Origin: Minisyncoccia bacterium
GTDB taxonomy: Bacteria; Patescibacteriota; Minisyncoccia; Phycocordibacterales; DATDWN01
Assembly: GCA_049297675.1 (NCBI GenBank)
Contig: JBAQUS010000011.1
Location: 101,184-165,183, forward strand
Direction: 5' to 3'
DNA: 64,000 nucleotides
Program-made: the position numbers and the translations under genes
Shown: one piece after another, positions 1 to 64,000 of the stretch
How the letters are laid out: each line of letters begins with the position of its first letter
Position numbering within the stretch: the first letter of the stretch is position 1
The notes under the pieces: model-generated
Told to the model about the DNA's origin: nothing
Seen by the model: only the letters and a program-made list of their open reading frames with translations
Databases searched by the model: none

Positions 1-729
1 AGCGATGAAGATATGAAACATGTTTTAGTTTTTGGAAATCCGGAGTGGAAACCATCTCTACTTGGTTTGGTTGCAAATAGTTTTTCCGATGAACACAACC
101 GTCCAGTTTTTTTCTGGGGTAGAAATTCAACCATGGCTGGCGAGGAAGATGCTGAGGTTAGAAGACCGAATGCAGGAAGCCCTCTTATAAAAGGCTCATG
201 TAGGGCAGGAGGAGAAACCGACATAGTAAAGCTCATGGAGAAAGTCAAAGATATTTTTGTTGACTACGGTGGACACAAGGGGGCAGGCGGTTTTTCAATT
301 TTACAGGAAAACGTTCATCATTTAGAGGAGAGACTTAATATTGCCTATCTTGAACTTGTCAAAGAGCACAAGGTTATTTTGGACACACTTGTTGATAAAA
401 AACTTTCACTAGATGATGTAAATTGGGAAACATGGAAAGAAGTAGAGAAGTTTACACCTTTTGGTTTTGAGAATCCTAAACCACTTTTTCTTTTTGAAAA
501 TATTAAAATTTCTAACGTAAAACTATTTGGTAAAGAACAAAATCATTTAGAATTGAAATTTAAAAATAGTCATGGTAAGGATGTGACAGCAATTGTTTTT
601 TTTCAAAATGGCGACAAGTTTGAAACAGAAATAAAGGAGGGGAGTGTAATAAATCTTGTCGCAAACCTTGAGAAATCTGTTTTTAGAAACTATCCCGAAC
701 TTAGACTTCGTATCATTGACATTTATTAG
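1..729 (+). CDS. recJ: C-terminal part of a RecJ-like DHH/DHHA1 phosphoesterase (ssDNA exonuclease); gene begins upstream of the window
   Basis: ORF 13..729 is in frame with position 1; DHHA1-type glycine motif DYGGHKGAGGFS followed by an OB-like tail. Confidence 0.5.
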   Translation, partial: SDEDMKHVLVFGNPEWKPSLLGLVANSFSDEHNRPVFFWGRNSTMAGEEDAEVRRPNAGSPLIKGSCRAGGETDIVKLMEKVKDIFVDYGGHKGAGGFSILQENVHHLEERLNIAYLELVKEHKVILDTLVDKKLSLDDVNWETWKEVEKFTPFGFENPKPLFLFENIKISNVKLFGKEQNHLELKFKNSHGKDVTAIVFFQNGDKFETEIKEGSVINLVANLEKSVFRNYPELRLRIIDIY

Positions 730-782
730 ATTAGATGTTATCTTGAAATATAGAAAAATGCACTGAGGCTTATGCCAATATT

Positions 783-1028
783 GTGCGAGGTATTGATATG
801 GACACTTTCCTTCTCGGTTTTGGTTTGTTGTTGATGGTATTGTCCATCATGCTTCTCATTTATCTTTCGTTTACTGGACCGTACGACCGCTGGTTGGTCT
901 GGTATCTCAATGTTGTTTTTTTCGTCGGACTTGCATTTGCCTCATACGGGGCGTTCGGTCTCGACGTTCCACGCTCGGGGGTGCCATCTGGCGCCCTCGG
1001 GCTTTTCGTTTACACAAAAATCATCTGA
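783..1028 (+). CDS. small hydrophobic hypothetical protein; 3' half is locally GC-rich
   Basis: ORF track; two predicted TM helices; no recognisable family. Confidence 0.25.
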   Translation: MRGIDMDTFLLGFGLLLMVLSIMLLIYLSFTGPYDRWLVWYLNVVFFVGLAFASYGAFGLDVPRSGVPSGALGLFVYTKII

Positions 1029-1040
1029 TATACTTTATAT

Positions 1041-1733
1041 ATGTTAACTGTTTTTACTGATGGTAGTTCTCGTGGTAATCCTGGTCCAGGGGGTTGGGGG
1101 GCTATTTTAATTTCTGATGACTTGGTAAAGGAAATTGGTGGTAGAGAAAACAGTACAACAAATAACAGAATGGAACTGACCGCGGTGATTTCAAGTTTGG
1201 AGTTAAGTCCGTCTGGAGAGGAGATTATTATTTATACTGATTCAGCCTACGTTCTAAACGGTATTACGCGTTGGGTCAAGGGCTGGCAAAAAAACAATTG
1301 GAAAACGTCACAAAAAGAAGAAGTACTTAATCGTGATTTGTGGGAGAAACTTGTGAAGCTCACAGTTCACAGAGTGATAGATTGGAAGCTAATTAAAGGT
1401 CATAGTGGCACAGCAGGAAATGAAAGATGTGATGTTATCGCGACATCTTTTGCGGATGATAAACCAGTAATTCTATATAACGGCAGTCGAGAAAGATATG
1501 GTGTAAATATTTCTGTTTTCCCGAAGTCGGACTTAGGGGAAAGAAAAGGGGAGAGAAAATCAAAGAGTAAAAGCAAAGCATATTCATATGTCTCAGTGGT
1601 TAAGGGCGAAATTAAATTGCACAAAACATGGGATGATTGCAAAAAAAGAGTAAGTGGTATCTCTGGTGCTAAATACAAAAAATCAATATCTCCAATGAAT
1701 GAGGAAGAAATAATAAGAGAGTTTTCTGAGTAA
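1041..1733 (+). CDS. rnhA: ribonuclease HI with a C-terminal RNA/DNA hybrid-binding (HBD / Cauli_VI-like) domain
   Basis: N-terminus TDGSSRGNPGPGGWGAIL ... NNRMELTAVI ... HSGTAGNERCD is canonical RNase HI; C-terminal YSYVSVVKGEIKLHKTWDDCKKRVSGISGAKYKK matches the HBD pattern of eukaryotic RNase H1. Confidence 0.85.
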   Translation: MLTVFTDGSSRGNPGPGGWGAILISDDLVKEIGGRENSTTNNRMELTAVISSLELSPSGEEIIIYTDSAYVLNGITRWVKGWQKNNWKTSQKEEVLNRDLWEKLVKLTVHRVIDWKLIKGHSGTAGNERCDVIATSFADDKPVILYNGSRERYGVNISVFPKSDLGERKGERKSKSKSKAYSYVSVVKGEIKLHKTWDDCKKRVSGISGAKYKKSISPMNEEEIIREFSE

Positions 1734-1744
1734 AATCACAACAC

Positions 1745-1830
1745 AAATAATGAATGTTCACGAATGTACGAAGTGAAAACATTCTGCTATCTTATTTGTG
1801 TCATTCGTATGAATTCGTAAATTAGTGTGA
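1745..1830 (+). repeat. copy of the palindromic ACGAAT-triplet intergenic element (outside the ribosomal operons)
   Basis: aatgaatgttcacgaatgtacgaag ... tgtcattcgtatgaattcgtaaattag: two arms of inverted ACGAAT/ATTCGT repeats. Confidence 0.5.
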
Positions 1831-1939
1831 ATTACAAAACTCGACGAAAACACATGTTTTCTAGCGTATCTAGGAGTGCGTGAAGCACGAGAGTTAAGGA
1901 AAATTTTCAGTAGAAAATTATTCCGGCGCTAGAAAATAT

Positions 1940-3472
1940 GTGTTGAGTAAGAGTTTTGTAATTCACAATAAATTAGCATCCATCATCATGATTTTATCTT
2001 TTGTTTTCGGTTTCATATCTGGTATCGCAGTTTCATCTTTTTTTAATTTTCCGTTGTGGTCGGTTCTTACTGTTGGAGTAGTTTCAGCAACTCTTTTCCT
2101 TTATAGGTACGAATTGAGAGGTAAGAATCGGTTATTCACTACTATTTTAGCCTTATTTCTCCTAGCTTTTCTTATTGGCACGATAAGAATGTCTTATTCT
2201 GATCTTCATAGAACATCTATTATTCAAAACCTTATTAATAAAGAAATTATAGCCGAAGGTGTAATCGTCTCCGAGCCGGATGTCAGGGAAAATAACACAA
2301 AACTAACAATCGAAATTTCAAAAATTATTCATAAAGAAGTTTTGAGAGAGGAGAATTTTAACGAAAAAGTTTTAGTGACAGTTCCTATTTACCCGGAATA
2401 CAACTATGGTGACAAACTGAAATTAAATTTTACTTTTAAGGAACCAGAAAATTTTGATTCGGGAGAAGGAAGATTTTTTGATTACAAAGGATATCTCCGA
2501 GTCAGGGGAATTTGGTTTGTCTCAAGTTTTGCAAAAGTTGAACTTCTCTCCACTGGTAACGGCAACATAGTAAAAACTCAGTTATTCAAGGTAAAAAAAT
2601 TTTTCACAAGCTCAATAAATAATAGTTTGCCAGAACCGGAATCATCTCTTCTTTCGGGATTACTTTTAGGAAGTAAACAATCTCTCGGAAAAGACTTACT
2701 GACAGAGTTTCAAAGAACTGGAGTTTCACACGTTGTAGTTCTCTCTGGTTATAACATTGCTATCGTTGCAAAAAGTGTAATGTCTTTCATGAGATTTTTA
2801 CCACAAAATATTTCTTTTGGATTTGGAGCGGTCAGTGTAATTCTTTTCACCATTCTCTCTGGCGGTGGAGCATCAGCAGTTCGGGCGTCCATTATGGTAA
2901 TGGTTGCGCTTTTTGCAAAGCAATTTAACAGAGACTACAAAGCTGGAAGAGTTTTGGGACTGACTGTTATTTTGATGCTAGCTCCTAACCCACTTCTTTT
3001 AGTTTTTGATCCATCCTTTCAGCTTTCGGTTTTAGCAACTATCGGAATAATATTTGTCACTCCGATAGTGGAAACTTATTTCAAATGGGTTACGGAGAGA
3101 TTTGGCTTAAGAGAAGTATTGTCCACCACTATTGCAACACAACTGACCGTCCTACCTTTTCTCATTTACAACATTGGATTACTTTCCTTTGTCTCACTTC
3201 CAGCCAATGTCCTCATCTTGGGAACAATTCCAACCACAATGTTTCTCGGATTCGTTACTGGGTTTCTAGGTCTATTTTCGTATTATCTTTCCCTCATTCC
3301 TGCTTTATTTACGTATTCACTTTTGTGGTATCAGCTCAAGGTCGTACACGTTGGAGCCAGTCTTTCATATGGTGCAATAAATCTACCTATTTTCTCTCCA
3401 ATAATTTTGATAATAGTTTATCTAGCTATTTTTCTTGGTATTCATTTTCTTAAAACCAATAAAAATCGATAG
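1940..3472 (+). CDS. comEC: ComEC/Rec2 competence channel, N-terminal and membrane part (DUF4131 + Competence domain); true start may be the internal Met near 1988
   Basis: polytopic membrane protein with the characteristic LLSGLLLGSKQSL ... GVSHVVVLSGYNIAIV ... SGGGASAVRASIMVM Competence-domain motifs. Confidence 0.8.
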   Translation: MLSKSFVIHNKLASIIMILSFVFGFISGIAVSSFFNFPLWSVLTVGVVSATLFLYRYELRGKNRLFTTILALFLLAFLIGTIRMSYSDLHRTSIIQNLINKEIIAEGVIVSEPDVRENNTKLTIEISKIIHKEVLREENFNEKVLVTVPIYPEYNYGDKLKLNFTFKEPENFDSGEGRFFDYKGYLRVRGIWFVSSFAKVELLSTGNGNIVKTQLFKVKKFFTSSINNSLPEPESSLLSGLLLGSKQSLGKDLLTEFQRTGVSHVVVLSGYNIAIVAKSVMSFMRFLPQNISFGFGAVSVILFTILSGGGASAVRASIMVMVALFAKQFNRDYKAGRVLGLTVILMLAPNPLLLVFDPSFQLSVLATIGIIFVTPIVETYFKWVTERFGLREVLSTTIATQLTVLPFLIYNIGLLSFVSLPANVLILGTIPTTMFLGFVTGFLGLFSYYLSLIPALFTYSLLWYQLKVVHVGASLSYGAINLPIFSPIILIIVYLAIFLGIHFLKTNKNR

Positions 3473-4006
3473 TACTACTGAAAAATTAATTATAAAAATA
3501 TAAATTGGGTAGGATAATAAAATAATATTAGTAGAGCCAACCGCAATAGCTGCAAAAATTCCAGCAATTCCAGAGAGTACCCAAGTTATTGTAGTTTCAC
3601 TTTCCGGTTCTTTATATGATTTGATTACTGTGAGGATTCCACCAATTGCATCAATTACAATAACAATGAACAGTGCAATTGCTGGTTCATTAGTTATATA
3701 CCATAAAAACAATCCAACTCCGGCACCAATGAGTGAAAAAATATCTAGTTTATTTAATCCTCCATATCCAAATTTGATAGATAATAAAAAAACGATTAAG
3801 ACTCCAAATGTTTGAACTCCCGTTAACCATAGTGAATGATCAGCCCCTTTTGCAAACTGAGAAAAGAATGCGACTGATCCTAAAACAGACCAAATCAACC
3901 AAGAGGCTCTTTCCGGTTTAGTTTTTAGTTTCAGAATATCTCTGATATATGGAATATATGATATAGCACTAAGTATCCCAGAAATATAACCGGCTGTTTG
4001 TAACAT
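3422..4006 (-). CDS. polytopic membrane protein, possibly PQ-loop/SWEET-like (two internal repeats)
   Basis: ORF track; about 6 TM helices; weak PQ-loop-like repeat; low certainty. Confidence 0.3.
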   Translation of the reverse strand: MLQTAGYISGILSAISYIPYIRDILKLKTKPERASWLIWSVLGSVAFFSQFAKGADHSLWLTGVQTFGVLIVFLLSIKFGYGGLNKLDIFSLIGAGVGLFLWYITNEPAIALFIVIVIDAIGGILTVIKSYKEPESETTITWVLSGIAGIFAAIAVGSTNIILLSYPIYIFIINFSVVLSIFIGFKKMNTKKNS

Positions 4007-4009
4007 TTT

Positions 4010-4603
4010 CTATTTAACCTTAAGAAAATTCTCCTCAACCTTTTTCCAATTTAGATTTTCAAAAAAATCTTCAACGTATTGTTTCTTTCCACTTGGTTGA
4101 TAGTCGGCAACATAAGAGTGTTCCCACATGTCGAGTGCTAAAATAGGGGAGCATCCCTGGAGTTGTCCTAAGTGTTGTTCGTCAATCCACGCAGGAACAA
4201 GCTGATCACTTTGTTTGTCATAGTAGAGAATTGCCCAGCCAATGCCACGTGTCATAGCAAGAGTTTTGAAACCCATTATGGCTTGATCAAGCGTTGGTGC
4301 TTGCTTCTCGATCGCCTTTCTGAATTCTGAATTTTCCGGAAGTGGGTCGGATCCACTCGAAAGAGAATCAAAATAAATTTCATGATTTCTCATACCATTG
4401 AATTCAAAACCAGTCCTTCTGTGTAGCTCACCGATCAAATAAGCATTCTTTGTCGGATCTACCATTAACTCACTAATTTTTTCAAAAATTCCATTAAGGT
4501 TTTTTACATAACCAGTGTAAAGCTTTAAATGCTCCTCAATTGTTTTTTTGCTTATCCCTTTAAGCTCTCCAATATCAAACTTTTTCTCTTCAAATTGTTT
4601 CAT
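4010..4603 (-). CDS. sodA: Fe/Mn superoxide dismutase
   Basis: HxxxH metal-ligand spacing in the N-domain and C-terminal LALDMWEHSYVADY (the DxWEHAYY signature). Confidence 0.85.
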   Translation of the reverse strand: MKQFEEKKFDIGELKGISKKTIEEHLKLYTGYVKNLNGIFEKISELMVDPTKNAYLIGELHRRTGFEFNGMRNHEIYFDSLSSGSDPLPENSEFRKAIEKQAPTLDQAIMGFKTLAMTRGIGWAILYYDKQSDQLVPAWIDEQHLGQLQGCSPILALDMWEHSYVADYQPSGKKQYVEDFFENLNWKKVEENFLKVK

Positions 4604-4614
4604 AACTTATTAAT

Positions 4615-5595
4615 TTGACTTGTCCACGTGTGTGGCAAGAATTAGTAATCATAAATTCAGTGTGTATACTATACCACATGCCAATAACCTTTTCACACAT
4701 CCAGAAGCATTTGCGTTGGTACACTCTTTTACTTCTCGTAAACATTCTTTATCTTCTTTGGTTGGCAGTAATACATGAAAATAGGCAAGGCATTTTGAAG
4801 TTTGTTGTTCTAGATGTTGGCCAAGGGGACGCACTTTTTATAGAATCTCCGACAGGAAAACAGGTAATAGTTGATGGTGGTCCAAACAAAACTCTAATGC
4901 GAGAGATTGTAAAGGTTATGCCATGGTATGACAGGCATATAGATATGATAGTGGTGACAAATCCTGATAGAGACCACTACGAAGGGTTTATACCACTTTT
5001 GGACAAATACACAGTTGACTCACTACTTGAGCCTGGTACAGAAAATCCAAACCCAGTTTATAGTGTCTTTGAAAATAAAATAGCAGAGAAGGAAATCCCA
5101 AAATTTCTGGCGAGAAAGGGACAGACCATTGATCTGGGAGGTGGAGTATACCTTGAGATACTTTTTCCGGATAGAGATGTCTCAGAGCTTTCAGTGAACG
5201 ATGGGTCGATAGTTATGAAACTCGTTTATGGAGAGACTTCAATCATGCTTCAGGGAGATTCAACGGCAAAGATGGAACAATATTTAAGAAACTCTGTTTC
5301 AAGCACCACTTTGCAAAGTACTATATTAAAAGCAGGACATCATGGCTCCAGAACATCTAGTTCTGTAGGATATGTCAAAGCAGTTTCACCGAAGTGGGTG
5401 GTTATTTCCTCTGGAAAAAATAATTCTTACAGGCACCCACACGAAGAAACATTGGAGACTTTCAAAAAGTTAAATATTCCTGTCTTTGATACTTGTAATA
5501 ATGGTGCGATTCATTTTGAGTCAGACGGTAAAAATTTTGTTTTAAAAAATAAAAACCTTAAGATGGCGGTGAGTGGATGTAAATTGACCAACTAA
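4615..5595 (+). CDS. membrane-anchored metallo-beta-lactamase domain protein corresponding to the C-terminal domain of ComEC (ComEC is split into two genes)
   Basis: one TM helix then VLDVGQGDALFIESPTGKQVIVDGG ... TNPDRDHYEG ... KAGHHGSRTSSS, typical of the ComEC MBL domain. Confidence 0.75.
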   Translation: MTCPRVWQELVIINSVCILYHMPITFSHIQKHLRWYTLLLLVNILYLLWLAVIHENRQGILKFVVLDVGQGDALFIESPTGKQVIVDGGPNKTLMREIVKVMPWYDRHIDMIVVTNPDRDHYEGFIPLLDKYTVDSLLEPGTENPNPVYSVFENKIAEKEIPKFLARKGQTIDLGGGVYLEILFPDRDVSELSVNDGSIVMKLVYGETSIMLQGDSTAKMEQYLRNSVSSTTLQSTILKAGHHGSRTSSSVGYVKAVSPKWVVISSGKNNSYRHPHEETLETFKKLNIPVFDTCNNGAIHFESDGKNFVLKNKNLKMAVSGCKLTN

Positions 5596-5627
5596 TTAGC
5601 ATCTAGTATTGTGTAATAGGAGGTACA

Positions 5628-5864
5628 GTGAAAATATCAGACCCTACCTGCACTCTGCGCTGGAATAGAAATGAGAACGGAAGAGTCACAACTGGTGACA
5701 GGGAATTCTTCACCGATTTCCCTCAAGTACTGCAGTACGTGATCTCTCACACAACTGAACTGCGTCACTTGGGTGGCGAATGGGAGTTTACTCTTCAAGA
5801 CACAGGTGGAAGAGTTATCCCACTCGACCTTCCCACAGAGGTTAGACCTGAGGTGTGGCGATAG
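5628..5864 (+). CDS. hypothetical protein in a locally GC-rich patch
   Basis: ORF track only; GC content is clearly higher than the surroundings; no family recognised. Confidence 0.2.
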   Translation: MKISDPTCTLRWNRNENGRVTTGDREFFTDFPQVLQYVISHTTELRHLGGEWEFTLQDTGGRVIPLDLPTEVRPEVWR

Positions 5865-5865
5865 G

Positions 5866-5910
5866 GGTCGGACGGCCGGATTCCACTGTGGAGTTCGGCC
5901 GATTTTTATT
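5866..5910 (+). terminator. intrinsic terminator-like hairpin plus T-run
   Basis: ggccgg-attccactgtggagt-tcggcc followed by gatttttatt. Confidence 0.45.
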
Positions 5911-5923
5911 AAAATATAAGTAA

Positions 5924-6166
5924 CTATATAACCCCGGCTTTTTTGAGAGTTCTAAATGCTCCGTTTTTTTGAATAGTTTTGATAGCTTCTGTGGAGAGGG
6001 TTAAAGTCATGGACTTTTTGAGTTCAGGAATATAAATCTTCTTTTTCTGAAGATTCGCATATCGTCTTTTCATGCCAGTTGGGTTAAACTGTGTCGCACG
6101 AGTACGGTTTGAATACCCGCCACCCATTTGAGAAGACTTACCTGTTACTTCACACGCTTTTGCCAT
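5924..6166 (-). CDS. rpmB: 50S ribosomal protein L28
   Basis: MAKACEVTGKSSQMGGGYSNRTRATQFNPTGMKRRYANLQKK matches L28; the ORF-track start at 6205 is an upstream in-frame extension. Confidence 0.8.
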   Translation of the reverse strand: MAKACEVTGKSSQMGGGYSNRTRATQFNPTGMKRRYANLQKKKIYIPELKKSMTLTLSTEAIKTIQKNGAFRTLKKAGVI

Positions 6167-6288
6167 GACGAGTATGCTATCATAAGAAAGTATTGCAGGC
6201 AACATTTCGTTAGTTATAACTTAGAAAGTCTATAATGAAAGAATTAATACTTTACAAACTTTATAACTTTTAACTTTATAACTTATTC

Positions 6289-6894
6289 ATGCCAATTGAT
6301 ATAATATTTTCAGGAATAATATTTATCTTCTCGGTTATCATTCATGAAGTCTCTCATGGATTTATGGCGTATAAGCTGGGGGATAACACAGCCAAATTTG
6401 CTGGTAGGTTGACGCTAAATCCCATTCCACATATTGATCTTTTCGGTTCAATAATACTTCCCCTTTTTCTCGTTCTATCAGGGTCTTCAATGGTTGTTGG
6501 TTGGGCAAAGCCAGTACCATTCAATCCTTACAATCTTAAAAATCAAAGATGGGGAGAGGCAATGGTAGCCATTGCAGGACCACTTTCAAATATATTTCTC
6601 GCTGTTATTTTTGGAATCCTTATAAGGGTCGCTGTTTTTCCATCTCTTCTCAGTCCGTTCATATATATAGTATTGGTCAATCTTCTTCTAGCTACTTTTA
6701 ACCTAGTGCCAATTCCACCGCTCGATGGTTCCAAAATACTTTTCTCACTTTTTCCAAACAAGTTACATGAAGTCAGAGAATTTTTAGAGAGAAATGGGCT
6801 TTTTGTTTTGATTTTCTTTGTCTTTTTCCTTTGGCAATATGTTTATCCAATTGTTCTGGTTCAGTTTAATTTATTGACCGGTATGGCGATATAG
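6289..6894 (+). CDS. site-2 protease family zinc metalloprotease (peptidase M50)
   Basis: HEVSHGFMAYKLGD HExxH motif in a TM helix; polytopic membrane protein. Confidence 0.75.
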   Translation: MPIDIIFSGIIFIFSVIIHEVSHGFMAYKLGDNTAKFAGRLTLNPIPHIDLFGSIILPLFLVLSGSSMVVGWAKPVPFNPYNLKNQRWGEAMVAIAGPLSNIFLAVIFGILIRVAVFPSLLSPFIYIVLVNLLLATFNLVPIPPLDGSKILFSLFPNKLHEVREFLERNGLFVLIFFVFFLWQYVYPIVLVQFNLLTGMAI

Positions 6895-7026
6895 TTTCGT
6901 ATAAATCTGTGGAAAGAAATAGTGTAGTTTAGTGTGTTGGTGACGCACGGGTTTGGCTTTTCTCAAAGTGTAAGCCTTGCCTTTTTGGAAGAGATATATT
7001 AAAGTAGCCAAGCAAATACAAAAAAT

Positions 7027-7440
7027 ATGTCAACGATAAATCAGCTTGTCAGAAGAAAGAGATCAAAGCCCGGAGTAAAGTCAAAAGCCGTGGCTCTTAC
7101 TCGTGGATTTAACAATCTAACAAACAGACCAGTTTTTTATAACTCACCTTTTAAGAGAGGTGTTTGCACAAAAGTGACGACAAAGACTCCTAAGAAACCA
7201 AACTCTGCTATACGAAAATACGCAAGAGTTCGCCTTACAAACGGTATGGAGGTTTCAGCATACATCCCAGGAATGGGACATGCCCTTCAAGAGCACTCCG
7301 TTGTTTTGCTACGAGGTGGAAAGGTAAAGGATGTCGGCTTGCGTTATACAATAGTGCGAGGCAAGCTCGATGCTACTGGAGTTGAGAAGAGAATGAAGGG
7401 AAGAAGTCAGTACGGAGCAAAGAGACCGAAAAGCAAATAA
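7027..7440 (+). CDS. rpsL: 30S ribosomal protein S12
   Basis: [53 protein letters not shown]. Confidence 0.95.
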
Positions 7441-7546
7441 CGCGATACCAATTTACGAATACATGCGAATGATACGAATAAATACAAAACAGTTGCACCC
7501 ATTCGTTTTATTCGTATAATTCGTTGATTCGCATCGATATTATTAT
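7441..7546 (+). repeat. palindromic ACGAAT-triplet intergenic element (rpsL-rpsG spacer)
   Basis: gcgataccaatttacgaatacatgcgaatgatacgaataaa ... cattcgttttattcgtataattcgttgattcgcatcga; fills the entire spacer. Confidence 0.7.
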
Positions 7547-8017
7547 ATGAGAAGAAAAGTTACAAACAGAAACATAGTCAAGAAAGACAAAAAATACGAC
7601 TCCGATAAAATCGGCAAATTTATCAACTACATAATGGAGAGGGGGCAGAAAGAAACTGCCAGAGGAATTGTTTACGATGCCTTGGAAGAAGTGAAAGAGA
7701 GAACAAAGGTTGAAGATGTTATGGAAGTTTTTGATACAGCTCTGAAAAACACAGGACCTTTGACAGAAGTTCGTTCTCGAAGAGTTGGTGGTGCAAACTA
7801 TCAGATTCCCAGAGAAGTTAGACCGGAAAGAAGGTCTTTCTTGTCCATGAAATGGATAATTGAGGCTGCTCGAGGTGGAAAAGGAAAGAGTATGGCTTTA
7901 AAACTAGCAGATGAAATAATTCTAGCAAGTAAAAACGAAGGTAAGGCTGTCAAGAAGAGAGAAGATACTCATAAAATGGCTGAAGCCAATAAGGCATTTG
8001 CCCATTTTGCATGGTAA
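7547..8017 (+). CDS. rpsG: 30S ribosomal protein S7
   Basis: full-length S7 similarity (RGQKETARGIVYDALEEV ... SRRVGGANYQIPREV). Confidence 0.95.
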   Translation: MRRKVTNRNIVKKDKKYDSDKIGKFINYIMERGQKETARGIVYDALEEVKERTKVEDVMEVFDTALKNTGPLTEVRSRRVGGANYQIPREVRPERRSFLSMKWIIEAARGGKGKSMALKLADEIILASKNEGKAVKKREDTHKMAEANKAFAHFAW

Positions 8018-8050
8018 AAAAGGGCCGAAAGGCCTTTTTTACCATGCAAA
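8003..8050. terminator. roughly 46-bp near-perfect palindrome that can form a long hairpin with flanking A/T runs (bidirectional terminator) after rpsG
   Basis: ttttgcatggtaaaaaagggccgaaaggccttttttaccatgcaaaa. Confidence 0.6.
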
Positions 8051-8244
8051 ATAAATTAAACAGCGCATGGTCGAGAGGGAAAATAGTAGAAAGCTATTTT
8101 CCCTCCGGGTGAGTTTTTCAAAAATCCTCACAAAAACAGAAAAGATCTCAACACCAGGAGAAGCAAAAATAAAAATTTAATAATTAAGAATAATTAAAAC
8201 AAGTTGAGCTTTCTTGTTTTTAATGTATTATTTAGTAATTAACA

Positions 8245-8793
8245 TTGAAGCACATGAAAACTGAATCTTTAGAAGCTTTTCCACCACCATATCTAAGAAG
8301 TCTGGATGAGATCTTGGGTTTTTCGGAAATACCGGAGGATAATTTTCAAGAATTGAAGTCCAGGTATATAGAATTGTATAAAAATAGTTTTGTTAAGTCA
8401 GTAAGAGACAATGAAGAAATAGATATGGAGTTATCGGAGGAAGTTTTGGATGAAGGGGGGACTGACGGGCTATTTAATGAACTTGAGGATTATTATAAAA
8501 AAGAAATTTGGGATAAATTAGTTGACGAACTAGTAAGAGTCGCTCCAGATTTTAAAGGTTTAAAGGTTCCCTCACCACTTAGACCTGAAGATTCAAAAAT
8601 TGAATTTGATGAGGATTTAGTTGACGCAGGCTTGGATGAAAAAAATAGAGATGTGCTGGACGAATATAGAAAATTACAAAAAAGTGCTCTTGAAATGTGT
8701 CTTAAGTTTTCAAAAAGAATTTCTAGGGAGGTGTTAAGAGAAAGTGTAAAAATGGCACGTATAGAGTTAGGATTAAGAAATATTGTTAACTAA
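8245..8793 (+). CDS. hypothetical acidic protein
   Basis: ORF track; no family recognised. Confidence 0.35.
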   Translation: MKHMKTESLEAFPPPYLRSLDEILGFSEIPEDNFQELKSRYIELYKNSFVKSVRDNEEIDMELSEEVLDEGGTDGLFNELEDYYKKEIWDKLVDELVRVAPDFKGLKVPSPLRPEDSKIEFDEDLVDAGLDEKNRDVLDEYRKLQKSALEMCLKFSKRISREVLRESVKMARIELGLRNIVN

Positions 8794-8913
8794 TATTAGA
8801 TTGTAATAGAAAGGAATTTTTTTCAACATAGGAATTTCATTTTATGTGCGAACCAGCGAGGGGAGTCTTCGGTTACTCGCTTACCAATTGTGTTCTCTAT
8901 TTTTCCTAATAAA

Positions 8914-8949
8914 ATAAAGTATCATATACGCCATGGCGTATATGATACT
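8914..8949. promoter_or_regulatory. 36-bp perfect palindrome centred on CCATGG, about 80 bp upstream of the Cas2/VapD-like gene
   Basis: aaagtatcatatacgccatggcgtatatgatacttt is identical to its reverse complement. Confidence 0.5.
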
Positions 8950-9027
8950 TTTATGGTATTCTCAGGGCAGGGGAATGTTGTTATAGATTTGTAATATACT
9001 GATGCATTAAATATATAGAAATCTCAA

Positions 9028-9417
9028 ATGAAAAGAAAATACTTAAGATACAAAGGAATACGAGTCAACGCTTTTGGTATTCCTGTGTCAGGATATGTTG
9101 ATAAAAGTAAAGGCAAAAAACCTATTAAAAAGAGGGATATTTATCACACCTCTTTTCCATCAGTTTTCAAAGAGAATTCTCCTAAAAATCTTATTGTTAT
9201 GTATGATATTCCACATGAATTAAAAAAGGAAAGAGACTGGTTTCGGCGACATCTTATTAAGTTTGGATACAAAATGATACAAAAAAGTGTTTGGGTGGGA
9301 CCATCCCCACTACCAAAAGAATTCCTCAAGTATTTAGAGGAAATAAAAATTGGAAATAGGTTAAAAACCCTTAAATTAGCCAAAACATACAATCCTACTA
9401 TATCAGCCATGGCGTAA
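9028..9417 (+). CDS. Cas2/VapD-fold endoribonuclease-like protein with a basic N-terminal extension of about 55 aa; solitary (no cas1, no CRISPR array)
   Basis: NLIVMYDIPHELKKERDWFRRHLIKFGYKMIQKSVWVG ... NRLKTLKL follows the Cas2 pattern (LVxYDV ... RRLRKxLxxYGxRVQxSVF ... RIYRL). Confidence 0.4.
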   Translation: MKRKYLRYKGIRVNAFGIPVSGYVDKSKGKKPIKKRDIYHTSFPSVFKENSPKNLIVMYDIPHELKKERDWFRRHLIKFGYKMIQKSVWVGPSPLPKEFLKYLEEIKIGNRLKTLKLAKTYNPTISAMA

Positions 9418-9481
9418 ATGATGATATCTAGGATTTCATGGTTATAAAATGGTCAATTAAATATTAGCTTTTTTTGGGTAA

Positions 9482-9534
9482 CTTGCATTTTTAGTGGGGG
9501 GGTAAAATAATGGTATTAAAATTAGCTTAAAATT
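9482..9534 (+). promoter_or_regulatory. conserved promoter/leader module, copy a (TTGCAt, 7 G's, TAAAAT ... ttaaaattATG)
   Basis: cttgcatttttagtgggggggtaaaataatggtattaaaattagcttaaaatt followed by ATG at 9535. Confidence 0.45.
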
Positions 9535-10203
9535 ATGAATGAAGGAAAACTTGAAAATAGTGATGACTTATCTATTGCCCCTCAAGAAGGATTAGATGGG
9601 CAAGTTGAAGATTATGATGCAGAAAAAAATTGGCAAGAATATATAAGAGATGGACGTCGAGAGCCGATGTCTATGGATCGTATATACTATATAATCCAAC
9701 GAGAAGATGGTCGGGCAGCCAGAATGGCGTTAAGTCACGCAGTTAATAGTGAGAGAGAATTTAAAAATGGAAAAGCGTGGTCTCCTCGTTCAGGAATAGA
9801 TTTTCCAATAGATGTGTCAGGACTTAATGAAGAGGAAAAGGATAAAATAGATCTTAAAGTGGGTAGTCTTGTCAAAGCATGGATTTTAGAACACGAACAA
9901 CAACAAGAATTAATGTTAGCAAGAGAAGAAGCTTTACGTGGTAATACCACAAAACTTATGAGTCTTCTCGTGGCATCTATGAGAAACGTAATAAACTCAG
10001 AGAGTCCGGAAACAGCCTTCAAATATATTTGTGGAATATGGTCCAGGAGTGATGGGGAAGATTATGAAGCAAATGCAACAGATTCTCCTCGTGAACTGAT
10101 GGATCATCCACTTCGTTATTTACCGAGCGATGTACAAAAAAAATTTGAGGATGAGTATAAGAGAGAATTTAGGAGCATGTTGGATGAGGAAAATGAAAGG
10201 TAA
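9535..10203 (+). CDS. hypothetical acidic protein
   Basis: ORF track; no family recognised. Confidence 0.35.
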   Translation: MNEGKLENSDDLSIAPQEGLDGQVEDYDAEKNWQEYIRDGRREPMSMDRIYYIIQREDGRAARMALSHAVNSEREFKNGKAWSPRSGIDFPIDVSGLNEEEKDKIDLKVGSLVKAWILEHEQQQELMLAREEALRGNTTKLMSLLVASMRNVINSESPETAFKYICGIWSRSDGEDYEANATDSPRELMDHPLRYLPSDVQKKFEDEYKREFRSMLDEENER

Positions 10204-10290
10204 AACTAATGGATAAGCAAGGTAAGCTATTGCTTTAATCAATCCTGAAAATGTTTAAGCTAGGGGAGTCCTCGCTTAAACTCGATTTAC

Positions 10291-10566
10291 TTAAAAAAGT
10301 TCGGAATGGTTGCCAATGTCGATTAATATCAAAACGAGCTCTCTTTTTCGGATTTGATAAACTAGAAGCAGGTCACCTTTAATGTGACACTCACGGAGGT
10401 TGTGCATACTTCCATGTAAAGAATGGTCTTTGTATTTTAGTGGGAGTGTTTTTCCTGAAGCTAGTATTTCGACAGCTGTTTCGATTTCGACCCTTTTGAT
10501 CTTCCCAGAGTGCATGACTTTCTTAAGGGATTTCTCAAATCTCTTAGTGAATATTTTTTTATACAT
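10291..10566 (-). CDS. yafQ: YafQ/RelE-family mRNA interferase toxin
   Basis: TLPLKYKDHSLHGSMHNLRECHIKGDLLLVYQIRKRELVLILIDIGNHSELF matches the YafQ pattern (LPxxYKDHxLxG ... REcHI ... DxLLIY ... GTHSxLF). Confidence 0.7.
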   Translation of the reverse strand: MYKKIFTKRFEKSLKKVMHSGKIKRVEIETAVEILASGKTLPLKYKDHSLHGSMHNLRECHIKGDLLLVYQIRKRELVLILIDIGNHSELF

Positions 10567-10583
10567 TTATTTTCCACTAAAAT

Positions 10584-10859
10584 TTAGACCAAAATATCAT
10601 CAAACATTTCTCGGGTAGAAGAATATCTTTTGCCGTGCTTTAAAGCCTCCACAGCCTCCCTTTCATATTTCTCAATTATTTTAGGATTGTATTTGTGAGT
10701 AAAACCAAATGGGCAAACATAAGTAAGATTATTAGGGTCGCTTTCTCTGGCCAAAAGAAACTTTATTCCGGAAGACAAATCAAGCCCCATATTCTTAAAC
10801 ATTTTTATAGCTTTTGTTTTTGTTGCCTTGTCTATTCTAATTTGTAGTGTTGTGTCCAT
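10584..10859 (-). CDS. dinJ: DinJ/RelB-family antitoxin, partner of the YafQ toxin
   Basis: MDTTLQIRIDKATKTKAIKMFKNMGLDLSSGIKFLLARES matches DinJ; the ORF-track start at 10943 is an upstream extension. Confidence 0.65.
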   Translation of the reverse strand: MDTTLQIRIDKATKTKAIKMFKNMGLDLSSGIKFLLARESDPNNLTYVCPFGFTHKYNPKIIEKYEREAVEALKHGKRYSSTREMFDDILV

Positions 10860-10936
10860 TTGGACAGTATAAAAAAATGTAATGATAATGTCAATACATA
10901 CTTTGTTGTAAGTGAAGGTGTACTTACCTACAATGA

Positions 10937-10998
10937 CTTGCAATTTTTACGGGGGGTAAAATTGAGGTATTAAAGTTAATACTTAAAAGTATAAAATT
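10937..10998 (+). promoter_or_regulatory. conserved promoter/leader module, copy b (TTGCAA, 6 G's, TAAAAT)
   Basis: cttgcaatttttacggggggtaaaattgaggtattaaagttaatacttaaaagtataaaatt followed by ATG. Confidence 0.45.
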
Positions 10999-11409
10999 AT
11001 GGAAACATACCACGATAGTTCTGGTCAAGAAATAAGTAGGGAATCTTTTATTGAATCACAGGAGAAAGAACATGATATTGAAGAAAGACTTTTGAGAGAG
11101 TCAGGGTGGTCACCGCTAGATGTTGTTCGTACTTTCTATCTATATGATAAATATGATGAAGCTAATCGTGACCAAGCGATAGGTGTAAAAAGGACTGTCG
11201 TTGTAATTGACACAACCATTCCGTCATACGGGTTTGATCATTGGGAAATTAATGGTGATGTTTTGCCACCAGATAATTCTGCAAAAAGTATATCAGTATA
11301 TGAATGGGTGAAGAACGGTGATGAGTATAAATGGGTTGAGATCGAAAGATATAAATGTAGTTATGATGGTGGTAAGCAGGGTGAATGGAAAAGTCTAGAT
11401 CTGACATAA
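10999..11409 (+). CDS. hypothetical protein
   Basis: ORF track. Confidence 0.35.
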   Translation: METYHDSSGQEISRESFIESQEKEHDIEERLLRESGWSPLDVVRTFYLYDKYDEANRDQAIGVKRTVVVIDTTIPSYGFDHWEINGDVLPPDNSAKSISVYEWVKNGDEYKWVEIERYKCSYDGGKQGEWKSLDLT

Positions 11410-11476
11410 ATACACTAAAAGAAATCCATATAGCTCAATAATTGACTATAAGTTTATCTTAAGATAAACTTATAGT

Positions 11477-11728
11477 ATGACTAAAATCAAGGATAAAATA
11501 ATAGGGCTTAAAGAGCTTAGGGAGAATACTGAAACTTATATTTCCCAAGTGGAAAAAGGTAAGTCTTTTGTGGTTATGCGAAAGTCAAAGCCAGTTTTTA
11601 CTATTTCTCCAGTAGACGAATGGGGAGATGAGGGTACCTGGGAAACAGTCGTAGACTTTAATGAGATAAAAAAAGGTGGTGTTCCAATTGAAGATGTGAT
11701 AAGTAGTTTGAAAAGATTAAATAGATAG
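11477..11728 (+). CDS. Phd/YefM-like antitoxin
   Basis: KIIGLKELRENTETYISQVEKGKSFVVMRKSKPVFTISPVDEW fits the Phd/YefM pattern; immediately precedes a RelE/ParE toxin gene. Confidence 0.5.
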   Translation: MTKIKDKIIGLKELRENTETYISQVEKGKSFVVMRKSKPVFTISPVDEWGDEGTWETVVDFNEIKKGGVPIEDVISSLKRLNR

Positions 11729-11735
11729 CTTATTT

Positions 11736-11969
11736 ATGAATAAAATAGATAAGTTTCTGAAAAAACTAATAACAGGCGACAGAGTTTTTATTTTAAAAGT
11801 TTTGAATCAAATATATTCTGGAAATTTCGAAAATTTACACGTAAAGAAGCTAAAAGGATTTAAAAATAAATACAGAGTTAGGGTGGGTAGAATAAGGATA
11901 ATATTTACTAAAGAAAGAGAAGGAATCAGAATTGATAAATTAGATTTTAGGAGCGATAATACATATTAA
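11736..11969 (+). CDS. RelE/ParE-family toxin
   Basis: KKLKGFKNKYRVRVGRIRIIFTKEREGIRIDKLDFRSDNTY fits the LxGxxxxYRxRVGxYRIIY ... I ... HR motif. Confidence 0.6.
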   Translation: MNKIDKFLKKLITGDRVFILKVLNQIYSGNFENLHVKKLKGFKNKYRVRVGRIRIIFTKEREGIRIDKLDFRSDNTY

Positions 11970-11977
11970 CTAATCTA

Positions 11978-12172
11978 ATGGAGACATTCTGGGACTTATT
12001 AAAAGATCCGGCACATTGGTGGTTTGAGTTATTTCTCATTTTTATTTTCGACGTAGTTGTCGGACTTATTGTTTGGCCGTTTGTCCAAAAGGCACTTATT
12101 CACCATAAATCCGATCACGAAAGACTAGAGGATTTAGAGAGGGAGGTGGAAAAACTAAGAAATAAAATGTAA
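11978..12172 (+). CDS. small membrane protein, hypothetical
   Basis: ORF track; one TM helix plus a charged tail. Confidence 0.3.
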   Translation: METFWDLLKDPAHWWFELFLIFIFDVVVGLIVWPFVQKALIHHKSDHERLEDLEREVEKLRNKM

Positions 12173-12174
12173 TT

Positions 12175-12435
12175 TTATCTGTATCCATCATGGTCATCAA
12201 TTGCCAGTAAGTACACTTCGTTTTTTAGTCCATATTGAAATATTATTCTGTCTTTACGATTAATCCAAAAGGCATATTTATCGCTCAGTCTACCGTGCAG
12301 TTTATGAACTTTCAGTCGCTTGTGGTTAAGAGGGTTTTCAAACAGTTTTATTTTTTCCAAAACCTCCTCATAGAATTTATTATCCAACTTTTTTAACTGT
12401 TTAATAAATGTGTGCGTATATATAAGACTAATCAT
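12175..12435 (-). CDS. RelE/ParE-superfamily toxin
   Basis: FIKQLKKLDNKFYEEVLEKIKLFENPLNHKRLKVHKLHGRLSDKYAFWINRKDRIIFQY ... VYLLAIDDH. Confidence 0.5.
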   Translation of the reverse strand: MISLIYTHTFIKQLKKLDNKFYEEVLEKIKLFENPLNHKRLKVHKLHGRLSDKYAFWINRKDRIIFQYGLKNEVYLLAIDDHDGYR

Positions 12436-12437
12436 AT

Positions 12438-12662
12438 TTAGTCTTTAAATTTTCTAACTATTTCTCTCAGGTCTCCACTAAAGACCCTGCCATTTTTTAT
12501 ATCCTTCTCTGCTTCAAAGATATTTTTTAGCAGTTCTTCTTCTGCATATAAATCTAATGCTTGTCTGACGGCATGGGCCTTATTAGCTGCCTTACCGCTT
12601 TTTACAAGGGAAGATATAAACCTTTCATTTTTTGGTGATATGGGTACTGATATTGTAGTCAT
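12438..12662 (-). CDS. ribbon-helix-helix (CopG/ParD-like) antitoxin, partner of the 12175..12435 toxin
   Basis: MTTISVPISPKNERFISSLVKSGKAANKAHAVRQALDLYAEEE; 3-nt gap to the toxin gene. Confidence 0.5.
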   Translation of the reverse strand: MTTISVPISPKNERFISSLVKSGKAANKAHAVRQALDLYAEEELLKNIFEAEKDIKNGRVFSGDLREIVRKFKD

Positions 12663-12810
12663 ATGATAATATATTAATTTATATGATATTATCATATATT
12701 AATAAGTAACTAAATGTCAAATTTACTTACTGATATTGCTCAAAATAGTCTTTTAGTATATAGTTTTCTCGTATCCCGAGAGGGTATTTTATTTACCACA
12801 ATAAATGAAT

Positions 12811-12923
12811 CCCGTTAGAGGCCGCGGTCGCTTACGGGTTAAGGAAATTAAGTAATTAATTAAAATTATCAATATTAATAAATATGGTATGGTAACGGAA
12901 GACCGCGACCTGCCTCTAACGGG
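12811..12923 (+). promoter_or_regulatory. long imperfect inverted repeat CCCGTTAGAGGCCGCGGTCG ... CGACCGCGACCTGCCTCTAACGGG whose right arm abuts the fusA ATG
   Basis: arms at about 12811-12830 and 12900-12923 around a 69-nt AT-rich loop; ATG at 12924. Confidence 0.5.
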
Positions 12924-15065
12924 ATGAACCGCGATTACACACTAGACAAAGTTAGAAACTTCGGAATCATTGCTCATATTGATGCTGGAAAAACAACCAC
13001 ATCCGAGCGTGTGCTTTTTTATACTGGAATGACTCACAAAATAGGTGAGGTGCACGAGGGGGAGACGGTGACTGACTGGATGGAGCAGGAAAGAGAAAGA
13101 GGTATTACAATTACAGCTGCGGCTATTACCTGTTTTTGGAATCCGACATACAGAGAGAAGGGTAGCAAACCTGAGTATCGTTTTAATATTATAGATACTC
13201 CAGGGCATATTGATTTTACTGCGGAAGTAAAGAGGTCACTTAGAGTACTCGACGGGGCGGTTGTGGTTTTCGACGGAGTGGCGGGAGTAGAACCACAGTC
13301 CGAGACAAACTGGAGATATGCGGATGATGGAAATGTTCCGAGAATCTGTTTTATAAATAAACTCGATAGAACAGGAGCATCATTTGAAAGAAGTTATGCT
13401 TCTATTTTGGATAGACTAACAAAAAACGCTGTCAGGGTTCAGATTCCAATCGGTCTTGAGGACAAGTTTGAAGGAGTTATTGACCTTATGAAAATGAAAG
13501 CTTTTTACTTTGAGGGAAACATGGGTATGCAAATAAAGGAAGCTGAAATTCCTGCTGAGCTTCTAGATGAGGCCAAAAAATATAGAGCAGAGCTTGTCGA
13601 AAAAGTTGTTGGAGAAGATGACAATCTAATGTCTGCGTATCTTGATGGTAAAGAGCCAACTACCGAGGAGCTCAAATTAACCCTGAGAAAAGCTACCCTT
13701 GCTGTAAAACTTGTACCAGTTTTTGCTGGATCAGCACTGAAAAACAAGGGAGTTCAGCTAGTTTTGGATGGTGTTGTTGATTACCTACCATCACCTTTGG
13801 ATATTCCTCCTGTACACGGAACTGATCCTAAAACAGGTGAAGATATTTTCCGAAACGCATCTGACTCAGAGCCATTCTCAGCACTTGCTTTCAAGCTTCA
13901 AAACGATCCTTTCGTTGGACAATTAACTTTCTTTAGAGTTTACTCTGGGACTTTAGAGGCAGGCACTTATGTCTACAATTCGACTACCGGAGAGAAAGAG
14001 CGTCTGGGAAGAATTGTTCGCCTTCAGGCGGATAAGCGTGAGGAAGTTAAAAAAGTTTTTGCGGGGGAGATCGCTGCGGCAGTAGGTCTGAAGTCAGCTA
14101 AAACGTCTCATACGCTATGTGATGAAAATAATCCGATTGTTCTTGATCCTATCAAGTTTGTTGATCCAGTGGTGTCTTTGCGTGTTGAGCCGAAGACCAA
14201 AGCTGATCAGGAAAAAATGGGTATGGCACTTAAAAAACTTTCTGACGAAGATCCAACTTTTGTTATTTCATCAAACTCTGAAACAGGCGAGAGTATTATT
14301 TCTGGAATGGGAGAGCTCCACCTTGAGATCATGGTTGATCGTATGAAGAGAGAATTTGGTGTAGAGGTAAACGTCGGCAAGCCACAAGTGGCATACAGAG
14401 AAACTATATTAGGTTCTGCAGAGGCTGAACACAAATACATAAAACAAACTGGTGGTAAGGGTCAATACGGACACGTTAAATTGACCATCAAACCACTTGA
14501 GAAAATAGAGGAAGGGGCAAAAATCCCTAAAAATGTTAAGAGATACGATGACTTCGAATTTATAGATTCAATCAAAGGTGGTGTTATTCCGCAGGAATTC
14601 ATTCCAGCGGTTGAAAAGGGGGTTCATGAAGCAATGGATCGTGGAATAGTGGCGGGTTACAAAATGGTAAATATTTCTTGCGAACTGACATTTGGATCGT
14701 ACCACGACGTGGACTCATCCGAAATTGCATACAAGATCGCTGCCTCGCAAGCTTTTCAGGAGGCTGCTAGGAGAGCTAGACCAGTAATACTTGAGCCAAT
14801 CATGAAAGTTGAGGCTGTTATGCCTGAGCAGTTCATGGGAGACATTACAGGTTCGCTTTCAGGAAAGAGAGGACAAATAGAAGGTATGGACGAGAGAGGA
14901 ATGCTTCGAGTAATCCACGCCAAAGTTCCACTTTCTGAAATGTTTGGATATACAACTGACATACGTTCAATGACCCAAGGCCGTGGCTCAGTCCAAATGG
15001 AATTTGATCACTATGAAGTAGTACCACCAAACGTGGAGAAAACAATCATTGAATCGAGGAAATAA
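12924..15065 (+). CDS. fusA: elongation factor G
   Basis: [29 protein letters not shown]-domain motifs and full-length EF-G similarity. Confidence 0.95.
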
Positions 15066-15960
15066 AATTATTTTTATTGAATTGAGGTATAATGAAAGAA
15101 TGTCAGAATCATTAGATAACCCAGTAGTTGTCGCAGAACCAACTATAGACAATACTGAAGAAAGATCTAGATTGCTAACTGAATTGGCTGAGAAGCTCGA
15201 GGGCTTTTTTTATGATCCAGATCAGAATGTTCCAGGTATAGAAAGAGAGAATTATGTTGATAATTTGTTAATAAATAGAAAAGTTATTGACTTTATTGAA
15301 CATAATCCAGGCAGTTTTGACTTGTTTTTTATTTATTTAAGTCGTCAAGTTTACGATAAGGATCAGCTGGAGTCATTGCTAAAAAACATTATTCTAAGAG
15401 AAGCTGAGAAAACCAAAAATCAAGTAGAATTGGTTGAAAGACTATGGGTTAGTCCACTGGCTTCAGTAGAAGAATATGAGTTGGGTGTTTACAAAGAGCA
15501 AATAGAGAGTCAGGTCAGAGATGCTGTCTTGGAATTAAAAAGAAAGGGTTATAGACCATTTGGATCTGGTTTCGGAGACCTAGTATCCGGTACACAAGCA
15601 ATACTTTTGAATAAGGAAGGAGTTGAAATAAGTTTGATTACAGAGAATTTAAGAGGTGAGAATGTGGAAATAGTTGAAGAAGAAGATAGAATACAAATAA
15701 TATTTAAGCCGACAGACTCAGAAACATCTATGGAGGAATTAAAAAAAGTTTGGAATAGAATAGTTTCAAAAATTCCATCAGTAAAGGATAATTCAAAATT
15801 AAGGTTGTCAGATAATGGTAGGCAAGGCAGTGAGTTTAGAGAAACTCAAAACAAAATCAAAAAAGGACAGAATGCTTGGTTAAGAAACGGATTAGCTTTT
15901 GTTGATGGAAAAGTAGTTGAAATGTCGTATGAGGATTTTCAGATTTTAATGAATAAATGA
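15049..15960 (+). CDS. hypothetical protein (probable start at the internal Met near 15100)
   Basis: ORF track; no family recognised. Confidence 0.35.
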
Positions 15961-15985
15961 TTTGAGAGAAGAACTACAGGGATTC

Positions 15986-16085
15986 ATCCCGTTAGAGTTT
16001 TGCTTGTTAACAATGTATTTTAAGTAATAAACAGGTTATCCCATAATATTTTTATATATGTTTGATTATTAAACTCTAACGGGAT
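15986..16085 (+). promoter_or_regulatory. 15-bp perfect inverted repeat ATCCCGTTAGAGTTT / AAACTCTAACGGGAT enclosing a 70-nt AT-rich loop, ending 11 nt before the ATG at 16097
   Basis: arms at about 15986-16000 and 16071-16085. Confidence 0.5.
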
Positions 16086-16096
16086 AAAATTAGTCA

Positions 16097-17362
16097 ATGG
16101 TTACTACTACTGACTTAAAAAAACCTATACCCTCGCCTTTTGATATTTTGACTTCTCAAACTGAGAAAGTTGAAAAAAGTGAAACAAGTGATATTTATAA
16201 TATTCCTATAAAGAAGATATTTGACAGTGTTCCGAAGCCGACTGAACTAGAGCCTTTGATGGGAGCTGATGGTTCGCAAAAAATTCCAATAAACAAAAAA
16301 ACATCACCGAAAAAAAGTTTCTTTGTTCCACAAATTGCATTAGACTTTGTAGAGAGTCTAATAAGAAATAATAGACCGCTCAAATCTCTGAGGTTTGATT
16401 TGGAGGAGTCAAATTCAATCGAAGAAGCTTTGGAACACATTGATGATTCAAAACTTCTATTAATTTCTGAAAAACAAGATTTACTCAAGATTCTCGGTTT
16501 TGAAGATAAGAGTCCTGAGGCAGAAGTAATTTTGGACGAGGAGCTTGCAAAAGCAAGGAAAAATTATATTTCTTTACAAGGTCCTTACATAAGAAAAAAT
16601 CAGATTCACAAAGAGAGCTACGCAAAGATCATGGCTGATTTTGGAGTAGAAAAAGAGATGCCTAAGAGAGATGTACCGAAAGAAGTTATGGAAGCAAGAT
16701 TGGAATACGAAGATTTGAAATTGAGGAAGAAAGGTCTTCTAGGTGAAAACAGTACAGAGTTTATTGTCACGGAACAAGAATTTTTTTCCGACGAGTTGTT
16801 CAAGATCGTCAAACCAGAAGCTTCTCCATACATTAGTAAGCTTTCAAACATATGGAATCATTCGGAGAATGATAGTTCAATTGATTTTTTACTACTAGAC
16901 ATTGATTTTTTGAAAAAAACAGAGTCACAAGAGGCAGTCTTTGAGGGGTTGAGAACTGAAATAAATCTTACAACCACTGAAGTTTCACCTATTCTAGCGA
17001 ATAAAGTTGAAAACGATACGATACTTGCAAAAAGAGCTGAAAATGCTGAAAACCTGCCTGTGGAGAACTTCTCTGTACAAAAGGAGGTCTTTGAGCAAGA
17101 ATCGGCTAGTCCGAAAGAAGAGGTATTCCCCTCAGAATACGAGGGTAACCAGATAAAGGTAATAAAAGAGGGTATAGATGACACTTTTATTATTAGGGTA
17201 ACATTCAATGATAAGGACATTGCTCTAGGTGAAATCGTAAAAAATAACCTAAAAATAAAGTTAAAACCGGAGTTTAAGGCAGGATGGTTTTATGTAAAAA
17301 CACCAGAAGAGAGAGCTTTTAAGGAGAAAATATTGCCATTTCTTAAAACTCTCAAATCTTAA
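16097..17362 (+). CDS. hypothetical acidic protein
   Basis: ORF track. Confidence 0.35.
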   Translation: MVTTTDLKKPIPSPFDILTSQTEKVEKSETSDIYNIPIKKIFDSVPKPTELEPLMGADGSQKIPINKKTSPKKSFFVPQIALDFVESLIRNNRPLKSLRFDLEESNSIEEALEHIDDSKLLLISEKQDLLKILGFEDKSPEAEVILDEELAKARKNYISLQGPYIRKNQIHKESYAKIMADFGVEKEMPKRDVPKEVMEARLEYEDLKLRKKGLLGENSTEFIVTEQEFFSDELFKIVKPEASPYISKLSNIWNHSENDSSIDFLLLDIDFLKKTESQEAVFEGLRTEINLTTTEVSPILANKVENDTILAKRAENAENLPVENFSVQKEVFEQESASPKEEVFPSEYEGNQIKVIKEGIDDTFIIRVTFNDKDIALGEIVKNNLKIKLKPEFKAGWFYVKTPEERAFKEKILPFLKTLKS

Positions 17363-17365
17363 TAT

Positions 17366-17653
17366 TTGATGAATTTATCAAAAGATATAATAAATGAATG
17401 GGACCTTGGTACTTTGTCCAAGGAAAGAAAGACTGACGTAGTCAGTCGGATTAGCCGTGTATTGTTCCAGGCACTTATGGTTAGATCACTTGATATACTA
17501 TCTGATTCAGAGCAGTCAGAACTTGATGACTTGATGAGTCAGGATTCAACAACGTCTGAGGATGTTCTTATTTTTTTAAAATCTAAAATTCCAACATTTA
17601 GTGTTCTGGTGAAGGAAGAGAGAGAAAGTTTAAAAAGAAGTATGCAGATTTAG
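17366..17653 (+). CDS. hypothetical protein
   Basis: ORF track. Confidence 0.3.
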   Translation: MMNLSKDIINEWDLGTLSKERKTDVVSRISRVLFQALMVRSLDILSDSEQSELDDLMSQDSTTSEDVLIFLKSKIPTFSVLVKEERESLKRSMQI

Positions 17654-17954
17654 TTCGGGGGTTGACTATTGAATATTTTTTGTCTAGTATTATTGTGTCG
17701 CTTTTGCGACAGTTTTTTCTCTGCTAATTTTCGTAAGTTCCCAAAATTTAGATTTCTCGAACACTAAGTTTTTGGAGTTTCCAAAATGGCAAATTATTAG
17801 AAGATTAATTAAAACAAACACGACGCAAATTACGAATAAAAACGAACCCGTCCGAATGGATTCATCCGGGCGGATGACACGAATCAAATTCTAAATAATT
17901 GAATCTTATTCGTAAATTCGTACTCATTCGTGGATTGGTGTCGAGATAAATATT

Positions 17955-19157
<1,203 letters not shown>

Positions 19158-19330
19158 CAATTATCTTAGGTGACAGAACTTCCAAATTTGGTGAACTTCT
19201 CGTTCCGAATTTGAAAATGCTCGTCACCTTAGCACTAACTAAGGCTTCTCGCATTTTCAAATTCTCACGTCGAATTTCACTCAAATTTGAAAGTTCGTGG
19301 TGACTCTAGAATATAGTTTTCAAAATAAAA

Positions 19331-19368
19331 TCAAAAAACCATCCTGAGTTTATCGTGGGGTGGTTTTT
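19331..19368. terminator. A-run / hairpin / T-run terminator downstream of tuf
   Basis: aaaaaaccatcctgagtttatcgtggggtggtttttt. Confidence 0.45.
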
Positions 19369-19375
19369 TGGTACC

Positions 19376-19430
19376 CTTGCAATTTTTACGGGGGGGGTAA
19401 AATTAAGTGAATAATAATTAACTTAAAATT
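19376..19430 (+). promoter_or_regulatory. conserved promoter/leader module, copy c (TTGCAA, 8 G's, TAAAAT)
   Basis: cttgcaatttttacggggggggtaaaattaagtgaataataattaacttaaaatt followed by ATG. Confidence 0.45.
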
Positions 19431-19844
19431 ATGACAGAAGAAGGATACAAACCAAGTGAAGAAGAGATAGAATTAGCAAAATCTCATATGAGATCAGCGG
19501 AAGGTGTCATGTCTACAAGTAGAGAGTTACAATTTAATAATTTAGCCGAGATGGGCGTTAAGGGTTATTTGTATTTTAGTCATACTCTTGTTGGAGATCA
19601 CGTTGAATATGAATTTGAGGGTGAACTAAATGGTCATAGGGTTTTATTTAAAACTGAAGGTAAACAATTGTTTATTGATGGTGTAGAGGTAGATAAAAAT
19701 AGAGCCATGAGATTTAAGGAGAAATATTGTCCACTAGCAATAGATAAAAGTGCCGAAAATTCATATAATGATTATGCTAGGGTAGAAAGAGAAAAACCAA
19801 TTGAATTAATAAGAGCTGAAGAATTTTTGGACGAAATTCTTTAA
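19431..19844 (+). CDS. hypothetical protein
   Basis: ORF track. Confidence 0.35.
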   Translation: MTEEGYKPSEEEIELAKSHMRSAEGVMSTSRELQFNNLAEMGVKGYLYFSHTLVGDHVEYEFEGELNGHRVLFKTEGKQLFIDGVEVDKNRAMRFKEKYCPLAIDKSAENSYNDYARVEREKPIELIRAEEFLDEIL

Positions 19845-19865
19845 ATTTTAATATATAAATTATTA

Positions 19866-19935
19866 CCTACCACGGAGGCGTTGCCTCCGTGGTACCGCCA
19901 CAACCCCGAGTTAGTTTCTAGTTCGGTGGTTTTTT
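19866..19935 (+). terminator. GC-rich hairpin ccacggaggcGTTgcctccgtgg followed by a second stem and T-run
   Basis: the same hairpin core recurs at about 49835. Confidence 0.4.
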
Positions 19936-19941
19936 GTTTGA

Positions 19942-20184
19942 ATGAAAATGGGAAATATGATAATATGGCCTAATATGAAAAAAACTATTTCATTTAAGAT
20001 ATCAAAGGAGGGAAAACATTATACGGCTTCAGCTGTGGGTTTTTTCATTGTCACAGAGGGGAAAAGTTTAGACGAGCTTTCAAAAAATATAAGAGAAGCA
20101 ACGGAACTTTACTTTGAAGATCATAATAAAAAAAATAAAAATAATTTTAATTCTATTTCGCTAAATTTACCACTATACGTTTAA
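19942..20184 (+). CDS. hicB: HicB-like antitoxin
   Basis: ISFKISKEGKHYTASAVGFFIVTEGKSLDELSKNIREATELYFED fits the HicB RNase-H-fold antitoxin pattern; followed 3 nt later by hicA. Confidence 0.5.
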   Translation: MKMGNMIIWPNMKKTISFKISKEGKHYTASAVGFFIVTEGKSLDELSKNIREATELYFEDHNKKNKNNFNSISLNLPLYV

Positions 20185-20187
20185 TAT

Positions 20188-20427
20188 ATGCCTAGACTGA
20201 GGGATATTTCTGGTAAGCAAATGGTCAGAATCTTTCAAACCCTTGGTTTTGTTGTTTTAAGTCAAAAAGGTAGTCATATCAAGATGTCTAGAGTTCAAGG
20301 TGGAAAAGAGCAGACTTTGGTTATTCCAAACCATACTTCAATCTCAAAAGGAACACTTAAAACAATTTATATTCAGGCAGGTAACTACATTCCTGAAAAT
20401 CAGCTCAAAAAACTTTTTTATACATAG
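20188..20427 (+). CDS. hicA: HicA mRNA interferase toxin
   Basis: ISGKQMVRIFQTLGFVVLSQKGSHIKMSR ... LVIPNHTSISKGTLKTIYIQAG matches HicA (GKELIKLLEKxGFxxVRxKGSHxxxxH ... VPxHxxLxxGTLxSILKQAG). Confidence 0.65.
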   Translation: MPRLRDISGKQMVRIFQTLGFVVLSQKGSHIKMSRVQGGKEQTLVIPNHTSISKGTLKTIYIQAGNYIPENQLKKLFYT

Positions 20428-20500
20428 TTTTATTAAGCGAGGGGAATTGCGACTTATTTACATGCTATTTAGGGTATCATTGTATTGGACAAAACTCCTA

Positions 20501-20529
20501 TTGTACAAAAAACAATTATCTGATAGTAT
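20501..20529 (+). promoter_or_regulatory. sigma70-like promoter upstream of rpsJ: TTGTAC, 17 nt, TAGTAT
   Basis: ttgtacaaaaaacaattatctgatagtat, about 25 nt upstream of the rpsJ ATG. Confidence 0.4.
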
Positions 20530-20551
20530 CGTTCTATTGTAATTTATCAAA

Positions 20552-21022
20552 ATGACTGCCAAGGAAAGCCCAAAAAAACCTGTAGCCAAAAAAACTGCTA
20601 CAAAAAAACCCGCTAATGCAGGTGGGTCTGTTGCTAAACCTTCCGTACCAAAGTCTACAACGAAAGTGGCTAAGACAGTTTCTACTCCAGTCAAGTCTTC
20701 ACCTAAGACCGAGGCTATTTCTAAACTTCGTATACGGGTCAGAGCATACGAGTACAAGATTTTGGATGTTTCAGTAAAGCAGATAATAGATACAGCTCTT
20801 CGTTATGATGCTAAAGTCGAAGGACCTATACCTCTCCCTACTGAGATAAAAAAATACACTGTAAACAGATCATCTTTCGTTTTTAAAAATGCTAGAGAGC
20901 AGTTTGAAATGAGAGTACACAAGAGAGTTATAGACATTCTCAATCCTAGCCCGAAAATAATGGAGGCGTTGACAAACATGTCATTACCAAGTGGAGTTAA
21001 CATTGATGTGAAGATTATTTAG
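20552..21022 (+). CDS. rpsJ: 30S ribosomal protein S10 with an N-terminal K/A/P-rich (histone H1-like) extension of about 55 aa
   Basis: the C-terminal 100 aa (LRIRVRAYEYKILDVSV ... GPIPLPTEIKKYTVNRS) is S10; the N-terminus is KKPVAKKTATKKPANAGG-type low-complexity sequence. Confidence 0.9.
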   Translation: MTAKESPKKPVAKKTATKKPANAGGSVAKPSVPKSTTKVAKTVSTPVKSSPKTEAISKLRIRVRAYEYKILDVSVKQIIDTALRYDAKVEGPIPLPTEIKKYTVNRSSFVFKNAREQFEMRVHKRVIDILNPSPKIMEALTNMSLPSGVNIDVKII

Positions 21023-21230
21023 TGGAAAGTGTGACTAGAACAATTTTATTAAAAATTGTTCGTCCGACCGATTGTATTCAATTGGTTTAGGAAAGTGTGA
21101 AAGTACGACTCTTGAATTCCAAACACATATCTGCTATTGTACTCCAATCGCCTCTGGGCGTTTTTATACGCCTTATCTAGTATTCATTCGTATCATTCGC
21201 ATGAATTCGTAGATTGGTATCGCACTTACT

Positions 21231-21845
21231 ATGAAGTTTATCCTAGGTACAAAAATAAATATGACTCAAATCTTTGATGAAAAAGGTTTGGTCCATCCTG
21301 TAACTGCCATAAAGGCTGGTCCAGTTTTTGTTACTCAAGTCAAGACAGAAAAAACAGATGGCTATAATGCTATTCAAGTTGGTTTCGGTGAGAGAAATCC
21401 AAAAAATATAAACAAAGCTCTCAAGGGTCACATGAAGGACAAAAATTTCATCCATCTTAAAGAATTACGAGTTAAGGGAGAACCTACATACAAAGTTGGT
21501 GATTCAATAGATTTGTCAGCTTTTACAACAGGGGATAAAGTAGTTGTTTCTTCAACATCAAAAGGCAAGGGTTTTCAAGGTGTTGTTAAGAGGCATGGTT
21601 TCAAAGGTGGACCGAGATCTCATGGGCAAAAGCATTCCGAAAGAGAACCAGGTTCTATTGGAGGAGCTGGTCGTGATGGAGGGCGTGTTGCTAAAGGAAA
21701 GAGAATGGCAGGGAGAATGGGGGGTGATAGAATCACACTAAAGGGGCTGACTGTAGTTAGCATGGACACAAAATCAGGGGAGATGTTTATTCGTGGAGCT
21801 GTTCCAGGGAGGAGGGGGACGCTAGTTGAAATACATGGGAGTTAA
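21231..21845 (+). CDS. rplC: 50S ribosomal protein L3
   Basis: GTKINMTQIFDEKGLVHPVTAIKAGP ... GFKGGPRSHGQKHSEREPGSIG. Confidence 0.9.
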   Translation: MKFILGTKINMTQIFDEKGLVHPVTAIKAGPVFVTQVKTEKTDGYNAIQVGFGERNPKNINKALKGHMKDKNFIHLKELRVKGEPTYKVGDSIDLSAFTTGDKVVVSSTSKGKGFQGVVKRHGFKGGPRSHGQKHSEREPGSIGGAGRDGGRVAKGKRMAGRMGGDRITLKGLTVVSMDTKSGEMFIRGAVPGRRGTLVEIHGS

Positions 21846-21880
21846 AAGTGTGAAAGTAGAAAGTATAAAGTAAATTCAAA

Positions 21881-22627
21881 ATGGAAGAGAAAAAGTTAAA
21901 AAAGAATACGAAACCAAAAATGGAGTCTACAAAAGAGACAAAAGTCCCAGTCTCACTTGAAGCAGTCGTTTATGACACAAAAGGTAAAGAATCTGGCAAA
22001 GTTAGCCTACCAGAAGGAGTATTTGGTCAGAAATGGAATGCCGACCTGGTTCATCAGGTGGTTATGTCAATGGAGTCGACACAGAGAACAAATGTTGCTC
22101 ACACCAAAAACCGAGGTGAGGTCAGGGGTGGAGGTAAAAAACCTTGGCAACAAAAAGGTACCGGACGAGCAAGGCATGGTTCTATAAGGTCACCGCTTTG
22201 GGTTGGGGGAGGTGTGACGCATGGTCCTAGAAATGATAAAGATTATTCTAGGAAAATAAATAAAAAAATGAAGGCTAAGGCTCTTTATACTATTCTCTCA
22301 AAAAAATACAGAGACGGACAAGTTTTGTTTGTGGATGAAATCGCACTTAAAGCACCTAAGACAAAAGAAGCCAAAGTTATCCTATCGTCGCTCTCAAAGG
22401 TTTCAGGGTATAATGATTTACTATCAAAGAAAAAAAATTCCGCATACATAGCACTTTCAGCAAAGGACACAAACACAGAAAAAAGTTTTAACAATTTTGG
22501 TAATCTGATGGTGGACGAGATAAGAAACGTAAATCCTGTCAGTCTTTTGAAATATAAATACGTAGTTATATCAAATCCGGAGAGGGGACTATCATTGATT
22601 TCAGAGAAGTTATCAAGTAAAAAGTAG
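21881..22627 (+). CDS. rplD: 50S ribosomal protein L4
   Basis: KNRGEVRGGGKKPWQQKGTGRARHGSIRSPLWVGGGVTHGPR. Confidence 0.9.
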   Translation: MEEKKLKKNTKPKMESTKETKVPVSLEAVVYDTKGKESGKVSLPEGVFGQKWNADLVHQVVMSMESTQRTNVAHTKNRGEVRGGGKKPWQQKGTGRARHGSIRSPLWVGGGVTHGPRNDKDYSRKINKKMKAKALYTILSKKYRDGQVLFVDEIALKAPKTKEAKVILSSLSKVSGYNDLLSKKKNSAYIALSAKDTNTEKSFNNFGNLMVDEIRNVNPVSLLKYKYVVISNPERGLSLISEKLSSKK

Positions 22628-22645
22628 AAAGTATAAAGAAATATA

Positions 22646-22927
22646 ATGAAGAAAGATTTGAATTCAATTTTAATAAAGCCGAGAGTTACAGAAAAAGCTA
22701 CTTTTAAAGCAGAGTCTTCAGTTTATACTTTTGAAGTAACACCAAAGTCTACAAAGTCGCAAATTGAGAGAGCCTTTGAGGAAAAATATAAAATGAGTCC
22801 CGTCAAAATAAGTACAGTGACAATTCCTGCCAAATACGTTTTTGTTCGTGGAAAGAGAGGTAAAAAGTCAGGGTACAAAAAAGCTTATGTGTATTTGAAG
22901 AAGGGTGAGAAGATCGAAAATATTTAA
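22646..22927 (+). CDS. rplW: 50S ribosomal protein L23
   Basis: ILIKPRVTEKATFKAESSVYTFEVTPKSTKSQIERAFEEKY. Confidence 0.9.
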   Translation: MKKDLNSILIKPRVTEKATFKAESSVYTFEVTPKSTKSQIERAFEEKYKMSPVKISTVTIPAKYVFVRGKRGKKSGYKKAYVYLKKGEKIENI

Positions 22928-23032
22928 AGCGATACAAATATACGAATGACATGCGAATGATACGAATTAATAAAATACACTTGCACCCATTCGTTTTATT
23001 CGTATAATTCGTAGGTTCGCATCGATATTATT
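22928..23032 (+). repeat. palindromic ACGAAT-triplet intergenic element (rplW-rplB spacer)
   Basis: agcgatacaaatatacgaatgacatgcgaatgatacgaat ... cattcgttttattcgtataattcgtaggttcgcatcgat. Confidence 0.7.
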
Positions 23033-23875
23033 ATGAAACGCTACAGACCAACAACAAAATCAAGAAGACAAATGTCAACCATTTCTTTTGGTGATCATGT
23101 TACTGTAAAAGAACCATACAAACCTCTTACTCATGGTTTCAGAAGAAAAATGGGAAGAAATAGTTTCGGTGAGATAACTACTCGTCACAAAGGGGGAGGA
23201 GCAAAAAGACTTTTCCGAGAAATAGATTTTAAATATGACAAGATAAACGTTCCATATACTGTAAAAACAGTTGAATACGATCCAAACAGAACAAGTTTTA
23301 TCAGTTTGGTTCAATATTTAGATGGTGAGAGAAGATATGTTATTTTACCAGCTTCGCTTAAGGTTGGTGATGTTTGCATCACAAAAGAAGATGCAGAACA
23401 AAAACCAGGAAATAGATTGCCACTTAAAAATATTAATGTTGGTACTTTTGTGTATAACGTCGAGCTAAAGCCGGGAAGTGGAGCAAAGATAGCTCGTTCT
23501 GCTGGAAATTATGTGGAAGTTATTGCCAAAGACGCTGGATATGTTGACCTAAAAATGCCGTCATCAGAAGTCAGAAAAGTTCTTGAAACATCTTGGGCGT
23601 CAGTTGGGGAAGTTTCAAATAATGAAAATAGATTAGTAAACTTAGGAAAGGCAGGAAGAAGTAGATGGCTAGGTATAAGACCAACAGTCAGAGGTACCGC
23701 AATGAACCCAGTTGATCACCCATACGGAGGAGGAGAGCAGAGACAGGGAAGAGGAAGAAAGAGAGCTATTTCAGTTTACGGCAAACCAACAGGCAAGGGA
23801 CAGAAATCTAGAACGCCGAAGAAATATTCGAACAAGTGGATAGTTTCTCGCCGAAAAGTTGGCAAGAAGAAGTAA
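23033..23875 (+). CDS. rplB: 50S ribosomal protein L2
   Basis: GRNSFGEITTRHKGGGAKR ... MNPVDHPYGGGE. Confidence 0.95.
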   Translation: MKRYRPTTKSRRQMSTISFGDHVTVKEPYKPLTHGFRRKMGRNSFGEITTRHKGGGAKRLFREIDFKYDKINVPYTVKTVEYDPNRTSFISLVQYLDGERRYVILPASLKVGDVCITKEDAEQKPGNRLPLKNINVGTFVYNVELKPGSGAKIARSAGNYVEVIAKDAGYVDLKMPSSEVRKVLETSWASVGEVSNNENRLVNLGKAGRSRWLGIRPTVRGTAMNPVDHPYGGGEQRQGRGRKRAISVYGKPTGKGQKSRTPKKYSNKWIVSRRKVGKKK

Positions 23876-24096
23876 AACTTCCAAAACTGGCGAATTTCTT
23901 TGTTCTCGATTTTACTTCCTCCACGCGCAGTACTAAATGTACAGCTTGGTCGTAAGTAAAATCTGCGAACTTCAAAATTCACTCAGTTTATGAAAGTTTT
24001 ATGAATTCGAGTATAAATCCTAAAATTAGAAAACTTCCAATACTGACTGAGGAGTTTTATTTTTGACAAAGTATAATTTTTTTGTTATAAATTAGT

Positions 24097-24294
24097 TTGG
24101 AGGATGTTATGTCATTTTTCACAGAGGGTATGGTACGTCGGGAGCATGAACGGAGAGACGGGACGCTCACTCAGGTTCTGAGGATCATTGATTCAGAGAT
24201 TTCCAAATGCAATCCTGGGTCTGACCATGGAGCGCAACGTGTCTATGCTCTTCAAGAGCTTCGCAAAAGGATTGTTCGCGAGGTTGCGGAGTGA
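24097..24294 (+). CDS. hypothetical small protein in a GC-rich patch
   Basis: ORF track only; GC-rich relative to the flanks. Confidence 0.2.
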   Translation: MEDVMSFFTEGMVRREHERRDGTLTQVLRIIDSEISKCNPGSDHGAQRVYALQELRKRIVREVAE

Positions 24295-24346
24295 ACACAG
24301 TAGGACGACAAGGGATGCCGAGTCGTCCTTTGTCGTACTAGTGGGA

Positions 24347-24382
24347 TTGACATTTCATATCCAAAGTATATACTTTGGATAT
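24347..24382. promoter_or_regulatory. 34-bp perfect palindrome overlapping the start of the RelB/DinJ-like antitoxin gene (putative autoregulatory operator)
   Basis: tttcatatccaaagtatatactttggatatgaaa. Confidence 0.5.
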
Positions 24383-24656
24383 GAAAACGATGATAAATAT
24401 AAAAACAGATGTTGAGATAAAAAATCAGGCCAAGAAGGTGGCTAAAGAGCTTGGTATTCCACTCGGGACTGTGCTTAACGCATATTTAAGGGAGTTTATT
24501 CAAACTAAGACGGCTCACTTTTCATTGGTACCAAGAATGACAAAAACCTTGGAGCTACTTTTAGGGTCTGTTGAAAAAGATGTGAGGAAGAGAAAAAATC
24601 TTTCCCAAACTTTTTCTTCTGATAAAGAAGCCATTAGTTATCTAAATAATCTCTAA
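24375..24656 (+). CDS. RelB/DinJ-family antitoxin
   Basis: MINIKTDVEIKNQAKKVAKELGIPLGTVLNAYLREFIQTK matches DinJ/RelB. Confidence 0.6.
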   Translation: MDMKTMINIKTDVEIKNQAKKVAKELGIPLGTVLNAYLREFIQTKTAHFSLVPRMTKTLELLLGSVEKDVRKRKNLSQTFSSDKEAISYLNNL

Positions 24657-24661
24657 GTCTT

Positions 24662-24922
24662 ATGAGAGTCGTTTTTCATAAGAATTTTGAAAAGAAATAC
24701 AAAAGACTAAGGTCCTCCGAAAAAGATAGGTTTAAAAAAATTTTAAATACTTTTATTATTGATCCGTTTTATCCAACTTTGAACAACCACGTATTATCTG
24801 GTAAATACGGAGGTTTTAGAAGTATAAATATCGGTGGCGATTTAAGGGCTATTTACAAAATGTTAGATAATGATATGTACCTCTTTGTGACCATTGATTC
24901 ACACAGCAATTTGTATGAATAG
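24662..24922 (+). CDS. RelE/YafQ-family toxin
   Basis: FEKKYKRLRSSEKDRFKKILNTFIIDPFYPTLNNHVLSGKYGGFRSINIGGDLRAIYKM ... DSHSNLY. Confidence 0.6.
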   Translation: MRVVFHKNFEKKYKRLRSSEKDRFKKILNTFIIDPFYPTLNNHVLSGKYGGFRSINIGGDLRAIYKMLDNDMYLFVTIDSHSNLYE

Positions 24923-24981
24923 TATTTAGGTTTGACTAAGTTAGACAGGATCGAGAAGAGATTTGACAAAAAACCACAGTC

Positions 24982-25833
24982 ATGATATGCTTACGAGCAG
25001 AAATGCAGGAATCTCCTGCAACTGATCCAGCAGATCTCTGGAAAGTACGTTCACAGGGAGAAACTGTCATGACGACTCAAGTTGTCGCAGACGGCATTGC
25101 CAAGAGAAAACCGACGGTAGATGAGATGGAAACACTGCTCTTCAATCGCATTCCGGATCTGATTCGCCGCTACAAAGAGGGCGGTCTTGATCCAGCCGGA
25201 GTGAACACGACCCTGCAGATGGTGGCGGAAGGTTCAATCATCACTGAATCGAAAACAGTGGTGGTCGCTCCACCGAAGCCAAAGCAGGACAAGTTCGAAC
25301 TTCTCACGACGTTCGAAGTCACGGTCCCGGAAGGTTACAACCACGCAACTCACCTCGACACGTTCCGTGCACAGCATCAGAGTAAAGAGAACAAGGAGTT
25401 CTACTTCTACAACGATGCCATCACGGACGCGAACTACGCGGCGAAAGCGACGACCAAGTTGACCGCCGGCCGGAGGTTCTTGGTCAAGGCCTTCGGTATC
25501 AAGAAGACGGTGAGTTCACTCGACTGTCTCGCGAAGGTCAAGGCCGAAAACGCTGTTTTGACCGGGGCGCAGGGTGCATCCCTCGTTTACGAGGAGAGGA
25601 AGAACGAATTGCCGAAAGGCAAGTATTACGTCTCTTTCGATGAAAAGGATGCCCTCTGGCGGGATCCGTACGGCTACCACAGGGTGCCGCTCGTGTGCGC
25701 GTACTCCGATGACGACTTTCGCTTCGATCTCGGCCTCTTCGAGTTTGACTGGGTTTCCGTCTACGTCCTCCTCTGCTTCTGCGACTTGCCCAGTGACTCG
25801 TCTTCGGGCGAGGCACAGATCTTGGACGCTTAG
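24982..25833 (+). CDS. DGR target protein (GC-rich gene; the C-terminal ~45 aa are encoded by the variable repeat)
   Basis: its 3' end (about 25654-25786) matches the template repeat at 26200-26332 except at template adenines; the whole gene is about 55% GC. Confidence 0.6.
   Translation: MICLRAEMQESPATDPADLWKVRSQGETVMTTQVVADGIAKRKPTVDEMETLLFNRIPDLIRRYKEGGLDPAGVNTTLQMVAEGSIITESKTVVVAPPKPKQDKFELLTTFEVTVPEGYNHATHLDTFRAQHQSKENKEFYFYNDAITDANYAAKATTKLTAGRRFLVKAFGIKKTVSSLDCLAKVKAENAVLTGAQGASLVYEERKNELPKGKYYVSFDEKDALWRDPYGYHRVPLVCAYSDDDFRFDLGLFEFDWVSVYVLLCFCDLPSDSSSGEAQILDA
25654..25786 (+). repeat. DGR variable repeat (VR)
   Basis: 133-nt match to the TR; about 18 mismatches, all but one at TR adenines. 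Confidence 0.7.
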
Positions 25834-26199
25834 AACCTTAAACAAGTTCTTTGCTTTCTTTGATCCTTCCGTTTTTTCCAGGCCCCTGCTTTACCGCGGG
25901 GGTCCTTCTTTATATACTTTTCTTTTATTAATGTTTTCTATACAATAATCTTGGATATTCGATCGGGTGAGCGATCACGGTTTCTCACTATCGCTATCTT
26001 GTAAAAGGGATCAATGAGGATTCACCGAGCAATATTTTTTCTTAGCTTTGTGAATGAGAATTGCCTTTTATAAAAAAAACAAAATAAGTCGGTGTGATAG
26101 GTTATCGAGCGTATCAGTTATGACACATAAGGCTCGGAATGAAGTACAGAGGGTGACTGGTGTTGCTCTCGGTGATAATAGACGACCTATCATACATTG

Positions 26200-26332
26200 C
26201 TCTGGCAGGATCCGAACGGCAACCACAGGGTGCCGCTCGTGAACGCGAACTCCGATGACGACTTCAACTTCGATCTCGACAACTTCGAGAATGACTGGAA
26301 TTCCGACTACGTCCTCCTCTGCTTCTGCAACT
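26200..26332 (+). repeat. DGR template repeat (TR)
   Basis: non-coding copy of the VR carrying AAC codons (ALWQDPNGNHRVPLVNANSDDDFNFDLDNFENDWNSDY) where the VR encodes Y/C/R/L/F/V. Confidence 0.7.
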
Positions 26333-26373
26333 CATTTGTTTCTCCTCCATCTTTTAGGTGGGGGAGTTTCTTT

Positions 26374-26733
26374 TTACAATCTCTCCTGAATATCTTTCTT
26401 CCATCCTCCAAGCATTCGTCCGACTTCATCGAGATTGAGAATAAGAACTCCGTATTGTTTGTTATCTATGATTTTGTGTTCCCACGCTATTTGAAGGAAA
26501 AATTTAAGTAAATCATCTTTACCAATTGCTTGTGATACTAAAGAAAGCTTCTCAAATTTATCATATGCAAAACAGGCTCGAAATATTAATTCAAGTAGAG
26601 AAAGAAACAAATCGTCAATTTGTGTCCCGATAGTATTTCGATCAACACGATTAACTTTCTCTAAATAATCATGCCAAACTCTATATCCTTCTTTTGCACG
26701 GACTAAAACGAGGGGCGACGTTATCGGGGGGGT
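26374..26733 (-). CDS. avd: Avd-like accessory variability determinant (four-helix bundle, 23S-IVS protein family); the ORF-track start at 26610 is TTG and homology continues upstream to a stop at about 26734 with no canonical start codon
   Basis: LFLSLLELIFRACFA ... LLKFFLQIAWEHKIIDNKQYGVLILNLDEVGRMLGGWKK fits the Avd/IVS pattern (...VS ... LRFWLR ... IAEVGRILGxW). Confidence 0.5.
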   Translation of the reverse strand, partial: TPPITSPLVLVRAKEGYRVWHDYLEKVNRVDRNTIGTQIDDLFLSLLELIFRACFAYDKFEKLSLVSQAIGKDDLLKFFLQIAWEHKIIDNKQYGVLILNLDEVGRMLGGWKKDIQERL

Positions 26734-26776
26734 TCATCATAGTTTTATTATCTGTGTTGTAATTTTTTATGCTATA

Positions 26777-27769
26777 TTGAATTTCGTGTTCGCTCACAAA
26801 TATACAGACATAATAACCATAGAAAATATTTTGGCAACATGGGGTCATTTTGTTTGTGGTAAGCGCAAGAAAAGAGACGTCAGAACTTTTCAATTACTGC
26901 TTGCTGATAATCTCATTACGCTATACAAAGAACTTACTGAAAAAACATATGAACATGGTAATTATTCAGCTTTTAATATATCAGATCCTAAACCGAGAAA
27001 TATACATAAAGCATTGGTAAGAGATAGAGTCATTCATCATCTAATATATAAGGAGTTGTATTGGTATTTCCATGAAAGACTGATATTTGATTCGTATTCG
27101 TGCAGAAAATATAAGGGGACTCACAAAGCTCTTGATAGGTTTGAACTTTTTGCTGGAAAAGTCTCAAAAAATCATACGAGAACGTGTTATGTATTAAAAT
27201 GCGATATTAAAAAATTCTTTGCTTCAATTGATCAGAAGTCTCTGATGCAGGTTCTTGATCGGCATATTGAAGACGAAGATATTAAATGGTTGATTAATCA
27301 AGTGTTAAAAAGTTTTCATACAACTGATGTGGGTGTAGGTTTGCCACTAGGTAATCTTAGCTCTCAATTACTGGTAAATATCTATATGCATGAGTTCGAT
27401 ATGTATGTGAAACAGGAACTGAGAGTTAAATATTATATCCGTTACGCTGACGATTTTGTTTTTCTATCAGATGATAAAAAATATCTTGAAGATCTTTTAC
27501 CAAAAATAAGGTTGTTTTTACAAGATAAGCTTCATTTATCTCTCCACCCTAACAAAGTGTTTATACAAACGTCCAGTTTAGGAGTGGATTTTCTAGGCTG
27601 GATTCACTTTCCGCACCATCGCATTATTAGAACTACAACAAAACGTAAGATTATTAAAAACACAAAATGGTATCCACGTCATGAAACAGTCAATTCATAT
27701 CGAGGTCTACTGGGACACGGAAATACCCATGAATTACAAGAGAAAATTGGAATTATTAAACATGCGTAA
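26777..27769 (+). CDS. DGR-type reverse transcriptase
   Basis: RT motifs including GLPLGNLSSQLLVNIYM (the SQ signature of DGR RTs, cf. IGNLTSQ) and RYADDFVFL (YxDD box). Confidence 0.8.
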   Translation: MNFVFAHKYTDIITIENILATWGHFVCGKRKKRDVRTFQLLLADNLITLYKELTEKTYEHGNYSAFNISDPKPRNIHKALVRDRVIHHLIYKELYWYFHERLIFDSYSCRKYKGTHKALDRFELFAGKVSKNHTRTCYVLKCDIKKFFASIDQKSLMQVLDRHIEDEDIKWLINQVLKSFHTTDVGVGLPLGNLSSQLLVNIYMHEFDMYVKQELRVKYYIRYADDFVFLSDDKKYLEDLLPKIRLFLQDKLHLSLHPNKVFIQTSSLGVDFLGWIHFPHHRIIRTTTKRKIIKNTKWYPRHETVNSYRGLLGHGNTHELQEKIGIIKHA

Positions 27770-27959
27770 TTTTTTTACCTGCCATAAGTTAAAAAGTTGA
27801 CATTATAACCTATTTTGTATAGTATGTTTGGCACATAAGAGCCATTACCTCTTAGGTGAAGTTTTGTGTGGTATTCGCAAAATGCCTCTACAAAGAGCGC
27901 TTTTTCTTTTGAGTTTATTCGTTTCATTCGTATGAATTCGTATATTAGCATCGCTTAAT

Positions 27960-28298
27960 ATGACAAGATCATCCAAAAAAGGTCCATACGTAGACGAGAG
28001 AGTCCTCAAAAAGATTGAGGGTAGAAAGCCTCTGGAAACTGGAGTCATAAAGACATGGTCAAGAGCCTGTGTTATCTCTCCTGAGATGATCGGTTTTACT
28101 TTCGGAGTTCATAACGGTAAAACACATTTGGACGTGCTAGTATCAGAGGATATGATTGGTCACAGACTTGGAGAATTCTCACCTACAAAGAAGTTTATAA
28201 AACACGGAGGTAAGATGCAGAAAGAGCTTGAGATGAAGAAGAAGGAATCTGAAATTGCGGCAGCATCAGCGGCAAAGGCGGAGCCAGCCAAGAAGTAA
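27960..28298 (+). CDS. rpsS: 30S ribosomal protein S19 (with a K/A/E-rich C-terminal tail)
   Basis: [16 protein letters not shown] ... [29 protein letters not shown]. Confidence 0.9.
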
Positions 28299-28410
28299 AT
28301 TAACGCGATGCAAATATACGAATACATACGAATGAAATGAATAGATGTAGTCAATTACCCCGTTAATTTGTATCATTCGTAAAATTCGTAGATTAGTATC
28401 GACATCATAT
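28299..28410 (+). repeat. palindromic ACGAAT-triplet intergenic element (rpsS-rplV spacer)
   Basis: aacgcgatgcaaatatacgaatacatacgaatgaaatgaat ... gtatcattcgtaaaattcgtagattagtatcga. Confidence 0.7.
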
Positions 28411-28860
28411 ATGACAATGAAAACAGCTAAAGCAACATTGGGAAATTTCAGACAAGCTCCTCGTAAAATGAGGCTTATTGCTAATGCTGTCAGAGGCAAA
28501 AAAGTTTCAGATGCACTTGTTAACCTGGATTTTATCGCAAAGAGAGCATCTAGCCCGATAAAAACTCTCATTGCTTCTGCTTTGGCAAATGCCAAGACTC
28601 TTGATATCCCAACAGACAATCTTGTTGTTAAAACAATTCAAGTAAATGGAGGTTCTATAATGTACAGGAGACTGCCAGCCGCTCGTGGAAGTGCACATCC
28701 CATGAGAAAAAGAACCAGCTCTGTCTATGTTGAGCTCGGAGAGGCAGAAGTTAAAAGTAAAAAGTCGAAAGTAGAAAGAAATGCAGTTTCTTTGCCTGAA
28801 ATTAGTAAGGAAAAGTCTATCAAGAGTACAAAGACTGCAAAGGCTAAAACAAAGAATTAA
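28411..28860 (+). CDS. rplV: 50S ribosomal protein L22 (with a K-rich C-terminal tail)
   Basis: AKATLGNFRQAPRKMRLIANAVRGKKVSDALVNLDF. Confidence 0.9.
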   Translation: MTMKTAKATLGNFRQAPRKMRLIANAVRGKKVSDALVNLDFIAKRASSPIKTLIASALANAKTLDIPTDNLVVKTIQVNGGSIMYRRLPAARGSAHPMRKRTSSVYVELGEAEVKSKKSKVERNAVSLPEISKEKSIKSTKTAKAKTKN

Positions 28861-28898
28861 CTTTATGTACTTTTTACTTTAAACTTTATAACTAACAT

Positions 28899-29558
28899 AT
28901 GACTCATCAAGTTCACCCATATTCACATAGGCTAGGCATAATCAGGGATTGGAAATCTCGATGGTTTGGGGTAAAAAATAAATATAAGGAATTTCTTAAA
29001 AGTGATGTACTTCTTCGAAGCCATCTTGAGAAAAAAATGAGAGGTATGTATGTTTCTAATATCGAGATGGAAAGAGGTGAGAAAGTATTGAGGATAATAA
29101 TTGAGACATCAAGACCTGGAATGATTATTGGTAGAAGCGGAGACGGGGCTGTAAAACTCAAAAACGATATCGTATCTTTCCTAAATAAAAACAAACTTTC
29201 TTCAGGGGGTGAGGTAAAAGTAGATATTAAGGAGATTAAATCCCCTGAGTCTAATTCGACTATAGTTGCACAGATGATTGCTGATGGGCTGGAGAAAAGA
29301 TTACCCTTCAGACGAGTTGCTAAGCAAATGATAGAAAAAGTTGTAGCAAACAGAGACGTGCAAGGCGTAAAAATAGAGCTTTCTGGCAGGCTGGCTGGAG
29401 CAACAATGGCAAGAAAGGAGAAACTAAAGAAAGGAAGAATTCCTCTTCAGACTTTTCGAGCCGATGTTGATTTTGCTAGATACGAAGCTAGATTACCGTA
29501 CGGTGGCATTGGTATAAAGGTCTGGATTTATAAGGGAGAAATATTTGCCAAGAAATAA
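28899..29558 (+). CDS. rpsC: 30S ribosomal protein S3
   Basis: KH-domain region RPGMIIGRSGDGAVKLKNDI and full-length S3 similarity. Confidence 0.9.
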   Translation: MTHQVHPYSHRLGIIRDWKSRWFGVKNKYKEFLKSDVLLRSHLEKKMRGMYVSNIEMERGEKVLRIIIETSRPGMIIGRSGDGAVKLKNDIVSFLNKNKLSSGGEVKVDIKEIKSPESNSTIVAQMIADGLEKRLPFRRVAKQMIEKVVANRDVQGVKIELSGRLAGATMARKEKLKKGRIPLQTFRADVDFARYEARLPYGGIGIKVWIYKGEIFAKK

Positions 29559-29631
29559 ACATGACACCAATACACGAATGAAAACGAATGACACGAATAA
29601 AAGAATAGTTAGAGGTAATTAAAAATCTGCT

Positions 29632-30054
29632 ATGTTATTCCCAAAAAAAGTAAAATATAGAAAGTGGCATACATTTAGAAAGAACCCAGAAAAAGTTGGG
29701 GTTGCTTCTCGTGGAATAACAGTAGCTTTTGGATCTCATGGTCTAAAAGCTATGGAGGGAGCCAGAATAATGTCGAACCAGATTGAGTCTGCAAGAAAAG
29801 TTCTATCTCGAGAGATAGGAAAGACTGGAAAAATGTGGATCAGAATTTTTCCAGACATGCCACTTACAAAAAAGCCAGCCGAAGTAAAGCTCGGAAAAGG
29901 CAAAGGGGACTTATTCGGATATTGTGCTCCAGTCAAACCAGGAAGGGTTCTCTTTGAAGTTGATGGGGTGACTGAGTCAGTGGCCAAAGAGGCATTGAGA
30001 AAAGCTGGGACAAAATTACCACTTAAAACAAAGATAGTGGCGGCAATACATTAA
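29632..30054 (+). CDS. rplP: 50S ribosomal protein L16
   Basis: MLFPKKVKYRKWHTFRK ... RMGKGKG-type motif KLGKGKGD. Confidence 0.9.
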   Translation: MLFPKKVKYRKWHTFRKNPEKVGVASRGITVAFGSHGLKAMEGARIMSNQIESARKVLSREIGKTGKMWIRIFPDMPLTKKPAEVKLGKGKGDLFGYCAPVKPGRVLFEVDGVTESVAKEALRKAGTKLPLKTKIVAAIH

Positions 30055-30161
30055 AAGCGATGCAAATATACGAAAACATACGAATGATACGAAATATAAG
30101 AGAACATTTGCACCCATTCGTTCTATTAGTATAATTCGTTGATTCGTATCGATATCATAAT
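30055..30161 (+). repeat. palindromic ACGAAT-triplet intergenic element (rplP-rpmC spacer)
   Basis: aagcgatgcaaatatacgaaaacatacgaatgatacgaaat ... cattcgttctattagtataattcgttgattcgtatcgat. Confidence 0.7.
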
Positions 30162-30350
30162 ATGATAAAAGATTTGATAAAAAAAACAGAAAAGGAACTC
30201 AGAATACTTCTTACAGAAAAGAGGTTGGCATTGAGAAACTTTAGATTTTCTATTGCCGGAAGTAATGTTAGAAATGTAAAGGAGGGCTTAGTCTTGAAAA
30301 AAGATATAGCTAGAATTCTGACAATCTTGAATAAGAAGGAAAATAAATAA
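30162..30350 (+). CDS. rpmC: 50S ribosomal protein L29
   Basis: [29 protein letters not shown]; conserved position between rplP and rpsQ. Confidence 0.8.
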
Positions 30351-30358
30351 AAATAAAA

Positions 30359-30622
30359 ATGGAAACCAAAAGCCTAAAAATGGAAGTTTCAAAAAAGAAG
30401 ATCTTGACCGGGATTGTAATTTCAGACAAGATGAAAGAAACTGTTGTAGTAGAGGTGGTAAGGTTTGTTAAACACCCCAAATATGGCAAGTATTATAAGG
30501 TCAACAAGAAGTACAAAGCTCACGATGCTGGGAATACTAAGAAGATAGGGGATAGGGTTCTGATACAGGAATGCAGACCGATATCGAAAGATAAACATTT
30601 CGTCGTAATTCAAGGAGCGTAG
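30359..30622 (+). CDS. rpsQ: 30S ribosomal protein S17
   Basis: [41 protein letters not shown]. Confidence 0.85.
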
Positions 30623-30639
30623 TGACTATGAATTACACG

Positions 30640-30790
30640 ACCCAGCCCTAATTTTACGAAACAATTATGAATAAAATATTAAAAAACCACATATCTGGCA
30701 TTGAAAATAATTTCTTGTCTTGCAGACAAGAAATTGGAATGATACCTTTAGTAAAATTAGGGCTGGGTGGTGATTTTTATAATCGCTTCG
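30640..30790. repeat. roughly 150-bp element bounded by a perfect 17-bp inverted repeat (ACCCAGCCCTAATTTTA / TAAAATTAGGGCTGGGT) with an inner palindrome ttcttgtcttgcagacaagaa; rpsQ-rplN spacer
   Basis: read directly from the sequence; the minus-strand 70-aa ORF inside is probably spurious. Confidence 0.5.
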
Positions 30791-30809
30791 CTCGTTAAAA
30801 ATCAACCAA

Positions 30810-31181
30810 ATGATACAACCAAGATCAATAGTAAAAATAGCTGATAACTCTGGAGCAACTTTGGGCAGAATTTTCAAAGTACTCGGAAGTTCAAAAAAGA
30901 GATATGCCAGTATAGGTGAGAAAGTTGTGTTATCAATCCAGAAGGCTCAGCCAAGAAAGACAACAAAAAAGAAGGATGTTGTTTATGGGCTAGTTGTCAG
31001 ACAAAAGGCTCCGTTTAGAAGAAAGGACGGTTCATATATAAGGTTTGATGAAAATGCAGTGGTTATAGTTATGAAAGACAAACTTGAACCAGTTGCCGGT
31101 CGTGTTTTCGGTCCTATACCTAGGGAAATCGGTGAAGTAGGATATCAAAAGATTATTTCTTTAGCACCAGAAGTGGTTTAA
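30810..31181 (+). CDS. rplN: 50S ribosomal protein L14
   Basis: MIQPRSIVKIADNSGA ... full-length L14. Confidence 0.9.
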   Translation: MIQPRSIVKIADNSGATLGRIFKVLGSSKKRYASIGEKVVLSIQKAQPRKTTKKKDVVYGLVVRQKAPFRRKDGSYIRFDENAVVIVMKDKLEPVAGRVFGPIPREIGEVGYQKIISLAPEVV

Positions 31182-31288
31182 TGCGATGCAAATATACGAA
31201 TACATGCGAATTATACGAATAAAAAAAAGTGTGTGTTGCGTTTATTCGTTTCATTCGTATAATTCGTAGATTAGTATCGAAAACATTT
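31182..31288 (+). repeat. palindromic ACGAAT-triplet intergenic element (rplN-rplX spacer)
   Basis: tgcgatgcaaatatacgaatacatgcgaattatacgaat ... cgtttattcgtttcattcgtataattcgtagattagtatcga. Confidence 0.7.
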
Positions 31289-31507
31289 ATGTTTATAAAA
31301 AAAGACGACAAAGTAATAGTTTTGACTGGTAAGGATAAAGGAAAGTCTGGTACTGTGACAAAGGCTATGCCAAAAACTGGCAAAGTTATAGTATCAGGTA
31401 TAAATATTTCAAAGGTTCACCAAAAGCCAAGAAAAAGCGGTGAAAAGGGTCAAATAATAGACAAAGTCATGCCGATTGATGTATCCAACCTAAAGAAAGC
31501 AAAATAA
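31289..31507 (+). CDS. rplX: 50S ribosomal protein L24
   Basis: MFIKKDDKVIVLTGKDKGKSGTVTKAMPKTGKVIVSGINISKVHQKP (KOW motif); the ORF-track start at 31229 lies inside the repeat element. Confidence 0.85.
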   Translation: MFIKKDDKVIVLTGKDKGKSGTVTKAMPKTGKVIVSGINISKVHQKPRKSGEKGQIIDKVMPIDVSNLKKAK

Positions 31508-31618
31508 AAAAGCGATACAAATATACGAATGACATGCGAATTATACGAATTAATACCAAACATATCTTGCATTCATTCGTTTCATTCGTATAATTCGTAG
31601 ATTAGTATCGATATAAAC
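31508..31618 (+). repeat. palindromic ACGAAT-triplet intergenic element (rplX-rplE spacer)
   Basis: agcgatacaaatatacgaatgacatgcgaattatacgaat ... cattcgtttcattcgtataattcgtagattagtatcga. Confidence 0.7.
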
Positions 31619-32209
31619 ATGAAAACAATTAAAGAAAAAGTAAAAGAATCGTTTGAGATGCTGAAGACTGAATTCGGTTATAAAAACGCTATGCAAGCAC
31701 CAAAAATTCAAAAAGTTATTGTGTCTTCTGGCGTGGGATCAATAAAGGACAAGAAAAAGATAGATCTAGTTGAAGATAGATTGTCCAAAATTACTGGACA
31801 AAAACCTGCGAGAAAGGGAGCAAAAATCTCAATAGCTTCTTTCAAAGTTAGACAGGGAGATATTGTTGGTATGCAGATAACACTTCGGGGAGCCAGAATG
31901 TATGATTTTCTTGATAGACTTATAAATCTAGCTCTTCCTAGAACAAAGGATTTTAGAGGTATATCAAGTAACGGCATAGACGGAATGGGTAACTATTCTT
32001 TTGGTATAAAAGAAAACACCATTTTTCCAGAATGTAGCGATGAAGAACTAAAAGATGTTTTTGGCATGGCAGTAACTGTTGTAACAAATGTAAAAAATCC
32101 AAAGGAAACAAAAGCTTTTCTGACCCATCTAGGTTTTCCATTCAAAAAGGTTGAAACAAAAGAGATAAAGGAGAAACCGAAGCGAGAGAAGAAACCAAAA
32201 GCAGAGTAA
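31619..32209 (+). CDS. rplE: 50S ribosomal protein L5
   Basis: full-length L5 similarity (APKIQKVIVSSGVG ... ITLRGARMYDFLDRLINLALPR). Confidence 0.9.
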   Translation: MKTIKEKVKESFEMLKTEFGYKNAMQAPKIQKVIVSSGVGSIKDKKKIDLVEDRLSKITGQKPARKGAKISIASFKVRQGDIVGMQITLRGARMYDFLDRLINLALPRTKDFRGISSNGIDGMGNYSFGIKENTIFPECSDEELKDVFGMAVTVVTNVKNPKETKAFLTHLGFPFKKVETKEIKEKPKREKKPKAE

Positions 32210-32350
32210 AAAGTGTGACCAATTTCGCAAAGCTGAAACCAGAAAGCCTGAAAGTAAAAATAGCCTAAAATAAGGCTATTTTTCGAATAGAGTTGACTTT
32301 TGTGAAATCTGAACACATAATCAAGAGAGATTTGGCGTAACATTCCAGTT

Positions 32351-32785
32351 ATGTCAAAAGTGGTAGGAGGGTCCATGACCAATAAGAACCAGCGATACAA
32401 CCAACTCAAAAGTATTCTGGAGTCGAGGAGGGAGGAACTCCGAGAAGAGCTCAGGGGTGACATCGGTACCATCCAGTCGTCAGGGAATCAGACCGGCGGG
32501 GATCCTGTCGATCGCGGTGTAGCCGCGAACCAGGATGATCTAGAATTCGCTTTGATCCAGATGAAGTCTGAAACACTCAGTCGCATTGTGGGTGCACTCG
32601 TCCGTCTCGAACATGGCAAGTACGGCATCTGTTTAGATTGTGACGAAGAAATCGCCGAGAAGCGCTTGCGTGCGTTGCCGTTCGCAGATCGATGTACTGA
32701 CTGCGAGGGTGTCAAGGAGAATGAGGAGACCTTGAAACGTCGTCCATTTCAGGGTCAGCATGTCGGCCCACTTTTCGACCTCTAG
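32351..32785 (+). CDS. DksA/TraR-family C4 zinc-finger protein, GC-rich insertion between rplE and rpsZ
   Basis: C-terminal CLDCDEEIAEKRLRALPFADRCTDCEG is a C4 finger preceded by a coiled-coil region; GC content is far above the flanking ribosomal genes. Confidence 0.55.
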   Translation: MSKVVGGSMTNKNQRYNQLKSILESRREELREELRGDIGTIQSSGNQTGGDPVDRGVAANQDDLEFALIQMKSETLSRIVGALVRLEHGKYGICLDCDEEIAEKRLRALPFADRCTDCEGVKENEETLKRRPFQGQHVGPLFDL

Positions 32786-33020
32786 TTCCTTCTTCGTAGC
32801 CTGGCTCTTTCGGGAGCCAGGCATCGTCGTATACACGCGTTGACTTTGCTTGGACATTTTGATACTCTTAAGCCCAAGCGAATCTTCGCTTTTTTAATTA
32901 GTATTTTTAGAACTTTCACAATTTGGATGAAATCCGAGGCAGACGAGAAAAATGCGAGGAGCCTTATCGAGTATAAGGTGACGAGCATTTTTTGAAGTCT
33001 AACGAAGGAGTTCGCCAAAT

Positions 33021-33221
33021 TTGAAAGTTATAACCATGGCAAAGACATCAGTACTGGCACGAGCCGCAAAAAAGCCAAAGTTTTCTACACGGGCAACAAA
33101 CCGATGTTTTAAGTGTGGACGTGGAAGAGCATTTATGAGAGACTTTGGTCTCTGCAGGATATGCTTCCGCGAGCTTGCCAATGAAGGGAAGATACCAGGT
33201 GTGAAAAAGTCGTCTTGGTAA
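33021..33221 (+). CDS. rpsZ: 30S ribosomal protein S14, type Z (zinc-ribbon form)
   Basis: 61-aa protein with [23 protein letters not shown]. Confidence 0.85.
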
Positions 33222-33350
33222 GTCGAGGCTCACTAGAGCATAGATACTACTGAGATATTATAATATAAGTTGAAAGTTCATAAAGTAAATCCAAAATTCA
33301 CTTTACAAACTTTACAAACTTTAAGAACTTTATAACTTTAAAACTGATTT

Positions 33351-33740
33351 ATGGATCCAATTGCAGACATGATAATAAGAATAAAGAATGCTTCCGATTC
33401 AAAAAAAGAGTCTGTGGCCTTTCCTCACTCAAATATCAAGTTGGCTATTTTAGACGTCTTACTTAAAAATGGTTTTGTTAAGTCTTTTGGTAAGAAAGGG
33501 AAAAAGATAGTGAAGTTTATAGAAGTCGACTTGCAGTATTATCCTGACGGATCTCCGTTTGTTCATGGAGTAGAAAGAATTTCTAAAAATTCAAAGAGAA
33601 TATATTACAAATTTGGGGAAATAAGGAGTGTTAAAAACGGTTTCGGTTCCATGATTCTTTCTACCCCAAAAGGAATTATGACAGATAAAACGGCAAAAGA
33701 GGCAAAGGTCGGAGGAGAGGCCCTCTTCAAAATCTGGTAA
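33351..33740 (+). CDS. rpsH: 30S ribosomal protein S8
   Basis: DPIADMIIRIKNA ... full-length S8. Confidence 0.9.
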   Translation: MDPIADMIIRIKNASDSKKESVAFPHSNIKLAILDVLLKNGFVKSFGKKGKKIVKFIEVDLQYYPDGSPFVHGVERISKNSKRIYYKFGEIRSVKNGFGSMILSTPKGIMTDKTAKEAKVGGEALFKIW

Positions 33741-33772
33741 CCCACGAATGAATACCCGCGAATCTTAACGAA

Positions 33773-34315
33773 TTGAATACAATGTCACGAATAGGAAAAA
33801 AAATAATAATAATTCCAGAGAAGACAGAAGTAACTATTTCTGGTGGCGTAGTTTCTGTAAAGGGACCCCTCGGAACAATTTCTAAATCATTTAAAAGTAA
33901 TATAGAAATTGTGATTCAAGGTAAAGAAATAAAACTAAGTCCGAAAACCGAATCCCTAGAGAATAAGGCTTTGTGGGGGACATACGGATCTCACCTAAAC
34001 AATATGATTGCTGGGGTTAACACTCTATACATTAAGAAGCTAATATTAGAAGGAATAGGTTATAAGTCTGAAGTAAAGAGCAACAATCTAGTATTGGCAC
34101 TTGGTTTCTCACATCCTGTCATCGTTTCAATACCTGAGGGTATTAAAGTTACGGCAGAAAAAAATGTTATCTCTGTAACAGGCATAGACAAAGAGCTTGT
34201 GGGCGAGTTTACAGCATCTGTTAGAAGTTTAAAGAAGCCTGAGCCATATAAAGGTAAGGGTATGAGGTATGAGGGCGAAGTAATAAAGAGAAAACAAGGT
34301 AAGAAAACAGCCTAA
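33773..34315 (+). CDS. rplF: 50S ribosomal protein L6
   Basis: SRIGKKIIIIPEKTEVTISGGVVSVKGPLG ... full-length L6. Confidence 0.9.
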   Translation: MNTMSRIGKKIIIIPEKTEVTISGGVVSVKGPLGTISKSFKSNIEIVIQGKEIKLSPKTESLENKALWGTYGSHLNNMIAGVNTLYIKKLILEGIGYKSEVKSNNLVLALGFSHPVIVSIPEGIKVTAEKNVISVTGIDKELVGEFTASVRSLKKPEPYKGKGMRYEGEVIKRKQGKKTA

Positions 34316-34369
34316 AACAATCTTTTGGATTGGTCGGCCGACTCCGAAGGGGTTTAGGCACAAAATACA

Positions 34370-34720
34370 ATGAAAAGTCAAAATATTAAAAAAGAAAAAA
34401 GAGTGAGAAGACACAAAAGGATAAGAGCCAAGGTTTTTGGAACTACCGACAAGCCCAGACTCTCTGTTTTTAAATCAAACAAGCATATTTCTGCCCAGAT
34501 AATAGATGACTCAACTGGAAAAACTCTTGTCTCAGCGCATTCAAGAGAGTTTTCGGGGAAAAAGATGGTAGAAAAATCAAAAATGGTTGGAGAAAGTATA
34601 GCCACAAAAGCCGTTTCAAAAAAGATAGATAAAGTAGTTTTTGATAGAGGAGGATTTATTTATACAGGTAATATAAAAGCTCTAGCTGATGGAGCTAGAA
34701 GTAGTGGGCTTAAATTTTAG
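34370..34720 (+). CDS. rplR: 50S ribosomal protein L18
   Basis: [44 protein letters not shown]. Confidence 0.85.
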
Positions 34721-34730
34721 AACAACAACC

Positions 34731-35336
34731 ATGGAACCAGAAAAAATAAATGAAGAAATAAAAGTCAATGAGGTGGCTCAGGAGGTTACCCTTCCCCCAG
34801 ATGTTTCTCCTGTGCAAAGCAGGGTTCCAAGGGAGTTTAAGAAGAATCAGAGAAAGTCAGGGCCAAGACGTGAAGCTCGTATTAAACCTGAGTTTGATCA
34901 GAAGATTATTAGCATAAGAAGGGTGACTCGAGTTGTTACTGGGGGGAGAAGGTTCACTTTTTCTGTGGCAGTAGTTATAGGTGATGGAAAAGGAAAGGTT
35001 GGTGTTGGTTTGGGTAAGGCTGGAGATACTCCTCTAGCAATAGACAAGGCTGTTAGAGATGCTAAAAAAAACATGATAAAAGTAGCAACTACAAAATCTG
35101 GGAGTATTCAGCATGAAGTGTCAGCAAAGTATGGATCATCAAGAGTACATATAATGAGAGCTCCAGGCAAGGGAGTTTTGGCTGGATCATCAGTCAGGAC
35201 AGTCTTAGAGTTTGCTGGTCTTAAGGAGGTTTCGGCAAAGATTTTCTCGAGAAGCAAGAATAAAATAAACAATGCTAAAGTGGCCATAAAAGCACTAAGT
35301 CAACTAATCAGTAGACAAGCAGATCAAAATAACTAA
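34731..35336 (+). CDS. rpsE: 30S ribosomal protein S5 (start taken at the internal Met; the ORF track begins at 34689 overlapping rplR)
   Basis: ISIRRVTRVVTGGRRFTFSVAVVIGDGKGKVGVGLGKA. Confidence 0.85.
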   Translation: MEPEKINEEIKVNEVAQEVTLPPDVSPVQSRVPREFKKNQRKSGPRREARIKPEFDQKIISIRRVTRVVTGGRRFTFSVAVVIGDGKGKVGVGLGKAGDTPLAIDKAVRDAKKNMIKVATTKSGSIQHEVSAKYGSSRVHIMRAPGKGVLAGSSVRTVLEFAGLKEVSAKIFSRSKNKINNAKVAIKALSQLISRQADQNN

Positions 35337-35342
35337 AGTATT

Positions 35343-35786
35343 ATGCAAAAGCACAACTTAAAAAGAAATCATCCGAATAAGTCCAAAAGAATGGTTGGTC
35401 GTGGTGGCAAGCATGCCAAAACGTCAGGACGTGGAACTAAGGGACAAAACGCTCGTGCTGGTCATAAGAAAAGACCAGAAATAAGAGATTTTATAAAAAG
35501 AATACCAAAACTTCGTGGTAGGGGAAAAAATATAAACACAAGTATTCAGTCAAAGTATTCAGTCATTAGTCTAGGTCTCTTAAATGAGCTTTGTAAAGAT
35601 GGAGATATCATTTCACCTGCGACTTTGGTTAAGCACGGTCTTTTAAAGAAATCGGAGGGAACACTTCCTAGAGTCAAAATACTTGGAGGTGGTGACATAA
35701 AAAAGAAGCTTAATTTTGTTAGTTGCCAAGTTTCTCAATCCACAAGATTAGCAATTGAGAAAGCAGGTGGAAGTATAAAATATTAA
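35343..35786 (+). CDS. rplO: 50S ribosomal protein L15 (directly follows rpsE; no rpmD/L30 gene present)
   Basis: GRGGKHAKTSGRGTKGQNARAG ... full-length L15. Confidence 0.85.
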   Translation: MQKHNLKRNHPNKSKRMVGRGGKHAKTSGRGTKGQNARAGHKKRPEIRDFIKRIPKLRGRGKNINTSIQSKYSVISLGLLNELCKDGDIISPATLVKHGLLKKSEGTLPRVKILGGGDIKKKLNFVSCQVSQSTRLAIEKAGGSIKY

Positions 35787-35793
35787 AAAAGGT

Positions 35794-37065
35794 ATGTCAG
35801 AATTTTTTAAAAAATTTGGTTTAGTTTTTCAGGATAGCAGTCTGAGAAAGAAAATATTCTTCACTTTGATTATTCTTGTTGTTTTCAGGGTTTTGGCAAC
35901 AATACCTGTTCCAGGAATAGATCAGAGTAGATTAGCCCAGTTTTTGTCTGGTAATGAGTTGTTCGGTTTACTAAACATCTTTTCTGGTGGAGGACTTTCC
36001 CAGCTTTCCATAGTCATGCTAGGTGTAGGCCCATATATAACTGGGTCAATCATAATGCAACTTTCTACAATCATCTTTCCTAAGCTTAAGGAAATGTATC
36101 AAGAGGAGGGTGAAGCTGGAAGGAGAAAATTTACACAATACGGCAGGATAATAACTGTTCCTCTAGCTCTACTCCAGTCATTTAGTTTTATTAAGATTTT
36201 GGAGAGTCAACAAGTTATATCACATTTACCTTTATTCCCACTTGTCACCAATCTTCTAGTTATTACAGCAGGCTCTATGCTTCTTATGTGGATTGGTGAA
36301 CTCATCTCTGAATACGGTATAGGAAATGGTGTTTCCCTCATAATTTTTGCTGGAATAGTAGCAACTTTACCTACTGAACTTGCCCAACTAATATTTACCT
36401 TTGATCCTTCACAGATTCCAGTTTATTTGGCTTTCATAGTGGTTGCTGCCATAGTTATTTATGCAGTTGTGGTTATTACTGAAGCTGAAAGACCAATACC
36501 AATAACTTATGCTAAACAAGTCAGGGGCAACAGGATTTACGGTGGGACTTCAACATACCTCCCACTTCGTATAAATCAAGCGGGGGTTATTCCTATAATT
36601 TTTGCCTTGTCTATCCTCCTATTTCCTCAAATGATTTTAAATTACTTACAAAACTCTAGTCAGGAAATCTTGAAGACGGTTTCAAGCACACTTTTGACTA
36701 TTCTAAATAACAGTTGGTTCTACGCTATAGCATACTTTTTGCTTGTTTTTGTATTTACCTATTTCTACACAGCGGTTACTTTTGATCCTGATCAAATCTC
36801 AACAAACTTACAAAAAAATGGAGCATTTATTCCAGGTGTTCGTCCAGGGAAATCAACCTCAGATCATATTTCTAGAATCCTAACACGATTGACTCTTGTT
36901 GGGGCACTTTTTCTAGGATTTATTGCTATATTACCTCTTATAATAAGTGGAGTAACCGGTATTACTGCTGTTTCTGTTGGGGGAACTGCTCTACTCATTG
37001 TTGTTTCTGTGGTTATTGATCTTATTAAAAAAGTTGAAGCACAAGCATCGATAAGGGAATACTAA
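35794..37065 (+). CDS. secY: preprotein translocase subunit SecY
   Basis: 10-TM protein with RKKIFFTLIILVVFRVLATIPVPGID and conserved spc-operon position. Confidence 0.9.
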   Translation: MSEFFKKFGLVFQDSSLRKKIFFTLIILVVFRVLATIPVPGIDQSRLAQFLSGNELFGLLNIFSGGGLSQLSIVMLGVGPYITGSIIMQLSTIIFPKLKEMYQEEGEAGRRKFTQYGRIITVPLALLQSFSFIKILESQQVISHLPLFPLVTNLLVITAGSMLLMWIGELISEYGIGNGVSLIIFAGIVATLPTELAQLIFTFDPSQIPVYLAFIVVAAIVIYAVVVITEAERPIPITYAKQVRGNRIYGGTSTYLPLRINQAGVIPIIFALSILLFPQMILNYLQNSSQEILKTVSSTLLTILNNSWFYAIAYFLLVFVFTYFYTAVTFDPDQISTNLQKNGAFIPGVRPGKSTSDHISRILTRLTLVGALFLGFIAILPLIISGVTGITAVSVGGTALLIVVSVVIDLIKKVEAQASIREY

Positions 37066-37164
37066 GGGAGTTCATAAAGTTACCAAGTTTCTAAAGTTAT
37101 AAAGTTCACGAATTCAACTTTGTAAACTTTTTACTTTACAAACTTTATAAACTATAATGCTTTC

Positions 37165-37755
37165 ATGCCTCTTCAAACTATAATATTTTTTGGCCCATCT
37201 GGTTCAGGAAAGGGCACACAAGCTAAACTTCTAATTGAAAAGATTAAGGAAAGTGATATGAGAGAAGTTCTCTATGTTGAAACAGGACAGAGGTTTAGAG
37301 ATTTTTCTTCAGAGGCTTCTTTTACCGCCTTAAAAACGAAGGAAATAATGAAAAGTGGTGGACTCTTGCCAGAGTTTTTGCCAATCTGGATTTGGACGGA
37401 GTATTTTATTAGACATATATCTGGAGATGAGCATCTTATTTTGGATGGTCTTTCGAGACGAGTACATGAAGCGCCTATACTGGACTCAGCAATGAAATTT
37501 TACGGAAGAGAAAATCCATCAGTCGTTTCCTTAGAGGTTAGCAGGGCTTGGGCAAAAGATAGGATGATCAATCGTGGTAGAGTAGATGATAATATTAAAG
37601 ATATAGAAAAAAGAATAGACTGGTATTTCGAAAATGTTTTACCTGCAATGGAATTTTTCAAAAATAACTCATACTATAATTTTATTTCCATAAACGGAGA
37701 ACAAAGCATTGAAAATGTTCACAAAGAAATAACCTCTGCTCTCGATCTAAAATAA
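37165..37755 (+). CDS. adk: adenylate kinase
   Basis: IIFFGPSGSGKGTQA P-loop; conserved position after secY. Confidence 0.8.
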   Translation: MPLQTIIFFGPSGSGKGTQAKLLIEKIKESDMREVLYVETGQRFRDFSSEASFTALKTKEIMKSGGLLPEFLPIWIWTEYFIRHISGDEHLILDGLSRRVHEAPILDSAMKFYGRENPSVVSLEVSRAWAKDRMINRGRVDDNIKDIEKRIDWYFENVLPAMEFFKNNSYYNFISINGEQSIENVHKEITSALDLK

Positions 37756-38525
37756 TGCCAATAAAAATAAAAACAAAAGAAGAAATTGAGATTTTAAGAG
37801 AAGGTGGCAGAAGACACTCTTTTATACTTTCAGAAGTTGCAAAGAAAGTTAAACCTGGAGTTTCTACACAGCATTTGGAAGACTATGTGAGGGACTTGAT
37901 AAAAGAAGGAGGTGATACACCTGCGTTTTTAAACTACACACCAAAAGGCGCAAAAAGACCTTACCCAGCTTCACTTTGTGTTTCTGTAAATAACGAGATA
38001 GTTCACGGTATTCCAAACGAAAAGCCAACTATATTGCAAGAGGGAGATGTGGTTTCGCTTGATCTCGGGCTTATACATAACGGACTTATCACCGACAGTG
38101 CCATTACAGTCCCTGTAGGCAAGGTAAGTAAAGAGAACAAAAGACTGATTGAAGATTGCAAGGAAGCTTTGTACCTAGGTATAAAGCAGGCCAGAGGCGG
38201 TGGCTTTGTGGGCGATATTAGTGAAGCCATAGGCACTTTTGCCAGAGGTAAGGGCTATGGAATATGCCAGGGCTTAGCAGGACATGGAGTAGGATACAAG
38301 GTTCATGAGGAGCCTTATGTGCCTAACGAGGGTAGAAAGGGTGGAGGTGAGAAACTTCGAGCAGGCATGGTTATTGCCATAGAGCCAATGCTGACCCTAG
38401 GTACAGATAAAATCGTGCTTTCCAAAGACGGCTACACATACAAAACCGCCGATGGCTCAAACTCTGCTCATTTTGAACATACAGTTGCAATCACAGATGG
38501 TGACCCTGTAATTTTGACAAAATAG
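37755..38525 (+). CDS. map: type I methionine aminopeptidase
   Basis: pita-bread fold motifs VHGIPNEK ... DVVSLDLG ... HFEHTVAIT. Confidence 0.9.
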   Translation: MPIKIKTKEEIEILREGGRRHSFILSEVAKKVKPGVSTQHLEDYVRDLIKEGGDTPAFLNYTPKGAKRPYPASLCVSVNNEIVHGIPNEKPTILQEGDVVSLDLGLIHNGLITDSAITVPVGKVSKENKRLIEDCKEALYLGIKQARGGGFVGDISEAIGTFARGKGYGICQGLAGHGVGYKVHEEPYVPNEGRKGGGEKLRAGMVIAIEPMLTLGTDKIVLSKDGYTYKTADGSNSAHFEHTVAITDGDPVILTK

Positions 38526-38664
38526 TTATTCAGATATCTAATACAAAGTATACTTATGTGTAAATTCTAGGGTGAAATGCAACTTTGGAAAAATTCTTCC
38601 AGGTCATATTTTTTTTATGAAAATATTGCTTATTCTAAATAAACATGTGCTTATGCTAAATATT

Positions 38665-38693
38665 TTGACATTCAAAAATCTAAATTATAGTAT
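38665..38693 (+). promoter_or_regulatory. textbook sigma70-like promoter (TTGACA, 17 nt, TAGTAT) upstream of the large surface-protein gene
   Basis: ttgacattcaaaaatctaaattatagtat. Confidence 0.45.
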
Positions 38694-38725
38694 TTTAGAA
38701 ATACTAGAGTTATCAAAATATAATT

Positions 38726-41700
38726 ATGCTACGAATAAAAAATTCAATTATACTGTCGCTAGTTTTACTAGCTTTTTTTGTTGCCAAAGATGTAGAAGCT
38801 GTTCCATCTAATTTTGTAAACGAAACAGTTATTAATAGTGGCATAAATCTACCAACAATGTTGGAGTTTCTTCCTGACGGGAGAATGTTAATAGGAGAAT
38901 TTAATGGCAGGATTATTGTGGCACAGCCAGGAGCTAATACTGTTGATCCAACTCCTGTTCTAACTATCACTAACATATTCGGTGATGACATAATCTCTGG
39001 AGGTGAACGAGGTCTAGTTGGAATTACAATAGACCCAAATTTCTCTTCTAATCAATATATATATGTATTTTACACTTCTAATATTCCTCAGAGAGATAGG
39101 GTTTCTAGATTTACTATGGTAGGTAATTCAGCTAACCCATCAAGCGAAGTTATAATTTGGCAGGCAGTTGCAGATTCAACACATACAGATCATCACGGGG
39201 GAGGACTGGGATTTGGACCCGATGGTAAACTTTACATTACTACTGGCGACAATGGTGATCCATCAAGTTCTCAATCCTTGAGTTCAGATCATGGTAAAAT
39301 TTTGCGAGTTAATGCTGATGGTACAGTTCCTACTGATGGTCCGTTTTTTGATGGTGCTGGTCCAAATATTGATTCAATATACGCTCGCGGATTACGCAAT
39401 CCTTATAGAATATTTTTTGATATCGACGGCAAGCTATATATAGGAGATGTAGGGCAGCTTACTTGGGAGGAAATAGATATTGGAGTTTCAGGTGCAAATT
39501 ACGGTTGGCCAATTTGTGAAGGAACGTGTGGTACTTCTGGTATGACTAACCCTATATTGGCTTATCCTCATTTTAATGGTGAGGCTTCAGTCACTGGAGG
39601 TTTAATATATCGAGGCACTCAATTTCCTGTTCAATACCGTGGTGCTTATTTTTATGGTGATTACGCTCTGAACTGGATTAAATATCTAACCTTTGATGCA
39701 AGCGGATCATTAACAAGTAATGTTAACTTTGAACCAATCGATGGTTCAAACAATGGTCCTTATGGAGATCCTGTAGATTTTGCTGTTGGACCAGATGGCT
39801 CTCTGTATTATGTGGATTTTGGCTTTGGAGTACCTAATCCAGCAAGTATTAAAAGAATTAGATATGTGGCATCTAATCTGCCACCTTTGGTGGTAGCTAG
39901 CTCTACCCCAACAGAAGGTTTACCTCCTTTGGCTGTGAACTTCTCATCTATTGGTTCATCTGACCCAGAAAATAATCCTCTAACCTACCTTTGGAATTTT
40001 GGAGATAATGCCACTTCAAGTCAAAGTAATCCAACTCATGTTTACGGATCACAAGGATTATACACAGCTACTTTAACCTTGTCAGATGGAAACAGTTCTA
40101 GTGTTTCTAATCCAATAATAATTTCTGTCGGTAACAAACCTGTTGGAGAAATTACATCACCTTCAAATAATGCATTATTTAGGGCTGGGGATGTTATAAA
40201 CTTCTCAGGTACTGCTTCAGATGTTGAGGATGGAACAAACCTTCCAAGCAGTGCTTATTCATGGACTGTACTTTTCCATCATGAGAGCCATGTTCATCCA
40301 GCTCATGGCCCAGTTTCTGGACCTTCTGGAACATTCACTATATCAAACTCTGGGCATGATTTCTCTGGAAATACTAGTTACGAATTTATTTTGACTGTAA
40401 CTGATTCTTCAGGATTAAAACACGTAAGCTCCACAACAATCTTCCCAGAAAAAGTTGATCTAACATTTAATTCTAATCCTTCTGGACTCACGTTGATAAT
40501 CGATGGGATCCCCCAAATAACACCATTGGTAAAAAACTCTTTAATAGGATTCCAGTATACAGTCGATGCAATTAATCAGTCTTCTGTTTCTAATAATTAT
40601 ACTTTCCAATCTTGGTCAGATAATGGTGCACAATCACATATTATCACTACCCCTATAACAAATCAGACGTATACAGCAACCTTCAATACTTCACCAACGG
40701 CAAACATATCTTTTGATACATCCGTAAATTCAGGAGATCTAAGCAATTTAACTTCTGCTTCATGGACACACACAACAAGTGGCTTAAATCGATATTTAAT
40801 TGTTGGCTTAGCTGGATGGGATAACAATTCTTCTTTATCCGGTGTTACTGTAAGTTATGCAGGAGTGACCATGACTAAACTTGGTGGCCAACAAACTGTA
40901 GCTAACAATAATGCCGTACTATGGGGATTGGCCAATCCCACTCTTGGATCAAACCTAGTTTCAGTTACCAACATTCCTGCATCATTTTTAGAACTAGGAG
41001 GAGGATCCTTGTCATTCACAAATGTTGATCAAGCTAGTTCAACAGGATTGCTGGTTACAGGTATAACAAATACAGCTAATATAAATTTGTCTAATGTCGA
41101 CATGGGAGTAGATATTCTATACGATGGACAAAACGGATCGACAATCAATTACCCGACTCCTGGTGCTAATGAAACAATGAGAGTCAACACAACCTTTAGT
41201 AAGGATGGGGGGAATAATCGAGACTATATGATGATGGGAATTGAAACTGGAACAGGAACTATTCAGATGGATTGGTTGGGCCACGGAGATTACGCTATTG
41301 CTGCAGTTCCTATTAAGGCCATTTCTGGTTCATCTACTCCAGATACAACAGCCCCAGTTCTCTCCAACGGAACACCAAATGGGATTCTACCTGATGGTAC
41401 AACCCAAACAACAATATCTCTGATATCAAATGAGAATGCAACTTGTCGATATAGCACTACAGCAAACACAACTTATATTTCAATGACTGGTAATTTCACC
41501 AATACTGGTACAACTACTCATTCTACTGTTGTCAGCGGATTATCAAATGGAAATAACTATACTTACAACGTTCGTTGCATAGATAGTTCAAATAATGCTA
41601 ACCAAACAGACTTTCCTATAAGCTTTTCAATAAATAATCCTCCACCACCTGACACAATTGCTCCTACAGTAAACATTACAGCTCCAACCACCAACTCAAC

Positions 41701-42568
41701 TATTTCCGGTACTGTTTTTGTAAATGCTAATGCATCAGATAATATAGGTGTTGTTGGTGTCCAGTTTTTACTAGATGGGAATAATTTGGGAACTGAAGAT
41801 ACCAGTTCGCCTTACAGTACATCTTGGAATACTGCCACAACTACTCAAGGAGCTCACATTTTGACTGCTCGTGCTCGTGATGTGGCTGGCAATGTTTCTA
41901 CTAGCAGTCCAATAAACATTAACGTAAATAATTCAATTCCAGGTCTTGTAGCCGCATATAGCTTCAATGAAGGATTTGGAACAAGTCTCTATGACGTCTC
42001 AGGTAATCTTAATCTTGGAACGATCGACGGAGCAACTTGGACTCTAACAGGTAAATACGGTAATGCCCTGATTTTTGATGGATCAAATGATTGGGTGACA
42101 GTTGCCGATTCAAATTCTTTGGATCTTACAAATTCAATTACTATAGAAGCTTGGGTAAATCCATCAATATTACCTAAAGGTTGGAGAACTATCGTAGCAA
42201 AAGAACAAAATGACGGTCTAATGTATTACTTATATGCTTCAAGTCGTAGTGCTAATCAACCTGCTCAAGGAGTTTTTGTAAATAACGCAGAAAGAAATCT
42301 AGTTGGAGGTACACGTCTTGCTATAAACACATGGACCCATGTTGCAATGACATATAATGGTTCTATTCAGAGGTTATATATAAATGGTGTACAAGTTGCA
42401 ACTCGTAATCAAACCGGATCGATGACAAATAGTACTGGTGTATTGAGAATTGGTGGTAATAATCAGTTCGGAGAATTCTTCAATGGTATGGTTGATGAAG
42501 TTAGGATTTGGAACACAGTTAGAACTCAAACCCAAATCCAAACAGACATGAATACACCAATTCCATAA
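38726..42568 (+). CDS. very large secreted multidomain protein: signal peptide, PQQ-dependent sugar dehydrogenase-like beta-propeller, PKD/Ig-like and fibronectin-like repeats, C-terminal LamG/concanavalin-like lectin domain
   Basis: N-terminal hydrophobic signal; GLVGITIDPNF ... YIYVFYT and DGKLYITTGDNGD (SGDH-type propeller); LTYLWNFGDNATSSQSNPTHVYGSQGLYTATLTLSDG (PKD); the C-terminal GNALIFDGSNDWVTV ... NTWTHVAMTYNG ... LRIGG ... FNGMVDEVRIWN is a laminin-G-like fold. Confidence 0.6.
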   Translation: MLRIKNSIILSLVLLAFFVAKDVEAVPSNFVNETVINSGINLPTMLEFLPDGRMLIGEFNGRIIVAQPGANTVDPTPVLTITNIFGDDIISGGERGLVGITIDPNFSSNQYIYVFYTSNIPQRDRVSRFTMVGNSANPSSEVIIWQAVADSTHTDHHGGGLGFGPDGKLYITTGDNGDPSSSQSLSSDHGKILRVNADGTVPTDGPFFDGAGPNIDSIYARGLRNPYRIFFDIDGKLYIGDVGQLTWEEIDIGVSGANYGWPICEGTCGTSGMTNPILAYPHFNGEASVTGGLIYRGTQFPVQYRGAYFYGDYALNWIKYLTFDASGSLTSNVNFEPIDGSNNGPYGDPVDFAVGPDGSLYYVDFGFGVPNPASIKRIRYVASNLPPLVVASSTPTEGLPPLAVNFSSIGSSDPENNPLTYLWNFGDNATSSQSNPTHVYGSQGLYTATLTLSDGNSSSVSNPIIISVGNKPVGEITSPSNNALFRAGDVINFSGTASDVEDGTNLPSSAYSWTVLFHHESHVHPAHGPVSGPSGTFTISNSGHDFSGNTSYEFILTVTDSSGLKHVSSTTIFPEKVDLTFNSNPSGLTLIIDGIPQITPLVKNSLIGFQYTVDAINQSSVSNNYTFQSWSDNGAQSHIITTPITNQTYTATFNTSPTANISFDTSVNSGDLSNLTSASWTHTTSGLNRYLIVGLAGWDNNSSLSGVTVSYAGVTMTKLGGQQTVANNNAVLWGLANPTLGSNLVSVTNIPASFLELGGGSLSFTNVDQASSTGLLVTGITNTANINLSNVDMGVDILYDGQNGSTINYPTPGANETMRVNTTFSKDGGNNRDYMMMGIETGTGTIQMDWLGHGDYAIAAVPIKAISGSSTPDTTAPVLSNGTPNGILPDGTTQTTISLISNENATCRYSTTANTTYISMTGNFTNTGTTTHSTVVSGLSNGNNYTYNVRCIDSSNNANQTDFPISFSINNPPPPDTIAPTVNITAPTTNSTISGTVFVNANASDNIGVVGVQFLLDGNNLGTEDTSSPYSTSWNTATTTQGAHILTARARDVAGNVSTSSPININVNNSIPGLVAAYSFNEGFGTSLYDVSGNLNLGTIDGATWTLTGKYGNALIFDGSNDWVTVADSNSLDLTNSITIEAWVNPSILPKGWRTIVAKEQNDGLMYYLYASSRSANQPAQGVFVNNAERNLVGGTRLAINTWTHVAMTYNGSIQRLYINGVQVATRNQTGSMTNSTGVLRIGGNNQFGEFFNGMVDEVRIWNTVRTQTQIQTDMNTPIP

Positions 42569-42694
42569 TTAATTTTGGTTTTGAATTATACATTTTCACT
42601 AAGCGCTTTGATGCTTGGCGGATTTCGTTTTTTAGACTAAAATGGGTGTAATAAATTTATTTTACTTTATAAACTTTAAGAACTTTATAACTTT

Positions 42695-43312
42695 ATGAAC
42701 TCGTCTACGACCCATTCAAAAAAAGAAAGAACACTTGTAATTATTAAACCTGATGCGATTCAGAGAACTTTAACAGGCGAAGTGGTTTCTCGTTTAGAGA
42801 GAGTTGGTTTAAAACTTATTGCAATGAAGTTGATTGTGGCTACTGCCGATCATATCGAAAAGCATTACACCCTAGACCCAGATTGGCGGCGAGTAACAGG
42901 AGAAAAAACTATCTCAAGTTATAAAAAGAAAGGTCTACCCCCTCCATCTGAAGATCCCTTTGAAATAACCACCAAGCTTCTTATAAAGCTTAAAAAATAT
43001 ATGGTTAGTGGCCCGATTATTCCGATGGTTTGGGAAGGAGCACATGCAGTAGAAATTGTAAGAAAGTTAATTGGAGGTACAGAACCTCTGACGTCTGACG
43101 TGGGTACTATACGTGGGGATTATATGCTCGATTCGTATTCTATGTCAGACGAAGATAATAGATCTTTAAGAAATATTGCTCATGCGTCTGGTTCAGTAAC
43201 AGAAGCTAACATGGAAATTGCTCATTGGTTTAAAGACGAAGAAATTGTTAATTATCGTCTTGTTCAAGACGAGATATTGTATGACGTAAATTTGGACGGG
43301 ATACTAGAGTAA
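42695..43312 (+). CDS. ndk: nucleoside diphosphate kinase (with an internal insertion)
   Basis: ERTLVIIKPDAIQRTLTGEVVSRLERVGLKLIAMKL. Confidence 0.85.
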   Translation: MNSSTTHSKKERTLVIIKPDAIQRTLTGEVVSRLERVGLKLIAMKLIVATADHIEKHYTLDPDWRRVTGEKTISSYKKKGLPPPSEDPFEITTKLLIKLKKYMVSGPIIPMVWEGAHAVEIVRKLIGGTEPLTSDVGTIRGDYMLDSYSMSDEDNRSLRNIAHASGSVTEANMEIAHWFKDEEIVNYRLVQDEILYDVNLDGILE

Positions 43313-43320
43313 AATCTCGA

Positions 43321-43425
43321 CAAACCAAAACCTTTTTAGAGACTCTCGGAGGCTGACGAGCCGAGAGTGAGCAAATTTCTAGCCCAGAAATTATGTGTGC
43401 TCTAAAAAGGTTTTGGTTAGTAAGA
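43321..43425 (+). repeat. copy 1 of an ~85-bp direct repeat containing a nested inverted repeat
   Basis: ttttagagactctcggaggctgacgagccgagagtgagcaaatttctagcccagaaattatgtgtgctctaaaaag. Confidence 0.55.
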
Positions 43426-43717
43426 GATTTTTTACAACCTATCTCAGATTTTTTTCAAGTTGTGTCAGGTCTAGTGAAAGGTATAATTATATGGGGTTAC
43501 ATTAGATATTTTCTACCTAAAATTTTTTTAGGGAGCCCGAATCTTTGTGTCGCGATGAGCGTTTACTCGTTCTGACTTACACATATGAGGGCACCCACCT
43601 GCGGTAAAACGTAGGGGAATATCTATGTGACCCCACTAAAGGCCCCGCCCCTGAAGTATTGGCGGAGTTTTTAGTAAGAGAAGTTTGTTGTACAATGTAT
43701 TAACCGTGAATTAAAAA

Positions 43718-43842
43718 ACTCGTCGAAAACATAATTTTTTAGAGACTCTCGGAGGCTGACGAGCCGAGAGTGAGCAAATTTCTAGCTCAGAAATTATGTG
43801 TGCTCTAAAAAGTTATGTTGAGTAAGAGTTTTGTAATCAACA
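43718..43842 (+). repeat. copy 2 of the same direct repeat, flanked by the conserved gene-proximal module ...gttgagtaagagttttgtaatcaacaATG
   Basis: near-identical to copy 1 (one C/T difference in the core); the same upstream module is found before comEC at 1836-1975. Confidence 0.55.
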
Positions 43843-44250
43843 ATGTCAATGCTTAAATCTAAACTTCTCAGACAAACTGTTGCTTTACTTGCGATCATAG
43901 GAGTTCTATATTTTTTTGCAGAGATTTTTTATCTTCACTGGACTGTTTGGTGGTATGATGTAATGCTCCATTCTCTCTCTGGTGTATGTGCCGGTATGGC
44001 TTATGTTTTCTTTTCTTCCCAATATTTCTGGTCTTTGACAGAAGACAATAATAAAACAATTTTTCTTGGTTTAGTTTTTGTTTTTGTTGTGGGCGTATTA
44101 TGGGAGGTGTATGAGATAAAGTTTGACCATACTTCTTTCAAAGATGGTATTTATTACATCAGAGACACAATTTCTGATTTAATTGCAGATGTTTCCGGGG
44201 GATTTTTTGGCATAACCTACGGTCTAAGGTTTCTTAAAGTTAAGAAATAA
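43843..44250 (+). CDS. hypothetical integral membrane protein
   Basis: ORF track; 4 predicted TM helices. Confidence 0.4.
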   Translation: MSMLKSKLLRQTVALLAIIGVLYFFAEIFYLHWTVWWYDVMLHSLSGVCAGMAYVFFSSQYFWSLTEDNNKTIFLGLVFVFVVGVLWEVYEIKFDHTSFKDGIYYIRDTISDLIADVSGGFFGITYGLRFLKVKK

Positions 44251-44260
44251 AATTATCAAC

Positions 44261-45682
44261 ATGAAAGATAAAAAAGAACTGAACCTGACGTTTTATTCTG
44301 GAGTTGGTACAGTAACAGGAGCAAACTTTATGCTTGAAAGCAAAAACACGAGACTCCTGGTTGACTGTGGACTGGTTCAAGGAGATCCTAATGCTTATGA
44401 ATTAAACAGAAAACCATTTCAATATGATGCAAAGACAGTTGATTATCTTTTTATTACTCATGCACATCTGGATCATATAGGAAGGGTTTGCAAACTTGTC
44501 AGAGAAGGCTTCAGGGGTGTTATTTTCTCGACTCCCGAAACAAAAGAGATCGCAGAAGCAATGTTTTTTGATGCCTTAAAGGTTATGACCATGAAGGAAA
44601 AAGAGATTCAGGACGGCATACACCAAGCTCCGCTTTATGATGCTCAAGATGTCGAAAAAGCTTTGTCTCTGTGGAGGACGATTCCATATCACAAAGAGAC
44701 AAAAATAAATGACGAACTTTCCGTTACTCTCAAAGACGCTGGACACATTCTCGGCTCCTCCATGTACGAGTTTACAGTTTCCCCGAAGTCAGACTTAGGG
44801 GTCGACATAGGAGAGAAAAAGGTAAAAGTGGTATTTACAGGGGACACGGGAAATTCTCCGGCACCACTTTTGAGGGATACTGACAAGATAACTCAAGCTG
44901 ATTATCTAATAGTAGATAGTGTCTACGGTGACAGAAACCACGAACCAAAAGAGGAAAGGGATGAGAGATTCAAGCAGATAGTTTTAGAGACTATAAAAAA
45001 AGGTGGGGCTTTAGTTCTCCCTGCATTTTCAATAGAGAGAACACAGGTTATTCTTTATGAGCTAAACAATATGATAGAAGACAAGATTATTCCTACTGTA
45101 CCTGTATATCTAGACTCTCCGTTGGGGAGAAAAGTAACAGATATATATTCTCGTTCGAATAAGTATTTTAATTCCGGTGTGCAAAAAGAAATAAAAGCCG
45201 GGGATGATATTTTCAACTTTCCCAAACTTTCCATCACTCATGGCTCCTATGATTCAAAAAAGATAGAAGAAATGCCAAACCCGAAAATCATTGTATCTGG
45301 TTCGGGCATGTCATCAGGCGGACGGGTGATATGGCATGAAATGGCTTATTTGCCTGACCCAAAAAGTACAGTGCTTCTCATGGGGTATCAGGCTGTAGGG
45401 ACTTTGGGGAGGAAAATACAAGACAGACCAGCCTCTGTCATGATAAACGGTCAAATGGTGCCGATTAGAGCTAGGATAGAGATGATTTCAGGCTATTCTT
45501 CACATAAGGACTCTGATAACTTAGTTAAACTTGTCGAAGGTACAGCCAATACTGTCAAAAAAGTTTTCGTTGTTATGGGTGAGCCAAAATCCTCCACCTT
45601 TTTAGCCCAACGCTTGCGAGACGAGTTAGATGTTGAGGCTATCTGTCCCGAGAAGGGTAAAATCTATAAGTTAGATGTATAA
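44261..45682 (+). CDS. MBL-fold beta-CASP family ribonuclease (CPSF/RNase J-like)
   Basis: HAHLDHIG (HxHxDH) motif and downstream beta-CASP region (VVFTGDTGN ... LVLPAFSIERTQ ... SGYSSHKD). Confidence 0.7.
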   Translation: MKDKKELNLTFYSGVGTVTGANFMLESKNTRLLVDCGLVQGDPNAYELNRKPFQYDAKTVDYLFITHAHLDHIGRVCKLVREGFRGVIFSTPETKEIAEAMFFDALKVMTMKEKEIQDGIHQAPLYDAQDVEKALSLWRTIPYHKETKINDELSVTLKDAGHILGSSMYEFTVSPKSDLGVDIGEKKVKVVFTGDTGNSPAPLLRDTDKITQADYLIVDSVYGDRNHEPKEERDERFKQIVLETIKKGGALVLPAFSIERTQVILYELNNMIEDKIIPTVPVYLDSPLGRKVTDIYSRSNKYFNSGVQKEIKAGDDIFNFPKLSITHGSYDSKKIEEMPNPKIIVSGSGMSSGGRVIWHEMAYLPDPKSTVLLMGYQAVGTLGRKIQDRPASVMINGQMVPIRARIEMISGYSSHKDSDNLVKLVEGTANTVKKVFVVMGEPKSSTFLAQRLRDELDVEAICPEKGKIYKLDV

Positions 45683-45992
45683 TGTATTAATTAATATTAA
45701 CTATAAAAACATGGGTCTAGAAGGACAGCCAAAAATGACATGGGATGAGATGGTAACAAGTATAGAAGTTGGTCCGATATTAGATAGAAAAGTTATGGAG
45801 TTTTTAAGCAAACACAACAAGGAATATATAACTGCTGAGTTCAGTGAAGTACTATTTGAAGGTGAAATAATAAAATCGAGTAGGACCGGAGAACTTATAC
45901 GTCCATCTGCTATGATAACTGATCCAAACGAAAAGGCAAAAATACTTGAAGCTGTTTATGAGGAATTAGAAAAAAGTCAAACAGACGAATAA
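45675..45992 (+). CDS. hypothetical protein
   Basis: ORF track. Confidence 0.3.
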   Translation: MYNVLININYKNMGLEGQPKMTWDEMVTSIEVGPILDRKVMEFLSKHNKEYITAEFSEVLFEGEIIKSSRTGELIRPSAMITDPNEKAKILEAVYEELEKSQTDE

Positions 45993-46583
45993 ATGGACCC
46001 AAATATTCCAATTCAAATCCAAAACCCTCTTCCGCCAGTACCACAAAAACACCACTATTTTGTCATAGTTTTGGTTCTGATTTGTGTTCTTCTCCTTATG
46101 TCAGGATACTTGGTTTTCCAGAATGTCAGAGAGGAGCAAAAAGAAGTAGTGGTAGTTTCAGAAAGTGTCACAGTTCCCCAAGATGACATTTCGACTTGGA
46201 AAACATACAGAAATGAAGAGTATGGGTTTGAGTTTAAGTATCCATCCGATTGGGAAATTATAAACAATGGTTTAATAAAGCCTAATGGTAGAGAGGAAGA
46301 ATCTGAAAAAATATATTTCTTTCCAGACTTCAATAATGATAATTTAGAAATTGAAGCTTGGTTTGTGCAGCTCAATGGATACTCTGACTCACATTCTCTG
46401 GTTGAGATCGATGGAGTCAGAGCTATTAGATCAAAGGAAAGTCATGATATTTCAGGTATTGTCACTTATATACTCCTAAAAACAATACCAAATAGGGCGG
46501 TTCTAAATTTTCAAATTCGGGGGTCTTCTCCTGAAGGATTGAAAATATATGACCAAATTCTCTCAACTTTTAAGTTTATTTAG
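45993..46583 (+). CDS. hypothetical membrane-anchored protein
   Basis: ORF track; one N-terminal TM helix. Confidence 0.35.
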   Translation: MDPNIPIQIQNPLPPVPQKHHYFVIVLVLICVLLLMSGYLVFQNVREEQKEVVVVSESVTVPQDDISTWKTYRNEEYGFEFKYPSDWEIINNGLIKPNGREEESEKIYFFPDFNNDNLEIEAWFVQLNGYSDSHSLVEIDGVRAIRSKESHDISGIVTYILLKTIPNRAVLNFQIRGSSPEGLKIYDQILSTFKFI

Positions 46584-46920
46584 CTAACTCAACCACTTTC
46601 TTAAACGTCTCGGGATTTTGTTCCACCAAACCAGCTAGGATTTTTCGATCCAAAAGTACACCTTTCTTTTTCAGTCCGCCCATAAGTTTCGAGTACGATG
46701 TGCCGAGCTCTTTTGCACCATAAGAAATGCGAATATTCCACATCTTTCGAGCGTCGCCCTTCTTATCTCTCCTATGAGCAAAAGCGTAAGCTCCAGCGTG
46801 GTAGAGGGCTTCCCAAGCTTCTCTTTCCTTGGATTTTCTTCCATGTCTAAAACCCTTTGTTTTTCTCAAAACATTCTTTCTTCCCTTCAGTGCATTGACC
46901 CCCTTTTTTACTCTAGTCAT
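46576..46920 (-). CDS. rplT: 50S ribosomal protein L20
   Basis: MTRVKKGVNALKGRKNVLRKTKGFRHGRKSKEREA ... AHRRDKKGDARKMWNIRISYGAK. Confidence 0.9.
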   Translation of the reverse strand: MTRVKKGVNALKGRKNVLRKTKGFRHGRKSKEREAWEALYHAGAYAFAHRRDKKGDARKMWNIRISYGAKELGTSYSKLMGGLKKKGVLLDRKILAGLVEQNPETFKKVVELAK

Positions 46921-47066
46921 GTTTTTGGTGTCGATACTAATCTACGAATGAAACGAAGTTAGATACCCTTGACGAATAGGGCATACGAATTTATTTGTAA
47001 TATTCGTATGCAATTCGTATATTGGTATCGCTTCATATTCGCATGTATTCGTATATTTGTATCGCG
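46921..47066 (-). repeat. long (~140 nt) copy of the palindromic ACGAAT element in the rplT-rpmI spacer
   Basis: differs at a single position from the copy at 47256-47399. Confidence 0.7.
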
Positions 47067-47255
47067 TTACTTTTTAATATAAAACGCTCTATCTTTATTA
47101 CTAATTTGAAAAGCCACTGATCTCTTCTTGGCTAACTGTGATCTTCGGCTCTCTTTGGCATTGAAATGGTTTTGACCAGTTTTTCTGGCAGTTATCTTTC
47201 CATTCTTGCTGACCTTCAGCCTTTTGGTAAATGATTTGTTTGTTTTTGTTGACAT
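47067..47255 (-). CDS. rpmI: 50S ribosomal protein L35
   Basis: 62-aa basic protein KRLKVSKNGKITARKTGQNHFNAKESRRSQLAKKR in the conserved infC-rpmI-rplT order. Confidence 0.75.
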   Translation of the reverse strand: MSTKTNKSFTKRLKVSKNGKITARKTGQNHFNAKESRRSQLAKKRSVAFQISNKDRAFYIKK

Positions 47256-47399
47256 AAATGGTGTCGATACTAATCTACGAATGAAACGAAGTTAGATACC
47301 CTTAACGAATAGGGCATACGAATTTATTTGTAATATTCGTATGCAATTCGTATATTGGTATCGCTTCATATTCGCATGTATTCGTATATTTGTATCGCG
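47256..47399 (-). repeat. second long copy of the palindromic ACGAAT element (rpmI-infC spacer)
   Basis: about 99% identical to 46921-47062. Confidence 0.7.
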
Positions 47400-47909
47400 T
47401 TACGCTTTCTCTATTATAACACTGAGGCCCTTCGGGCTTCTCTTGGCTGGATCTGCCACTTTGTATTCCTCTGTTATGAGCTTTAAAACTCTATCCATAC
47501 GCTCACGTAGGAACCCTTCATTCATAAACTTAGTCCTTCCGGGTAGAAATAGATCTATTTTTATGCGATTGCCTTCCTTTAGCCACTCTGAAGCCTTCTT
47601 AGCTTTTAGCTCCAGGTCGTGCTCTCCAGTACCGACTTTGATCTGAATGATCTTTATCTCAACCGTATGAGCCTTGGTTTTAGCAGTTTTAAGCTTCTTG
47701 TTTTCGGCGTATTGAAATTTACCATAATCCATGATTTTTGCAACTGGAGGTACGGCTTTTGGAGATATTTCAATGAGATCTAACCCAGTCTCTCTGGCCT
47801 TATCAATAGCTTCTTTAAACGAGATCACCCCGAGGTTTGTGCCATCGTCCAAAATCACACGTAGTTCCTGTGCTTGAATCTGGTTATTTATTCTAACGTT
47901 TGTTGACAA
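47400..47909 (-). CDS. infC: translation initiation factor IF-3 (apparently a non-ATG start)
   Basis: INNQIQAQELRVILDDGTNLGVISFKEAIDKARETGLDLIEISPKAVPPVAKIMDYGKFQYE. Confidence 0.85.
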   Translation of the reverse strand: MSTNVRINNQIQAQELRVILDDGTNLGVISFKEAIDKARETGLDLIEISPKAVPPVAKIMDYGKFQYAENKKLKTAKTKAHTVEIKIIQIKVGTGEHDLELKAKKASEWLKEGNRIKIDLFLPGRTKFMNEGFLRERMDRVLKLITEEYKVADPAKRSPKGLSVIIEKA

Positions 47910-48037
47910 ATATTATTTATAAACTGATAAATATGCTAAAACAATAGAAAATGTATCACTTTCTAGCTTTATTATCAAGCCGTTCCTTTTATGATAAACT
48001 TAGATAGCCCTAGGTTTTATAAGACTATTTAAATTAA

Positions 48038-48601
48038 ATGAAAAATATACTAGTAATTTCGATTATTTTTGTTTTAGTTGGTTTGGGTTTTTGGATATCA
48101 AAATCTGGTAAGAAAAATGCTGAGATAGTTGCAGAAAATATGGTTCCTGTTAGCGCTGAAACTTCATCAGTCCAAAAACCCTCTTCAAACACTGGTCTAT
48201 CTGTAAAAAACACAGTTAGTACAGAAGTATTTACAAATATTCTGCCTCACAAAGGAAATTATGAATGCGAATACGAGGAGGTAACTCAAAGTTCAAGGAG
48301 TTCACATAATATATATCTCTCTGATGGTAAAATGAGAGGGGAGTTTAGAACATACTCTGTTTCTGGTGGAATTTCAAACATTATGGTTTACGACGGTTCA
48401 CGTCTTTATACTTGGATAGAGGGTCAAACAGTCGGGACGAGTATGGTGCCAAAGTCTCTTTCAGATTTTCCATCCATCATTCCAAAGGATATACTTCAGT
48501 CTAAAATTCTTGGATCAGGTCTAAACAGCGCTAGTTGGAATTGTCACGCCTGGAGTAGGGTACCGTCGCTACTCGCCAAACCATCCTACGTGAAATTCTA
48601 A
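48038..48601 (+). CDS. hypothetical secreted/membrane-anchored protein
   Basis: ORF track; N-terminal hydrophobic segment. Confidence 0.35.
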   Translation: MKNILVISIIFVLVGLGFWISKSGKKNAEIVAENMVPVSAETSSVQKPSSNTGLSVKNTVSTEVFTNILPHKGNYECEYEEVTQSSRSSHNIYLSDGKMRGEFRTYSVSGGISNIMVYDGSRLYTWIEGQTVGTSMVPKSLSDFPSIIPKDILQSKILGSGLNSASWNCHAWSRVPSLLAKPSYVKF

Positions 48602-49776
48602 TCACTTAAATAACCGGTTACGCGTAGTGCCTCCTCTATCGTTGTCACCCCCATCACCACTTTTTCGAAAGCCGAAGTTTTTAGACTTTTAACATTTTTT
48701 CTCTTTAGAAGGTCGAGTATGATAGAACTTGGTTGAGAGTCAAAAATTGCTGATCTTACTTCTGAATCAATATTAATTATTTCAAATATCCCAGTTCTAC
48801 CAACAAAACCTAGGCTTTGGCAAACATTACAACCTTCACCGAAGTAGAATTTAGACCCTCTAAATTCTGGAGGTATAATCTCCATTTGTCTTTCTGTTGG
48901 AGCTGTTTCCTTTTTACAATTGTCACATATTCTTCTAACTAACCTTATTGCAACCACTCCTCGTATTGACTGTGCCACGATAGATCTATCCACGTTCATT
49001 TCAACCAATCTGTTAACTAGTGCTGGCAGGTCAAATGTGTGGAAAGTTGAGAGTAGAAGTATTCCGGCAAGGGATGCTTGTACAGCCATGATAGCAGTCT
49101 CGGGATCACGGATTTCCCCGAGCATTATGACATCTGGGTCTTGGCGGAGGATCGATCTTATAGCGGCCGCAAAAGTTAATCCTATCTCACTATTTATGCT
49201 TGTTTGTCTGACGTTTTCTATCTGGTACTCAACTGGATCTTCTATAGTTACTATATTTTTCTCAGGAGTATTGAGATAATTTATTATTGAGTAAAGGAGA
49301 TTGGTTTTTCCTGAACCAGTTGGCCCAGTGACTAAGATAAGTCCGTTCGGGCTTCGGATAAGATTTTGCAAAAGCTCAAGCTGATCTTGATCAAGTCCAA
49401 GGTCTTCCATCTTTAGTATGACATCTTGTTCTCCATGTAGACGAAAGACTATACTCTCACCGTAAATATCTGGCATGGTTGAAACACGAATACTGTAAAC
49501 TTTATTTTTGTAGGCAAATTCAAAATGTCCGTCTTTTGGAATACGATGCTCAACAATATCCATTTGCGAAAGTATTTTTATTCTCGAAACGAGTTGTTCT
49601 TCCATACTTAGATTGAGCGACTGAATGGGATGAAGGATACCATCAATCCTAAAACGCACATTAAAGCCTTCTCTTGTCGGCTCAAAGTGGATGTCACTGG
49701 CGCGATTTTCGATGGCCATACCAATAAGGTTGTCGAGGACTTGGGCTGTGTTCAAACTATCCTTTGGATTATTCAT
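48598..49776 (-). CDS. pilB: type II secretion / type IV pilus assembly ATPase (GspE/PilB family)
   Basis: Walker A LVTGPTGSGKTNLLYSII, the GspE-type Asp/His boxes and a C-terminal CxxC...CxxC zinc motif. Confidence 0.8.
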   Translation of the reverse strand: MNNPKDSLNTAQVLDNLIGMAIENRASDIHFEPTREGFNVRFRIDGILHPIQSLNLSMEEQLVSRIKILSQMDIVEHRIPKDGHFEFAYKNKVYSIRVSTMPDIYGESIVFRLHGEQDVILKMEDLGLDQDQLELLQNLIRSPNGLILVTGPTGSGKTNLLYSIINYLNTPEKNIVTIEDPVEYQIENVRQTSINSEIGLTFAAAIRSILRQDPDVIMLGEIRDPETAIMAVQASLAGILLLSTFHTFDLPALVNRLVEMNVDRSIVAQSIRGVVAIRLVRRICDNCKKETAPTERQMEIIPPEFRGSKFYFGEGCNVCQSLGFVGRTGIFEIINIDSEVRSAIFDSQPSSIILDLLKRKNVKSLKTSAFEKVVMGVTTIEEALRVTGYLSD

Positions 49777-49918
49777 ACCAAAAGTATATCAAGACAAATT
49801 GCTAATTGGTAGTAACACAGAGGCAACGATATACGGAGGCGTTGCCTCCGTATACGTTGCCTCCGTATATAGGTTTCTCCTCGTAATCTAAAATCATAGT
49901 AATTTTTTAGGGGTAGTT

Positions 49919-49985
49919 GTTTGAATAAAAAGAAAGACCCCGTGCAGAGGTCGTGCGTTTGCACGGGGTCTCTCACGGGGTCGGA
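49919..49985 (-). terminator. two consecutive GC-rich hairpins followed (on the minus strand) by a U-run, immediately after the stop of the GC-rich gene
   Basis: agaccccgtgca-gaggtcgtgcgtt-tgcacggggtct and gactagcaagga-cgg-tccttgctagtc, preceded on the plus strand by aaaaagaaag. Confidence 0.5.
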
Positions 49986-50696
49986 CTAGCAAGGACGGTC
50001 CTTGCTAGTCAGAGCGTCGCGATCTTTCTCGATTTCCTTCTCGAAGTCACTCTTTGGACCGAGTGGATCCTGTGGCTGAAACATGTCTCCGAGGTACTGG
50101 CCGTAAGTGATCCAGTTGTCCTCGCAGTACGCCTCGACCATGGTTTCCTGAACGACCTCGGGATCGGGGAGATAGTATCTTCCTCTCCATTCCTCCTGGC
50201 CGATGAGAGTCACGAGTTTGACGAACTTCTGCATCGCGGTGTGAGTGAAACCCTCACCGTTACGCAGGTTGAGTCTCAGGTTTGCCGTCAAGGCAGACCC
50301 GTTGGCCCAGACTGGACTGACACCACCATCGTCGTCGGTGTAATCCCAATCAGCACCAAGCTCGTTTCCGATTACTTCCGAGAGTGCTCGGCGGAAGTGC
50401 TGGCGGATCACCTGCTGGTGAACCTCGCGAGCAGTCTTCTCGGCTTCGAACTCAACCCTGAGAGTGGCCTTACCACGAAACATCGTGGCGGTCACTTGAA
50501 CCAGAACAGCTTCACACACCTTAGTAGGCATGTGCTTCTGATGAGCCGGCGCCATCGGGTTAACGAAACGCCAGGTCATCGTCGTGCGCTGGAGCTTCTT
50601 CATGGCTGTCTCCTTGCTGTCATAAACTCTGGGTCTACCAGAGGCCCAGCATAATACCGGGACAAATAACAGCAATCTAAGCACAATTATAAACAA
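49986..50696 (-). CDS. hypothetical protein encoded by a strongly GC-rich gene (foreign-looking); the plus-strand ORF 49953..50654 is its antisense shadow
   Basis: ORF track; the minus-strand protein has an ordinary composition while the plus-strand ORF is L/R/S-rich junk. Confidence 0.35.
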   Translation of the reverse strand: MFIIVLRLLLFVPVLCWASGRPRVYDSKETAMKKLQRTTMTWRFVNPMAPAHQKHMPTKVCEAVLVQVTATMFRGKATLRVEFEAEKTAREVHQQVIRQHFRRALSEVIGNELGADWDYTDDDGGVSPVWANGSALTANLRLNLRNGEGFTHTAMQKFVKLVTLIGQEEWRGRYYLPDPEVVQETMVEAYCEDNWITYGQYLGDMFQPQDPLGPKSDFEKEIEKDRDALTSKDRPC

Positions 50697-51220
50697 TTTA
50701 TAACTCTATGTCAAGGGGTAGTTTGGGCGCCGAAAGGGTGGCTAAGATGTTGAGACTTTTATGAAGAAAGGGCAGTTGGTTAGGAATGATTTTAGTTTCG
50801 TTAATACAAGAATCACTTCATTGCTCAATAGTTTTTTATTAGACGAGGTGTCTTTTACTGAAAGCGTGTCCTGAGCCATGTTTTAAGTATTTTTCAAATT
50901 TTAGTGCCTTATTTTTATTTGGAAATGCGCAAAACCAGATTAATGAGAATGGAAGTTTAGTTTTTGAGTATCTAGACTCCCCGTTATTGTGTTCTTTTAG
51001 TCTATTCTTGATGTTTTCTGTGCTTCCGAAATATAGACTACCATCCTTCTGACTTTTTTAGAATGTAAACATAGTGCATATAAAGAATATATATCCTGCG
51101 TCGCTTGATTACAAGCTATGCAGGATCCACTGCTTCGCTAACAAAAAACCTCACAGGTTGTGTGAAGTTTCTTGTGCTAAAGGTATTTAGTGCCTGCACT
51201 GCGTAGCTTTAGCGAAGCAG

Positions 51221-51617
51221 TGGAGATGCCGATAGTTGAAATCGGGTCCATAAAGTGAATCGAGACAGATCTACAATACTTAGTTTACTTAAAGTTTTAA
51301 TCCGTGTTGCTTAGAGTAAACCAAACACAACACGGACGATCTTCTATTTTCTGGTTTCACTCGAAGAAAGTGAAACTATAACCTTAGTTTATATCAATCA
51401 TCTCCTCCTTAAAGGTTCAAGAGGAGAGACCGTCGTTTAGGTGTTGAGTTTAAGCAACTGCGTAAGCGAAAGCAAAATCGTTTGCTCCAAAATATGGAGA
51501 AGCGGATGCTTTTTTAGATAAGTTTTTTACACTTAATCTTTCCAGACTTTTTAAGAGTTTCTGGAGCTCTGTATTGCCTGAATCAATATCGTCTTTATGT
51601 CAAAACCTGTCATCCCC
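51221..51617 (-). ncRNA. ssrA: tmRNA (ssrA), about 397 nt, predicted tag peptide (A)ANDFAFAYAVA
   Basis: minus-strand 5' end GGGGATGACAGGTTTTGACA resembles GGGGCTGATTCTGGATTCGAC; the 3' end CCGAT-TTCAACT-ATCGG-CATCTCC-A forms a T-arm and a 7-bp acceptor stem with the 5' end, including a G3:U70 wobble pair; internal ORF GCA AAC GAT TTT GCT TTC GCT TAC GCA GTT GCT TAA at about 51450-51485; smpB lies immediately upstream. Confidence 0.6.
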
Positions 51618-51729
51618 GAGGAATAGATGTTTGAAGTATGAAGTTAGATGTACGATAAACTTCTACTTTTCGGGAATTTTTGGTTTATCTTTTCAAAGTG
51701 CTTGCCTAGCTCTTTATAAAGGGCTGTGG

Positions 51730-52173
51730 CTATTTACCTTTCAAGTCTCTCTCGATATCACGTTCTGTGTCTCTCTTCTTGATCGACTCTCTTTTGTCGA
51801 ATTTTTTCTTGCCCCTAGCGACTGCGATATCGAGCTTTATTAGACCCCCCTTATTATACACCGAAATTGGGACAATTGTCAATCCTTTAGCGTTTTCAGT
51901 GCCAGATAGAGCCATAATCTCCTTTTTGCTAAGCAAAAGTCGTCGGTTTCTGTACGGATCATAGTCTTTTGGAGTGTTTCCAGCTTGATATGGCGGGATG
52001 AACATGCCAATTAAATAGGCTTCCGCACCACGAATGGTTACATAAGTACCCTCTAAAGACCCCTGACTTTTCCTTAATGACTTTACCTCAAACCCAAAAA
52101 GCTCTATACCGGCAGTATATTTTTCCAAAATCTCGTAATCGAACCCTGCTTTTCTGTTTGTGATAAGAGACAT
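51730..52173 (-). CDS. smpB: SsrA-binding protein SmpB
   Basis: ITNRKAGFDYEILEKYTAGIELFGFEVKSLR ... GLTIVPISVYNKGGLIKLDIAVARGKK. Confidence 0.9.
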   Translation of the reverse strand: MSLITNRKAGFDYEILEKYTAGIELFGFEVKSLRKSQGSLEGTYVTIRGAEAYLIGMFIPPYQAGNTPKDYDPYRNRRLLLSKKEIMALSGTENAKGLTIVPISVYNKGGLIKLDIAVARGKKKFDKRESIKKRDTERDIERDLKGK

Positions 52174-52208
52174 GGTGAAATTCTAGCATATAAATTGATT
52201 TTTTCTTT

Positions 52209-52502
52209 TTGTTTATGTATAGTAAAAGCAGAGGAGGTGACCCTATGGCAAGACCATACGGTGTAAACACCGATTTGCTGTGTCCAGATTGTGCAAGTTC
52301 CGAGAAGGATTTTCCGAAATATCCTCGTGACCAGGTGGGCCAGGTCAGGTGTTCGGAGTGCCAGAGGTTTCTTGTCCATCTGGGGACTCTTAGTGTCGGA
52401 GAGTTGGATGAACTCTCTGCCAGATGGCCGGAGCTGGGCGATGTCAAGTTCAGCACCATCTGTGCAGACTACGATAGGAGGGGAATAAGCTTGCCACAAT
52501 GA
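52209..52502 (+). CDS. small GC-rich CxxC...CxxC zinc-ribbon protein (likely start at MARPYGV near 52245)
   Basis: LCPDCASSEK ... VRCSECQRF; GC content far above the neighbourhood. Confidence 0.3.
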   Translation: MFMYSKSRGGDPMARPYGVNTDLLCPDCASSEKDFPKYPRDQVGQVRCSECQRFLVHLGTLSVGELDELSARWPELGDVKFSTICADYDRRGISLPQ

Positions 52503-52727
52503 TTTTTGACGGCAAGTTTTTCACGGGGCGACGAGAGTCGTCCCGTCTTAGTTTTCTATTTGCTAAAACACTAACGGGATGTATATTTCTCCAAAATTTT
52601 TGAACAGTCTATATACATTAACTTGATGCTATAGCATTAGATTAGTGTATGTATTGATGTAGGTTAAAACAAACTTTTTTGCTTTGAATTTTTTGATATT
52701 AATGTATACTGTGGCTACTTCTAAAAG

Positions 52728-54659
52728 ATGCCTGAAAATCAGGAAAAAAAGAAAATAATAATAAAAAGGTCGGGAAAGGGGGGCAAAGACCCTGAAGATA
52801 GCTCTATACTAAACTACGTAATATACGTCATTGTTATTTTTATTGTGCTTTCTTCAATTTACTCTCTTGTTTCTGATTCTGGTTCAAATAAAGTCGAAGA
52901 AATTTCCATATCACAGCTTTCAGCAGATGTTCAAGCAGGTTTAGTTGATTCAATAACAGTAAACGGCGATAGCTTAGATCTTTTATATAAGAAAGGTGAA
53001 AAAAAGATTTCCAAAAAAGAGGAGTCTGTGGCACTTTCTCAAACTCTAGTAAATTATGGAGTAACAAAAGAGGAGATTGGTTCTGTTAAAGTAGATATTC
53101 AAAACCAGAAAGGTTTTAGTTTTTGGTTTATAAATCTTTCACCAATTATTTTTCCCATTCTTTTCATTGTTATCTTCATTTGGTTTCTGACCAGACAAGT
53201 CAAAGGTGCTGGCATTCAAGCTCTAACTTTCGGGCAGTCAAAAGCCAGGATGATAGATCCAAACGACAAGTCGCAGAGAGTGACTTTCAAAGACGTGGCT
53301 GGATGTAAGGAAGCAAAAGAGGAGCTTTCAGAAATAGTTGATTTTTTGAAAAATCCTCAAAAATTTCTAGATATTGGGGCTAGGATTCCAAAGGGTATTT
53401 TGCTTATGGGGGCACCTGGCACAGGAAAAACCATGCTTGCTAGAGCTGTCAGTGGTGAGGCTCGAGTTGCTTTTTTCTCGATTTCAGGTTCGGAGTTTGT
53501 GGAAATGTTTGTCGGTGTTGGAGCTTCGCGCGTGAGGGACTTGTTTATGATGGCCAAGAAAAACTCTCCATCAATTATTTTTGTAGACGAGATAGATGCA
53601 GTGGGTAGAGTGCGTGGAGCCGGTCTTGGTGGCGGTAATGACGAGAGGGAACAAACACTCAACCAAATTCTAGTTGAGATGGATGGCTTCGAGCCAAATG
53701 AAAAAGTGATAGTCATGGCCGCAACAAACAGGCCTGACGTTTTGGACCCAGCACTTCTTCGACCGGGGAGATTTGATAGGCGAGTCACTCTTGATTTACC
53801 AGACAGAAAAGATAGGGAGGAAATACTGAAAGTTCATAGTACAAAAAAACCTTTTGCAGAGGATGTAAACTTAACTGTCATTGCCGAGAGGACGCCAGGG
53901 TTTTCTGGTGCTGATCTATACTCTCTTATGAACGAGGGAGCCATCTTAGCTGCTCGTGAAAATCGTACAAAAGTTTCTCAATTTGATCTTATTCGCTCGA
54001 TCGAGAAAGTCATGCTCGGTCCAGAGAGACGAAGTCATCTACTTTCAAAGAAAGAAAAGGAAATCACAGCATATCATGAGGCGGGTCACGCTGTTTTGGC
54101 CTCCATACTTCCTTACGCTGACCCAGTACACAAGATCTCCATTATTTCACGTGGCCGAGCGGCAGGTTATGTTTTCAAGCTCGCACTAGAAGAGAGAAAG
54201 TTACAATCCAAAAAAGAATTTCTTGACGATATTGCAGTTTCTCTCGGTGGATATATTACAGAGAAAATGCTTTTCGATGACCTAACAACTGGTCCATCAA
54301 ATGACTTACAAGTTTCAACAGCTTTGGCACGGGATATGGTTACCAAATATGGGATGTCGGATAGTATTGGTCCTGTAGCTCTTGAAGGCCACGAAGGTAA
54401 AGCACTTTTTGGTAGGGGGGTTGATGAAAAGGAATTCTCGGAGAGAGTGTCAGCGGACATTGACTCTGAAGTTTCCAGAATAATGAAAGAAGCTTTAGAG
54501 AAGGCAAGAGTAGTAATAACAGAGAATAGAAAGCTACTTGATGCGATTGCGGTGAGACTTATAGAGGTTGAAACAATAGAGAGAGCAGAGTTCGAGTCGA
54601 TTTTAGTTGCAAATGGTGTCACTCCAAAAAAGAAGCTTGATATTGAACATCAGGGATAG
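52728..54659 (+). CDS. ftsH: ATP-dependent zinc metalloprotease FtsH
   Basis: TM helices then GAPGTGKT Walker A, DEIDAVGR, second region of homology, HEAGHAV zinc site. Confidence 0.95.
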
Positions 54660-54687
54660 TGTTTATTTTACCAATTTATGATAATGT

Positions 54688-54933
54688 TTGGATAGAAATG
54701 AGGAGGGGCTCATGAGAAATGAAGGGCAAATTTCGGTTGAGTTGTTTGATGAGGAATATGATCGAATCAAGATTATTGATACTATTTTTTCAAGACTAGG
54801 TGAGCTCTACCAGCTAGAACAGGCTGGTGGAAAAGATACTGATTTTCTTGAAGGAATTATTGAGGATTTGCTTCAAAGACAACTTTCTTTGGATGAGGCG
54901 ACTTGTGCTCTCTGTGAGTACCTCAATGTCTGA
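54688..54933 (+). CDS. hypothetical small acidic protein
   Basis: ORF track. Confidence 0.3.
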   Translation: MDRNEEGLMRNEGQISVELFDEEYDRIKIIDTIFSRLGELYQLEQAGGKDTDFLEGIIEDLLQRQLSLDEATCALCEYLNV

Positions 54934-55006
54934 AGGCCTCATGCGGTGTTCTATCTACCGCCTGGGGCCTTTCTCGTGTCAAAGAGTCTCTTTGACTCTA
55001 CTTACC

Positions 55007-55264
55007 CTATCTCCATCTCGGTCTCTTGCCTTTTGCGTAGCAGATAATAATAAGAAAAATTGTGTTGATGATAAAAGGCAGGGATAAATTTATTAGAGTA
55101 TCACTTGCTGAATGAGAAAATTTATCTATGTTTAAGAAGTTGAGAGTTATTGCTACTATGTAAAGCAAAAGAACAAACCACCCCTCCCAACTTGTTGGTG
55201 TCCATCCCCATCCATATTTTTTAGATTCAAACCACAGTTTATTATCTTTGTTTTTATTTTCCAT
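55007..55264 (-). CDS. hypothetical small membrane protein
   Basis: ORF track; two TM helices. Confidence 0.3.
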   Translation of the reverse strand: MENKNKDNKLWFESKKYGWGWTPTSWEGWFVLLLYIVAITLNFLNIDKFSHSASDTLINLSLPFIINTIFLIIICYAKGKRPRWR

Positions 55265-55294
55265 AAAATGTGTTAGTTTATTATATATGATTTT

Positions 55295-55368
55295 GCGCGT
55301 ATAGCTCAGTTGGTTAGAGCATCGAGCTTATACCTCGAGGGTCCCACGTTCGAGTCGTGGTACGCGCA
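55295..55368 (+). tRNA. tRNA-Ile with anticodon UAU (reads AUA directly)
   Basis: gcgcgta / tagctcagttggttagagc / a / tcgag-cTTATAc-ctcga / gggtc / ccacg-ttcgagt-cgtgg / tacgcgc-a gives a clean cloverleaf with U33 and anticodon TAT; CCA not encoded. Confidence 0.8.
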
Positions 55369-55373
55369 CATCT

Positions 55374-57530
55374 TTATTCAAAATGGATTTTGTGATTCTG
55401 AGATTCTAATCGTTCTTTGAGGAGTGGATAGTTCGTTAGCTCCGGGTCTTCCTCGACTAGTTTTTGTGCTTCGGTTCGTGAAGCCTCAACCATTTTAATG
55501 TTTTTTATAGCTTCCATGGCTAAATCCGAAATGCCCCATTGTTTTCTACCATAAAGTTCGCCGGCTCCTCTCTGAGCTAGGTCAAATTCTGAGAGCTCGA
55601 AGCCATTTTTAGCAGTAGTAAGAGCCTTAAGTCTATCTCGAGTTTTCTGTCCTGAACTTTCAGGAAAAACATAACAATAGGCTTGGTGGTTTGAGCGTAT
55701 GACTCTTCCACGGAGCTGATGAAGCTGGGACAGTCCGAACCTTTCAGCACCCTCAATAATTATCATTGTAGCATTTGGTACGTTTACACCCACTTCCACC
55801 ACAGAAGTTGCCACCAAAATTTTTGTTACCCCTTTAGAGAATTTTTCCATAACCTTCTCTTTTTCCAAGGGTGTCATCTTTGAATGCAAAATATCAACGG
55901 TAAATTCGGAAAAAACTTCCTTCTTTAGTCTCTCAGCTTCGAGTTTTACTGATTTGGCAATAACCGACAGCTCCTTTGTTGGATCTGGCTCTTCTATTCT
56001 CGGACAAATAACATAAAGTTGTCTTCCATTATTTAATTCTTTTCTAATTTCGTTGTAACAATTATTTCTTTCGCTTGGCAAGACAATTTTAGTAATAATA
56101 GGAAGTCTGCCATGTGGCATTTCATCGAGTAAAGTCAAATCAAGATCTCCGTAGATAGTAAGTGCTAGTGTTCGTGGGATGGGTGTTGCCGTCATGGATA
56201 ATAGGTGGGGAGTCAATCCATCTTTTATCATTAGCTTTTGTCTCTGAAGTGTTCCAAACCTGTGTTGTTCATCAATGACCACATATGCTAAATGTTTAAA
56301 TGTTACAGATTTTTGGATTAAAGCATGTGTGCCAATAAGGATTGGCACTTCGCCGTTCGCTACCCATTTGAGGAGTTGGGTTCTAGAGATTTTCGTTGGC
56401 TTTGTAGGATCACTTTTGCTTGGAAATATTTTACATTCACTTCCGGTAATTAACCCTATTTTAATAGGTAGATGCTCAAAATATCTTATAAAATTTTCAT
56501 AGTGTTGTTTTGCTAAAATTTCTGTTGGACACATATAAGCGGTTTGCAAATTCCCAAAGGTGTCACCTTTGGGAAAGGTTTGAGTGACAGCGTATATGGT
56601 AGTGGCAGCTACTGCTGTTTTGCCAGAACCCACATCTCCCTCGAGAAGTCGAGACATGGGATAGCCTCTTTTGAAATCTAGAGAAATAGAATTTATAGCT
56701 TTCATCTGGGAATCAGTAGCTTTGAAAGGAAAACGGAGGATGAATTCTCTAATGTCTTTTTGGCTTGTTGTAATATTGAAACTACTTTTTTCTCTCCAAA
56801 ATCTTTTCTCCCTTTGTTTTTCTAGTTGTATAAAGAAGATTTCCTCAAAGGCAAATCTCTTCCTAGCGGACTCGGCATCAGACTTTTTTCTCGGAGCATG
56901 GATCCAAATAAGGGCAGTTTTCAGTCCGGGTAGGTTATATTTTTTAAGAATCTCCTCCGGTATTGGGTCCTCCAAAGTGTCAAGGGTGCCCCTTGACATG
57001 ATTTTCTGGAGGGCGTGGTAGAACCAGTTTGAGGTAATACCTCTGCTTTCTGGATAAACGGGGTAGAGAGAATGATTTTCACCGCCTTCTCCGAAAAGGG
57101 ATTTTCCAACTAAGACAGGAGTATTGTTTGCAACTTCTATTTTAGGGTTGCTTAGATATTGCACACCCTTTCTTTCTGAAACTTTCCCCTCTACTCTAAC
57201 TGACTGTCCATCGTGAATCATCTTGGCAATGTAAGGCTGGTTAAACCATACAAGCTTGATTTTTCCGGTTTCATCCTCGAGCATACCATCTGACATAGGG
57301 ATTTTTTTGTAAAAAGCCTTACTGGTTTTAAGCCCTGATATTTTTCCAAAAATGACTGCATTCTGACCAGTGTTCAAATTCAGAACACTGACTATTTCAG
57401 CAGTGTCCCCATACCTGACAGGGAAGTGATAGAGTAAGTCGCTAATAGTAGCGATTCCCATTTTCTCCAAAGCTTTCTTTTGTGAATTTGTCAAACGTAT
57501 CTCCTCTATCAGTATGGAGTTAAGTTTCAT
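55374..57530 (-). CDS. recG: ATP-dependent DNA helicase RecG
   Basis: wedge domain then helicase motifs GDVGSGKT, DEQHRFG, arginine finger region. Confidence 0.9.
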   Translation of the reverse strand: MKLNSILIEEIRLTNSQKKALEKMGIATISDLLYHFPVRYGDTAEIVSVLNLNTGQNAVIFGKISGLKTSKAFYKKIPMSDGMLEDETGKIKLVWFNQPYIAKMIHDGQSVRVEGKVSERKGVQYLSNPKIEVANNTPVLVGKSLFGEGGENHSLYPVYPESRGITSNWFYHALQKIMSRGTLDTLEDPIPEEILKKYNLPGLKTALIWIHAPRKKSDAESARKRFAFEEIFFIQLEKQREKRFWREKSSFNITTSQKDIREFILRFPFKATDSQMKAINSISLDFKRGYPMSRLLEGDVGSGKTAVAATTIYAVTQTFPKGDTFGNLQTAYMCPTEILAKQHYENFIRYFEHLPIKIGLITGSECKIFPSKSDPTKPTKISRTQLLKWVANGEVPILIGTHALIQKSVTFKHLAYVVIDEQHRFGTLQRQKLMIKDGLTPHLLSMTATPIPRTLALTIYGDLDLTLLDEMPHGRLPIITKIVLPSERNNCYNEIRKELNNGRQLYVICPRIEEPDPTKELSVIAKSVKLEAERLKKEVFSEFTVDILHSKMTPLEKEKVMEKFSKGVTKILVATSVVEVGVNVPNATMIIIEGAERFGLSQLHQLRGRVIRSNHQAYCYVFPESSGQKTRDRLKALTTAKNGFELSEFDLAQRGAGELYGRKQWGISDLAMEAIKNIKMVEASRTEAQKLVEEDPELTNYPLLKERLESQNHKIHFE

Positions 57531-57962
57531 GGCATTAGTCTATCACGACTATAAAATATTAATTGTAAAATTATGAAAATTTTTTCTAGAACACATGGTT
57601 AATTATTGACGCAAGATCTGGTTTTGTCCTTGAGTTTCACTACCCACAGCTTATACAAGCTTTTCCACAGGAATTCCACATATTACGACACAAAGTTTAT
57701 TCTTTGTTTATTGTGCCAAAATTTTCCTGTGCTAGTATCGTACTTGTTCTGAAAAAGTCAGAGCATGTAAATTATAAGCAAGCATGAGAATACTTTTTCC
57801 AAGTACAAAATGCAAGCAGTTAAAAGAGTTGTTTTTTGGTGTTTAAAAGACGCTAAAAAACAGCTCTTTTTTTGTACGCAATTGTATGAAGAAGAGCATG
57901 GTCGGTGAATGCAAAATACTATATAGAATTGGGTTTATTAAAAAAATTTAACAATTAATAAA

Positions 57963-58251
57963 ACCCCCGAACTAATTAGGACTTTGAATTATGTTCTATG
58001 TGTATATATTAAAAAGTGAAAAGGACAACAATCTTTACACTGGGTATACAAATGATCTTAAAAGGAGACTCATAGAACATAATTCAGGTAAAAGTAAGTC
58101 AACTAAATCGAGAAAACCATTTGAGTTGATATATTACGAAGCAAGGATGACGCTACGCATAGGGAACAAATGTTAAAGGAATACGGTAGATCTCTAGGTG
58201 GCTTAAAAAGACGAATAAGCATGAGTCTTAAGTCCTAATTAGTTCGGGGGT
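57963..58251. mobile_element. 289-bp cassette bounded by perfect 22-bp terminal inverted repeats (ACCCCCGAACTAATTAGGACTT) that encloses only a GIY-YIG nuclease ORF
   Basis: left arm about 57963-57984, right arm about 58230-58251 (exact reverse complement). Confidence 0.5.
57991..58176 (+). CDS. GIY-YIG nuclease (UPF0213-like), interrupted by an apparent +1 frameshift near 58140-58150; the downstream frame continues ...DDATHREQMLKEYGRSLGGLKRRISMSLKS to 58238
   Basis: YVYILKSEKDNNLYTGYTNDLKRRLIEHNSGKS is the GIY-YIG motif; the C-terminal homology resumes in the +2 frame. Confidence 0.55.
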   Translation: MFYVYILKSEKDNNLYTGYTNDLKRRLIEHNSGKSKSTKSRKPFELIYYEARMTLRIGNKC

Positions 58252-58262
58252 AAAAAATAAAA

Positions 58263-59429
58263 ATGAATAGAAAGATACTAATGAGTTTGGGTGCCATAGT
58301 TTTTGTTGTGGCACTTTCAATCACAGCAACAGGTGCATTCTTCTCTGATAGTGAAACATCTACAGGGAACACTTTAACAGCAGGTTCAATCGACTTAAAG
58401 ATTGACAACACAAGTTATGTTACAAGTACTTCTACAGGACAGCTTATAGCAAGCCCTTGGACTACTTGGACAATAAGGGATTTGACAGTCGAGAAGTTTT
58501 TTGACTTTATCGATCTAAAACCAGGAGATATGGGAGAGGATACTATTTCTCTTCACGTTGACAACAACGATTCATATCTCTGTGCCGATATTACTCTGAC
58601 TTCAAACAATGAAAACACATTAGTTGAGCCAGAAATGGAGGATGGCGACGTTTCATCAACAACTGGCGAACTTGCTCAGCAAGTAAACTTCCTATGGTGG
58701 CCAGACGATGGAGATAACGTTCTAGAAGTTGGAGAGACAGTTCTTCCTGGAGGACCTCTAGGAGCTGCTGGAGTTGGAGCAACTACAACAGTCACTCTAG
58801 CTGACTCAGTCTTTAACATTTGGACAGGAGTAGGAGGTCCAGTTCCAGGTGCTTCGACAAGATACATCGGAAAAGCATGGTGCTTTGGAGCAATCACACC
58901 TGCACCACTTGCTCAGGATAACGCCACAACTAGCGGTCCTCTAGTAAGAGGCCCTGGTCTAACTTGTGACGGATCCCAAGCAGACAATACTGCCCAAACA
59001 GATAGTTTAACAGCAGACATAGCTTTCAGAGCTGTTCAGTCAAGAAATAACGGTGATTTCCAGTGTGTGGTTAGACAAACACCACCACCTCCACCACCAG
59101 CACCAGCAACAGTTACAATTGACAAGGAAGTTTCATTTACAAATATAGCTGTTGTGGGGGTTGATGTAAGCGACTTTGAACTTCACTTATTTGGTCCAGG
59201 TGGCGATCATATCTTAACTGATAATGTTCCATTCCCAGGACTTACTCCAGGAGTTTACACAGTATCTGAGATTTATTCAGGTGTTCCAGCTAATGCAACA
59301 TCTACAGCTGTATTCGGTGGAAGTTGCGTAGAAATAGGAACTACTGATACAGCAACGATGAACGTGGTCTCTGGTGTTAACCCAACGTGTACGATCACAA
59401 ACTCTGTTTCAACAACAACACCAAATTAG
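58263..59429 (+). CDS. TasA/camelysin (peptidase M73)-like secreted protein with a SipW-cognate-type signal peptide, paralogue 1
   Basis: signal peptide then GAFFSDSETSTGNTLTAGSIDLKIDN, DLKPGDMGEDTISLHVDNNDSYLCADITLT, YIGKAWCFG, ADIAFRAVQSRN; compare TasA NLKPGDKLTKDFQF and QFSFEATQWNG. Confidence 0.6.
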   Translation: MNRKILMSLGAIVFVVALSITATGAFFSDSETSTGNTLTAGSIDLKIDNTSYVTSTSTGQLIASPWTTWTIRDLTVEKFFDFIDLKPGDMGEDTISLHVDNNDSYLCADITLTSNNENTLVEPEMEDGDVSSTTGELAQQVNFLWWPDDGDNVLEVGETVLPGGPLGAAGVGATTTVTLADSVFNIWTGVGGPVPGASTRYIGKAWCFGAITPAPLAQDNATTSGPLVRGPGLTCDGSQADNTAQTDSLTADIAFRAVQSRNNGDFQCVVRQTPPPPPPAPATVTIDKEVSFTNIAVVGVDVSDFELHLFGPGGDHILTDNVPFPGLTPGVYTVSEIYSGVPANATSTAVFGGSCVEIGTTDTATMNVVSGVNPTCTITNSVSTTTPN

Positions 59430-59598
59430 TAGATAATTAATAAGGATACTTTAACTCATTAGTATCTTTGTAGGTGGCAGTTCATAACAAAAAAGTAGTT
59501 GTGGACTGCAACCGAACAGAGATACGAGATGAAATACAAGGGAGTTAAAAGTGTGAAAGTAGAAATTGTGAAAGTAAGAAATTAAAGATTAAAGATTA

Positions 59599-60897
59599 AT
59601 GAAAAAAATTTTCCTATCGATCTCAAGTATCATATTCGCTGGAGCAATCCTTGCCGGAGGGACGGGGGCTTTTTTCAACAGCCAAAACACTTCAACTGGC
59701 AATACTTTTGCTACAGGCATTATTGATTTGAAGATTGATAATGAAAGTTATGTTACGGACGAAAACGGAAAACTGGTTTTCAGTCCTAGCACATCTTGGG
59801 CACTATCGACTTTGATAGGGAAACTTTTCTTTAATTTTCCAGACATAAAACCGGGAGACATTGGAGAAGACACCATATCGCTTCATGTAAGCAACAACAA
59901 CGCTTGGGCATGTATGAATATAACTCTGACAGGTACGCCAGAGAATGGTCAGAGCGAACCAGAAGCTCTAGTGGACACAACTACTGGAGTGAATGACGGT
60001 GAGCTTCAATACGAGCTCTATTTTGCATTCTGGGCAGATGATGGAGACAATGTCTACGAGTCCAACGAAAAAATCTTTAAGCAAGGACTTGCTAAAGATA
60101 TTTTCAATGGTGAGAGCTGGCCACTTTCTGATTCCAAATCAAACATTTGGAGTCCTCCACCTTGGCCAATCCAAGCTGGAGCCACAAAGTATATTGCAAA
60201 GGCCTGGTGTTTCGGTGTTATGGGTAAGACTCCTGTAACACAGGATGGTCTTGGTAAAACTGGCTCAAACGGACCACTAGCGAGGGGTACTGGTTTTACT
60301 TGCGATGGAGAGCCACTAGGAAATATTTTGCAGTCAGATGGTATTACTGCGGATGTTTCTTTCACGGCAGTTCAGTCACGTAATTATCCAGAGTTTGTTT
60401 GCGGACAAGGAGAGCCAGCACCAATACCACAAACTTCGACACTTTTCTTCGACAACTTCGAAAGCTATGAGGTTAACACCAATGTTGATCCATTAAATCT
60501 AAAGTGGGTACAAGTTGGTGGTGTGCAAGCAATATGGGGTCTGGATGGGAAAGTAGCTGATTTAGATACTGGTGATGGATCTGAAACCATAACTTCGAAA
60601 AGTTTGGATCTTTCGATTTATCACGACATCACTCTAAAATACAGCAGAAAAAGTGACGATACGGCTGGCACTGTAGATCCACAAACACTAAAGGTGGAGT
60701 ATAGCGTAGACGGCGGTGGAAATTGGACTACGCTTGAAACCATAAACGGGGAGACAGTGTGGACAACAAAGACGTTCAGTCTTTCTCCATCCGCAAATAA
60801 CAAGTCGGATGTCAAAATACGATTTGTTTTGACTGGTACAAATAGCACAAATCATGTTTACATAGACAACGTTTCTCTGACAGGAGTGACACCATAA
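59599..60897 (+). CDS. TasA/camelysin-like secreted protein, paralogue 2, with an additional C-terminal beta-rich domain
   Basis: shares the N-terminal module (GTGAFFNSQNTSTGNTFATGIIDLKIDNESY ... ISLHVSNNNAWACMNITLT ... ADVSFTAVQSRN); the C-terminal domain ending YIDNVSLTGVTP is shared with paralogue 3. Confidence 0.6.
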   Translation: MKKIFLSISSIIFAGAILAGGTGAFFNSQNTSTGNTFATGIIDLKIDNESYVTDENGKLVFSPSTSWALSTLIGKLFFNFPDIKPGDIGEDTISLHVSNNNAWACMNITLTGTPENGQSEPEALVDTTTGVNDGELQYELYFAFWADDGDNVYESNEKIFKQGLAKDIFNGESWPLSDSKSNIWSPPPWPIQAGATKYIAKAWCFGVMGKTPVTQDGLGKTGSNGPLARGTGFTCDGEPLGNILQSDGITADVSFTAVQSRNYPEFVCGQGEPAPIPQTSTLFFDNFESYEVNTNVDPLNLKWVQVGGVQAIWGLDGKVADLDTGDGSETITSKSLDLSIYHDITLKYSRKSDDTAGTVDPQTLKVEYSVDGGGNWTTLETINGETVWTTKTFSLSPSANNKSDVKIRFVLTGTNSTNHVYIDNVSLTGVTP

Positions 60898-60975
60898 AAA
60901 ATAAAGAAAGACCGTATACAAAATTAACAGAATTATTGTGACAGTAACGAAGGATCGTGATCTGTCTCTAACGGG

Positions 60976-63741
60976 ATGAAAAAAATACTACTTAGCACTG
61001 CGATTGTAATGTTTGTGGGTGGGGCGCTCGCCATGGGAGGGACAGGGGCTTTTTTCTCTGACAGAGAATTGTCAGGGGGGAATATTTTCACTGCCGGAGC
61101 CATTGACCTCAAGATAGACAACGAGAGTTATTACAACGGCAAAGTTTCCACCACAACCAGCTGGACACTCTCAGATCTGACGATTGAAAAGTTTTTTAAT
61201 TTTCTAGATCTTAAACCAGATGATTATGGAGAAGACACAGTCAGTATTCATGTTGATACGAACGACGCCTACCTTTGTGCCAATATCACTCTGACATCGG
61301 ATGATGATAACGGAATAAACGAACCGGAATCAGCTTCAGATCAAACAGATGGACCTGGAGCGGGTGAACTTGGAGACAATGTCAACTTTATGTGGTGGGC
61401 AGACGATGGTGATAATGTTCTAGAAGACGGTGAGAATGTCATCTCACAAGGTCCTATAGGAGATTTGACTCTAAACGTTCCTTACTATTTCACTTTGGCT
61501 GACTCTGACCAGAACATTTGGACTGGCTCGGGTGGTCCTGTACCAGGCGAGAAGACTTTGTATATTGGAAAGGCATGGTGTTTCGGTAGTATTTCACCAA
61601 GCCCTCTTTCACAAAGTTCAACTGGTTCTAGGTCTACTACTACGCCAGCAGGTGATGGAAACAACAATCTAGTTTTAGGTGAACCTGAGGATGGTGGTTA
61701 CTTGTGTGACGGAACAGGCTTAAATAACTCGACTCAAACAGACAGTTTAACGGCCGATGTGTCCTTTAGTGCTATTCAATCAAGAAATAACAGGGATTTC
61801 CAGTGTCAGGGCCCAAGTGAACCAGAGGTAACATCTCTAACACTCATAAAACAGGTTATAGGTATTCCAGATGTGGGACCAAACGAATCAGCATCTAGCT
61901 GGACACTTTCTGCAAGTGGCGGTCCAACACCATTCTCTGGTCCAGGTCCATCTGTTAACTCACCTGTAAATTTTCAACCAGGAGCATATACACTTTCTGA
62001 AAATGTAGTGCCCGGATATACTTCTGGTAATTGGAATTGCGATGCGGGAGTTCTAGTTGGTGATGAGTTAACTCTTGCAGAGGGTCAATCGGCAACTTGT
62101 ACAATTATAAATACAGAGGAGGCTATTGCGTGCAATGCCAGAATTGATCTTATGATAGTTATGGATAACTCATCTTCTATAAATGATACAGAGGAAGCTA
62201 TGATGAAATCTGGTGCGGTAGCTTTCGTCAATGCTCTGACAATAACTACTCCTGGTAATCATGGTGGTCTTACAAGTTTTGATGACGGAGCAGTTTTGAG
62301 TCAAGCATTAACCGATAACCAAGCTACTTTGCTAGCTGCAGTCAATGCACCGTTTGGTAGCGGACTGACAAATCTTGAGGCTGGAATACTGGGAGCTACA
62401 ACAGAGCTCGGTGGACCAAATGACAGGACACCAGACACAGACTCAGATTTTCCTGATGTTATGGTAGTCATAACTGACGGTAATCCTACAGCTTCAAATG
62501 GACCAGATACAGACGAGATAGATGCCTTTAATGCGGCAACGGCGGCAAAATCTGCAGGTATTGAGGTTTATGTAGTTGGTGTTGGAGCCGATGTCAATGC
62601 TGGTTATCTAGCTACCATTGCCAGTCCCGGTAAATATTATTCAGCCGAAAATTTTTCAGATCTTGAATCGGCACTTCTGACAATTGCTAATTGCGGACAA
62701 GTCCCAACTGGAACACTTACTGTAACTAAAGTTGTAGTTTCTGGGAATGATCCTACCCCAGCTTCCATAGGAGATTTTCCACTTTTTGTTGATGGTCTTT
62801 CAGTTGTATCAGGAGTTTCTACAACCACAATTGCAGGATCTCATGTCGTAAGTGAGACAAACAACGATCCAGACTACACTTCTGTTATAGGAGGACCTGA
62901 TTGTGATGCAAATGGTAATGTCACAGTCCCAATTGGTGGAGTAGCAAGTTGCACCATTACAAATACATGGAATGAACCGCATGGAACACTAACAGTAAAC
63001 AAAGTTAGAGTTGGTGGTTTTGGACTTCAAGCAACTTCAACATTTCAGTTTGTTGTAAATGGTGGAGCTCCAACAAATTTTGAATCAGACGGTTCAAATC
63101 AAATCTCTGTGCCAGTCGGTCCATACACTGTTGCAGAGGTTGCAACGACAAGTTACAGTATTCTTTATAGTGCTGGTTGTAGTGGAGTAATGAGTCCTGG
63201 TGGAAATGAGACTTGTACAATTACAAATACGGCAGAAATTGTTAATTTTGCCCTAGCAAATGGAAATTTCGGTACAGGAGCTACAACCACTGACATAAAT
63301 AGTTGGGATGAGGAAGGAACTGACAGCGACGCAACAACACAATCTATTCCAGCTGGAAGCGGTCAAAATATTGGAAGTCCTGATGGAGACAAATTTGCTA
63401 TAATCGGAAATGACGAATGGATTTGTAAAGCGGTTTCAACTTCCGGTTTCAGTTCACTCTCCGTTAGTTACTATTGGAAAGGAGATCCTGATGCAGAAGA
63501 CGGCGAAAGTGGTGTCTTGGAGCATAGATCAAATGGAACCTGTAACTCTGGTGGCGGATGGACAACGGTAGCCACACACGAGTTGGATGATGCTAACAAT
63601 AACCTCGACGAGGGATGGAGTTCTCTTCAAGGAGTAGGTTTGCCAAACGACATAACCCTATTTAGGTTTAGGAATGGGTCAAATAGCAGTGGAGAAGACT
63701 TTAGGGTTGATGGTGTCAGTCTGACCGGAATACCAAATTAA
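60976..63741 (+). CDS. TasA/camelysin-like secreted protein, paralogue 3 (921 aa), with an internal von Willebrand factor A domain and the shared C-terminal domain
   Basis: the N-terminal module as above; vWA MIDAS DLMIVMDNSSSIND ... MVVITDGNPT ... VYVVGVG; the C-terminus ends FRVDGVSLTGIPN. Confidence 0.6.
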   Translation: MKKILLSTAIVMFVGGALAMGGTGAFFSDRELSGGNIFTAGAIDLKIDNESYYNGKVSTTTSWTLSDLTIEKFFNFLDLKPDDYGEDTVSIHVDTNDAYLCANITLTSDDDNGINEPESASDQTDGPGAGELGDNVNFMWWADDGDNVLEDGENVISQGPIGDLTLNVPYYFTLADSDQNIWTGSGGPVPGEKTLYIGKAWCFGSISPSPLSQSSTGSRSTTTPAGDGNNNLVLGEPEDGGYLCDGTGLNNSTQTDSLTADVSFSAIQSRNNRDFQCQGPSEPEVTSLTLIKQVIGIPDVGPNESASSWTLSASGGPTPFSGPGPSVNSPVNFQPGAYTLSENVVPGYTSGNWNCDAGVLVGDELTLAEGQSATCTIINTEEAIACNARIDLMIVMDNSSSINDTEEAMMKSGAVAFVNALTITTPGNHGGLTSFDDGAVLSQALTDNQATLLAAVNAPFGSGLTNLEAGILGATTELGGPNDRTPDTDSDFPDVMVVITDGNPTASNGPDTDEIDAFNAATAAKSAGIEVYVVGVGADVNAGYLATIASPGKYYSAENFSDLESALLTIANCGQVPTGTLTVTKVVVSGNDPTPASIGDFPLFVDGLSVVSGVSTTTIAGSHVVSETNNDPDYTSVIGGPDCDANGNVTVPIGGVASCTITNTWNEPHGTLTVNKVRVGGFGLQATSTFQFVVNGGAPTNFESDGSNQISVPVGPYTVAEVATTSYSILYSAGCSGVMSPGGNETCTITNTAEIVNFALANGNFGTGATTTDINSWDEEGTDSDATTQSIPAGSGQNIGSPDGDKFAIIGNDEWICKAVSTSGFSSLSVSYYWKGDPDAEDGESGVLEHRSNGTCNSGGGWTTVATHELDDANNNLDEGWSSLQGVGLPNDITLFRFRNGSNSSGEDFRVDGVSLTGIPN

Positions 63742-63759
63742 TTTATTAGTTAGAAAAAC

Positions 63760-64000
63760 ATGAAAAAAATATTATTAAGTTCAGCTCTGATATTGTTTGT
63801 TAGCGGAGCCTTGGGCTTAGGAGGCACTGGAGCTTTTTTCTCTGACAAAGAGATTTCCAGATTGAACAGCTTCACTGCCGGAGCCATTGATCTAAAGATA
63901 GACAACGAGAGTTACTACAACGGTGTGGTTTCAACTACAACCAGCTGGACACTTGCAGATCTAACCATTCAAAAATTTTTTGATTTTCCTGATCTGAAGC
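63760..64000 (+). CDS. TasA/camelysin-like secreted protein, paralogue 4 (5' partial, runs off the window)
   Basis: MKKILLSSALILFVSGALGLGGTGAFFSDKEISRLNSFTAGAIDLKIDNESYYNG ... is the same N-terminal module. Confidence 0.55.
   Translation, partial: MKKILLSSALILFVSGALGLGGTGAFFSDKEISRLNSFTAGAIDLKIDNESYYNGVVSTTTSWTLADLTIQKFFDFPDLK

Follow-up and report, generated by a model that had tools for sequence, protein, structure and literature searches.

Inverted repeats enclosing AT-rich loops stand upstream of two genes in the 64,000-nucleotide stretch of DNA analysed here (the window), and a third gene takes its start codon from the same repeat. The question raised by this locus is what kind of sequence would come to lie at start codons in this way. 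The hairpins formed by CCCGTTAGAG and CTCTAACGGG are best read as the two ends of a piece of mobile DNA of about 100 bases that is widespread in the ultra-small CPR bacteria. In all likelihood, it is a MITE-like non-autonomous mobile element that hits start codons and rebuilds the ATG; the gene would still be expressed via the retained upstream AUG.

Copies in the window

Exact copies of CCCGTTAGAG were found on the forward strand at 12,811 and 15,988, its reverse complement at 12,914, 16,074, and 60,966, and a one-mismatch copy of the repeat motif ending at 52,578. With at most one mismatch allowed, the motif was matched 9 times against 1.9 expected, a number reached in none of 100 shuffles. 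The genome holds two intact copies of the element (at fusA and orf16097), a tasA3 copy with a decayed distal arm, and a relic at 52.5 kb, and two further copies follow directly beyond the end of the window.

Copy 1 (12,810 to 12,924, forward strand; 115 bp) belongs to the long-arm 'a' subfamily and lies upstream of fusA. Its left arm (12,810–12,829) and its right arm (12,901–12,924, with an ACCT bulge at 12,908–12,911) are separated by an AT-rich interior. The copy ends on A12924, which doubles as the first base of the fusA ATG and rebuilds the ATGAA start of the gene together with the proximal duplication TGAA at 12,925–12,928 of the forward strand. Upstream of the element, the ATGAA at 12,805–12,809 (forward strand, read directly) comprises the original fusA start codon and the left duplication copy, TGAA at 12,806–12,809. 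The direct ATGAA repeats at 12,805–12,809 and 12,924–12,928 had been missed in the original prediction. The predicted stem itself, with about 70 nt enclosed and its right arm meeting the ATG, proved real: it folds at −43.5 kcal/mol (z = −4.0) into an outer stem of 14 bp and an inner stem of 7 bp, with a 3' bulge of 4 nt (ACCU) between the two. The duplicated start codon opens a short upstream reading frame (uORF), MNPVRGRGRLRVKEIK and a stop (12,805–12,855, forward strand), which spans the entire left arm and is putatively translated.

Copy 2 (15,987 to 16,084, forward strand; 98 bp) is of the 'c' subfamily, beginning with TCCCGTTAGAGTTTT and ending with AAACTCTAACGGGA. Its stem arms at 15,986–16,000 and 16,071–16,085 agree in their coordinates with the predicted 15-bp pair placed 11 nt before the ATG at 16,097, with 70 nt between them and a folding energy of −30.1 kcal/mol (z = −3.4). 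The flanks, TTCA and TAAA, no longer form a matched duplication. A promoter-like site located by consensus scan (16,062–16,090, forward strand) spans the right end of the copy; a putative −35 element, TTGATT, belongs to the copy itself, the right repeat falls within the 17-nt spacer, and a −10 element, TAAAAT, belongs to the flank. The −10 element is followed after 6 nt by the ATG of ORF 16097, which implies a leaderless mRNA. The repeats had been described as engulfing start codons, and this applies to a single base, the A at 12,924 of the fusA ATG; the ATG at 16,097 lies 11–12 nt outside its stem and appears to coincide with a leaderless transcription start, which speaks against sequestration of the start codon at this copy. 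For copies that abut the ATG, sequestration is a plausible consequence.

The copy at the 921-aa gene (60,852 to 60,976, forward strand) has an intact right arm (60,944–60,976) that runs into the ATG at 60,976, so that CTCTAACGGGATG does supply the start codon, as had been noticed. Its left arm is decayed and its left boundary uncertain; the preceding ORF ends inside this arm, with its stop at 60,897. The copy was aligned with a-type copies, and a paralogue 4 kb downstream has an identical right arm, GATCGTGATCTGTCTCTAACGGGATGAA. The relic (52,541 to 52,579, forward strand) is an internally deleted c-type copy reading TCCCGTcTTAG-TTTT at one end and AAAACaCTAACGGGA at the other, then an ATG without a gene; only a 15-codon ORF comes after the site at 52,569, in line with the earlier description.

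Build, mobility, and spread of the element

Further copies were recovered in an exact-pattern scan, which returned at least 120 loci; 127 copies were analysed among the matches listed. The sample comprises perfect 11-mers at a spacing of 65–95 nt, and its copies are not independent because some are related to each other. The element is bounded by a 13-bp terminal inverted repeat, TCCCGTTAGAG(NN)/(NN)CTCTAACGGGA, made up of an 11-nt core, invariant as fixed by the search, and two co-varying bases that complete a perfect inverted repeat. These bases, positions 12 and 13, are complementary in 86–87 of 91 copies. Elements are non-coding and fall within a narrow range of 88–120 bp. The interior is AT-rich and free in sequence, and sequence comparison found it unrelated between copies and subfamilies, while extensions of the repeat are subfamily-specific. 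An AT-rich or bendable centre fits such a build, since two close ends must be brought together. The family folds as stem, bulge, and stem with four compensatory pairs. Only short, unconserved uORFs are found as reading frames in the element, and there is no coding capacity for a transposase. Two loci (L014 and L027) contain tandem copies with a common palindromic junction, CTCTAACGGGATGAATCCCGTTAGAG.

The 4-mers flanking the element are identical in 89 of the 127 copies listed and vary together, with 13 different 4-mers represented. Matched flanks were TTCA in 36 copies, TGAA in 26, TCCA in 7, TAAA in 4, and TGGA, CTCA, and TTTA in 3 each, besides others. The target duplication is 4 bp of the form T-N-N-A, mostly TGAA, and 3 bp in a minority. 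The proposed comparison of the fusA upstream region in relatives yielded an empty site: with a relative whose EF-G is 89% identical (L121), the alignment continues across the promoter and the leader and meets just one ATGAA, and the element is absent upstream of fusA in every fusA relative examined. At least six copies occur in about 85 kb of GCA_049296815.1, clear paralogous pairs included. By eye, two Omnitrophota copies (L058) are very alike, as is another pair of copies from one genome (L032/L044). Co-varying duplications of 4 bp, the empty site, patchiness, and same-genome paralogues all support the earlier suggestion that the repeats are the footprint of a small insertion element ending in CCCGTTAGAG. 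Features of a MITE that are present are terminal inverted repeats, target duplication, small non-coding size, multiple copies per genome, and filled versus empty sites.

Nearly all of the matches listed came from Patescibacteria MAGs; Omnitrophota and other phyla contributed a few. The distribution is patchy: relatives' DNA, 581 kb in all, contained 0 exact repeats, against at least six copies in about 85 kb of the present genome. The 11-mer itself is shared unchanged by lineages of phylum rank. Four genes (murG, an RNase J-like gene, dus, and ftsH) were each struck repeatedly in different lineages; old orthologous copies and independent insertions are inseparable at those genes because the interiors cannot be aligned. 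Among the 120 loci listed, no repeat pairs lay more than 250 bp apart. The search for an autonomous element bounded by such ends found none and turned up decayed solo repeats only. No transposase domain was found in the ten window ORFs scanned. A plasmid BLAST for the element returned AT-rich noise only, and viral contigs gave zero matches.

Start codons as target and gene expression

In 92 of the 127 copies listed, the junction ATG, composed of the last A of the repeat and the TG of the duplication, opens an ORF of 50 aa or more. By eye, target genes with authentic-looking N-termini include LepA, MurG, DnaN, Ssb, GyrA, and TopA, all housekeeping. The element keeps one orientation with respect to the gene (50:2), as judged from the asymmetric motif CT[AG][CT]C by the repeat: 50 copies have this motif solely at the end next to the gene, 2 solely at the far end, and 5 at either end. 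A TANNNT box was found 4–11 nt upstream of 35 of 70 distal ATGs, compared with 14% of random ATGAA sites. A Shine-Dalgarno motif preceded only 3 of the 70 distal ATGs, and none was visible before proximal ATGs, where the bases are those of the fixed right arm. Because the target A|TGAA is duplicated, the old start codon, its native promoter, and its initiation context remain upstream of the element. An in-frame peptide-coding insertion was rejected, as lengths are spread over the three frames and none of the in-frame copies is open throughout.

Where a uORF is in the frame that meets the right-arm UAA, it runs the full way in 14 of 32 cases, compared with a mean of 3.9 for shuffled interiors; 14 was reached in none of 2000 shuffles. 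In these 14 copies, the UAA lies 4 nt before the AUG of the gene, and in 2 copies a UGA overlaps the AUG. The uORF peptides are not conserved. Most uORFs end within the element interior and, stopping further upstream, would at best unmask the AUG.

A transcript would start at or continue through the first AUGAA, then enter the hairpin, then the second AUGAA and the gene. Ribosomes initiating at the retained upstream AUG would translate a short ORF (MNPVR...) and melt the left arm; they would terminate at the right-arm UAA 4 nt before the gene AUG, or just free the AUG. The downstream gene is suggested to be expressed by this route. Because translation from the upstream AUG would open the hairpin, the gene would stay expressed and the insertion be tolerated. 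Some copies may add promoter parts, copy 2 giving the putative −35 element of a leaderless promoter. Coupling of termination and reinitiation has been reported at short stop-to-start distances (PMC6728339, PMC10666635), and the gap between uORF stop and AUG falls within these coupling distances. The difference is that the upstream frame here is made by a transposon duplicating a start codon.

Genomes of CPR bacteria (Patescibacteria) are thought to be small, streamlined, and to contain little mobile DNA, and to our knowledge almost nothing is known of transcription and translation initiation in this group. In such a gene-dense genome, the start codon itself may be the safe harbour of the element, with the ATG rebuilt and the native initiation signals left upstream. 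As each copy marks a true start, and as many targets look leaderless, the copies could serve as a ready map showing where initiation signals lie in uncultured bacteria. They also constitute natural tests of uORF-hairpin coupling. Recognising the element averts mis-annotated starts and short MNPVR... ORFs, and its presence or absence offers a marker for strain-level typing.

Other readings and known systems

The strongest competing reading, to which a limited but real chance is given, is that the hairpin serves the host chiefly as an RNA signal, a stem processed or bound in a sequence-specific way, for example by an RNase III-type enzyme or some other conserved factor. The stem would shorten the leader, perhaps restoring a 5'-terminal AUG, and would flank some tRNAs, mobility being its mode of spread. 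Conservation of the arms counts for it, as it does for the preferred reading. On its sequence, copy 2 is old and orthologous to the copy at L067 (Zambryskibacteria). Both arms of the latter are identical at 15 of 15 positions and the interior is near-random, in a background where identity has fallen to 31% in the neighbouring protein and to 33% at fourfold sites, which are saturated. The L067 locus carries the same arrangement, TTGATT-17-TACAAT-6-ATG, although neutral sites are saturated. In the preferred reading, too, the arms appear to have been kept later by selection in place, and arms kept by selection would serve the host or gene expression. The right arm is also retained where the left arm has decayed, the identical 11-mer occurs in distant lineages, and positions 12–13 and the inner stems co-vary. 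In three other genomes, tRNA genes lie exactly between the same arms with no duplication, the sole pointer to the processing site that had been suggested; tRNA-Thr(TGT) and tRNA-Pro(CGG) are placed so that the acceptor stem is extended. The cross-phylum 11-mer, the arms conserved at an orthologous locus, and the tRNA loci are features unforeseen by a plain selfish MITE.

Against an RNA signal, folding is about as stable for one DNA strand as for the other, and hairpin stability alone is therefore no indication of a role in RNA; on the sense strand, G-U mismatches do not outnumber A-C mismatches. No match to the covariance models of Rfam 15 was obtained at the elements, at the gathering score or at E values up to 10. 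Co-varying ends are equally expected of transposase binding sites, and the right arm of copy 2 sits in a promoter spacer, so that transcripts begun at this promoter would lack it. A broader version, somewhat less probable again, is a leader that homes to start codons and has been adopted by the host, its arms being the signal for a conserved CPR factor. Leaderless genes would then possess two starts, the old and the new AUG adjoining at the foot of a hairpin, with ribosomes passed on by uORF-driven unmasking, reinitiation, or shunting across the stem, or with a cut in the stem that regenerates a 5'-terminal AUG, and the arms at tRNA genes would be processing stems.

Movement of the element in single-stranded form, driven by a HUH enzyme of the IS200/IS605 or RAYT type, with the flanking tetranucleotide as a recognised cleavage or target site, is improbable. 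It would account for the folding of the entire element as one hairpin, the strong orientation bias, and the flank preference for TGAA, as an element ending in TGAA and inserted 3' of TGAA would look identical. The repeats are, however, terminal and perfectly inverted, where a subterminal hairpin would be expected at each end. Flank variants (TGGA, TGTA, TGAT, TGAG, and TGCC) track the second codon of the target gene in several subfamilies, 3-bp duplication variants exist, and no Y1 transposase was seen.

It is very improbable that the arms are sites of a site-specific recombinase, either attC-like integron cassettes or an invertible promoter switch. GTTAGAG/CTCTAAC does resemble the attC core GTTRRRY/RYYYAAC, and the tandem copies at L014 and L027 have the palindromic CTCTAACGGGATGAATCCCGTTAGAG junction in common. 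The polarity is nevertheless reversed, 5'-GTTAGAG...CTCTAAC-3' on both strands as against 5'-RYYYAAC...GTTRRRY-3' in attC. Interiors are not flipped relative to the flanks (50:2), and variable matched flanks indicate target duplication, not a fixed crossover core; a recombination site was rejected on polarity and on the lack of flipped interiors, the latter speaking against inversion. A segment of 65–95 bp is in addition short for inversion by a recombinase. A non-mobile cis-regulatory leader (riboswitch, attenuator, or thermosensor) recurring by chance would explain a stable structure adjoining start codons in fixed orientation to genes, and is just as improbable: unrelated interiors leave no conserved aptamer, downstream genes are diverse and functionally unrelated, Rfam gave no match, and this reading is taken to be refuted already by the duplicated flanks together with the close relative's empty site.

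The preferred reading, a MITE-like element, has counterparts among known small mobile DNA. Correia elements (CREE/NEMIS) of Neisseria are non-coding, about 100–150 bp long, and occur in many copies near genes. They have 26-bp terminal inverted repeats and a TA duplication, are confined to one genus, and are not known to sit in start codons; they can give promoter parts, and their transcribed hairpins affect the neighbouring gene. The element described here is alike in size, non-coding nature, inverted ends, and copies near genes, and differs in its repeat sequence, 4-bp TNNA duplication, start-codon site, fixed orientation, and spread over a superphylum. Small size, inverted ends, target duplication, a transposase acting in trans, and effects on adjacent genes are likewise characteristic of RUP, ERIC/IRU, and MITEAba12 (PMC6382973 for MITEAba12). 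These are lineage-restricted and have an identified parent IS, whereas no parent was found here, and the present family differs in its unrelated interiors, narrow length, and start-codon target.

REP/REPIN sequences moved by RAYT are built from a pair of inverted units with a spacer between them; they carry a GTAG tetranucleotide and are not known to duplicate their target. REPINs are species-specific and intergenic, typically at gene 3' ends. Long hairpins, co-varying arms, and signs of long-term host maintenance are common to both, but the present element has matched duplications, no GTAG beside the arms, and an 11-mer common to distant lineages. Elements of the piggyBac/IS1380 type generate a 4-bp TTAA-like duplication and have CCC...GGG ends. 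Resemblance to them is limited to the duplication length and the T..A and CCC..GGG patterns, and no such protein was found. In the searchable literature, including work on CPR mobile DNA, leaderless genes, and start codons, no description of the element family was found, and literature matches to the 10-mers were unrelated primers only.

Hybrid promoters made by insertion sequences combine a −35 element in the IS end with a resident −10 element. Copy 2 is similar, its TTGATT lying inside the element with a flank −10 element 17 nt downstream, as conserved in the L067 orthologue. The arrangement is, however, clear in one copy only, and most copies abut the ATG, which leaves no place for a −10 element. 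An outward promoter as a general internal feature found no support, TATAAT-like hexamers showing no orientation bias (116 versus 103); like the many uORFs that stop in the interior, this is a weak point of the expression model. In some b-type copies only, suggestive −10 boxes stand 7 nt before the 5' hairpin.

Inverted repeats and hairpins in the window

The 10-mer CCCGTTAGAG occurred exactly at positions 12811 and 15988 on the plus strand and its reverse complement at 12914, 16074, and 60966, while a copy with one mismatch was located at 52569. With up to one mismatch allowed, the window gave nine matches where 1.9 would be expected, a count that no shuffle out of 100 attained. At fusA, the folded copy has a stem of 14 bp separated by a 4-nt bulge from a stem of 7 bp, which encloses approximately 70 AT-rich nt; the copy upstream of the ORF at 16097 (copy 2) forms a 15-bp stem enclosing 70 nt. 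The energies were -43.5 kcal/mol (z = -4.0) and -30.1 kcal/mol (z = -3.4), respectively. The opposite DNA strands of both copies folded about equally well. The inverted repeats noted at both genes are thus real, and the fusA 5' region formed a stable structure when folded as RNA. The original prediction that the stems engulf start codons held for one of the two full copies and there in part: the fusA stem contains the A alone of ATG 12924, from which the product begins with a canonical EF-G N-terminus, and ATG 16097 lies 11 nt beyond the second stem. No Rfam family matched the element.

Target duplication and distribution of the element

One genome per species was scanned for the pattern TCCCGTTAGAG-N(65-95)-CTCTAACGGGA, yielding at least 120 loci. 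The matches listed were almost all from Patescibacteria (Saccharibacteria, Paceibacteria/Parcubacteria, Zambryski-, Sungii-, Uhr-, Kaiser-, Taylor-, and Campbellbacteria), with a few outside in Omnitrophota, Elusimicrobia, WOR-3, Nitrospirota, and Phycisphaerae MAGs. Together with further copies within these loci and the two full window copies, 127 units were compiled. Among the matches listed, units measured 88-120 bp, most often close to 100-103 or 115-117 bp, and the 65-95 nt spacing searched may have partly set the 117-bp mode.

Left and right flanking 4-mers were identical and co-varied in 89 of the 127 units among the matches listed. TTCA/TTCA and TGAA/TGAA accounted for 36 and 26 of these, followed by TCCA (7), TAAA (4), TGGA, CTCA, and TTTA (3 each), and TTGA (2), while GGCA, TACA, TGTA, TGAT, and TCAA were seen once each. 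Copies in non-CPR phyla were mostly flanked by TAAA instead, and a 3-bp duplication occurred in a minority of units. Because variants with a first base other than T or a last base other than A exist, the duplication comprises 4 bp and is not an additional repeat base pair.

The fusA copy carries this duplication, AAATGAA[TCCCG...CGGGA]TGAACC. In the nearest metagenome relative, locus L121, whose EF-G is 89% identical, promoter and leader match those of the window but ATGAA stands only once, and removal of the element and one TGAA from the window gave a collinear alignment with it. No element was found upstream of fusA in the other relatives examined (EF-G 62-82% identical), and the exact repeat was absent from 581 kb of DNA of fusA relatives. 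In this genome, copies occurred at fusA, the ORF at 16097, and the 921-aa TasA-like gene, with a relic at 52.5 kb and two more copies 3-7 kb past the window end, one with the right arm of the TasA-like gene's copy and the other resembling the fusA copy. As read from the sequences, this pattern indicates a transposable element, amplified in certain genomes and missing from close relatives. Among the options originally offered, the small insertion element was therefore borne out by the duplications, the empty site, and the multiplied copies.

Tandem copies in two other genomes (L014 5472-5711 and L027 6503-6721) have one ATGAA in common, resulting in the palindromic junction CTCTAACGGGATGAATCCCGTTAGAG, and CTACAGGGA, resembling a decayed right repeat, lies 5' of copy 2 at 15974-15982. 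Ten window ORFs were scanned and lacked a transposase domain, the scan loci contained, among the matches listed, no repeat pair separated by over 250 bp, and neither viral contigs nor plasmids yielded a match. The element ends may resemble those of the piggyBac/IS1380 type, with a 4-bp T..A duplication and CCC...GGG. No publication describing the element was found in the literature. The best-supported interpretation is that CPR bacteria harbour a new MITE-like family with unusual habits, namely start-codon insertion, ATG regeneration, fixed orientation, and arms retained by selection; it bears on mobile DNA in streamlined genomes.

Start-codon insertion, retained arms, and expression of downstream genes

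In 92 of the 127 units among the matches listed, the junction ATG, composed of the final A of the repeat and the duplication's first two bases, opened an ORF of 50 aa or more. N-termini read by eye were canonical housekeeping starts, including LepA, MurG, DnaN, Ssb, GyrA, TopA, ClpB, FtsH, and ribosomal protein L2. The distal copy retained ATG in 70 of 91 oriented units among the matches listed, in keeping with an insertion target A|TGNA belonging to a genuine start codon. The interior is asymmetric, with (C)CT[AG][CT]C adjoining the repeat on the gene-proximal side, preceded 5' by either a long arm with an ACCU bulge or a local 6-7 bp hairpin after AC. Among the matches listed, 50 units had this motif solely on the gene-proximal side, 2 solely on the distal side, and 5 on both. 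The preference for start codons may reflect an enzyme recognising ATGAA or selection removing all other insertions. By a rough estimate, sequence preference and purifying selection together could yield approximately 60% at start codons; the share for TGAA-type copies among the matches listed was above this estimate.

At copy 2, the arms appear to be maintained. The Zambryskibacteria locus L067 is syntenic with the window from fusA through tuf and has a copy of the same subfamily (c-type) at the corresponding position, with the ATG of its homologue of the ORF at 16097 following 12 nt later. EF-Tu was 89% identical between the two, fourfold sites were saturated (33% identical), and the neighbouring protein was 31% identical. 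Both arms were identical at 15 of 15 positions, with a near-random interior. A dead MITE would no longer carry its repeats at such divergence; the arms must therefore have been kept for a role in RNA or DNA structure, or as a protein-binding site. Both genomes also kept TTGATT, a 17-nt spacer, and TAAAAT (L067: TACAAT), followed after 6 nt by the ATG; this would constitute a leaderless promoter with the -35 box in the element and the right repeat in the spacer. In the same direction as this conservation, tRNA genes were located exactly between TCCCGTTAGAG and CTCTAACGGGA without flanking duplication, the arms extending the acceptor stem (L045 2731-2821, L085 1158-1248, and L115 1405-1511; Thr-TGT twice, in two genomes, and Pro-CGG once). 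At L063, a copy was inserted directly at the CCA end of tRNA-Thr.

TANNNT ended 4-11 nt upstream of 35 of the 70 distal ATGs among the matches listed, compared to 14% of random ATGAA sites, and a Shine-Dalgarno-like motif preceded only 3 of the 70. Many targets were therefore probably leaderless or nearly so, and the element would now form the transcript 5' end, 5'-AUGAA-hairpin-AUGAA-gene; fusA, with a promoter and a leader of approximately 45 nt, is an exception. Neither a -10 box nor a Shine-Dalgarno fits the fixed bases before the proximal ATG. The distal ATG kept its native signals and opens a short ORF (uORF) encoding MNPVR and variable residues, and the right repeat provides stops in two frames by the gene AUG (CUC UAA CGGG AUG, and GGA UGA overlapping AUG). 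The UAA frame was the commonest, with 32 units compared to 19 and 19 in the others among the matches listed. In this frame, 14 of 32 uORFs were open throughout against 3.9 expected from shuffled interiors, and none of 2000 shuffles reached 14. Readthrough in frame into the gene occurred in none of the units, and the uORF peptides were mutually unrelated among the matches listed. This openness points to selection for ribosomes that cross the hairpin and terminate 4 nt short of the AUG, a distance compatible with termination-reinitiation (PMC6728339, PMC10666635).

The mechanism that we prefer, tentatively and with considerable doubt, is a coupling of uORF and hairpin. Initiation at the distal AUG would lead to translation of the uORF through the hairpin, and in UAA-frame copies the ribosome would stop 4 nt before the gene AUG, allowing termination-reinitiation. 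In other copies, including that of fusA, where the uORF has 16 codons and ends 68 nt from the AUG, its translation would at minimum open the left arm and make the AUG accessible. Alternatively, an internal promoter could drive the gene in some subfamilies, and a -10-like hexamer lies 7 nt before the 5' hairpin in some copies of one of them (b-type). RNA processing at the hairpin is also possible, and start-codon sequestration, the first role originally suggested, would at most be a consequence, for some copies only. The element bears on translation initiation in uncultured bacteria and offers clear tests.

Genome setting and other repeats

The window covers the ribosomal-protein/str-S10-spc region at approximately 38% GC, with tmRNA and tRNA-Ile(TAT), and an identical EF-G is also recorded in GCA_049296815.1 (contig JBAQTD010000011.1). 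Together with the synteny to L067, this places the organism among Patescibacteria/CPR of the Paceibacteria type. Between rpsG and fusA, approximately 4.6 kb (8245-12695) with hypothetical genes and with toxin-antitoxin-like pairs that match YafQ/ParE and PhdYeFM split the str operon. In the fusA leader (12737-12800), a short GC hairpin and a U-run come after a promoter-like TTGCTC-17-TATAGT. Its layout (aacgcCTCGgcgcTTTTTATTT) recurred 5' of fusA in many relatives (L132-L145, L149, and L189), suggesting a conserved leader of the attenuator type.

A second family of long hairpins, without Rfam match, was located at 43320-43421 and 43710-43837 (z = -6 to -8), with a diverged relative at 1818-1975. 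Its near-identical 58-nt core (ACTCTCGGAGGCTGACGAGCCGAGAGTGAGCAAATTTCTAGCyCAGAAATTATGTGTG) is bounded by TTTTTAGAG/CTCTAAAAA, the outer stems co-vary, and one copy stops 5 nt short of ATG 43843. Another hairpin meeting a start codon was found at 30596-30812, where 66-nt arms (76% complementary, 85 nt apart) end on the right in the ATG of ORF 30810. Intergenic CGAATnATACGAAT(A/T)AA palindromes recurred at 7466-7523, 31204-31266, 31537-31597, and approximately 1800, as well as upstream of fusA in other CPR relatives (L164, L180, L197, and L199). Three ORFs with GIY-YIG nuclease domains (57, 61, and 232 aa) occurred within approximately 25 kb, at approximately 57991-58176 and at 1-37 and 18178-18876 of locus L202; one overlaps a 19-nt inverted repeat at 57985-58086, and no connection of these ORFs with the element was found. 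A perfect 16-nt inverted repeat (51126-51141 and 51209-51224, 67 nt apart) overlaps with its inner arm the 3' end of the tmRNA gene (51220-51617, minus strand). The tRNA-Ile at 55295-55369 carries the anticodon TAT for AUA, an uncommon decoding route in bacteria.

Follow-up and report, generated by a model that had tools for sequence, protein, structure and literature searches.

A diversity-generating retroelement between rplB and rpsS of a Minisyncoccia bacterium, with a structured leader 5' of its TR and a homopolymer run in avd

Results

The space between rplB and rpsS in this Minisyncoccia genome holds a diversity-generating retroelement (DGR) together with a toxin-antitoxin pair. The following features were placed within the 64-kb window, by which we mean the whole stretch of DNA that was analysed:

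23033..23875, + strand: rplB, ribosomal protein L2 (Pfam Ribosomal_L2_N, E = 4.6e-31; Ribosomal_L2_C, E = 3.9e-47); left boundary
24054..24294, + strand: promoter-like TTGACAAAGTAT box, common to relatives, with a small GC-rich ORF and a hairpin
24347..24922, + strand: RelB/RelE (YafQ-like) toxin-antitoxin pair (genes 24375..24922) with a promoter-like site
24963..24991, + strand: promoter-like site of the target gene (TTGACA-17-TATGCT, with TG before it; promoter scan)
24982..25833, + strand: DGR target gene (longest ORF), containing VR at its 3' end
25654..25786, + strand: VR, placed by alignment with TR
25881..25904, + strand: GC-rich hairpin followed by a T-rich tail, 3' of the target stop codon
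25941..25946, + strand: -10-like box
25955..26199, + strand: structured leader of the TR RNA (RNAalifold, covariance model R1)
26200..26332, + strand: TR, non-coding, placed by alignment with VR
26342..26376, + strand: hairpin (11 pairs, loop of 3) and T-run, directly 3' of TR
26374..26740, - strand: avd, with the Avd body uninterrupted between 26733 and its stop at 26374-26376
26726..26732, no strand assigned: G7 run (C7 when read along avd), separating the avd ATG from the Avd body
26777..27769, + strand: DGR reverse transcriptase (RT; TTG at 26777; RVT_1, E = 8.9e-22; LPLGNLSSQ and YADDFV motifs)
27797..27825, + strand: promoter-like site before rpsS (TTGACA-17-TAGTAT), kept in relatives without the DGR
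27960..28298, + strand: rpsS, ribosomal protein S19 (Pfam Ribosomal_S19, E = 1.1e-31); right boundary

The small ORF beside the TTGACAAAGTAT box runs from an ATG at 24107 to a stop at 24294 and has no Pfam or NCBIfam match; the segment 24054-24074 matches relative L143 at 95%. The toxin-antitoxin genes match TIGR02384 RelB_DinJ (1.2e-9), TIGR02385 RelE_StbE (6.4e-10) and PF15738 YafQ (5.6e-10), and the promoter scan placed their promoter-like site (24347-24374) at 11/12 to the consensus. An earlier note on this DNA had located the cassette and the RelBE pair between rplB and rpsS, which holds, and had described them as splitting an otherwise universal junction; in relatives without the DGR, whose L2 is 84-89% identical, the two genes already stand 600-950 nt apart. 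In their gap, rplB is followed by a hairpin with a T-run and by small GC-rich ORFs that are unrelated, and rpsS is preceded by the same TTGACA...TAGTAT promoter; the corresponding segment here (27796-27839) matches L143.

We consider it improbable that a mobile element recently entered and broke an intact S10 operon, leaving rpsS and the genes downstream in need of read-through across the DGR. In its favour, the adjacency of rplB and rpsS is, to our knowledge, close to universal in bacteria, and a toxin-antitoxin pair, typical of mobile DNA, lies beside the cassette. However, the gap and the rpsS promoter of the DGR-free relatives argue against such an event, as does the locus itself, which showed neither an integrase nor att-like repeats nor phage genes. 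The same direction is indicated by other junctions of this cluster, since rpsG|fusA, fusA|tuf and tuf|rpsJ in the window also carry toxin-antitoxin pairs and unknown ORFs. Because the relatives' junction is already open and rpsS has its own promoter, sequence comparison leads us to regard the DGR and RelBE as cargo in a pre-existing variable slot. The position of the DGR inside a ribosomal-protein cluster is unusual, not unique.

VR and TR align without gaps at an offset of 546, and 115 of 133 bases match (86.5%), in agreement with the two ~133-nt segments of about 86% identity first reported. Seventeen of the 18 mismatches fall at TR adenines, and 17 of the 31 TR adenines differ in VR (Fisher p = 1.3e-10 for A versus non-A, two flanking non-A mismatches included). 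The sole non-A mismatch, already listed as a T/C exception, is TR C26265 against VR T25719 and is synonymous (TTC/TTT), while all 17 adenine-site mismatches lie at codon position 1 or 2. The TR frame has nine AAC/AAT codons; AAC/AAT (or CAG, GAC) codons in TR stand opposite VR residues Y, Y, C, Y, R, L, F, V, R, G, V and D, consistent with the initial observation of AAC codons facing Y, C, R, L, F and V. No further copy of the repeat was found on either strand of the window. Towards the 3' end, 22 nt of VR (25761-25782, CTACGTCCTCCTCTGCTTCTGC) are A-poor and the same as in TR, and the homology breaks off abruptly after ACT, beyond this stretch. Its A-poor, GC-rich 3' end and the divergence beyond allow us to class it as IMH/IMH*-like. 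As a separate observation, VR could not be compared cleanly between two related loci, L084 and L085, because one of the assemblies had collapsed TR and VR.

Gene callers start the RT at GTG 26786, giving 327 aa, and the RT is intact. The earlier note had described a downstream RT with a GLPLGNLSSQ-type motif and YADDFV, and the coding region carries both. The best PDB relative is 8ub7_A (E = 5.8e-39, 137.6 bits, residues 11-309), which we take to be the Bordetella phage bRT; other RTs reach at most 56 bits. From this match and the LGNLSSQ and YADD motifs, we assign the RT to the DGR clade. That it is instead a group II intron, retron or defence RT beside a chance repeat has a negligible probability. 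In NCBIfam, a model of group II intron RTs ranks first (125 bits), ahead of Drt3a and retron models, but all these scores are far under the cut-offs (125 vs 300 bits, 74 vs 235 bits). Moreover, 8ub7_A leads among solved relatives by 80 bits, the adenine bias (p ~1e-10) speaks against a chance repeat, Rfam finds no intron or retron RNA at the element, and an Avd gene adjoins the RT. Like cassettes in 17 other genomes have 10-21 of their 11-21 TR/VR mismatches at A. With its adenine-specific TR/VR pair, RT, Avd body and lectin-like target, the locus is a real DGR.

The target gene starts at 25003 in the NCBI call, and its homologues begin at MTTQ, corresponding to 25069. The protein combines a variable N-terminal part with a conserved C-terminal domain that carries VR and is C-type-lectin-like, the fold that the first reading had suggested looking for; it belongs to no Pfam family, and inspection by eye showed neither a signal peptide nor a transmembrane segment. 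The gene is GC-rich compared with its surroundings, as had been remarked (54% vs ~36%), and its GC3 is 0.65 vs 0.27 in the RT. Such figures would fit an assembly or binning chimera in which a GC-rich target and TR from another organism were joined to an AT-rich Patescibacteria contig. Nevertheless, we consider a chimera highly improbable, as three independent assemblies agree base for base over all junctions and the GC excess recurs in 16/16 cassettes and 29/30 target-only loci of unrelated projects. Adenine-specific mutagenesis of the whole gene was also ruled out as the source of the excess: T3 is depleted as well as A3, which makes the GC-richness a general property of the gene.

Target genes of related loci recur in translation-gene clusters, and at ~35/53 genome loci the target stands without RT or avd. 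Targeting in trans was considered for the TR of L025 against L052, where the comparison showed the two contigs to carry one and the same gene, 100% identical over 700 nt. The hairpin at 25881..25904 is either the terminator of the target gene or the inverted repeat found downstream of VR in some DGRs; a perfect GC-rich hairpin lies 53-100 nt past VR at 9/17 related loci.

The minus-strand Avd-like ORF reported downstream (26374..26610) does match Pfam bAvd (PF22296; E = 7.6e-9, 36.5 bits, under the gathering score of 40). This 78-aa ORF begins at TTG 26610, the first in-frame canonical start; 41 further conserved N-terminal Avd codons are open, without an in-frame ATG, GTG or TTG, and the nearest upstream ATGs (26740-26735) are in a different frame from the Avd body. 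The earlier note had missed that avd has no in-frame canonical start beyond 78 codons. Removal of one G yields a 121-aa Avd that scores 46.5 bits vs the gathering score of 40, and the Avd body also matches NF033474 (E = 1.3e-10). The NCBI MAG and two independent Logan assemblies all show the same G7 run.

The length of a homopolymer in the 5' coding region of avd sets its reading frame. A C6-C15 run at this end occurs in ~63 of 82 distinct related cassettes, down to 42% Avd identity, and the resulting frame is near random (a shift of +1 is needed at 26 loci, of -1 at 17, and no shift at 13), so that an out-of-frame avd is normal for these cassettes. At 22 loci, the stretch from the run to the conserved Avd domain lacks any canonical start, and the Avd body is intact in 18/18 cassettes examined. 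Loci L030 and L071 are identical over 5336 nt except for C11 vs C15, and C9 vs C8 separates otherwise identical contigs, with assembler ambiguity possible in both cases. Two explanations of the frame were discarded. A universal programmed +1 frameshift at the run is ruled out by the mixture of required shifts, and a GTG start inside an LVLV motif fails as a general solution, being absent in the window and in five others of the first 18 cassettes. The poly-C run is apparently an undescribed, putative control feature. For Avd to be made, the frame would have to change within the G7/C7 run, whether through slippage in replication or transcription or through ribosomal frameshifting; the element would therefore probably be silent or weakly active in the sequenced majority genotype.

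An unlikely explanation is that the DGR is a decaying, inactive relic in which the G7 frameshift inactivates avd, VR is frozen and the locus is moving to the target-only state. The out-of-frame avd start would fit, and so would a VR that is the same in all available assemblies (consensus contigs with the same RT or target compared), the one non-A mismatch in TR/VR, the many loci at which the target stands alone and the existence of a decayed cassette elsewhere, which lacks avd and retains an RT stub of 174 aa. On the other hand, the run is kept across most cassettes in near-random frames, and nothing is broken here in the Avd body, the catalytic motifs of the RT, the structure of the TR RNA (see below) or the 3' hairpin. 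A second out-of-frame cassette, with the same C9 in six samples, also argues against decay.

Upstream of TR, where the TR transcript would begin, the -10-like box reads TACAAT here and TATAAT or TATACT in relatives, and it forms conserved columns in the 18- and 36-locus alignments. The leader that follows comprises these elements, with the stems predicted by RNAalifold:

25967-76/25979-88, + strand: P1
26000-08/26064-72, + strand: P2
26013-15/26060-62, + strand: P2a
26020-30/26045-55, + strand: P2b
~26073-26089, + strand: A-rich linker between P2 and P3
26092-103/26184-95, + strand: P3
26106-10/26132-36, + strand: P3a
26149-57/26162-70, + strand: P3b

The consensus has 55 pairs, with compensatory changes in 44 of them; compared with slid controls, paired cells amount to 95.3% vs 36-48% and the covariation scores to 0.565 vs 0.12-0.16. 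Covariance model R1, built on the 3' domain of the leader, scores 126.9 bits at this locus and finds 40 further cassettes, each on the strand opposite avd, with matches at 0/22 of the searched loci that lack avd. The leader has no Rfam match, the sole Rfam result being a spurious plant microRNA outside the element. We consider the ~240-nt structured leader a well-supported new RNA family, and a structured leader 5' of TR is apparently undescribed.

Among 50 related loci inspected by eye, most have a hairpin followed by TTTT directly past TR, its stem sequence differing between loci, and the RNAalifold consensus on 28 of them is weak (6 pairs, covariation term -0.42). The hairpin at 26342..26376 probably ends the TR RNA and, by analogy, may be the counterpart of the Bordetella Avd-binding stem-loop. 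The -10 box, leader, TR, hairpin and U-run all lie on one strand. Pairing between the linker and the TR 3' flank is stronger with a locus's own partner than with those of other loci (-4.71 vs -3.94 kcal/mol, permutation p ~0.001).

Discussion

We describe what we read, with a probability of roughly 0.85, as a chromosomal DGR of the Patescibacteria type, lying in a variable slot between the rplB terminator region and the rpsS promoter. The following mechanism is proposed. Leader, TR and hairpin would be transcribed as a separate ~420-nt RNA; RT and Avd would bind this RNA, copy TR into cDNA and misincorporate opposite adenines. The cDNA would then replace VR, so that the ligand-binding face of the target could be recoded at as many as 12 AAY-type codons. 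The leader would probably take the role that the 3' spacer has in the Bordetella phage element. Its A-rich linker is proposed to pair with a U-rich stretch that starts exactly at the end of the TR/VR homology, so that a nucleotide of the leader would sit at the 3' boundary of TR, in position to prime.

More tentatively, Patescibacterial DGRs in general may use two undescribed cis-elements, a leader platform with linker pairing and a poly-C-limited Avd, combined with a GC-rich target that settles in the translation supercluster; we hold this wider view as a possibility short of even odds. In such a scheme, the leader platform would replace the Bordetella 3' spacer for RT-Avd docking and priming. 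The poly-C run would make hypermutation rare, stochastic or slippage-dependent, rather than constitutive.

Thousands of DGRs are known and architecture B3 is the CPR norm, so the locus adds little as a DGR. Its interest lies in a new RNA family whose scaffold, in CPR DGRs, is organised differently from that of the only mechanistically studied DGR, and whose leader yields a concrete, testable priming model. Through the homopolymer conserved at its start, avd could provide targeted hypermutation with an inbuilt on/off switch or throttle, which bears on how cells limit the cost of DGR activity. Additionally, the clustering of the target family in str-S10-spc and its GC excess hint at a link to translation-gene neighbourhoods or expression level, in organisms whose targets have no known function.

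Architecture B3, target-TR-(avd)-RT, accounts for 90% of CPR DGRs, and ribosomal-protein genes lie inside some of them (Wu et al. 2018, NAR 46:11, PMC5758913); DGR clade 2 occurs in Patescibacteria only (Roux et al. 2021, PMC8144416). The order TR-(avd)-RT, an avd on the reverse strand and an upstream target are all found here. Our locus thus resembles the CPR DGRs of both studies in gene order, strands and cellular, non-phage setting, and in a target without a recognisable domain or transmembrane segment; it differs in that the whole cassette lies between rplB and rpsS. The leader, the avd poly-C run and the target GC excess find no mention in the CPR DGR papers that were read.

With the DGR of Bordetella phage BPP-1 (mtd-avd-TR-brt), the element shares the pattern of adenine-specific TR-to-VR transfer, an RT that aligns over ~300 residues with 8ub7_A, presumed to be bRT, and the presence of an Avd body. 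In both, VR is C-terminal and lies in a lectin-like fold, the 3' ends of VR and TR have an A-poor stretch in common, and a stem-loop stands directly past TR. In BPP-1, avd lies upstream on the same strand, whereas here it is antisense. The functional RNA of BPP-1 consists of 20 nt of avd, TR and a 140-nt 3' spacer that contains the priming adenosine and RT- and Avd-binding elements. In contrast, only ~40 nt follow TR here, with a single hairpin between TR and the antisense avd in place of a Bordetella-type structured spacer, and the large structured part is 5' of TR. The host is a cell instead of a phage, and the target has no tail-fibre context.

The avd run also recalls the poly-G/poly-C contingency loci of Campylobacter, Helicobacter, Neisseria and Haemophilus, which undergo phase variation by slipped-strand mispairing. 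Common to both are a G/C run of 7-13 nt just past the start codon in an AT-rich genome, and a run length that puts the gene in or out of frame; a length that differs between otherwise identical sequences may be a further likeness. They differ in that two cassettes here hold one out-of-frame length, in 3 and 6 samples, and in what would be controlled: a surface structure in contingency loci, and a mutagenesis cofactor in this element.

The retroelement and its class

The two ~133-nt segments reported as a repeat pair (25654-25786 in the target gene, VR; 26200-26332, TR) align without gaps at an offset of 546, with 115 of 133 bases matching (~86%). On realignment, 17 of the 18 mismatches fall at a TR adenine (Fisher p = 1.3e-10 for A against non-A), as the earlier note had claimed, and the single exception it allowed is a synonymous C/T difference between TR and VR. 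The changed sites, 17 of the 31 adenines in the TR, carry T (nine), G (six) or C (two) in the VR and all lie at codon position 1 or 2; no further copy of the repeat was found within the 64-kb window. These 17 altered adenines show past activity of a diversity-generating retroelement (DGR). The VR is identical among all contigs carrying the window's reverse transcriptase (RT) or target, all of them consensus assemblies, and the single non-A difference and an out-of-frame avd fit an element that is quiet at present.

The proposed RT (26777/26786-27769) is borne out by an RVT_1 match and by LGNLSSQ and YADD motifs. Among solved structures it comes closest to chain 8ub7_A (E 5.8e-39, 137.6 bits, ~300 residues aligned), whose sequence we take to be that of Bordetella phage bRT. 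A group II intron or retron type is very unlikely: the solved RTs of group II introns, retrons and Drt systems reach at most 56 bits, and its scores lie far under the cut-offs of the NCBIfam models for these three classes. The minus-strand ORF described as Avd-like does match the bAvd and DivGenRetAVD models, although the matches take in no more than the C-terminal two thirds of each.

Scanning one genome per species for relatives of the target yielded 53 loci, 17 of which share the window's target(+)-TR(+)-avd(-)-RT(+) arrangement, their TR/VR mismatches lying all or nearly all at adenines. This layout has been named architecture B3 (Wu et al. 2018, PMC5758913), and a cell-encoded DGR clade restricted to Patescibacteria, with targets lacking recognisable domains, has been described (Roux et al. 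2021, PMC8144416), so that neither the inverted avd nor the ribosomal neighbourhood is new in itself. The element is a true DGR, one more example of the known CPR type, and its position among ribosomal-protein genes is notable, yet precedented. Its leader RNA and avd homopolymer are features of the whole cassette family and merit follow-up in their own right.

Several related loci depart from the simple layout. L011 has two target genes (repeats at 2958-3079 and 5745-5866) facing one TR (3462-3583), from which they differ at 16 and 11 sites, every one an adenine. A decayed cassette (P0110 locus, L148-L155), between pheS and gyrB near rpsB-tsf in at least 25 contigs from many samples, consists of a target gene followed by a 174-aa RT stub, avd being absent. 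Two contigs of one MAG (L025 and L052) share a target gene that is 100% identical across 700 nt, VR included, one with a full cassette and the other without, which would be either duplication or strain heterogeneity.

The rplB-rpsS slot and the translation-gene cluster

The genes are ordered rpsJ-rplC-rplD-rplW-rplB, a 4.1-kb block, rpsS-rplV-rpsC-rplP-rpmC-rpsQ-rplN-rplX-rplE. Contig JBAQTD010000011.1 (GCA_049296815.1, a Minisyncoccia, Patescibacteria MAG) is 100% identical to window 19003-31833, and the Logan assemblies of three different sequencing runs show no difference from the window wherever they align (24357-29711, 24357-27991 and 24705-26548). Two independent Logan contigs (L002 and L003) share one break point, both beginning at 24357, just upstream of relB; there may be population heterogeneity to its left.

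The earlier note had the cassette and a RelBE pair splitting the otherwise universal rplB-rpsS junction. Their placement there holds; the splitting does not, as the closest relatives by L2 (89% and 84% identity; loci L143 and L147) have no DGR and already show rplB-rpsS gaps of 600-950 nt. Both carry a hairpin with a T-run after rplB, then one or more unrelated GC-rich small ORFs, then a TTGACA...TAGTAT promoter with a leader ahead of rpsS; in L143 a promoter-like box, TTGACAAAGTAT, also follows the hairpin. The window keeps both conserved ends of this slot (24054-24074 and 27796-27839), and between them lie a 61-codon GC-rich ORF, RelBE and the DGR.

Features of the rplB-rpsS slot
24107-24294 (window), ~3490-3800 (L143), 6599-6904 (L147): small GC-rich ORF, unrelated across loci, with its own promoter-like box
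24347: strong promoter-like site of RelBE
24963: strong promoter-like site of the target gene
27797: strong promoter-like site of rpsS

Other junctions of the cluster are filled too. The rpsG-fusA interval spans 4.9 kb (8017-12924) and holds what look by eye like three RelE/antitoxin-type pairs, unknown ORFs and a Cas2/PaaX-like gene (9028-9417, Pfam); fusA-tuf spans 2.9 kb (15065-17955) with two large unknown ORFs; and tuf-rpsJ (19157-20552) contains a 137-aa ORF and HicAB, the latter preceding rpsJ. A disruptive hit on an intact operon was rejected because the junction is open in DGR-free relatives, the conserved ends are retained and other junctions are likewise filled. The pre-opened junction and filled neighbouring junctions make the DGR, as we read these comparisons, cargo in a permissive slot that had been split beforehand.

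Many ribosomal-protein operon spacers are also filled by a palindromic repeat of ~105 nt that matches itself in both orientations; the closest relatives have tight junctions at these places. The repeat is a possible MITE- or REP-like element.

Copies of the ~105-nt palindromic repeat
7442-7544
21181-21223
22928-23032
27914-27955
28305-28408
30056-30158
31183-31280
31511-31614
46989-47065
47322-47398

Target homologues, mostly without a DGR, often lie co-directionally within the str-S10-spc translation-gene region.

Locations of target-only homologues
M50 peptidase gene to rpsL: L032, L033, L041 and probably L024
recJ to rnhA: L036, where the Cas2/PaaX-like gene lies between rpsG and fusA as in the window
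~400 nt downstream of a homologue of the Cas2/PaaX-like gene: L020
upstream of tuf-rpsJ: L046
adk to map: L005

A second complete cassette occupies the M50/rpsL site in six samples (L156-L161). Using the window's ORFs as reference (E 1e-10 or better), we found no ribosomal-protein or other translation-cluster ORF within 2.5 kb of ~80 metagenomic cassettes; complete cassettes in the cluster are thus rare, and lone targets there common.

The target is GC-rich as claimed (GC3 0.65 against 0.27 for the RT), a gap present in 16 of 16 cassettes. Target-only homologues exceed their flanks in 29 of 30 cases, by a mean of 10 points, and across these 16 cassettes and 30 loci almost every genome has its target gene 10-25 GC points above RT, avd and flanks. 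Adenine-specific mutagenesis of the whole gene fails to explain the excess, since A3 and T3 are both low.

A poly-C run at the avd start

The window's Avd reading frame stays open over 119 codons, with no ATG, GTG or TTG ahead of codon 42. A pair of ATGs lies shortly before the conserved Avd body in another frame, and a homopolymer separates them from it.

26726-26732: G7 run (C7 in avd sense), between the upstream ATGs and the Avd body

With C6 instead of C7, the gene would encode a 121-aa Avd above the Pfam threshold. This out-of-frame start is not a local accident, given that, in genomes and metagenomes combined, 63 of 82 distinct 5' ends of avd have a C6-C13 run (mode 9-10) between start codon and Avd body (loci within L009-L056 and L063-L142). 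This run accounts for about 61 of all 83 G/C runs of at least 7 nt in the 1.18 Mb of loci; L011 has a (CA)n repeat in its place. All 18 cassettes examined retain an intact Avd body. Run length differs between L030 (C11) and L071 (C15), otherwise identical over 5336 nt, and between a second pair of contigs with no or almost no other difference (C9 and C8); by contrast, G7 in the window does not vary among three assemblies, nor does the out-of-frame C9 of another cassette among six samples.

Where a sole upstream ATG frame is open, it agrees with the Avd frame in 13 loci, whereas 17 require -1 and 26 require +1, a split no different from random; in 22 loci the segment from the run to the conserved PLVLV motif lacks a canonical start. 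We conclude that the run is probably a selected feature and that in most cassettes Avd synthesis would need a frame change within it, which may be phase variation in DNA, slippage in RNA or a ribosomal event; alternatively, the run may be non-coding in role, with Avd initiated non-canonically. The run may serve to control the DGR accessory protein through phase variation or slippage; no report of a poly-C run at the avd start was found in the searchable literature. Two more G runs occur in the AT-rich window, G7 at 9496-9502 and G8 at 19390-19397, the latter 34 nt upstream of an unknown ORF (19431..19844), and may be further slippage-prone sites.

A structured leader RNA upstream of the TR

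A 250-nt segment ahead of the TR is conserved among cassettes; it begins at a conserved -10-like box right after a hairpin 3' of the target gene.

25955-26199: structured RNA leader, ~240 nt, directly 5' of the TR (leader alignments A4 and A6; covariance model R1 of its 3' domain)

RNAalifold on 36 sequences gave seven helices with 55 pairs, 44 of which show compensatory double changes. Paired cells amount to 95.3%, against 36-48% with partners slid by 1-3 columns, and the covariation score is 0.565, against 0.12-0.16 in the slid controls; none of 500 shuffles reached the observed values. Many G-U pairs assign the structure to the TR strand. R1 matched 40 further cassettes, some with Avd only 42-52% identical, always on the strand opposite avd; it matched once in the window and in none of 22 avd-less loci searched. 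Rfam gave no match in the leader region.

By eye, a hairpin then TTTT directly follows the TR in most of ~50 related loci, with varying stem sequences; RNAalifold on 28 loci supports six pairs only, with weak covariation. The window's terminator-like copy lies at 26342-26366 (26342-26376 with its U-run). In most relatives the 3' arm of this hairpin reads, on the opposite strand, as the final codons of avd (KTPxxK*), which means that the TR RNA ends within the sequence for the avd C-terminus.

The A-rich linker between helices P2 and P3 (26073-26089) is complementary to a U-rich stretch (26330-26345) that starts exactly where TR/VR homology ends. Own-locus pairing is the stronger, at -4.71 kcal/mol against -3.94 for shuffled pairs (p about 0.001), with compensatory examples such as CAGAU/AUCUG and AAUUAAAU/AUUUAAUU, which suggests a possible long-range duplex at the cDNA initiation site. 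The leader would then prime cDNA synthesis. The Bordetella element has its structured RNA, which primes and binds protein, on the 3' side of the TR, whereas in this cassette the structured RNA apparently lies on the 5' side.

Follow-up and report, generated by a model that had tools for sequence, protein, structure and literature searches.

Does the sequence that lies twice in the spacer after ndk, and once more in related form ahead of comEC, belong to a gene-specific leader, to a family of small RNAs or to a dispersed repeat? In the window, as the whole 64,000-nt stretch analysed is called here, the original prediction had recognised two direct repeats of about 85 bp with nested inverted repeats, together with a look-alike at the comEC start, and had proposed for them a 'cis-regulatory RNA or small-RNA family'.

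Three copies in the window

The direct repeat is borne out: the 99 nt at 43311-43409 match those at 43714-43812 with 90% identity at a spacing of 403 nt, with near-identity of the inner 77 nt (43333-43409 and 43736-43812; Table 1) and only ~70% identity of the flanking arms. So too is the look-alike, since the 22-mer TGTTGAGTAAGAGTTTTGTAAT is present at 1941, at 43816 and nowhere else, with 0 occurrences expected (100 shuffles), and AAAACTCGACGAAAACA and a twin with one mismatch stand at 1836 and 43715. The nested inverted repeats are present but belong to far longer hairpins (the arms of the inverted repeats I2, I3 and I4 are 22-49 nt). Neither the 'compact two-level stem-loop' nor the 'gene-proximal module' exists separately; both are parts of one 125-145-nt hairpin, the former its tip and the latter its 3' arm. 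Together with the sequence upstream of comEC, the two repeats make up three members of one element family, here termed copies A, B and C, and none of 200 shuffles equals their folds, which range from -43 to -52 kcal/mol (z = -5.6 to -8.8).

Table 1. Position of the three copies, the 6S-like RNA gene and nearby signals in the window
Feature	Position	Strand	Basis or remark
Copy A	43311..43433	+	cmsearch 43301-43442, 109.9 bits; fold -52.4 kcal/mol, z -8.6
Core of copy A (helix P3 and three-way junction), 77 nt	43333..43409	+	76/77 identical to core of copy B
Copy B	43706..43841	+	cmsearch 43704-43844, 119 bits; fold -43.3 kcal/mol, z -5.6
Copy C	1825..1968	+	cmsearch 1825-1969, 139.6 bits; fold -51 kcal/mol, z -8.8
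6S-like RNA gene	43491..43640	+	closing stem, central region (one small hairpin per strand), apical stem
Promoter-like TTGTGT-N16-TATAAT of the 6S-like RNA	43460..43487	+	read from the sequence; one of 11 pattern matches
Intrinsic-terminator-like hairpin CCGCC...GGCGG then AGUUUUU, ending the 6S-like RNA	43641..43672	+	read from the sequence and its fold
Promoter-like TTGTGT-N16-TAAATT	1796..1823	+	immediately ahead of copy C; form shared with the 6S-like promoter; putative
Promoter-like TTGTAT-N17-GATACT	43277..43305	+	in the last ndk codons, ending 5 nt before copy A; weak candidate

The start of copy A overlaps the ndk stop codon (TAA 43310-43312); its outer helix, AAAAUCUC/GAGAUUUU, is followed by a U-run to 43433, and its internal loop is formed by 43319-43324 and 43417-43423. 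Within the outer helix of copy B the loop strands are GUCGAA (43722-43727) and GAGUAA (43820-43825), the core extends over 43736-43812, and the 3' end is 1 nt from ATG 43843 of a DUF2238-like gene. Copy C, with the outer helix GUGUGAAUUACAAAACUC/GAGUUUUGUAAUUCACA and the loop strands GACGAA (1843-1848) and GAGUAA (1945-1950), has a core of other sequence than that of A and B but the same fold, and lies 19 nt upstream of a comEC ATG at 1988. The position 1940, previously accepted as the comEC start, is a GTG within copy C and has to be given up: ATG 1988 yields a 494-aa protein in keeping with full-length relatives (484-522 aa), and 1988-3469 has Pfam matches to Competence and DUF4131. No convincing coding gene extends over any copy, and a conserved peptide is not the answer, as the short ORFs of A, B and C lack conservation and all that UGAGUAAG provides is stop codons in two frames.

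Fold, covariation and distribution of the family

As a single strand the element, which measures 125-145 nt and reaches ~190 nt at most with an expansion of one arm, folds into one long imperfect branched hairpin whose AT-rich outer helix is bracketed by A4...U4 and is free in sequence between copies (outermost stem boundaries that RNAfold over-extended when run with margins are left out). Above it comes a conserved internal loop of 6x6 nt in which G-W-Y-G-A-A faces G-A-G-W-A-A, with GAGAAA as a variant of the 3' strand, then helices P2 and P3, and then a three-way junction. Hairpin 1 of the junction is closed by a GACG loop, by a GNRNA-type pentaloop or by a long insertion, and hairpin 2 is a stem of 10-11 bp with a single bulged A and an AGCA-type loop. 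A further hairpin, CCGUCAA...UUGACGG, is conserved in one lineage.

The evidence for pairing is extensive. Across 15 copies, in an alignment fitted to the model, 43 of the 51 pairs are altered on both sides, and 38 of the 51 are in an independent MAFFT alignment. Paired cells amount to 89.6% in those 15 copies versus 65.4% in shuffles and 36-47% with slid partners, and 0 of 500 shuffles reach the observed values. Both sides of the internal loop are conserved while the flanking helices covary. There is also a strand preference: on the model's strand G-U and U-G combinations outnumber A-C and C-A by 27 to 10, and that strand is the better RNA folder in 20 of 22 copies, five of the six antisense ones among them, by a mean gain of 6-9 kcal/mol, counts that come from related and hence not independent copies. 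With cmsearch the forward strand scores 75-150 bits versus 30-49 bits or nothing for the reverse. By compensatory change and by strand asymmetry alike this is a structured single-stranded element, whether RNA or ssDNA.

Can the loops be assigned to a known motif? The 6x6 loop resembles the loop E or sarcin-ricin (bulged-G) motif, AGUA opposite GAA: its 3' strand reads G-AGUA-A and its 5' strand carries GAA. However, at 6x6, with GAGAAA variants, its register is unfit for a simple S-turn or a standard K-turn, and fitting by hand gave a resemblance only. Pairing of the GACG loop of hairpin 1 with CGUC of the internal loop, which would form a pseudoknot, suits the GACG copies and fails for those with GUGAA or GGGUA loops. 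The hammerhead reading of CUGACGAG, which calls for CUGANGA and GAAA cores conserved about a three-way junction, is rejected on similar grounds: CUGACGA occurs only in A, B and L020b (L numbers denote related genomes and loci, with a letter for a copy), other copies having GUGAA, GGGUA or other GACG loops, and the Rfam ribozyme models have no match to the element.

About 20 further copies were found with a covariance model (R1) and pattern scans in other Parcubacteria, a group of tiny uncultured bacteria, the host assemblies being Nomurabacteria, Zambryskibacteria and others of that group. Among 22 copies, eight are sense and six antisense between co-directional genes, six lie between convergent genes and two between divergent ones. 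They fill whole intergenic spacers, starting 0-30 nt from stop or start codons, with many overlapping the upstream stop codon or beginning 0-10 nt from it. They occur singly amid housekeeping genes, for instance ndk, lepA, ruvB and polA, and at some loci there are 2-3 copies per 8-13 kb. The genes downstream (DUF2238, comEC, pyrG, tgt, yraN, a T2SS ATPase gene and, after A, the 6S-like gene) share no theme, and the asymmetric loops are equally conserved in copies antisense to both neighbours.

Gain and loss are evident among relatives. The closest of them, L001, lacks copy A and reads GAGTAAATTTT at the empty site, as opposed to GAGTAA[copy A]TTTT in the window; the copy after its 6S-like gene is inverted, and two of its contigs break within a copy. 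In L022 the syntenic ndk-DUF2238 spacer has its 6S-like gene with no copy on either side, and none is upstream of comEC in L032/L035 (ComEC 68-69% identical); nor was there an orthologue of copy C from which to read short-distance substitutions, the closest ComEC in the database being only 69% identical and without a copy. Within ELA422 three copies have near-identical cores and differing arms, with a shared block of ~110 nt versus 77 nt in A and B. The same gene junctions, ruvB-yebC and ruvC-lepA, are occupied in different genera, with the fold kept through wholesale compensatory change.

Rfam 15 at gathering threshold returned only tmRNA and tRNA for the whole window; permissive scans, run over A and B and over further copies from L016 and L028, yielded miRNA, lncRNA and snoRNA matches at noise level only, and at either threshold the window and four relatives gave nothing for the element. 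No similarity to it was found in viral contigs, phages and plasmids, nor did blastn match copy B in 5,426 Escherichia coli genomes, which hold ERIC and REP. The literature searches made found no description, and this family in the Parcubacteria is apparently undescribed so far.

A 6S-like RNA gene between copies A and B

The GC-rich patch at 43560-43680 had been described as having no ORF, which holds for most of it, a 60-aa mechanical ORF at 43393-43575 that starts in copy A reaching its first bases. The patch is a separate 6S-like RNA gene, unrelated to the repeat element. Its likeness to 6S RNA (SsrS) lies in a rod of ~150 nt (fold z -6.5) with closing stem, central region and apical stem and with a putative promoter and terminator of its own, and Rfam 6S is the best match both for 43491-43640 (21.1 bits, E 0.048) and in the syntenic L022 spacer (19.3 bits); these scores, however, are far under the gathering score of 46.4, and the L001 homologue has no match to Rfam 6S. 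In a three-sequence alignment 15 pairs are altered on both sides. The gene is kept after ndk in L001 and L022, both with an equivalent hairpin and U-run, and L022 keeps it without copies A and B; L004 has a similarly placed structured GC-rich RNA.

The promoter-like sequence of this gene has counterparts ahead of A and C, the box at C overlapping the start of the outer helix. The pattern that unites them, TTGT[AG]T-N16-17-[TG]ANNNT, was defined after these cases had been seen and has only 11 matches on both strands of the window (128 kb), one of them ending immediately before a plain palindrome at 8916.

What the element may be

Several classes of bacterial repeat invite comparison. ERIC sequences (IRUs) are imperfect palindromes of ~127 bp, intergenic, in either orientation and across genera, encoding no protein and of unsettled function, with size variants that come from internal insertions. 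The element resembles them in all of size, long imperfect palindromy, intergenic location, either orientation, cross-genus occurrence, size variation by internal insertion and lack of a protein. It differs in having no sequence similarity to them, in belonging to a different phylum with very small genomes, and in its three-way-junction tip, strictly conserved 6x6 loop and outer helix free in sequence. REP/BIME and REPIN-RAYT sequences are likewise dispersed intergenic hairpins, often between convergent genes and near-identical within a genome; but REPs are 20-40-nt units and a REPIN a pair of them, whereas the element is a single 125-145-nt unit with a branched tip. Y1 transposase (RAYT-like) genes do occur in related Parcubacteria, but the hairpins around the Y1_Tnp genes of L028 and L029 are short, GC-rich and unrelated to the element, the R1 matches lie elsewhere, and no RAYT-like gene was seen next to any copy. 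The Correia (NEMIS) elements of Neisseria can act as terminators, as RNase III substrates or as sources of promoters. With other MITEs they share the 100-150-bp non-coding format and the long hairpins, theirs being co-transcribed with neighbours; but a MITE is marked by terminal inverted repeats that are conserved and by duplication of its target site, whereas here the outermost helix differs among copies with identical interiors, no flanking direct repeats were seen, and neither a transposase nor a target duplication nor a fixed terminal repeat came to light for the element. An integron attC site (AAC...GTTGAGT) was also considered, such a site having its R box (RYYYAAC/GTTRRRY) wholly paired, cassettes in arrays and an integrase close by: AAC and GTT do pair, but the adjoining triplets are unpaired in the 6x6 loop and there are no arrays.

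Our best guess, held with a little less than even confidence and drawn from sequence comparison, is that the element is a dispersed, structure-constrained imperfect palindrome of the ERIC/REP kind that serves as an RNA hairpin at transcript boundaries. The copies would be carried on the neighbouring transcripts. Copy A, because a U6 tail comes after it, would finish the ndk message at its 3' end. As 5'-terminal leader hairpins, B would head the DUF2238/beta-CASP operon and C would head comEC; at 1 and 19 nt from the start codons they leave no room for a promoter after them. L015a, which lies upstream of a canonical terminator, likewise favours transcription through the element, and the promoter-like boxes just ahead of A, of C and of the palindrome at 8916 speak for this reading too. 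Such hairpins, A included, may attenuate read-through and shield RNA ends from exonucleases, and the conserved loop and junction could be the recognition site of a factor that processes, copies or homogenises the element. Repeat-like behaviour is seen in the near-identical cores with different arms within a genome, the local multiplicity, the contig breaks and the gain and loss among relatives. The tracts that flank the hairpin, with 5.1 of 8 nt being A before CUC and 4.8 of 8 nt being U after GAG, show no asymmetry, much as in bidirectional terminators. Yet the helix below the 6x6 loop has only 3 bp and would thus make a poor intrinsic terminator, a consensus scan called none of A, B and C, and canonical terminators adjoin several copies. 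The fold is also unusually elaborate and strand-specific for an ERIC/REP-like repeat, and that fold and loops are kept even in antisense copies is not explained by a passive hairpin read from the neighbours' strand.

That last point would suit stand-alone small RNAs, each with its own promoter on the model's strand and ending at the GAGUUUU tract, a rod of 125-190 nt that would bind a protein via its loop-E-like 6x6 loop and junction. We regard this as improbable, though several observations favour it: sequence and fold are conserved strand-specifically in every context, including antisense to both neighbours, the wobble excess and the forward-over-reverse scores favour one strand, the extra hairpin is conserved in its lineage, boxes of the 6S-like form, TTGTRT-N16/17 plus a -10 box, lie just upstream of A and overlap the outer helix of C, and L008a and L028a, two copies that are orthologous, both have just upstream a conserved TGTTATAYAAAA that resembles an extended -10 box. 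Against it, sigma-70-like promoter scores for 22 copies are not enriched on the model's side (mean 9.61 versus 9.65 on the other, background 8.9), a looser pattern matched copy A only, the pattern itself is post hoc, no partner protein has been identified, and with many copies 0-10 nt from an upstream stop codon, or overlapping it, the promoter would fall in coding sequence. Boxes on the reverse strand inside the element (TCAACA-N17/18-[C/A]ATAAT in B and C) were rejected as an internal promoter, being no better in antisense copies and missing in some, and are probably a by-product of the AU-rich hairpin 2; such a promoter, if real, would drive the downstream gene in all antisense copies.

The same observations admit a broader and unlikely proposal, namely a new CPR-specific class of strand-specific functional RNA, multi-copy and rod-shaped, with a loop-E-like loop for protein binding, a three-way junction and its own promoter at every site, that may act in trans, for instance by titrating or guiding a conserved protein, or may be processed or catalytic, and would then be no passive repeat.

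Unlikely to a similar degree is a selfish non-autonomous element without host function, which would spread in folded single-stranded form, either as DNA or as RNA that is copied back, akin to REPIN/RAYT or IS200/IS605-derived hairpins, its fold and loops recognised by a mobilising enzyme and its insertion directed into the centres of AT-rich palindromes. Random orientation, patchy distribution among relatives and assemblies breaking at copies all suit it, as do near-identical cores of one genome inside different and individually perfect outer palindromes, the plain zero-spacer palindromes that might be its targets, the Y1 (IS200/RAYT-type) genes of related Parcubacteria and the empty site in L001. 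It has to contend with the unrelated hairpins around those Y1 genes, with the lack of a target-site duplication or fixed boundary (the unequal shared blocks of A/B and ELA422 suit gene conversion better), with viral, phage and plasmid collections devoid of a match, and with a fold kept at ruvB-yebC and ruvC-lepA across genera, which suggests selection at the locus.

Finally, a riboswitch- or attenuator-like leader specific to the 43843 gene and comEC is very improbable in spite of the coding-strand position of B and C directly upstream of start codons and the complex conserved fold with its multi-stem junction, given that copy A and at least 11 others are at 3' ends or antisense to both neighbours, that the downstream genes are thematically unrelated, that Rfam offers no riboswitch or leader match, and that, with either orientation in use, the orthologous comEC and DUF2238 genes of relatives have no copy upstream. 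Of the initial proposal, then, the real structured family survives, its cis-regulatory part falls on orientation and orthologous loci, and a small-RNA family is possible.

CPR/Patescibacteria genomes, of ~1 Mb, are thought to be stripped of repeats, and to our knowledge almost nothing is known of their non-coding RNA content. An element with 51 pairs upheld by extensive compensatory change and a 12-nt asymmetric loop near-invariant across genera, in disregard of orientation, is either a very well-adapted parasite of minimal genomes or an unrecognised functional RNA. Its copies can pass for gene starts, as at the former comEC GTG, break assemblies, and mark places where gene order differs between relatives. 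As judged from sequence and synteny, the 6S-like gene after ndk probably adds a housekeeping RNA to the annotation of this lineage.

Architecture, covariation and polarity of the element

Outermost in the element, a branched-hairpin repeat of ~125-145 nt, is an AT-rich helix of free sequence that extends 3-18 bp past the core. Next inward AAAACUC pairs with GAGUUUU, followed by a 6x6 internal loop with GUCGAA (variants GACGAA and GUUGAA) opposite GAGUAA (variant GAGAAA), the AGUA/GAA loop content being, we presume, reminiscent of loop E / sarcin-ricin motifs. Inside this loop come P2, then P3, which starts with UUUU and finishes with AAAA, and then a three-way junction. The stem of hairpin 1 is 3-4 bp long, and its loop reads either GACG or, as a GNRNA-like pentaloop, GUGAA/GGGUA; in the ruvC-lepA copies the loop gives way to an insertion of 40-50 nt that includes a conserved CCGUCAA...UUGACGG hairpin. 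The AU-rich hairpin 2 has 10-11 bp, one bulged A on its 3' side and an AGCA-type loop.

The base pairing is under selection, as seen from covariation both in an alignment fitted to the model and in an independent one, and the conserved pairing on which the original prediction depended is thereby borne out. Among 15 distinct copies, paired cells amount to 89.6%, against 65.4 +/- 1.1% in shuffles and 36-47% when partners are slid by 1-3 columns. In the model-fitted alignment of these copies 43 of the 51 pairs are altered on both sides, with a covariation score of 0.640 (0.195 in shuffles), and none of 500 shuffles attains the observed pairing or covariation values. Independent alignment of 11 copies (MAFFT/RNAalifold) has 38/51 pairs altered on both sides.

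Since its loops are not self-complementary, the element has a polarity. The strand described by R1, the covariance model from 11 copies, has 27 G-U/U-G cells versus 10 A-C/C-A cells and folds more stably as RNA in 20 of 22 copies (mean advantage 6-9 kcal/mol), counts that are not independent, given related copies with G-rich junction sequence in common. This bias argues for a single-stranded form of that strand, RNA or possibly DNA, and against a purely double-stranded DNA site.

Copies in the window and in other genomes

Two ~85-bp direct repeats had been described, and repeats are confirmed at 43311-43409 and 43714-43812, spaced by 403 nt. Their inner 77 nt (43333-43409 versus 43736-43812) differ at a single base, with the arms on either side only ~70% identical. 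The 22-mer TGTTGAGTAAGAGTTTTGTAAT, expected 0 times, occurs in the window at 43816 and 1941 only, and its 5' partner AAAACTCG(A/T)CGAAAACA at 1836 and 43715. The original prediction divided this into a compact stem-loop and a distinct module near the gene; instead every copy is a single long hairpin, and the string found ahead of the 43843 gene and again at comEC forms its 3' arm, which pairs with a AAAACUCG...AAAAC arm ~100 nt upstream. Nor does a comEC start at 1940 hold: that GTG falls within copy C, and ATG 1988 yields a 494-aa ComEC in line with homologues. An R1 search of the window with filters off gave no copies besides A, B and C.

Coordinates of the element copies and other features (L numbers, loci from relatives and other genomes)
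Feature	Position	Strand	Remark
Copy A	43311-43433	+	RNA fold -52.4 kcal/mol, z -8.6
Copy B	43706-43841	+	RNA fold -43.3 kcal/mol, z -5.6
Copy C	1825-1968	+	RNA fold -51.0 kcal/mol, z -8.8; between rnhA and comEC
Diverged copies nearby	L009:1415-1558; L008:2834-2977; L016:7379-7522; L020:3175-3314		found with R1
Variants without internal loop	L020:5131-5301; L016:6369-6493; L022:7954-8073		found with R1
Copies in lepA-flanking loci of four more genomes	L029:18088-18229; L027:11471-11611; L028:11779-11974
Further copy	L029:11806-11980		recognised by eye; absent from R1 list
rnhA	1041-1733
ndk	42695-43312		upstream neighbour of copy A
GC-rich patch	43491-43640		separate gene
Small membrane protein gene	43843-44250		counterpart by position in L022 carries DUF2238
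beta-CASP metallo-beta-lactamase RNase gene	44261-45682
Second hairpin family	12809-12925; 15983-16088; 60930-60975; L027:4771-4885
Third repeat (CGAATTATACGAATAAA / TTTATTCGTATAATTCG hairpins)	7466-7523; 31204-31266; 31537-31597; ~1760-1830
Intergenic palindromes	8916-8951; 24353-24386; 11445-11476; 8004-8052		perfect, spacer-less, 32-36 bp; one with 20-bp arms and 9-nt spacer
Inverted repeat	30596-30812		66-nt arms (76% complementary) with 85 nt between them; 123-aa ORF at 30810 follows closely
Y1 (IS200/RAYT-type) transposase genes	L028:2304-3098; L029:9173-9986		related Parcubacteria
tmRNA	51218-51617	-	112 bits; tag peptide ...ANDFAFAYAVA
tRNA-Ile	55295-55368	+	anticodon UAU

The additional instances sought by covariance model and pattern scans were found in other Parcubacteria. 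Searched against one genome per species, CTCGNCGAAAAN{70,100}TTGAGTAAGAG gave, along with one chance match in a Vibrio, six true matches: in Nomurabacteria GW2011_GWA2_40_9, in two further Patescibacteria assemblies and on three contigs of MAG ELA422. A metagenome scan contributed two new copies and a viral scan none. R1 recovered all pattern-scan copies at 110-150 bits (16-49 bits on the reverse strand). No copies lie within the stretches examined of L003-L005, L024, L025, L031, L032 and L035. The element matches no Rfam family and resembles no phage, plasmid or E. coli sequence, and literature searches found no description of it.

Copies fill whole spacers, with the next gene 1-35 nt from the copy end and the copy start often 0-10 nt from a stop codon or overlapping it (A, L016a, L016b, L020a, L022 and L008b, final letters denoting individual copies). 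In the orientation of R1, eight lie in sense between co-directional genes (A, B, C, L009a, L009b, L016b, L015a and L018, whose contig lacks the upstream gene), versus six antisense to both neighbours (L014a, L008b, L020b, L020c, L029a and L013, whose contig lacks the downstream gene); six are between convergent genes (L008a, L016a, L020a, L022, L028a, L029b) and two between divergent ones (L016c, L027a). The genes downstream have nothing in common. On the reverse strand of L018 a 17-bp palindrome, TGTGTAAAAATTACACA, occurs on both sides of the element (562-705), ~75 nt upstream and ~35 nt downstream; the downstream one, which may be an operator, is immediately followed by a TACAAT box and the start of yraN.

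Different genera have the same junctions occupied, ruvB-yebC in L008 and L020 and ruvC-lepA in L020, L028 and L029, with helices wholly rewritten, and fold and loop type retained. By contrast, L001, the closest relative, is without copy A, and has its copy after the 6S-like gene inverted relative to the window; two L001 contigs end within that copy. Copies within one genome have near-identical interiors and differing outer helices (A/B; three ELA422 copies), which indicates that they were copied recently or that their interiors underwent gene conversion. No copy lies upstream of comEC in the relatives L032 and L035. The proposal of a candidate cis-regulatory or small-RNA family stands as to a structured family, its anatomy having been misread; cis-regulation of the 43843 gene or comEC as a gene-specific leader is excluded by the mixed orientations and the orthologous loci.

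The 6S-like RNA and other structures

Judged by Ndk, LepA and ComEC homologues, the window belongs to the Parcubacteria/Paceibacteria of the candidate phyla radiation. The gene order is ndk, copy A, GC-rich RNA, copy B, small membrane protein gene, beta-CASP RNase gene. Upstream of ndk, 38726-42568 encodes a 1280-aa secreted-type protein (GSDH, PKD, Big_7 and LamG domains), whose gene may be an insertion, because in syntenic L022 ndk directly follows map.

Between a promoter-like TTGTGT-N16-TATAAT (43460-43487) on its 5' side and a CCGCC/GGCGG hairpin plus U5 (43641-43672) on its 3' side, the GC-rich patch folds as a rod (z -6.5) made up of a closing stem, an apical stem and a central region that has one small hairpin per strand. 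Its best Rfam match is 6S, at 21.1 bits (E 0.048) and under the gathering score of 46.4. A homologous RNA, without an Rfam 6S match, follows ndk in L001 (Ndk 91% identical); another is in L022 (adk-map-ndk-RNA-DUF2238-beta-CASP), where the top Rfam family of the spacer is again 6S (19.3 bits). L004 has a structured GC-rich RNA in a similar place that aligns only weakly. The fold is kept in a three-sequence alignment, 15 pairs being altered on both sides. The patch is probably a divergent 6S RNA. Since the 296-nt ndk-DUF2238 spacer of L022 contains the RNA and no element, copies A and B are later additions around it. Immediately 3' of the 6S-like terminator, TTAGTAAGAGAAGTTT (43671-43686) repeats a copy A 3'-arm motif (43417-43432); L022 has at the equivalent place TTGTTAAGAG, which resembles the -35 region of the DUF2238 promoter, and the motif may be a remnant arm, or coincidence.

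Other repeats are present. A second conserved hairpin family, CCCGTTAGAG and GTAACGRAAGAYCGYGAYCTGYCTCTAACGGG separated by an AT-rich 60-90 nt, touches the start codon with its 3' arm (CTCTAACGGG directly before ATG). It lies upstream of fusA/EF-G (12924) and, in L027, lepA, as a 3' half only before a VWA/SpaA surface protein gene (60976), and, in its second window copy, 8 nt ahead of ORF 16097; a possible role is that of a leader or operator pair. A relative of the third repeat is just upstream of copy C. The inverted repeat at 30596-30812 was ruled out as an element member (17.8 bits). In a Zambryskibacteria contig the yebC-ruvB spacer (L027:7927-8295) has a ~250-nt GC-rich stretch with a terminator-like end, possibly another structured RNA.

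What the element may do

Our leading reading, at somewhat under even chances, is of a dispersed, ERIC/REP-like structured palindromic repeat serving as a transcript-boundary RNA hairpin, whereby transcripts would carry long hairpins at their extreme 5' or 3' ends. The bracket formed by A4...U4 is symmetric, and copies favour gene ends. At A a promoter-like box stops shortly before the hairpin, at C another overlaps the hairpin's first bases, and the palindrome at 8916 comes immediately after TTGTGT-N16-TAAAAT (8888-8915), of the promoter-like form seen at the 6S-like gene and copy C. B and C must be transcribed through, there being no promoter room before the start codon. A position at transcript ends, which REP, ERIC and phage T7 processing hairpins share, agrees with these features. 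The nearest analogue in behaviour, without homology, is ERIC, which has no branched tip, no invariant 6x6 loop and no sequence-free outer helix. A merely passive hairpin, however, is opposed by the asymmetric loops and the strand bias, both of them kept even in copies antisense to both neighbours.

Strand-specific conservation would be accounted for were the copies stand-alone small RNAs with their own promoter. The 6S-like promoter form is shared by A and C (TTGTRT-N16/17 plus -10; 11 matches in 128 kb) and an extended -10-like box is conserved between L008a and L028a, but promoter-like sequence is equally common on both sides of the 22 copies, leaving this rather unlikely. It would be accounted for too by a selfish element spread as a folded single strand, with which random orientation, patchy distribution, assemblies breaking at copies and identical cores within different perfect palindromes agree; we think this unlikely, for the analysis turned up neither an enzyme nor a target duplication nor a fixed boundary, and the RAYT-like genes seen in relatives carry their own hairpins. 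That the element is simply an intrinsic terminator is unlikely: the helix below the large loop is closed by just 3 bp, a terminator scan called no copy, canonical terminators adjoin several, and B and C have to be read through.

The Y1 genes of L028 and L029 each have their own short GC-rich hairpins on either side, TGCAGATGGCGCTCTTCTGCA and TTGCTAACACTCGGTGTTAGCAA respectively, a REP/RAYT-like arrangement in CPR genomes.

The weight of the finding lies in the strong covariation, and in a conserved, strand-specific polarity that the boundary-hairpin reading leaves unexplained. What has been found is an element of a known kind in a lineage where none was known, together with a probable 6S RNA.
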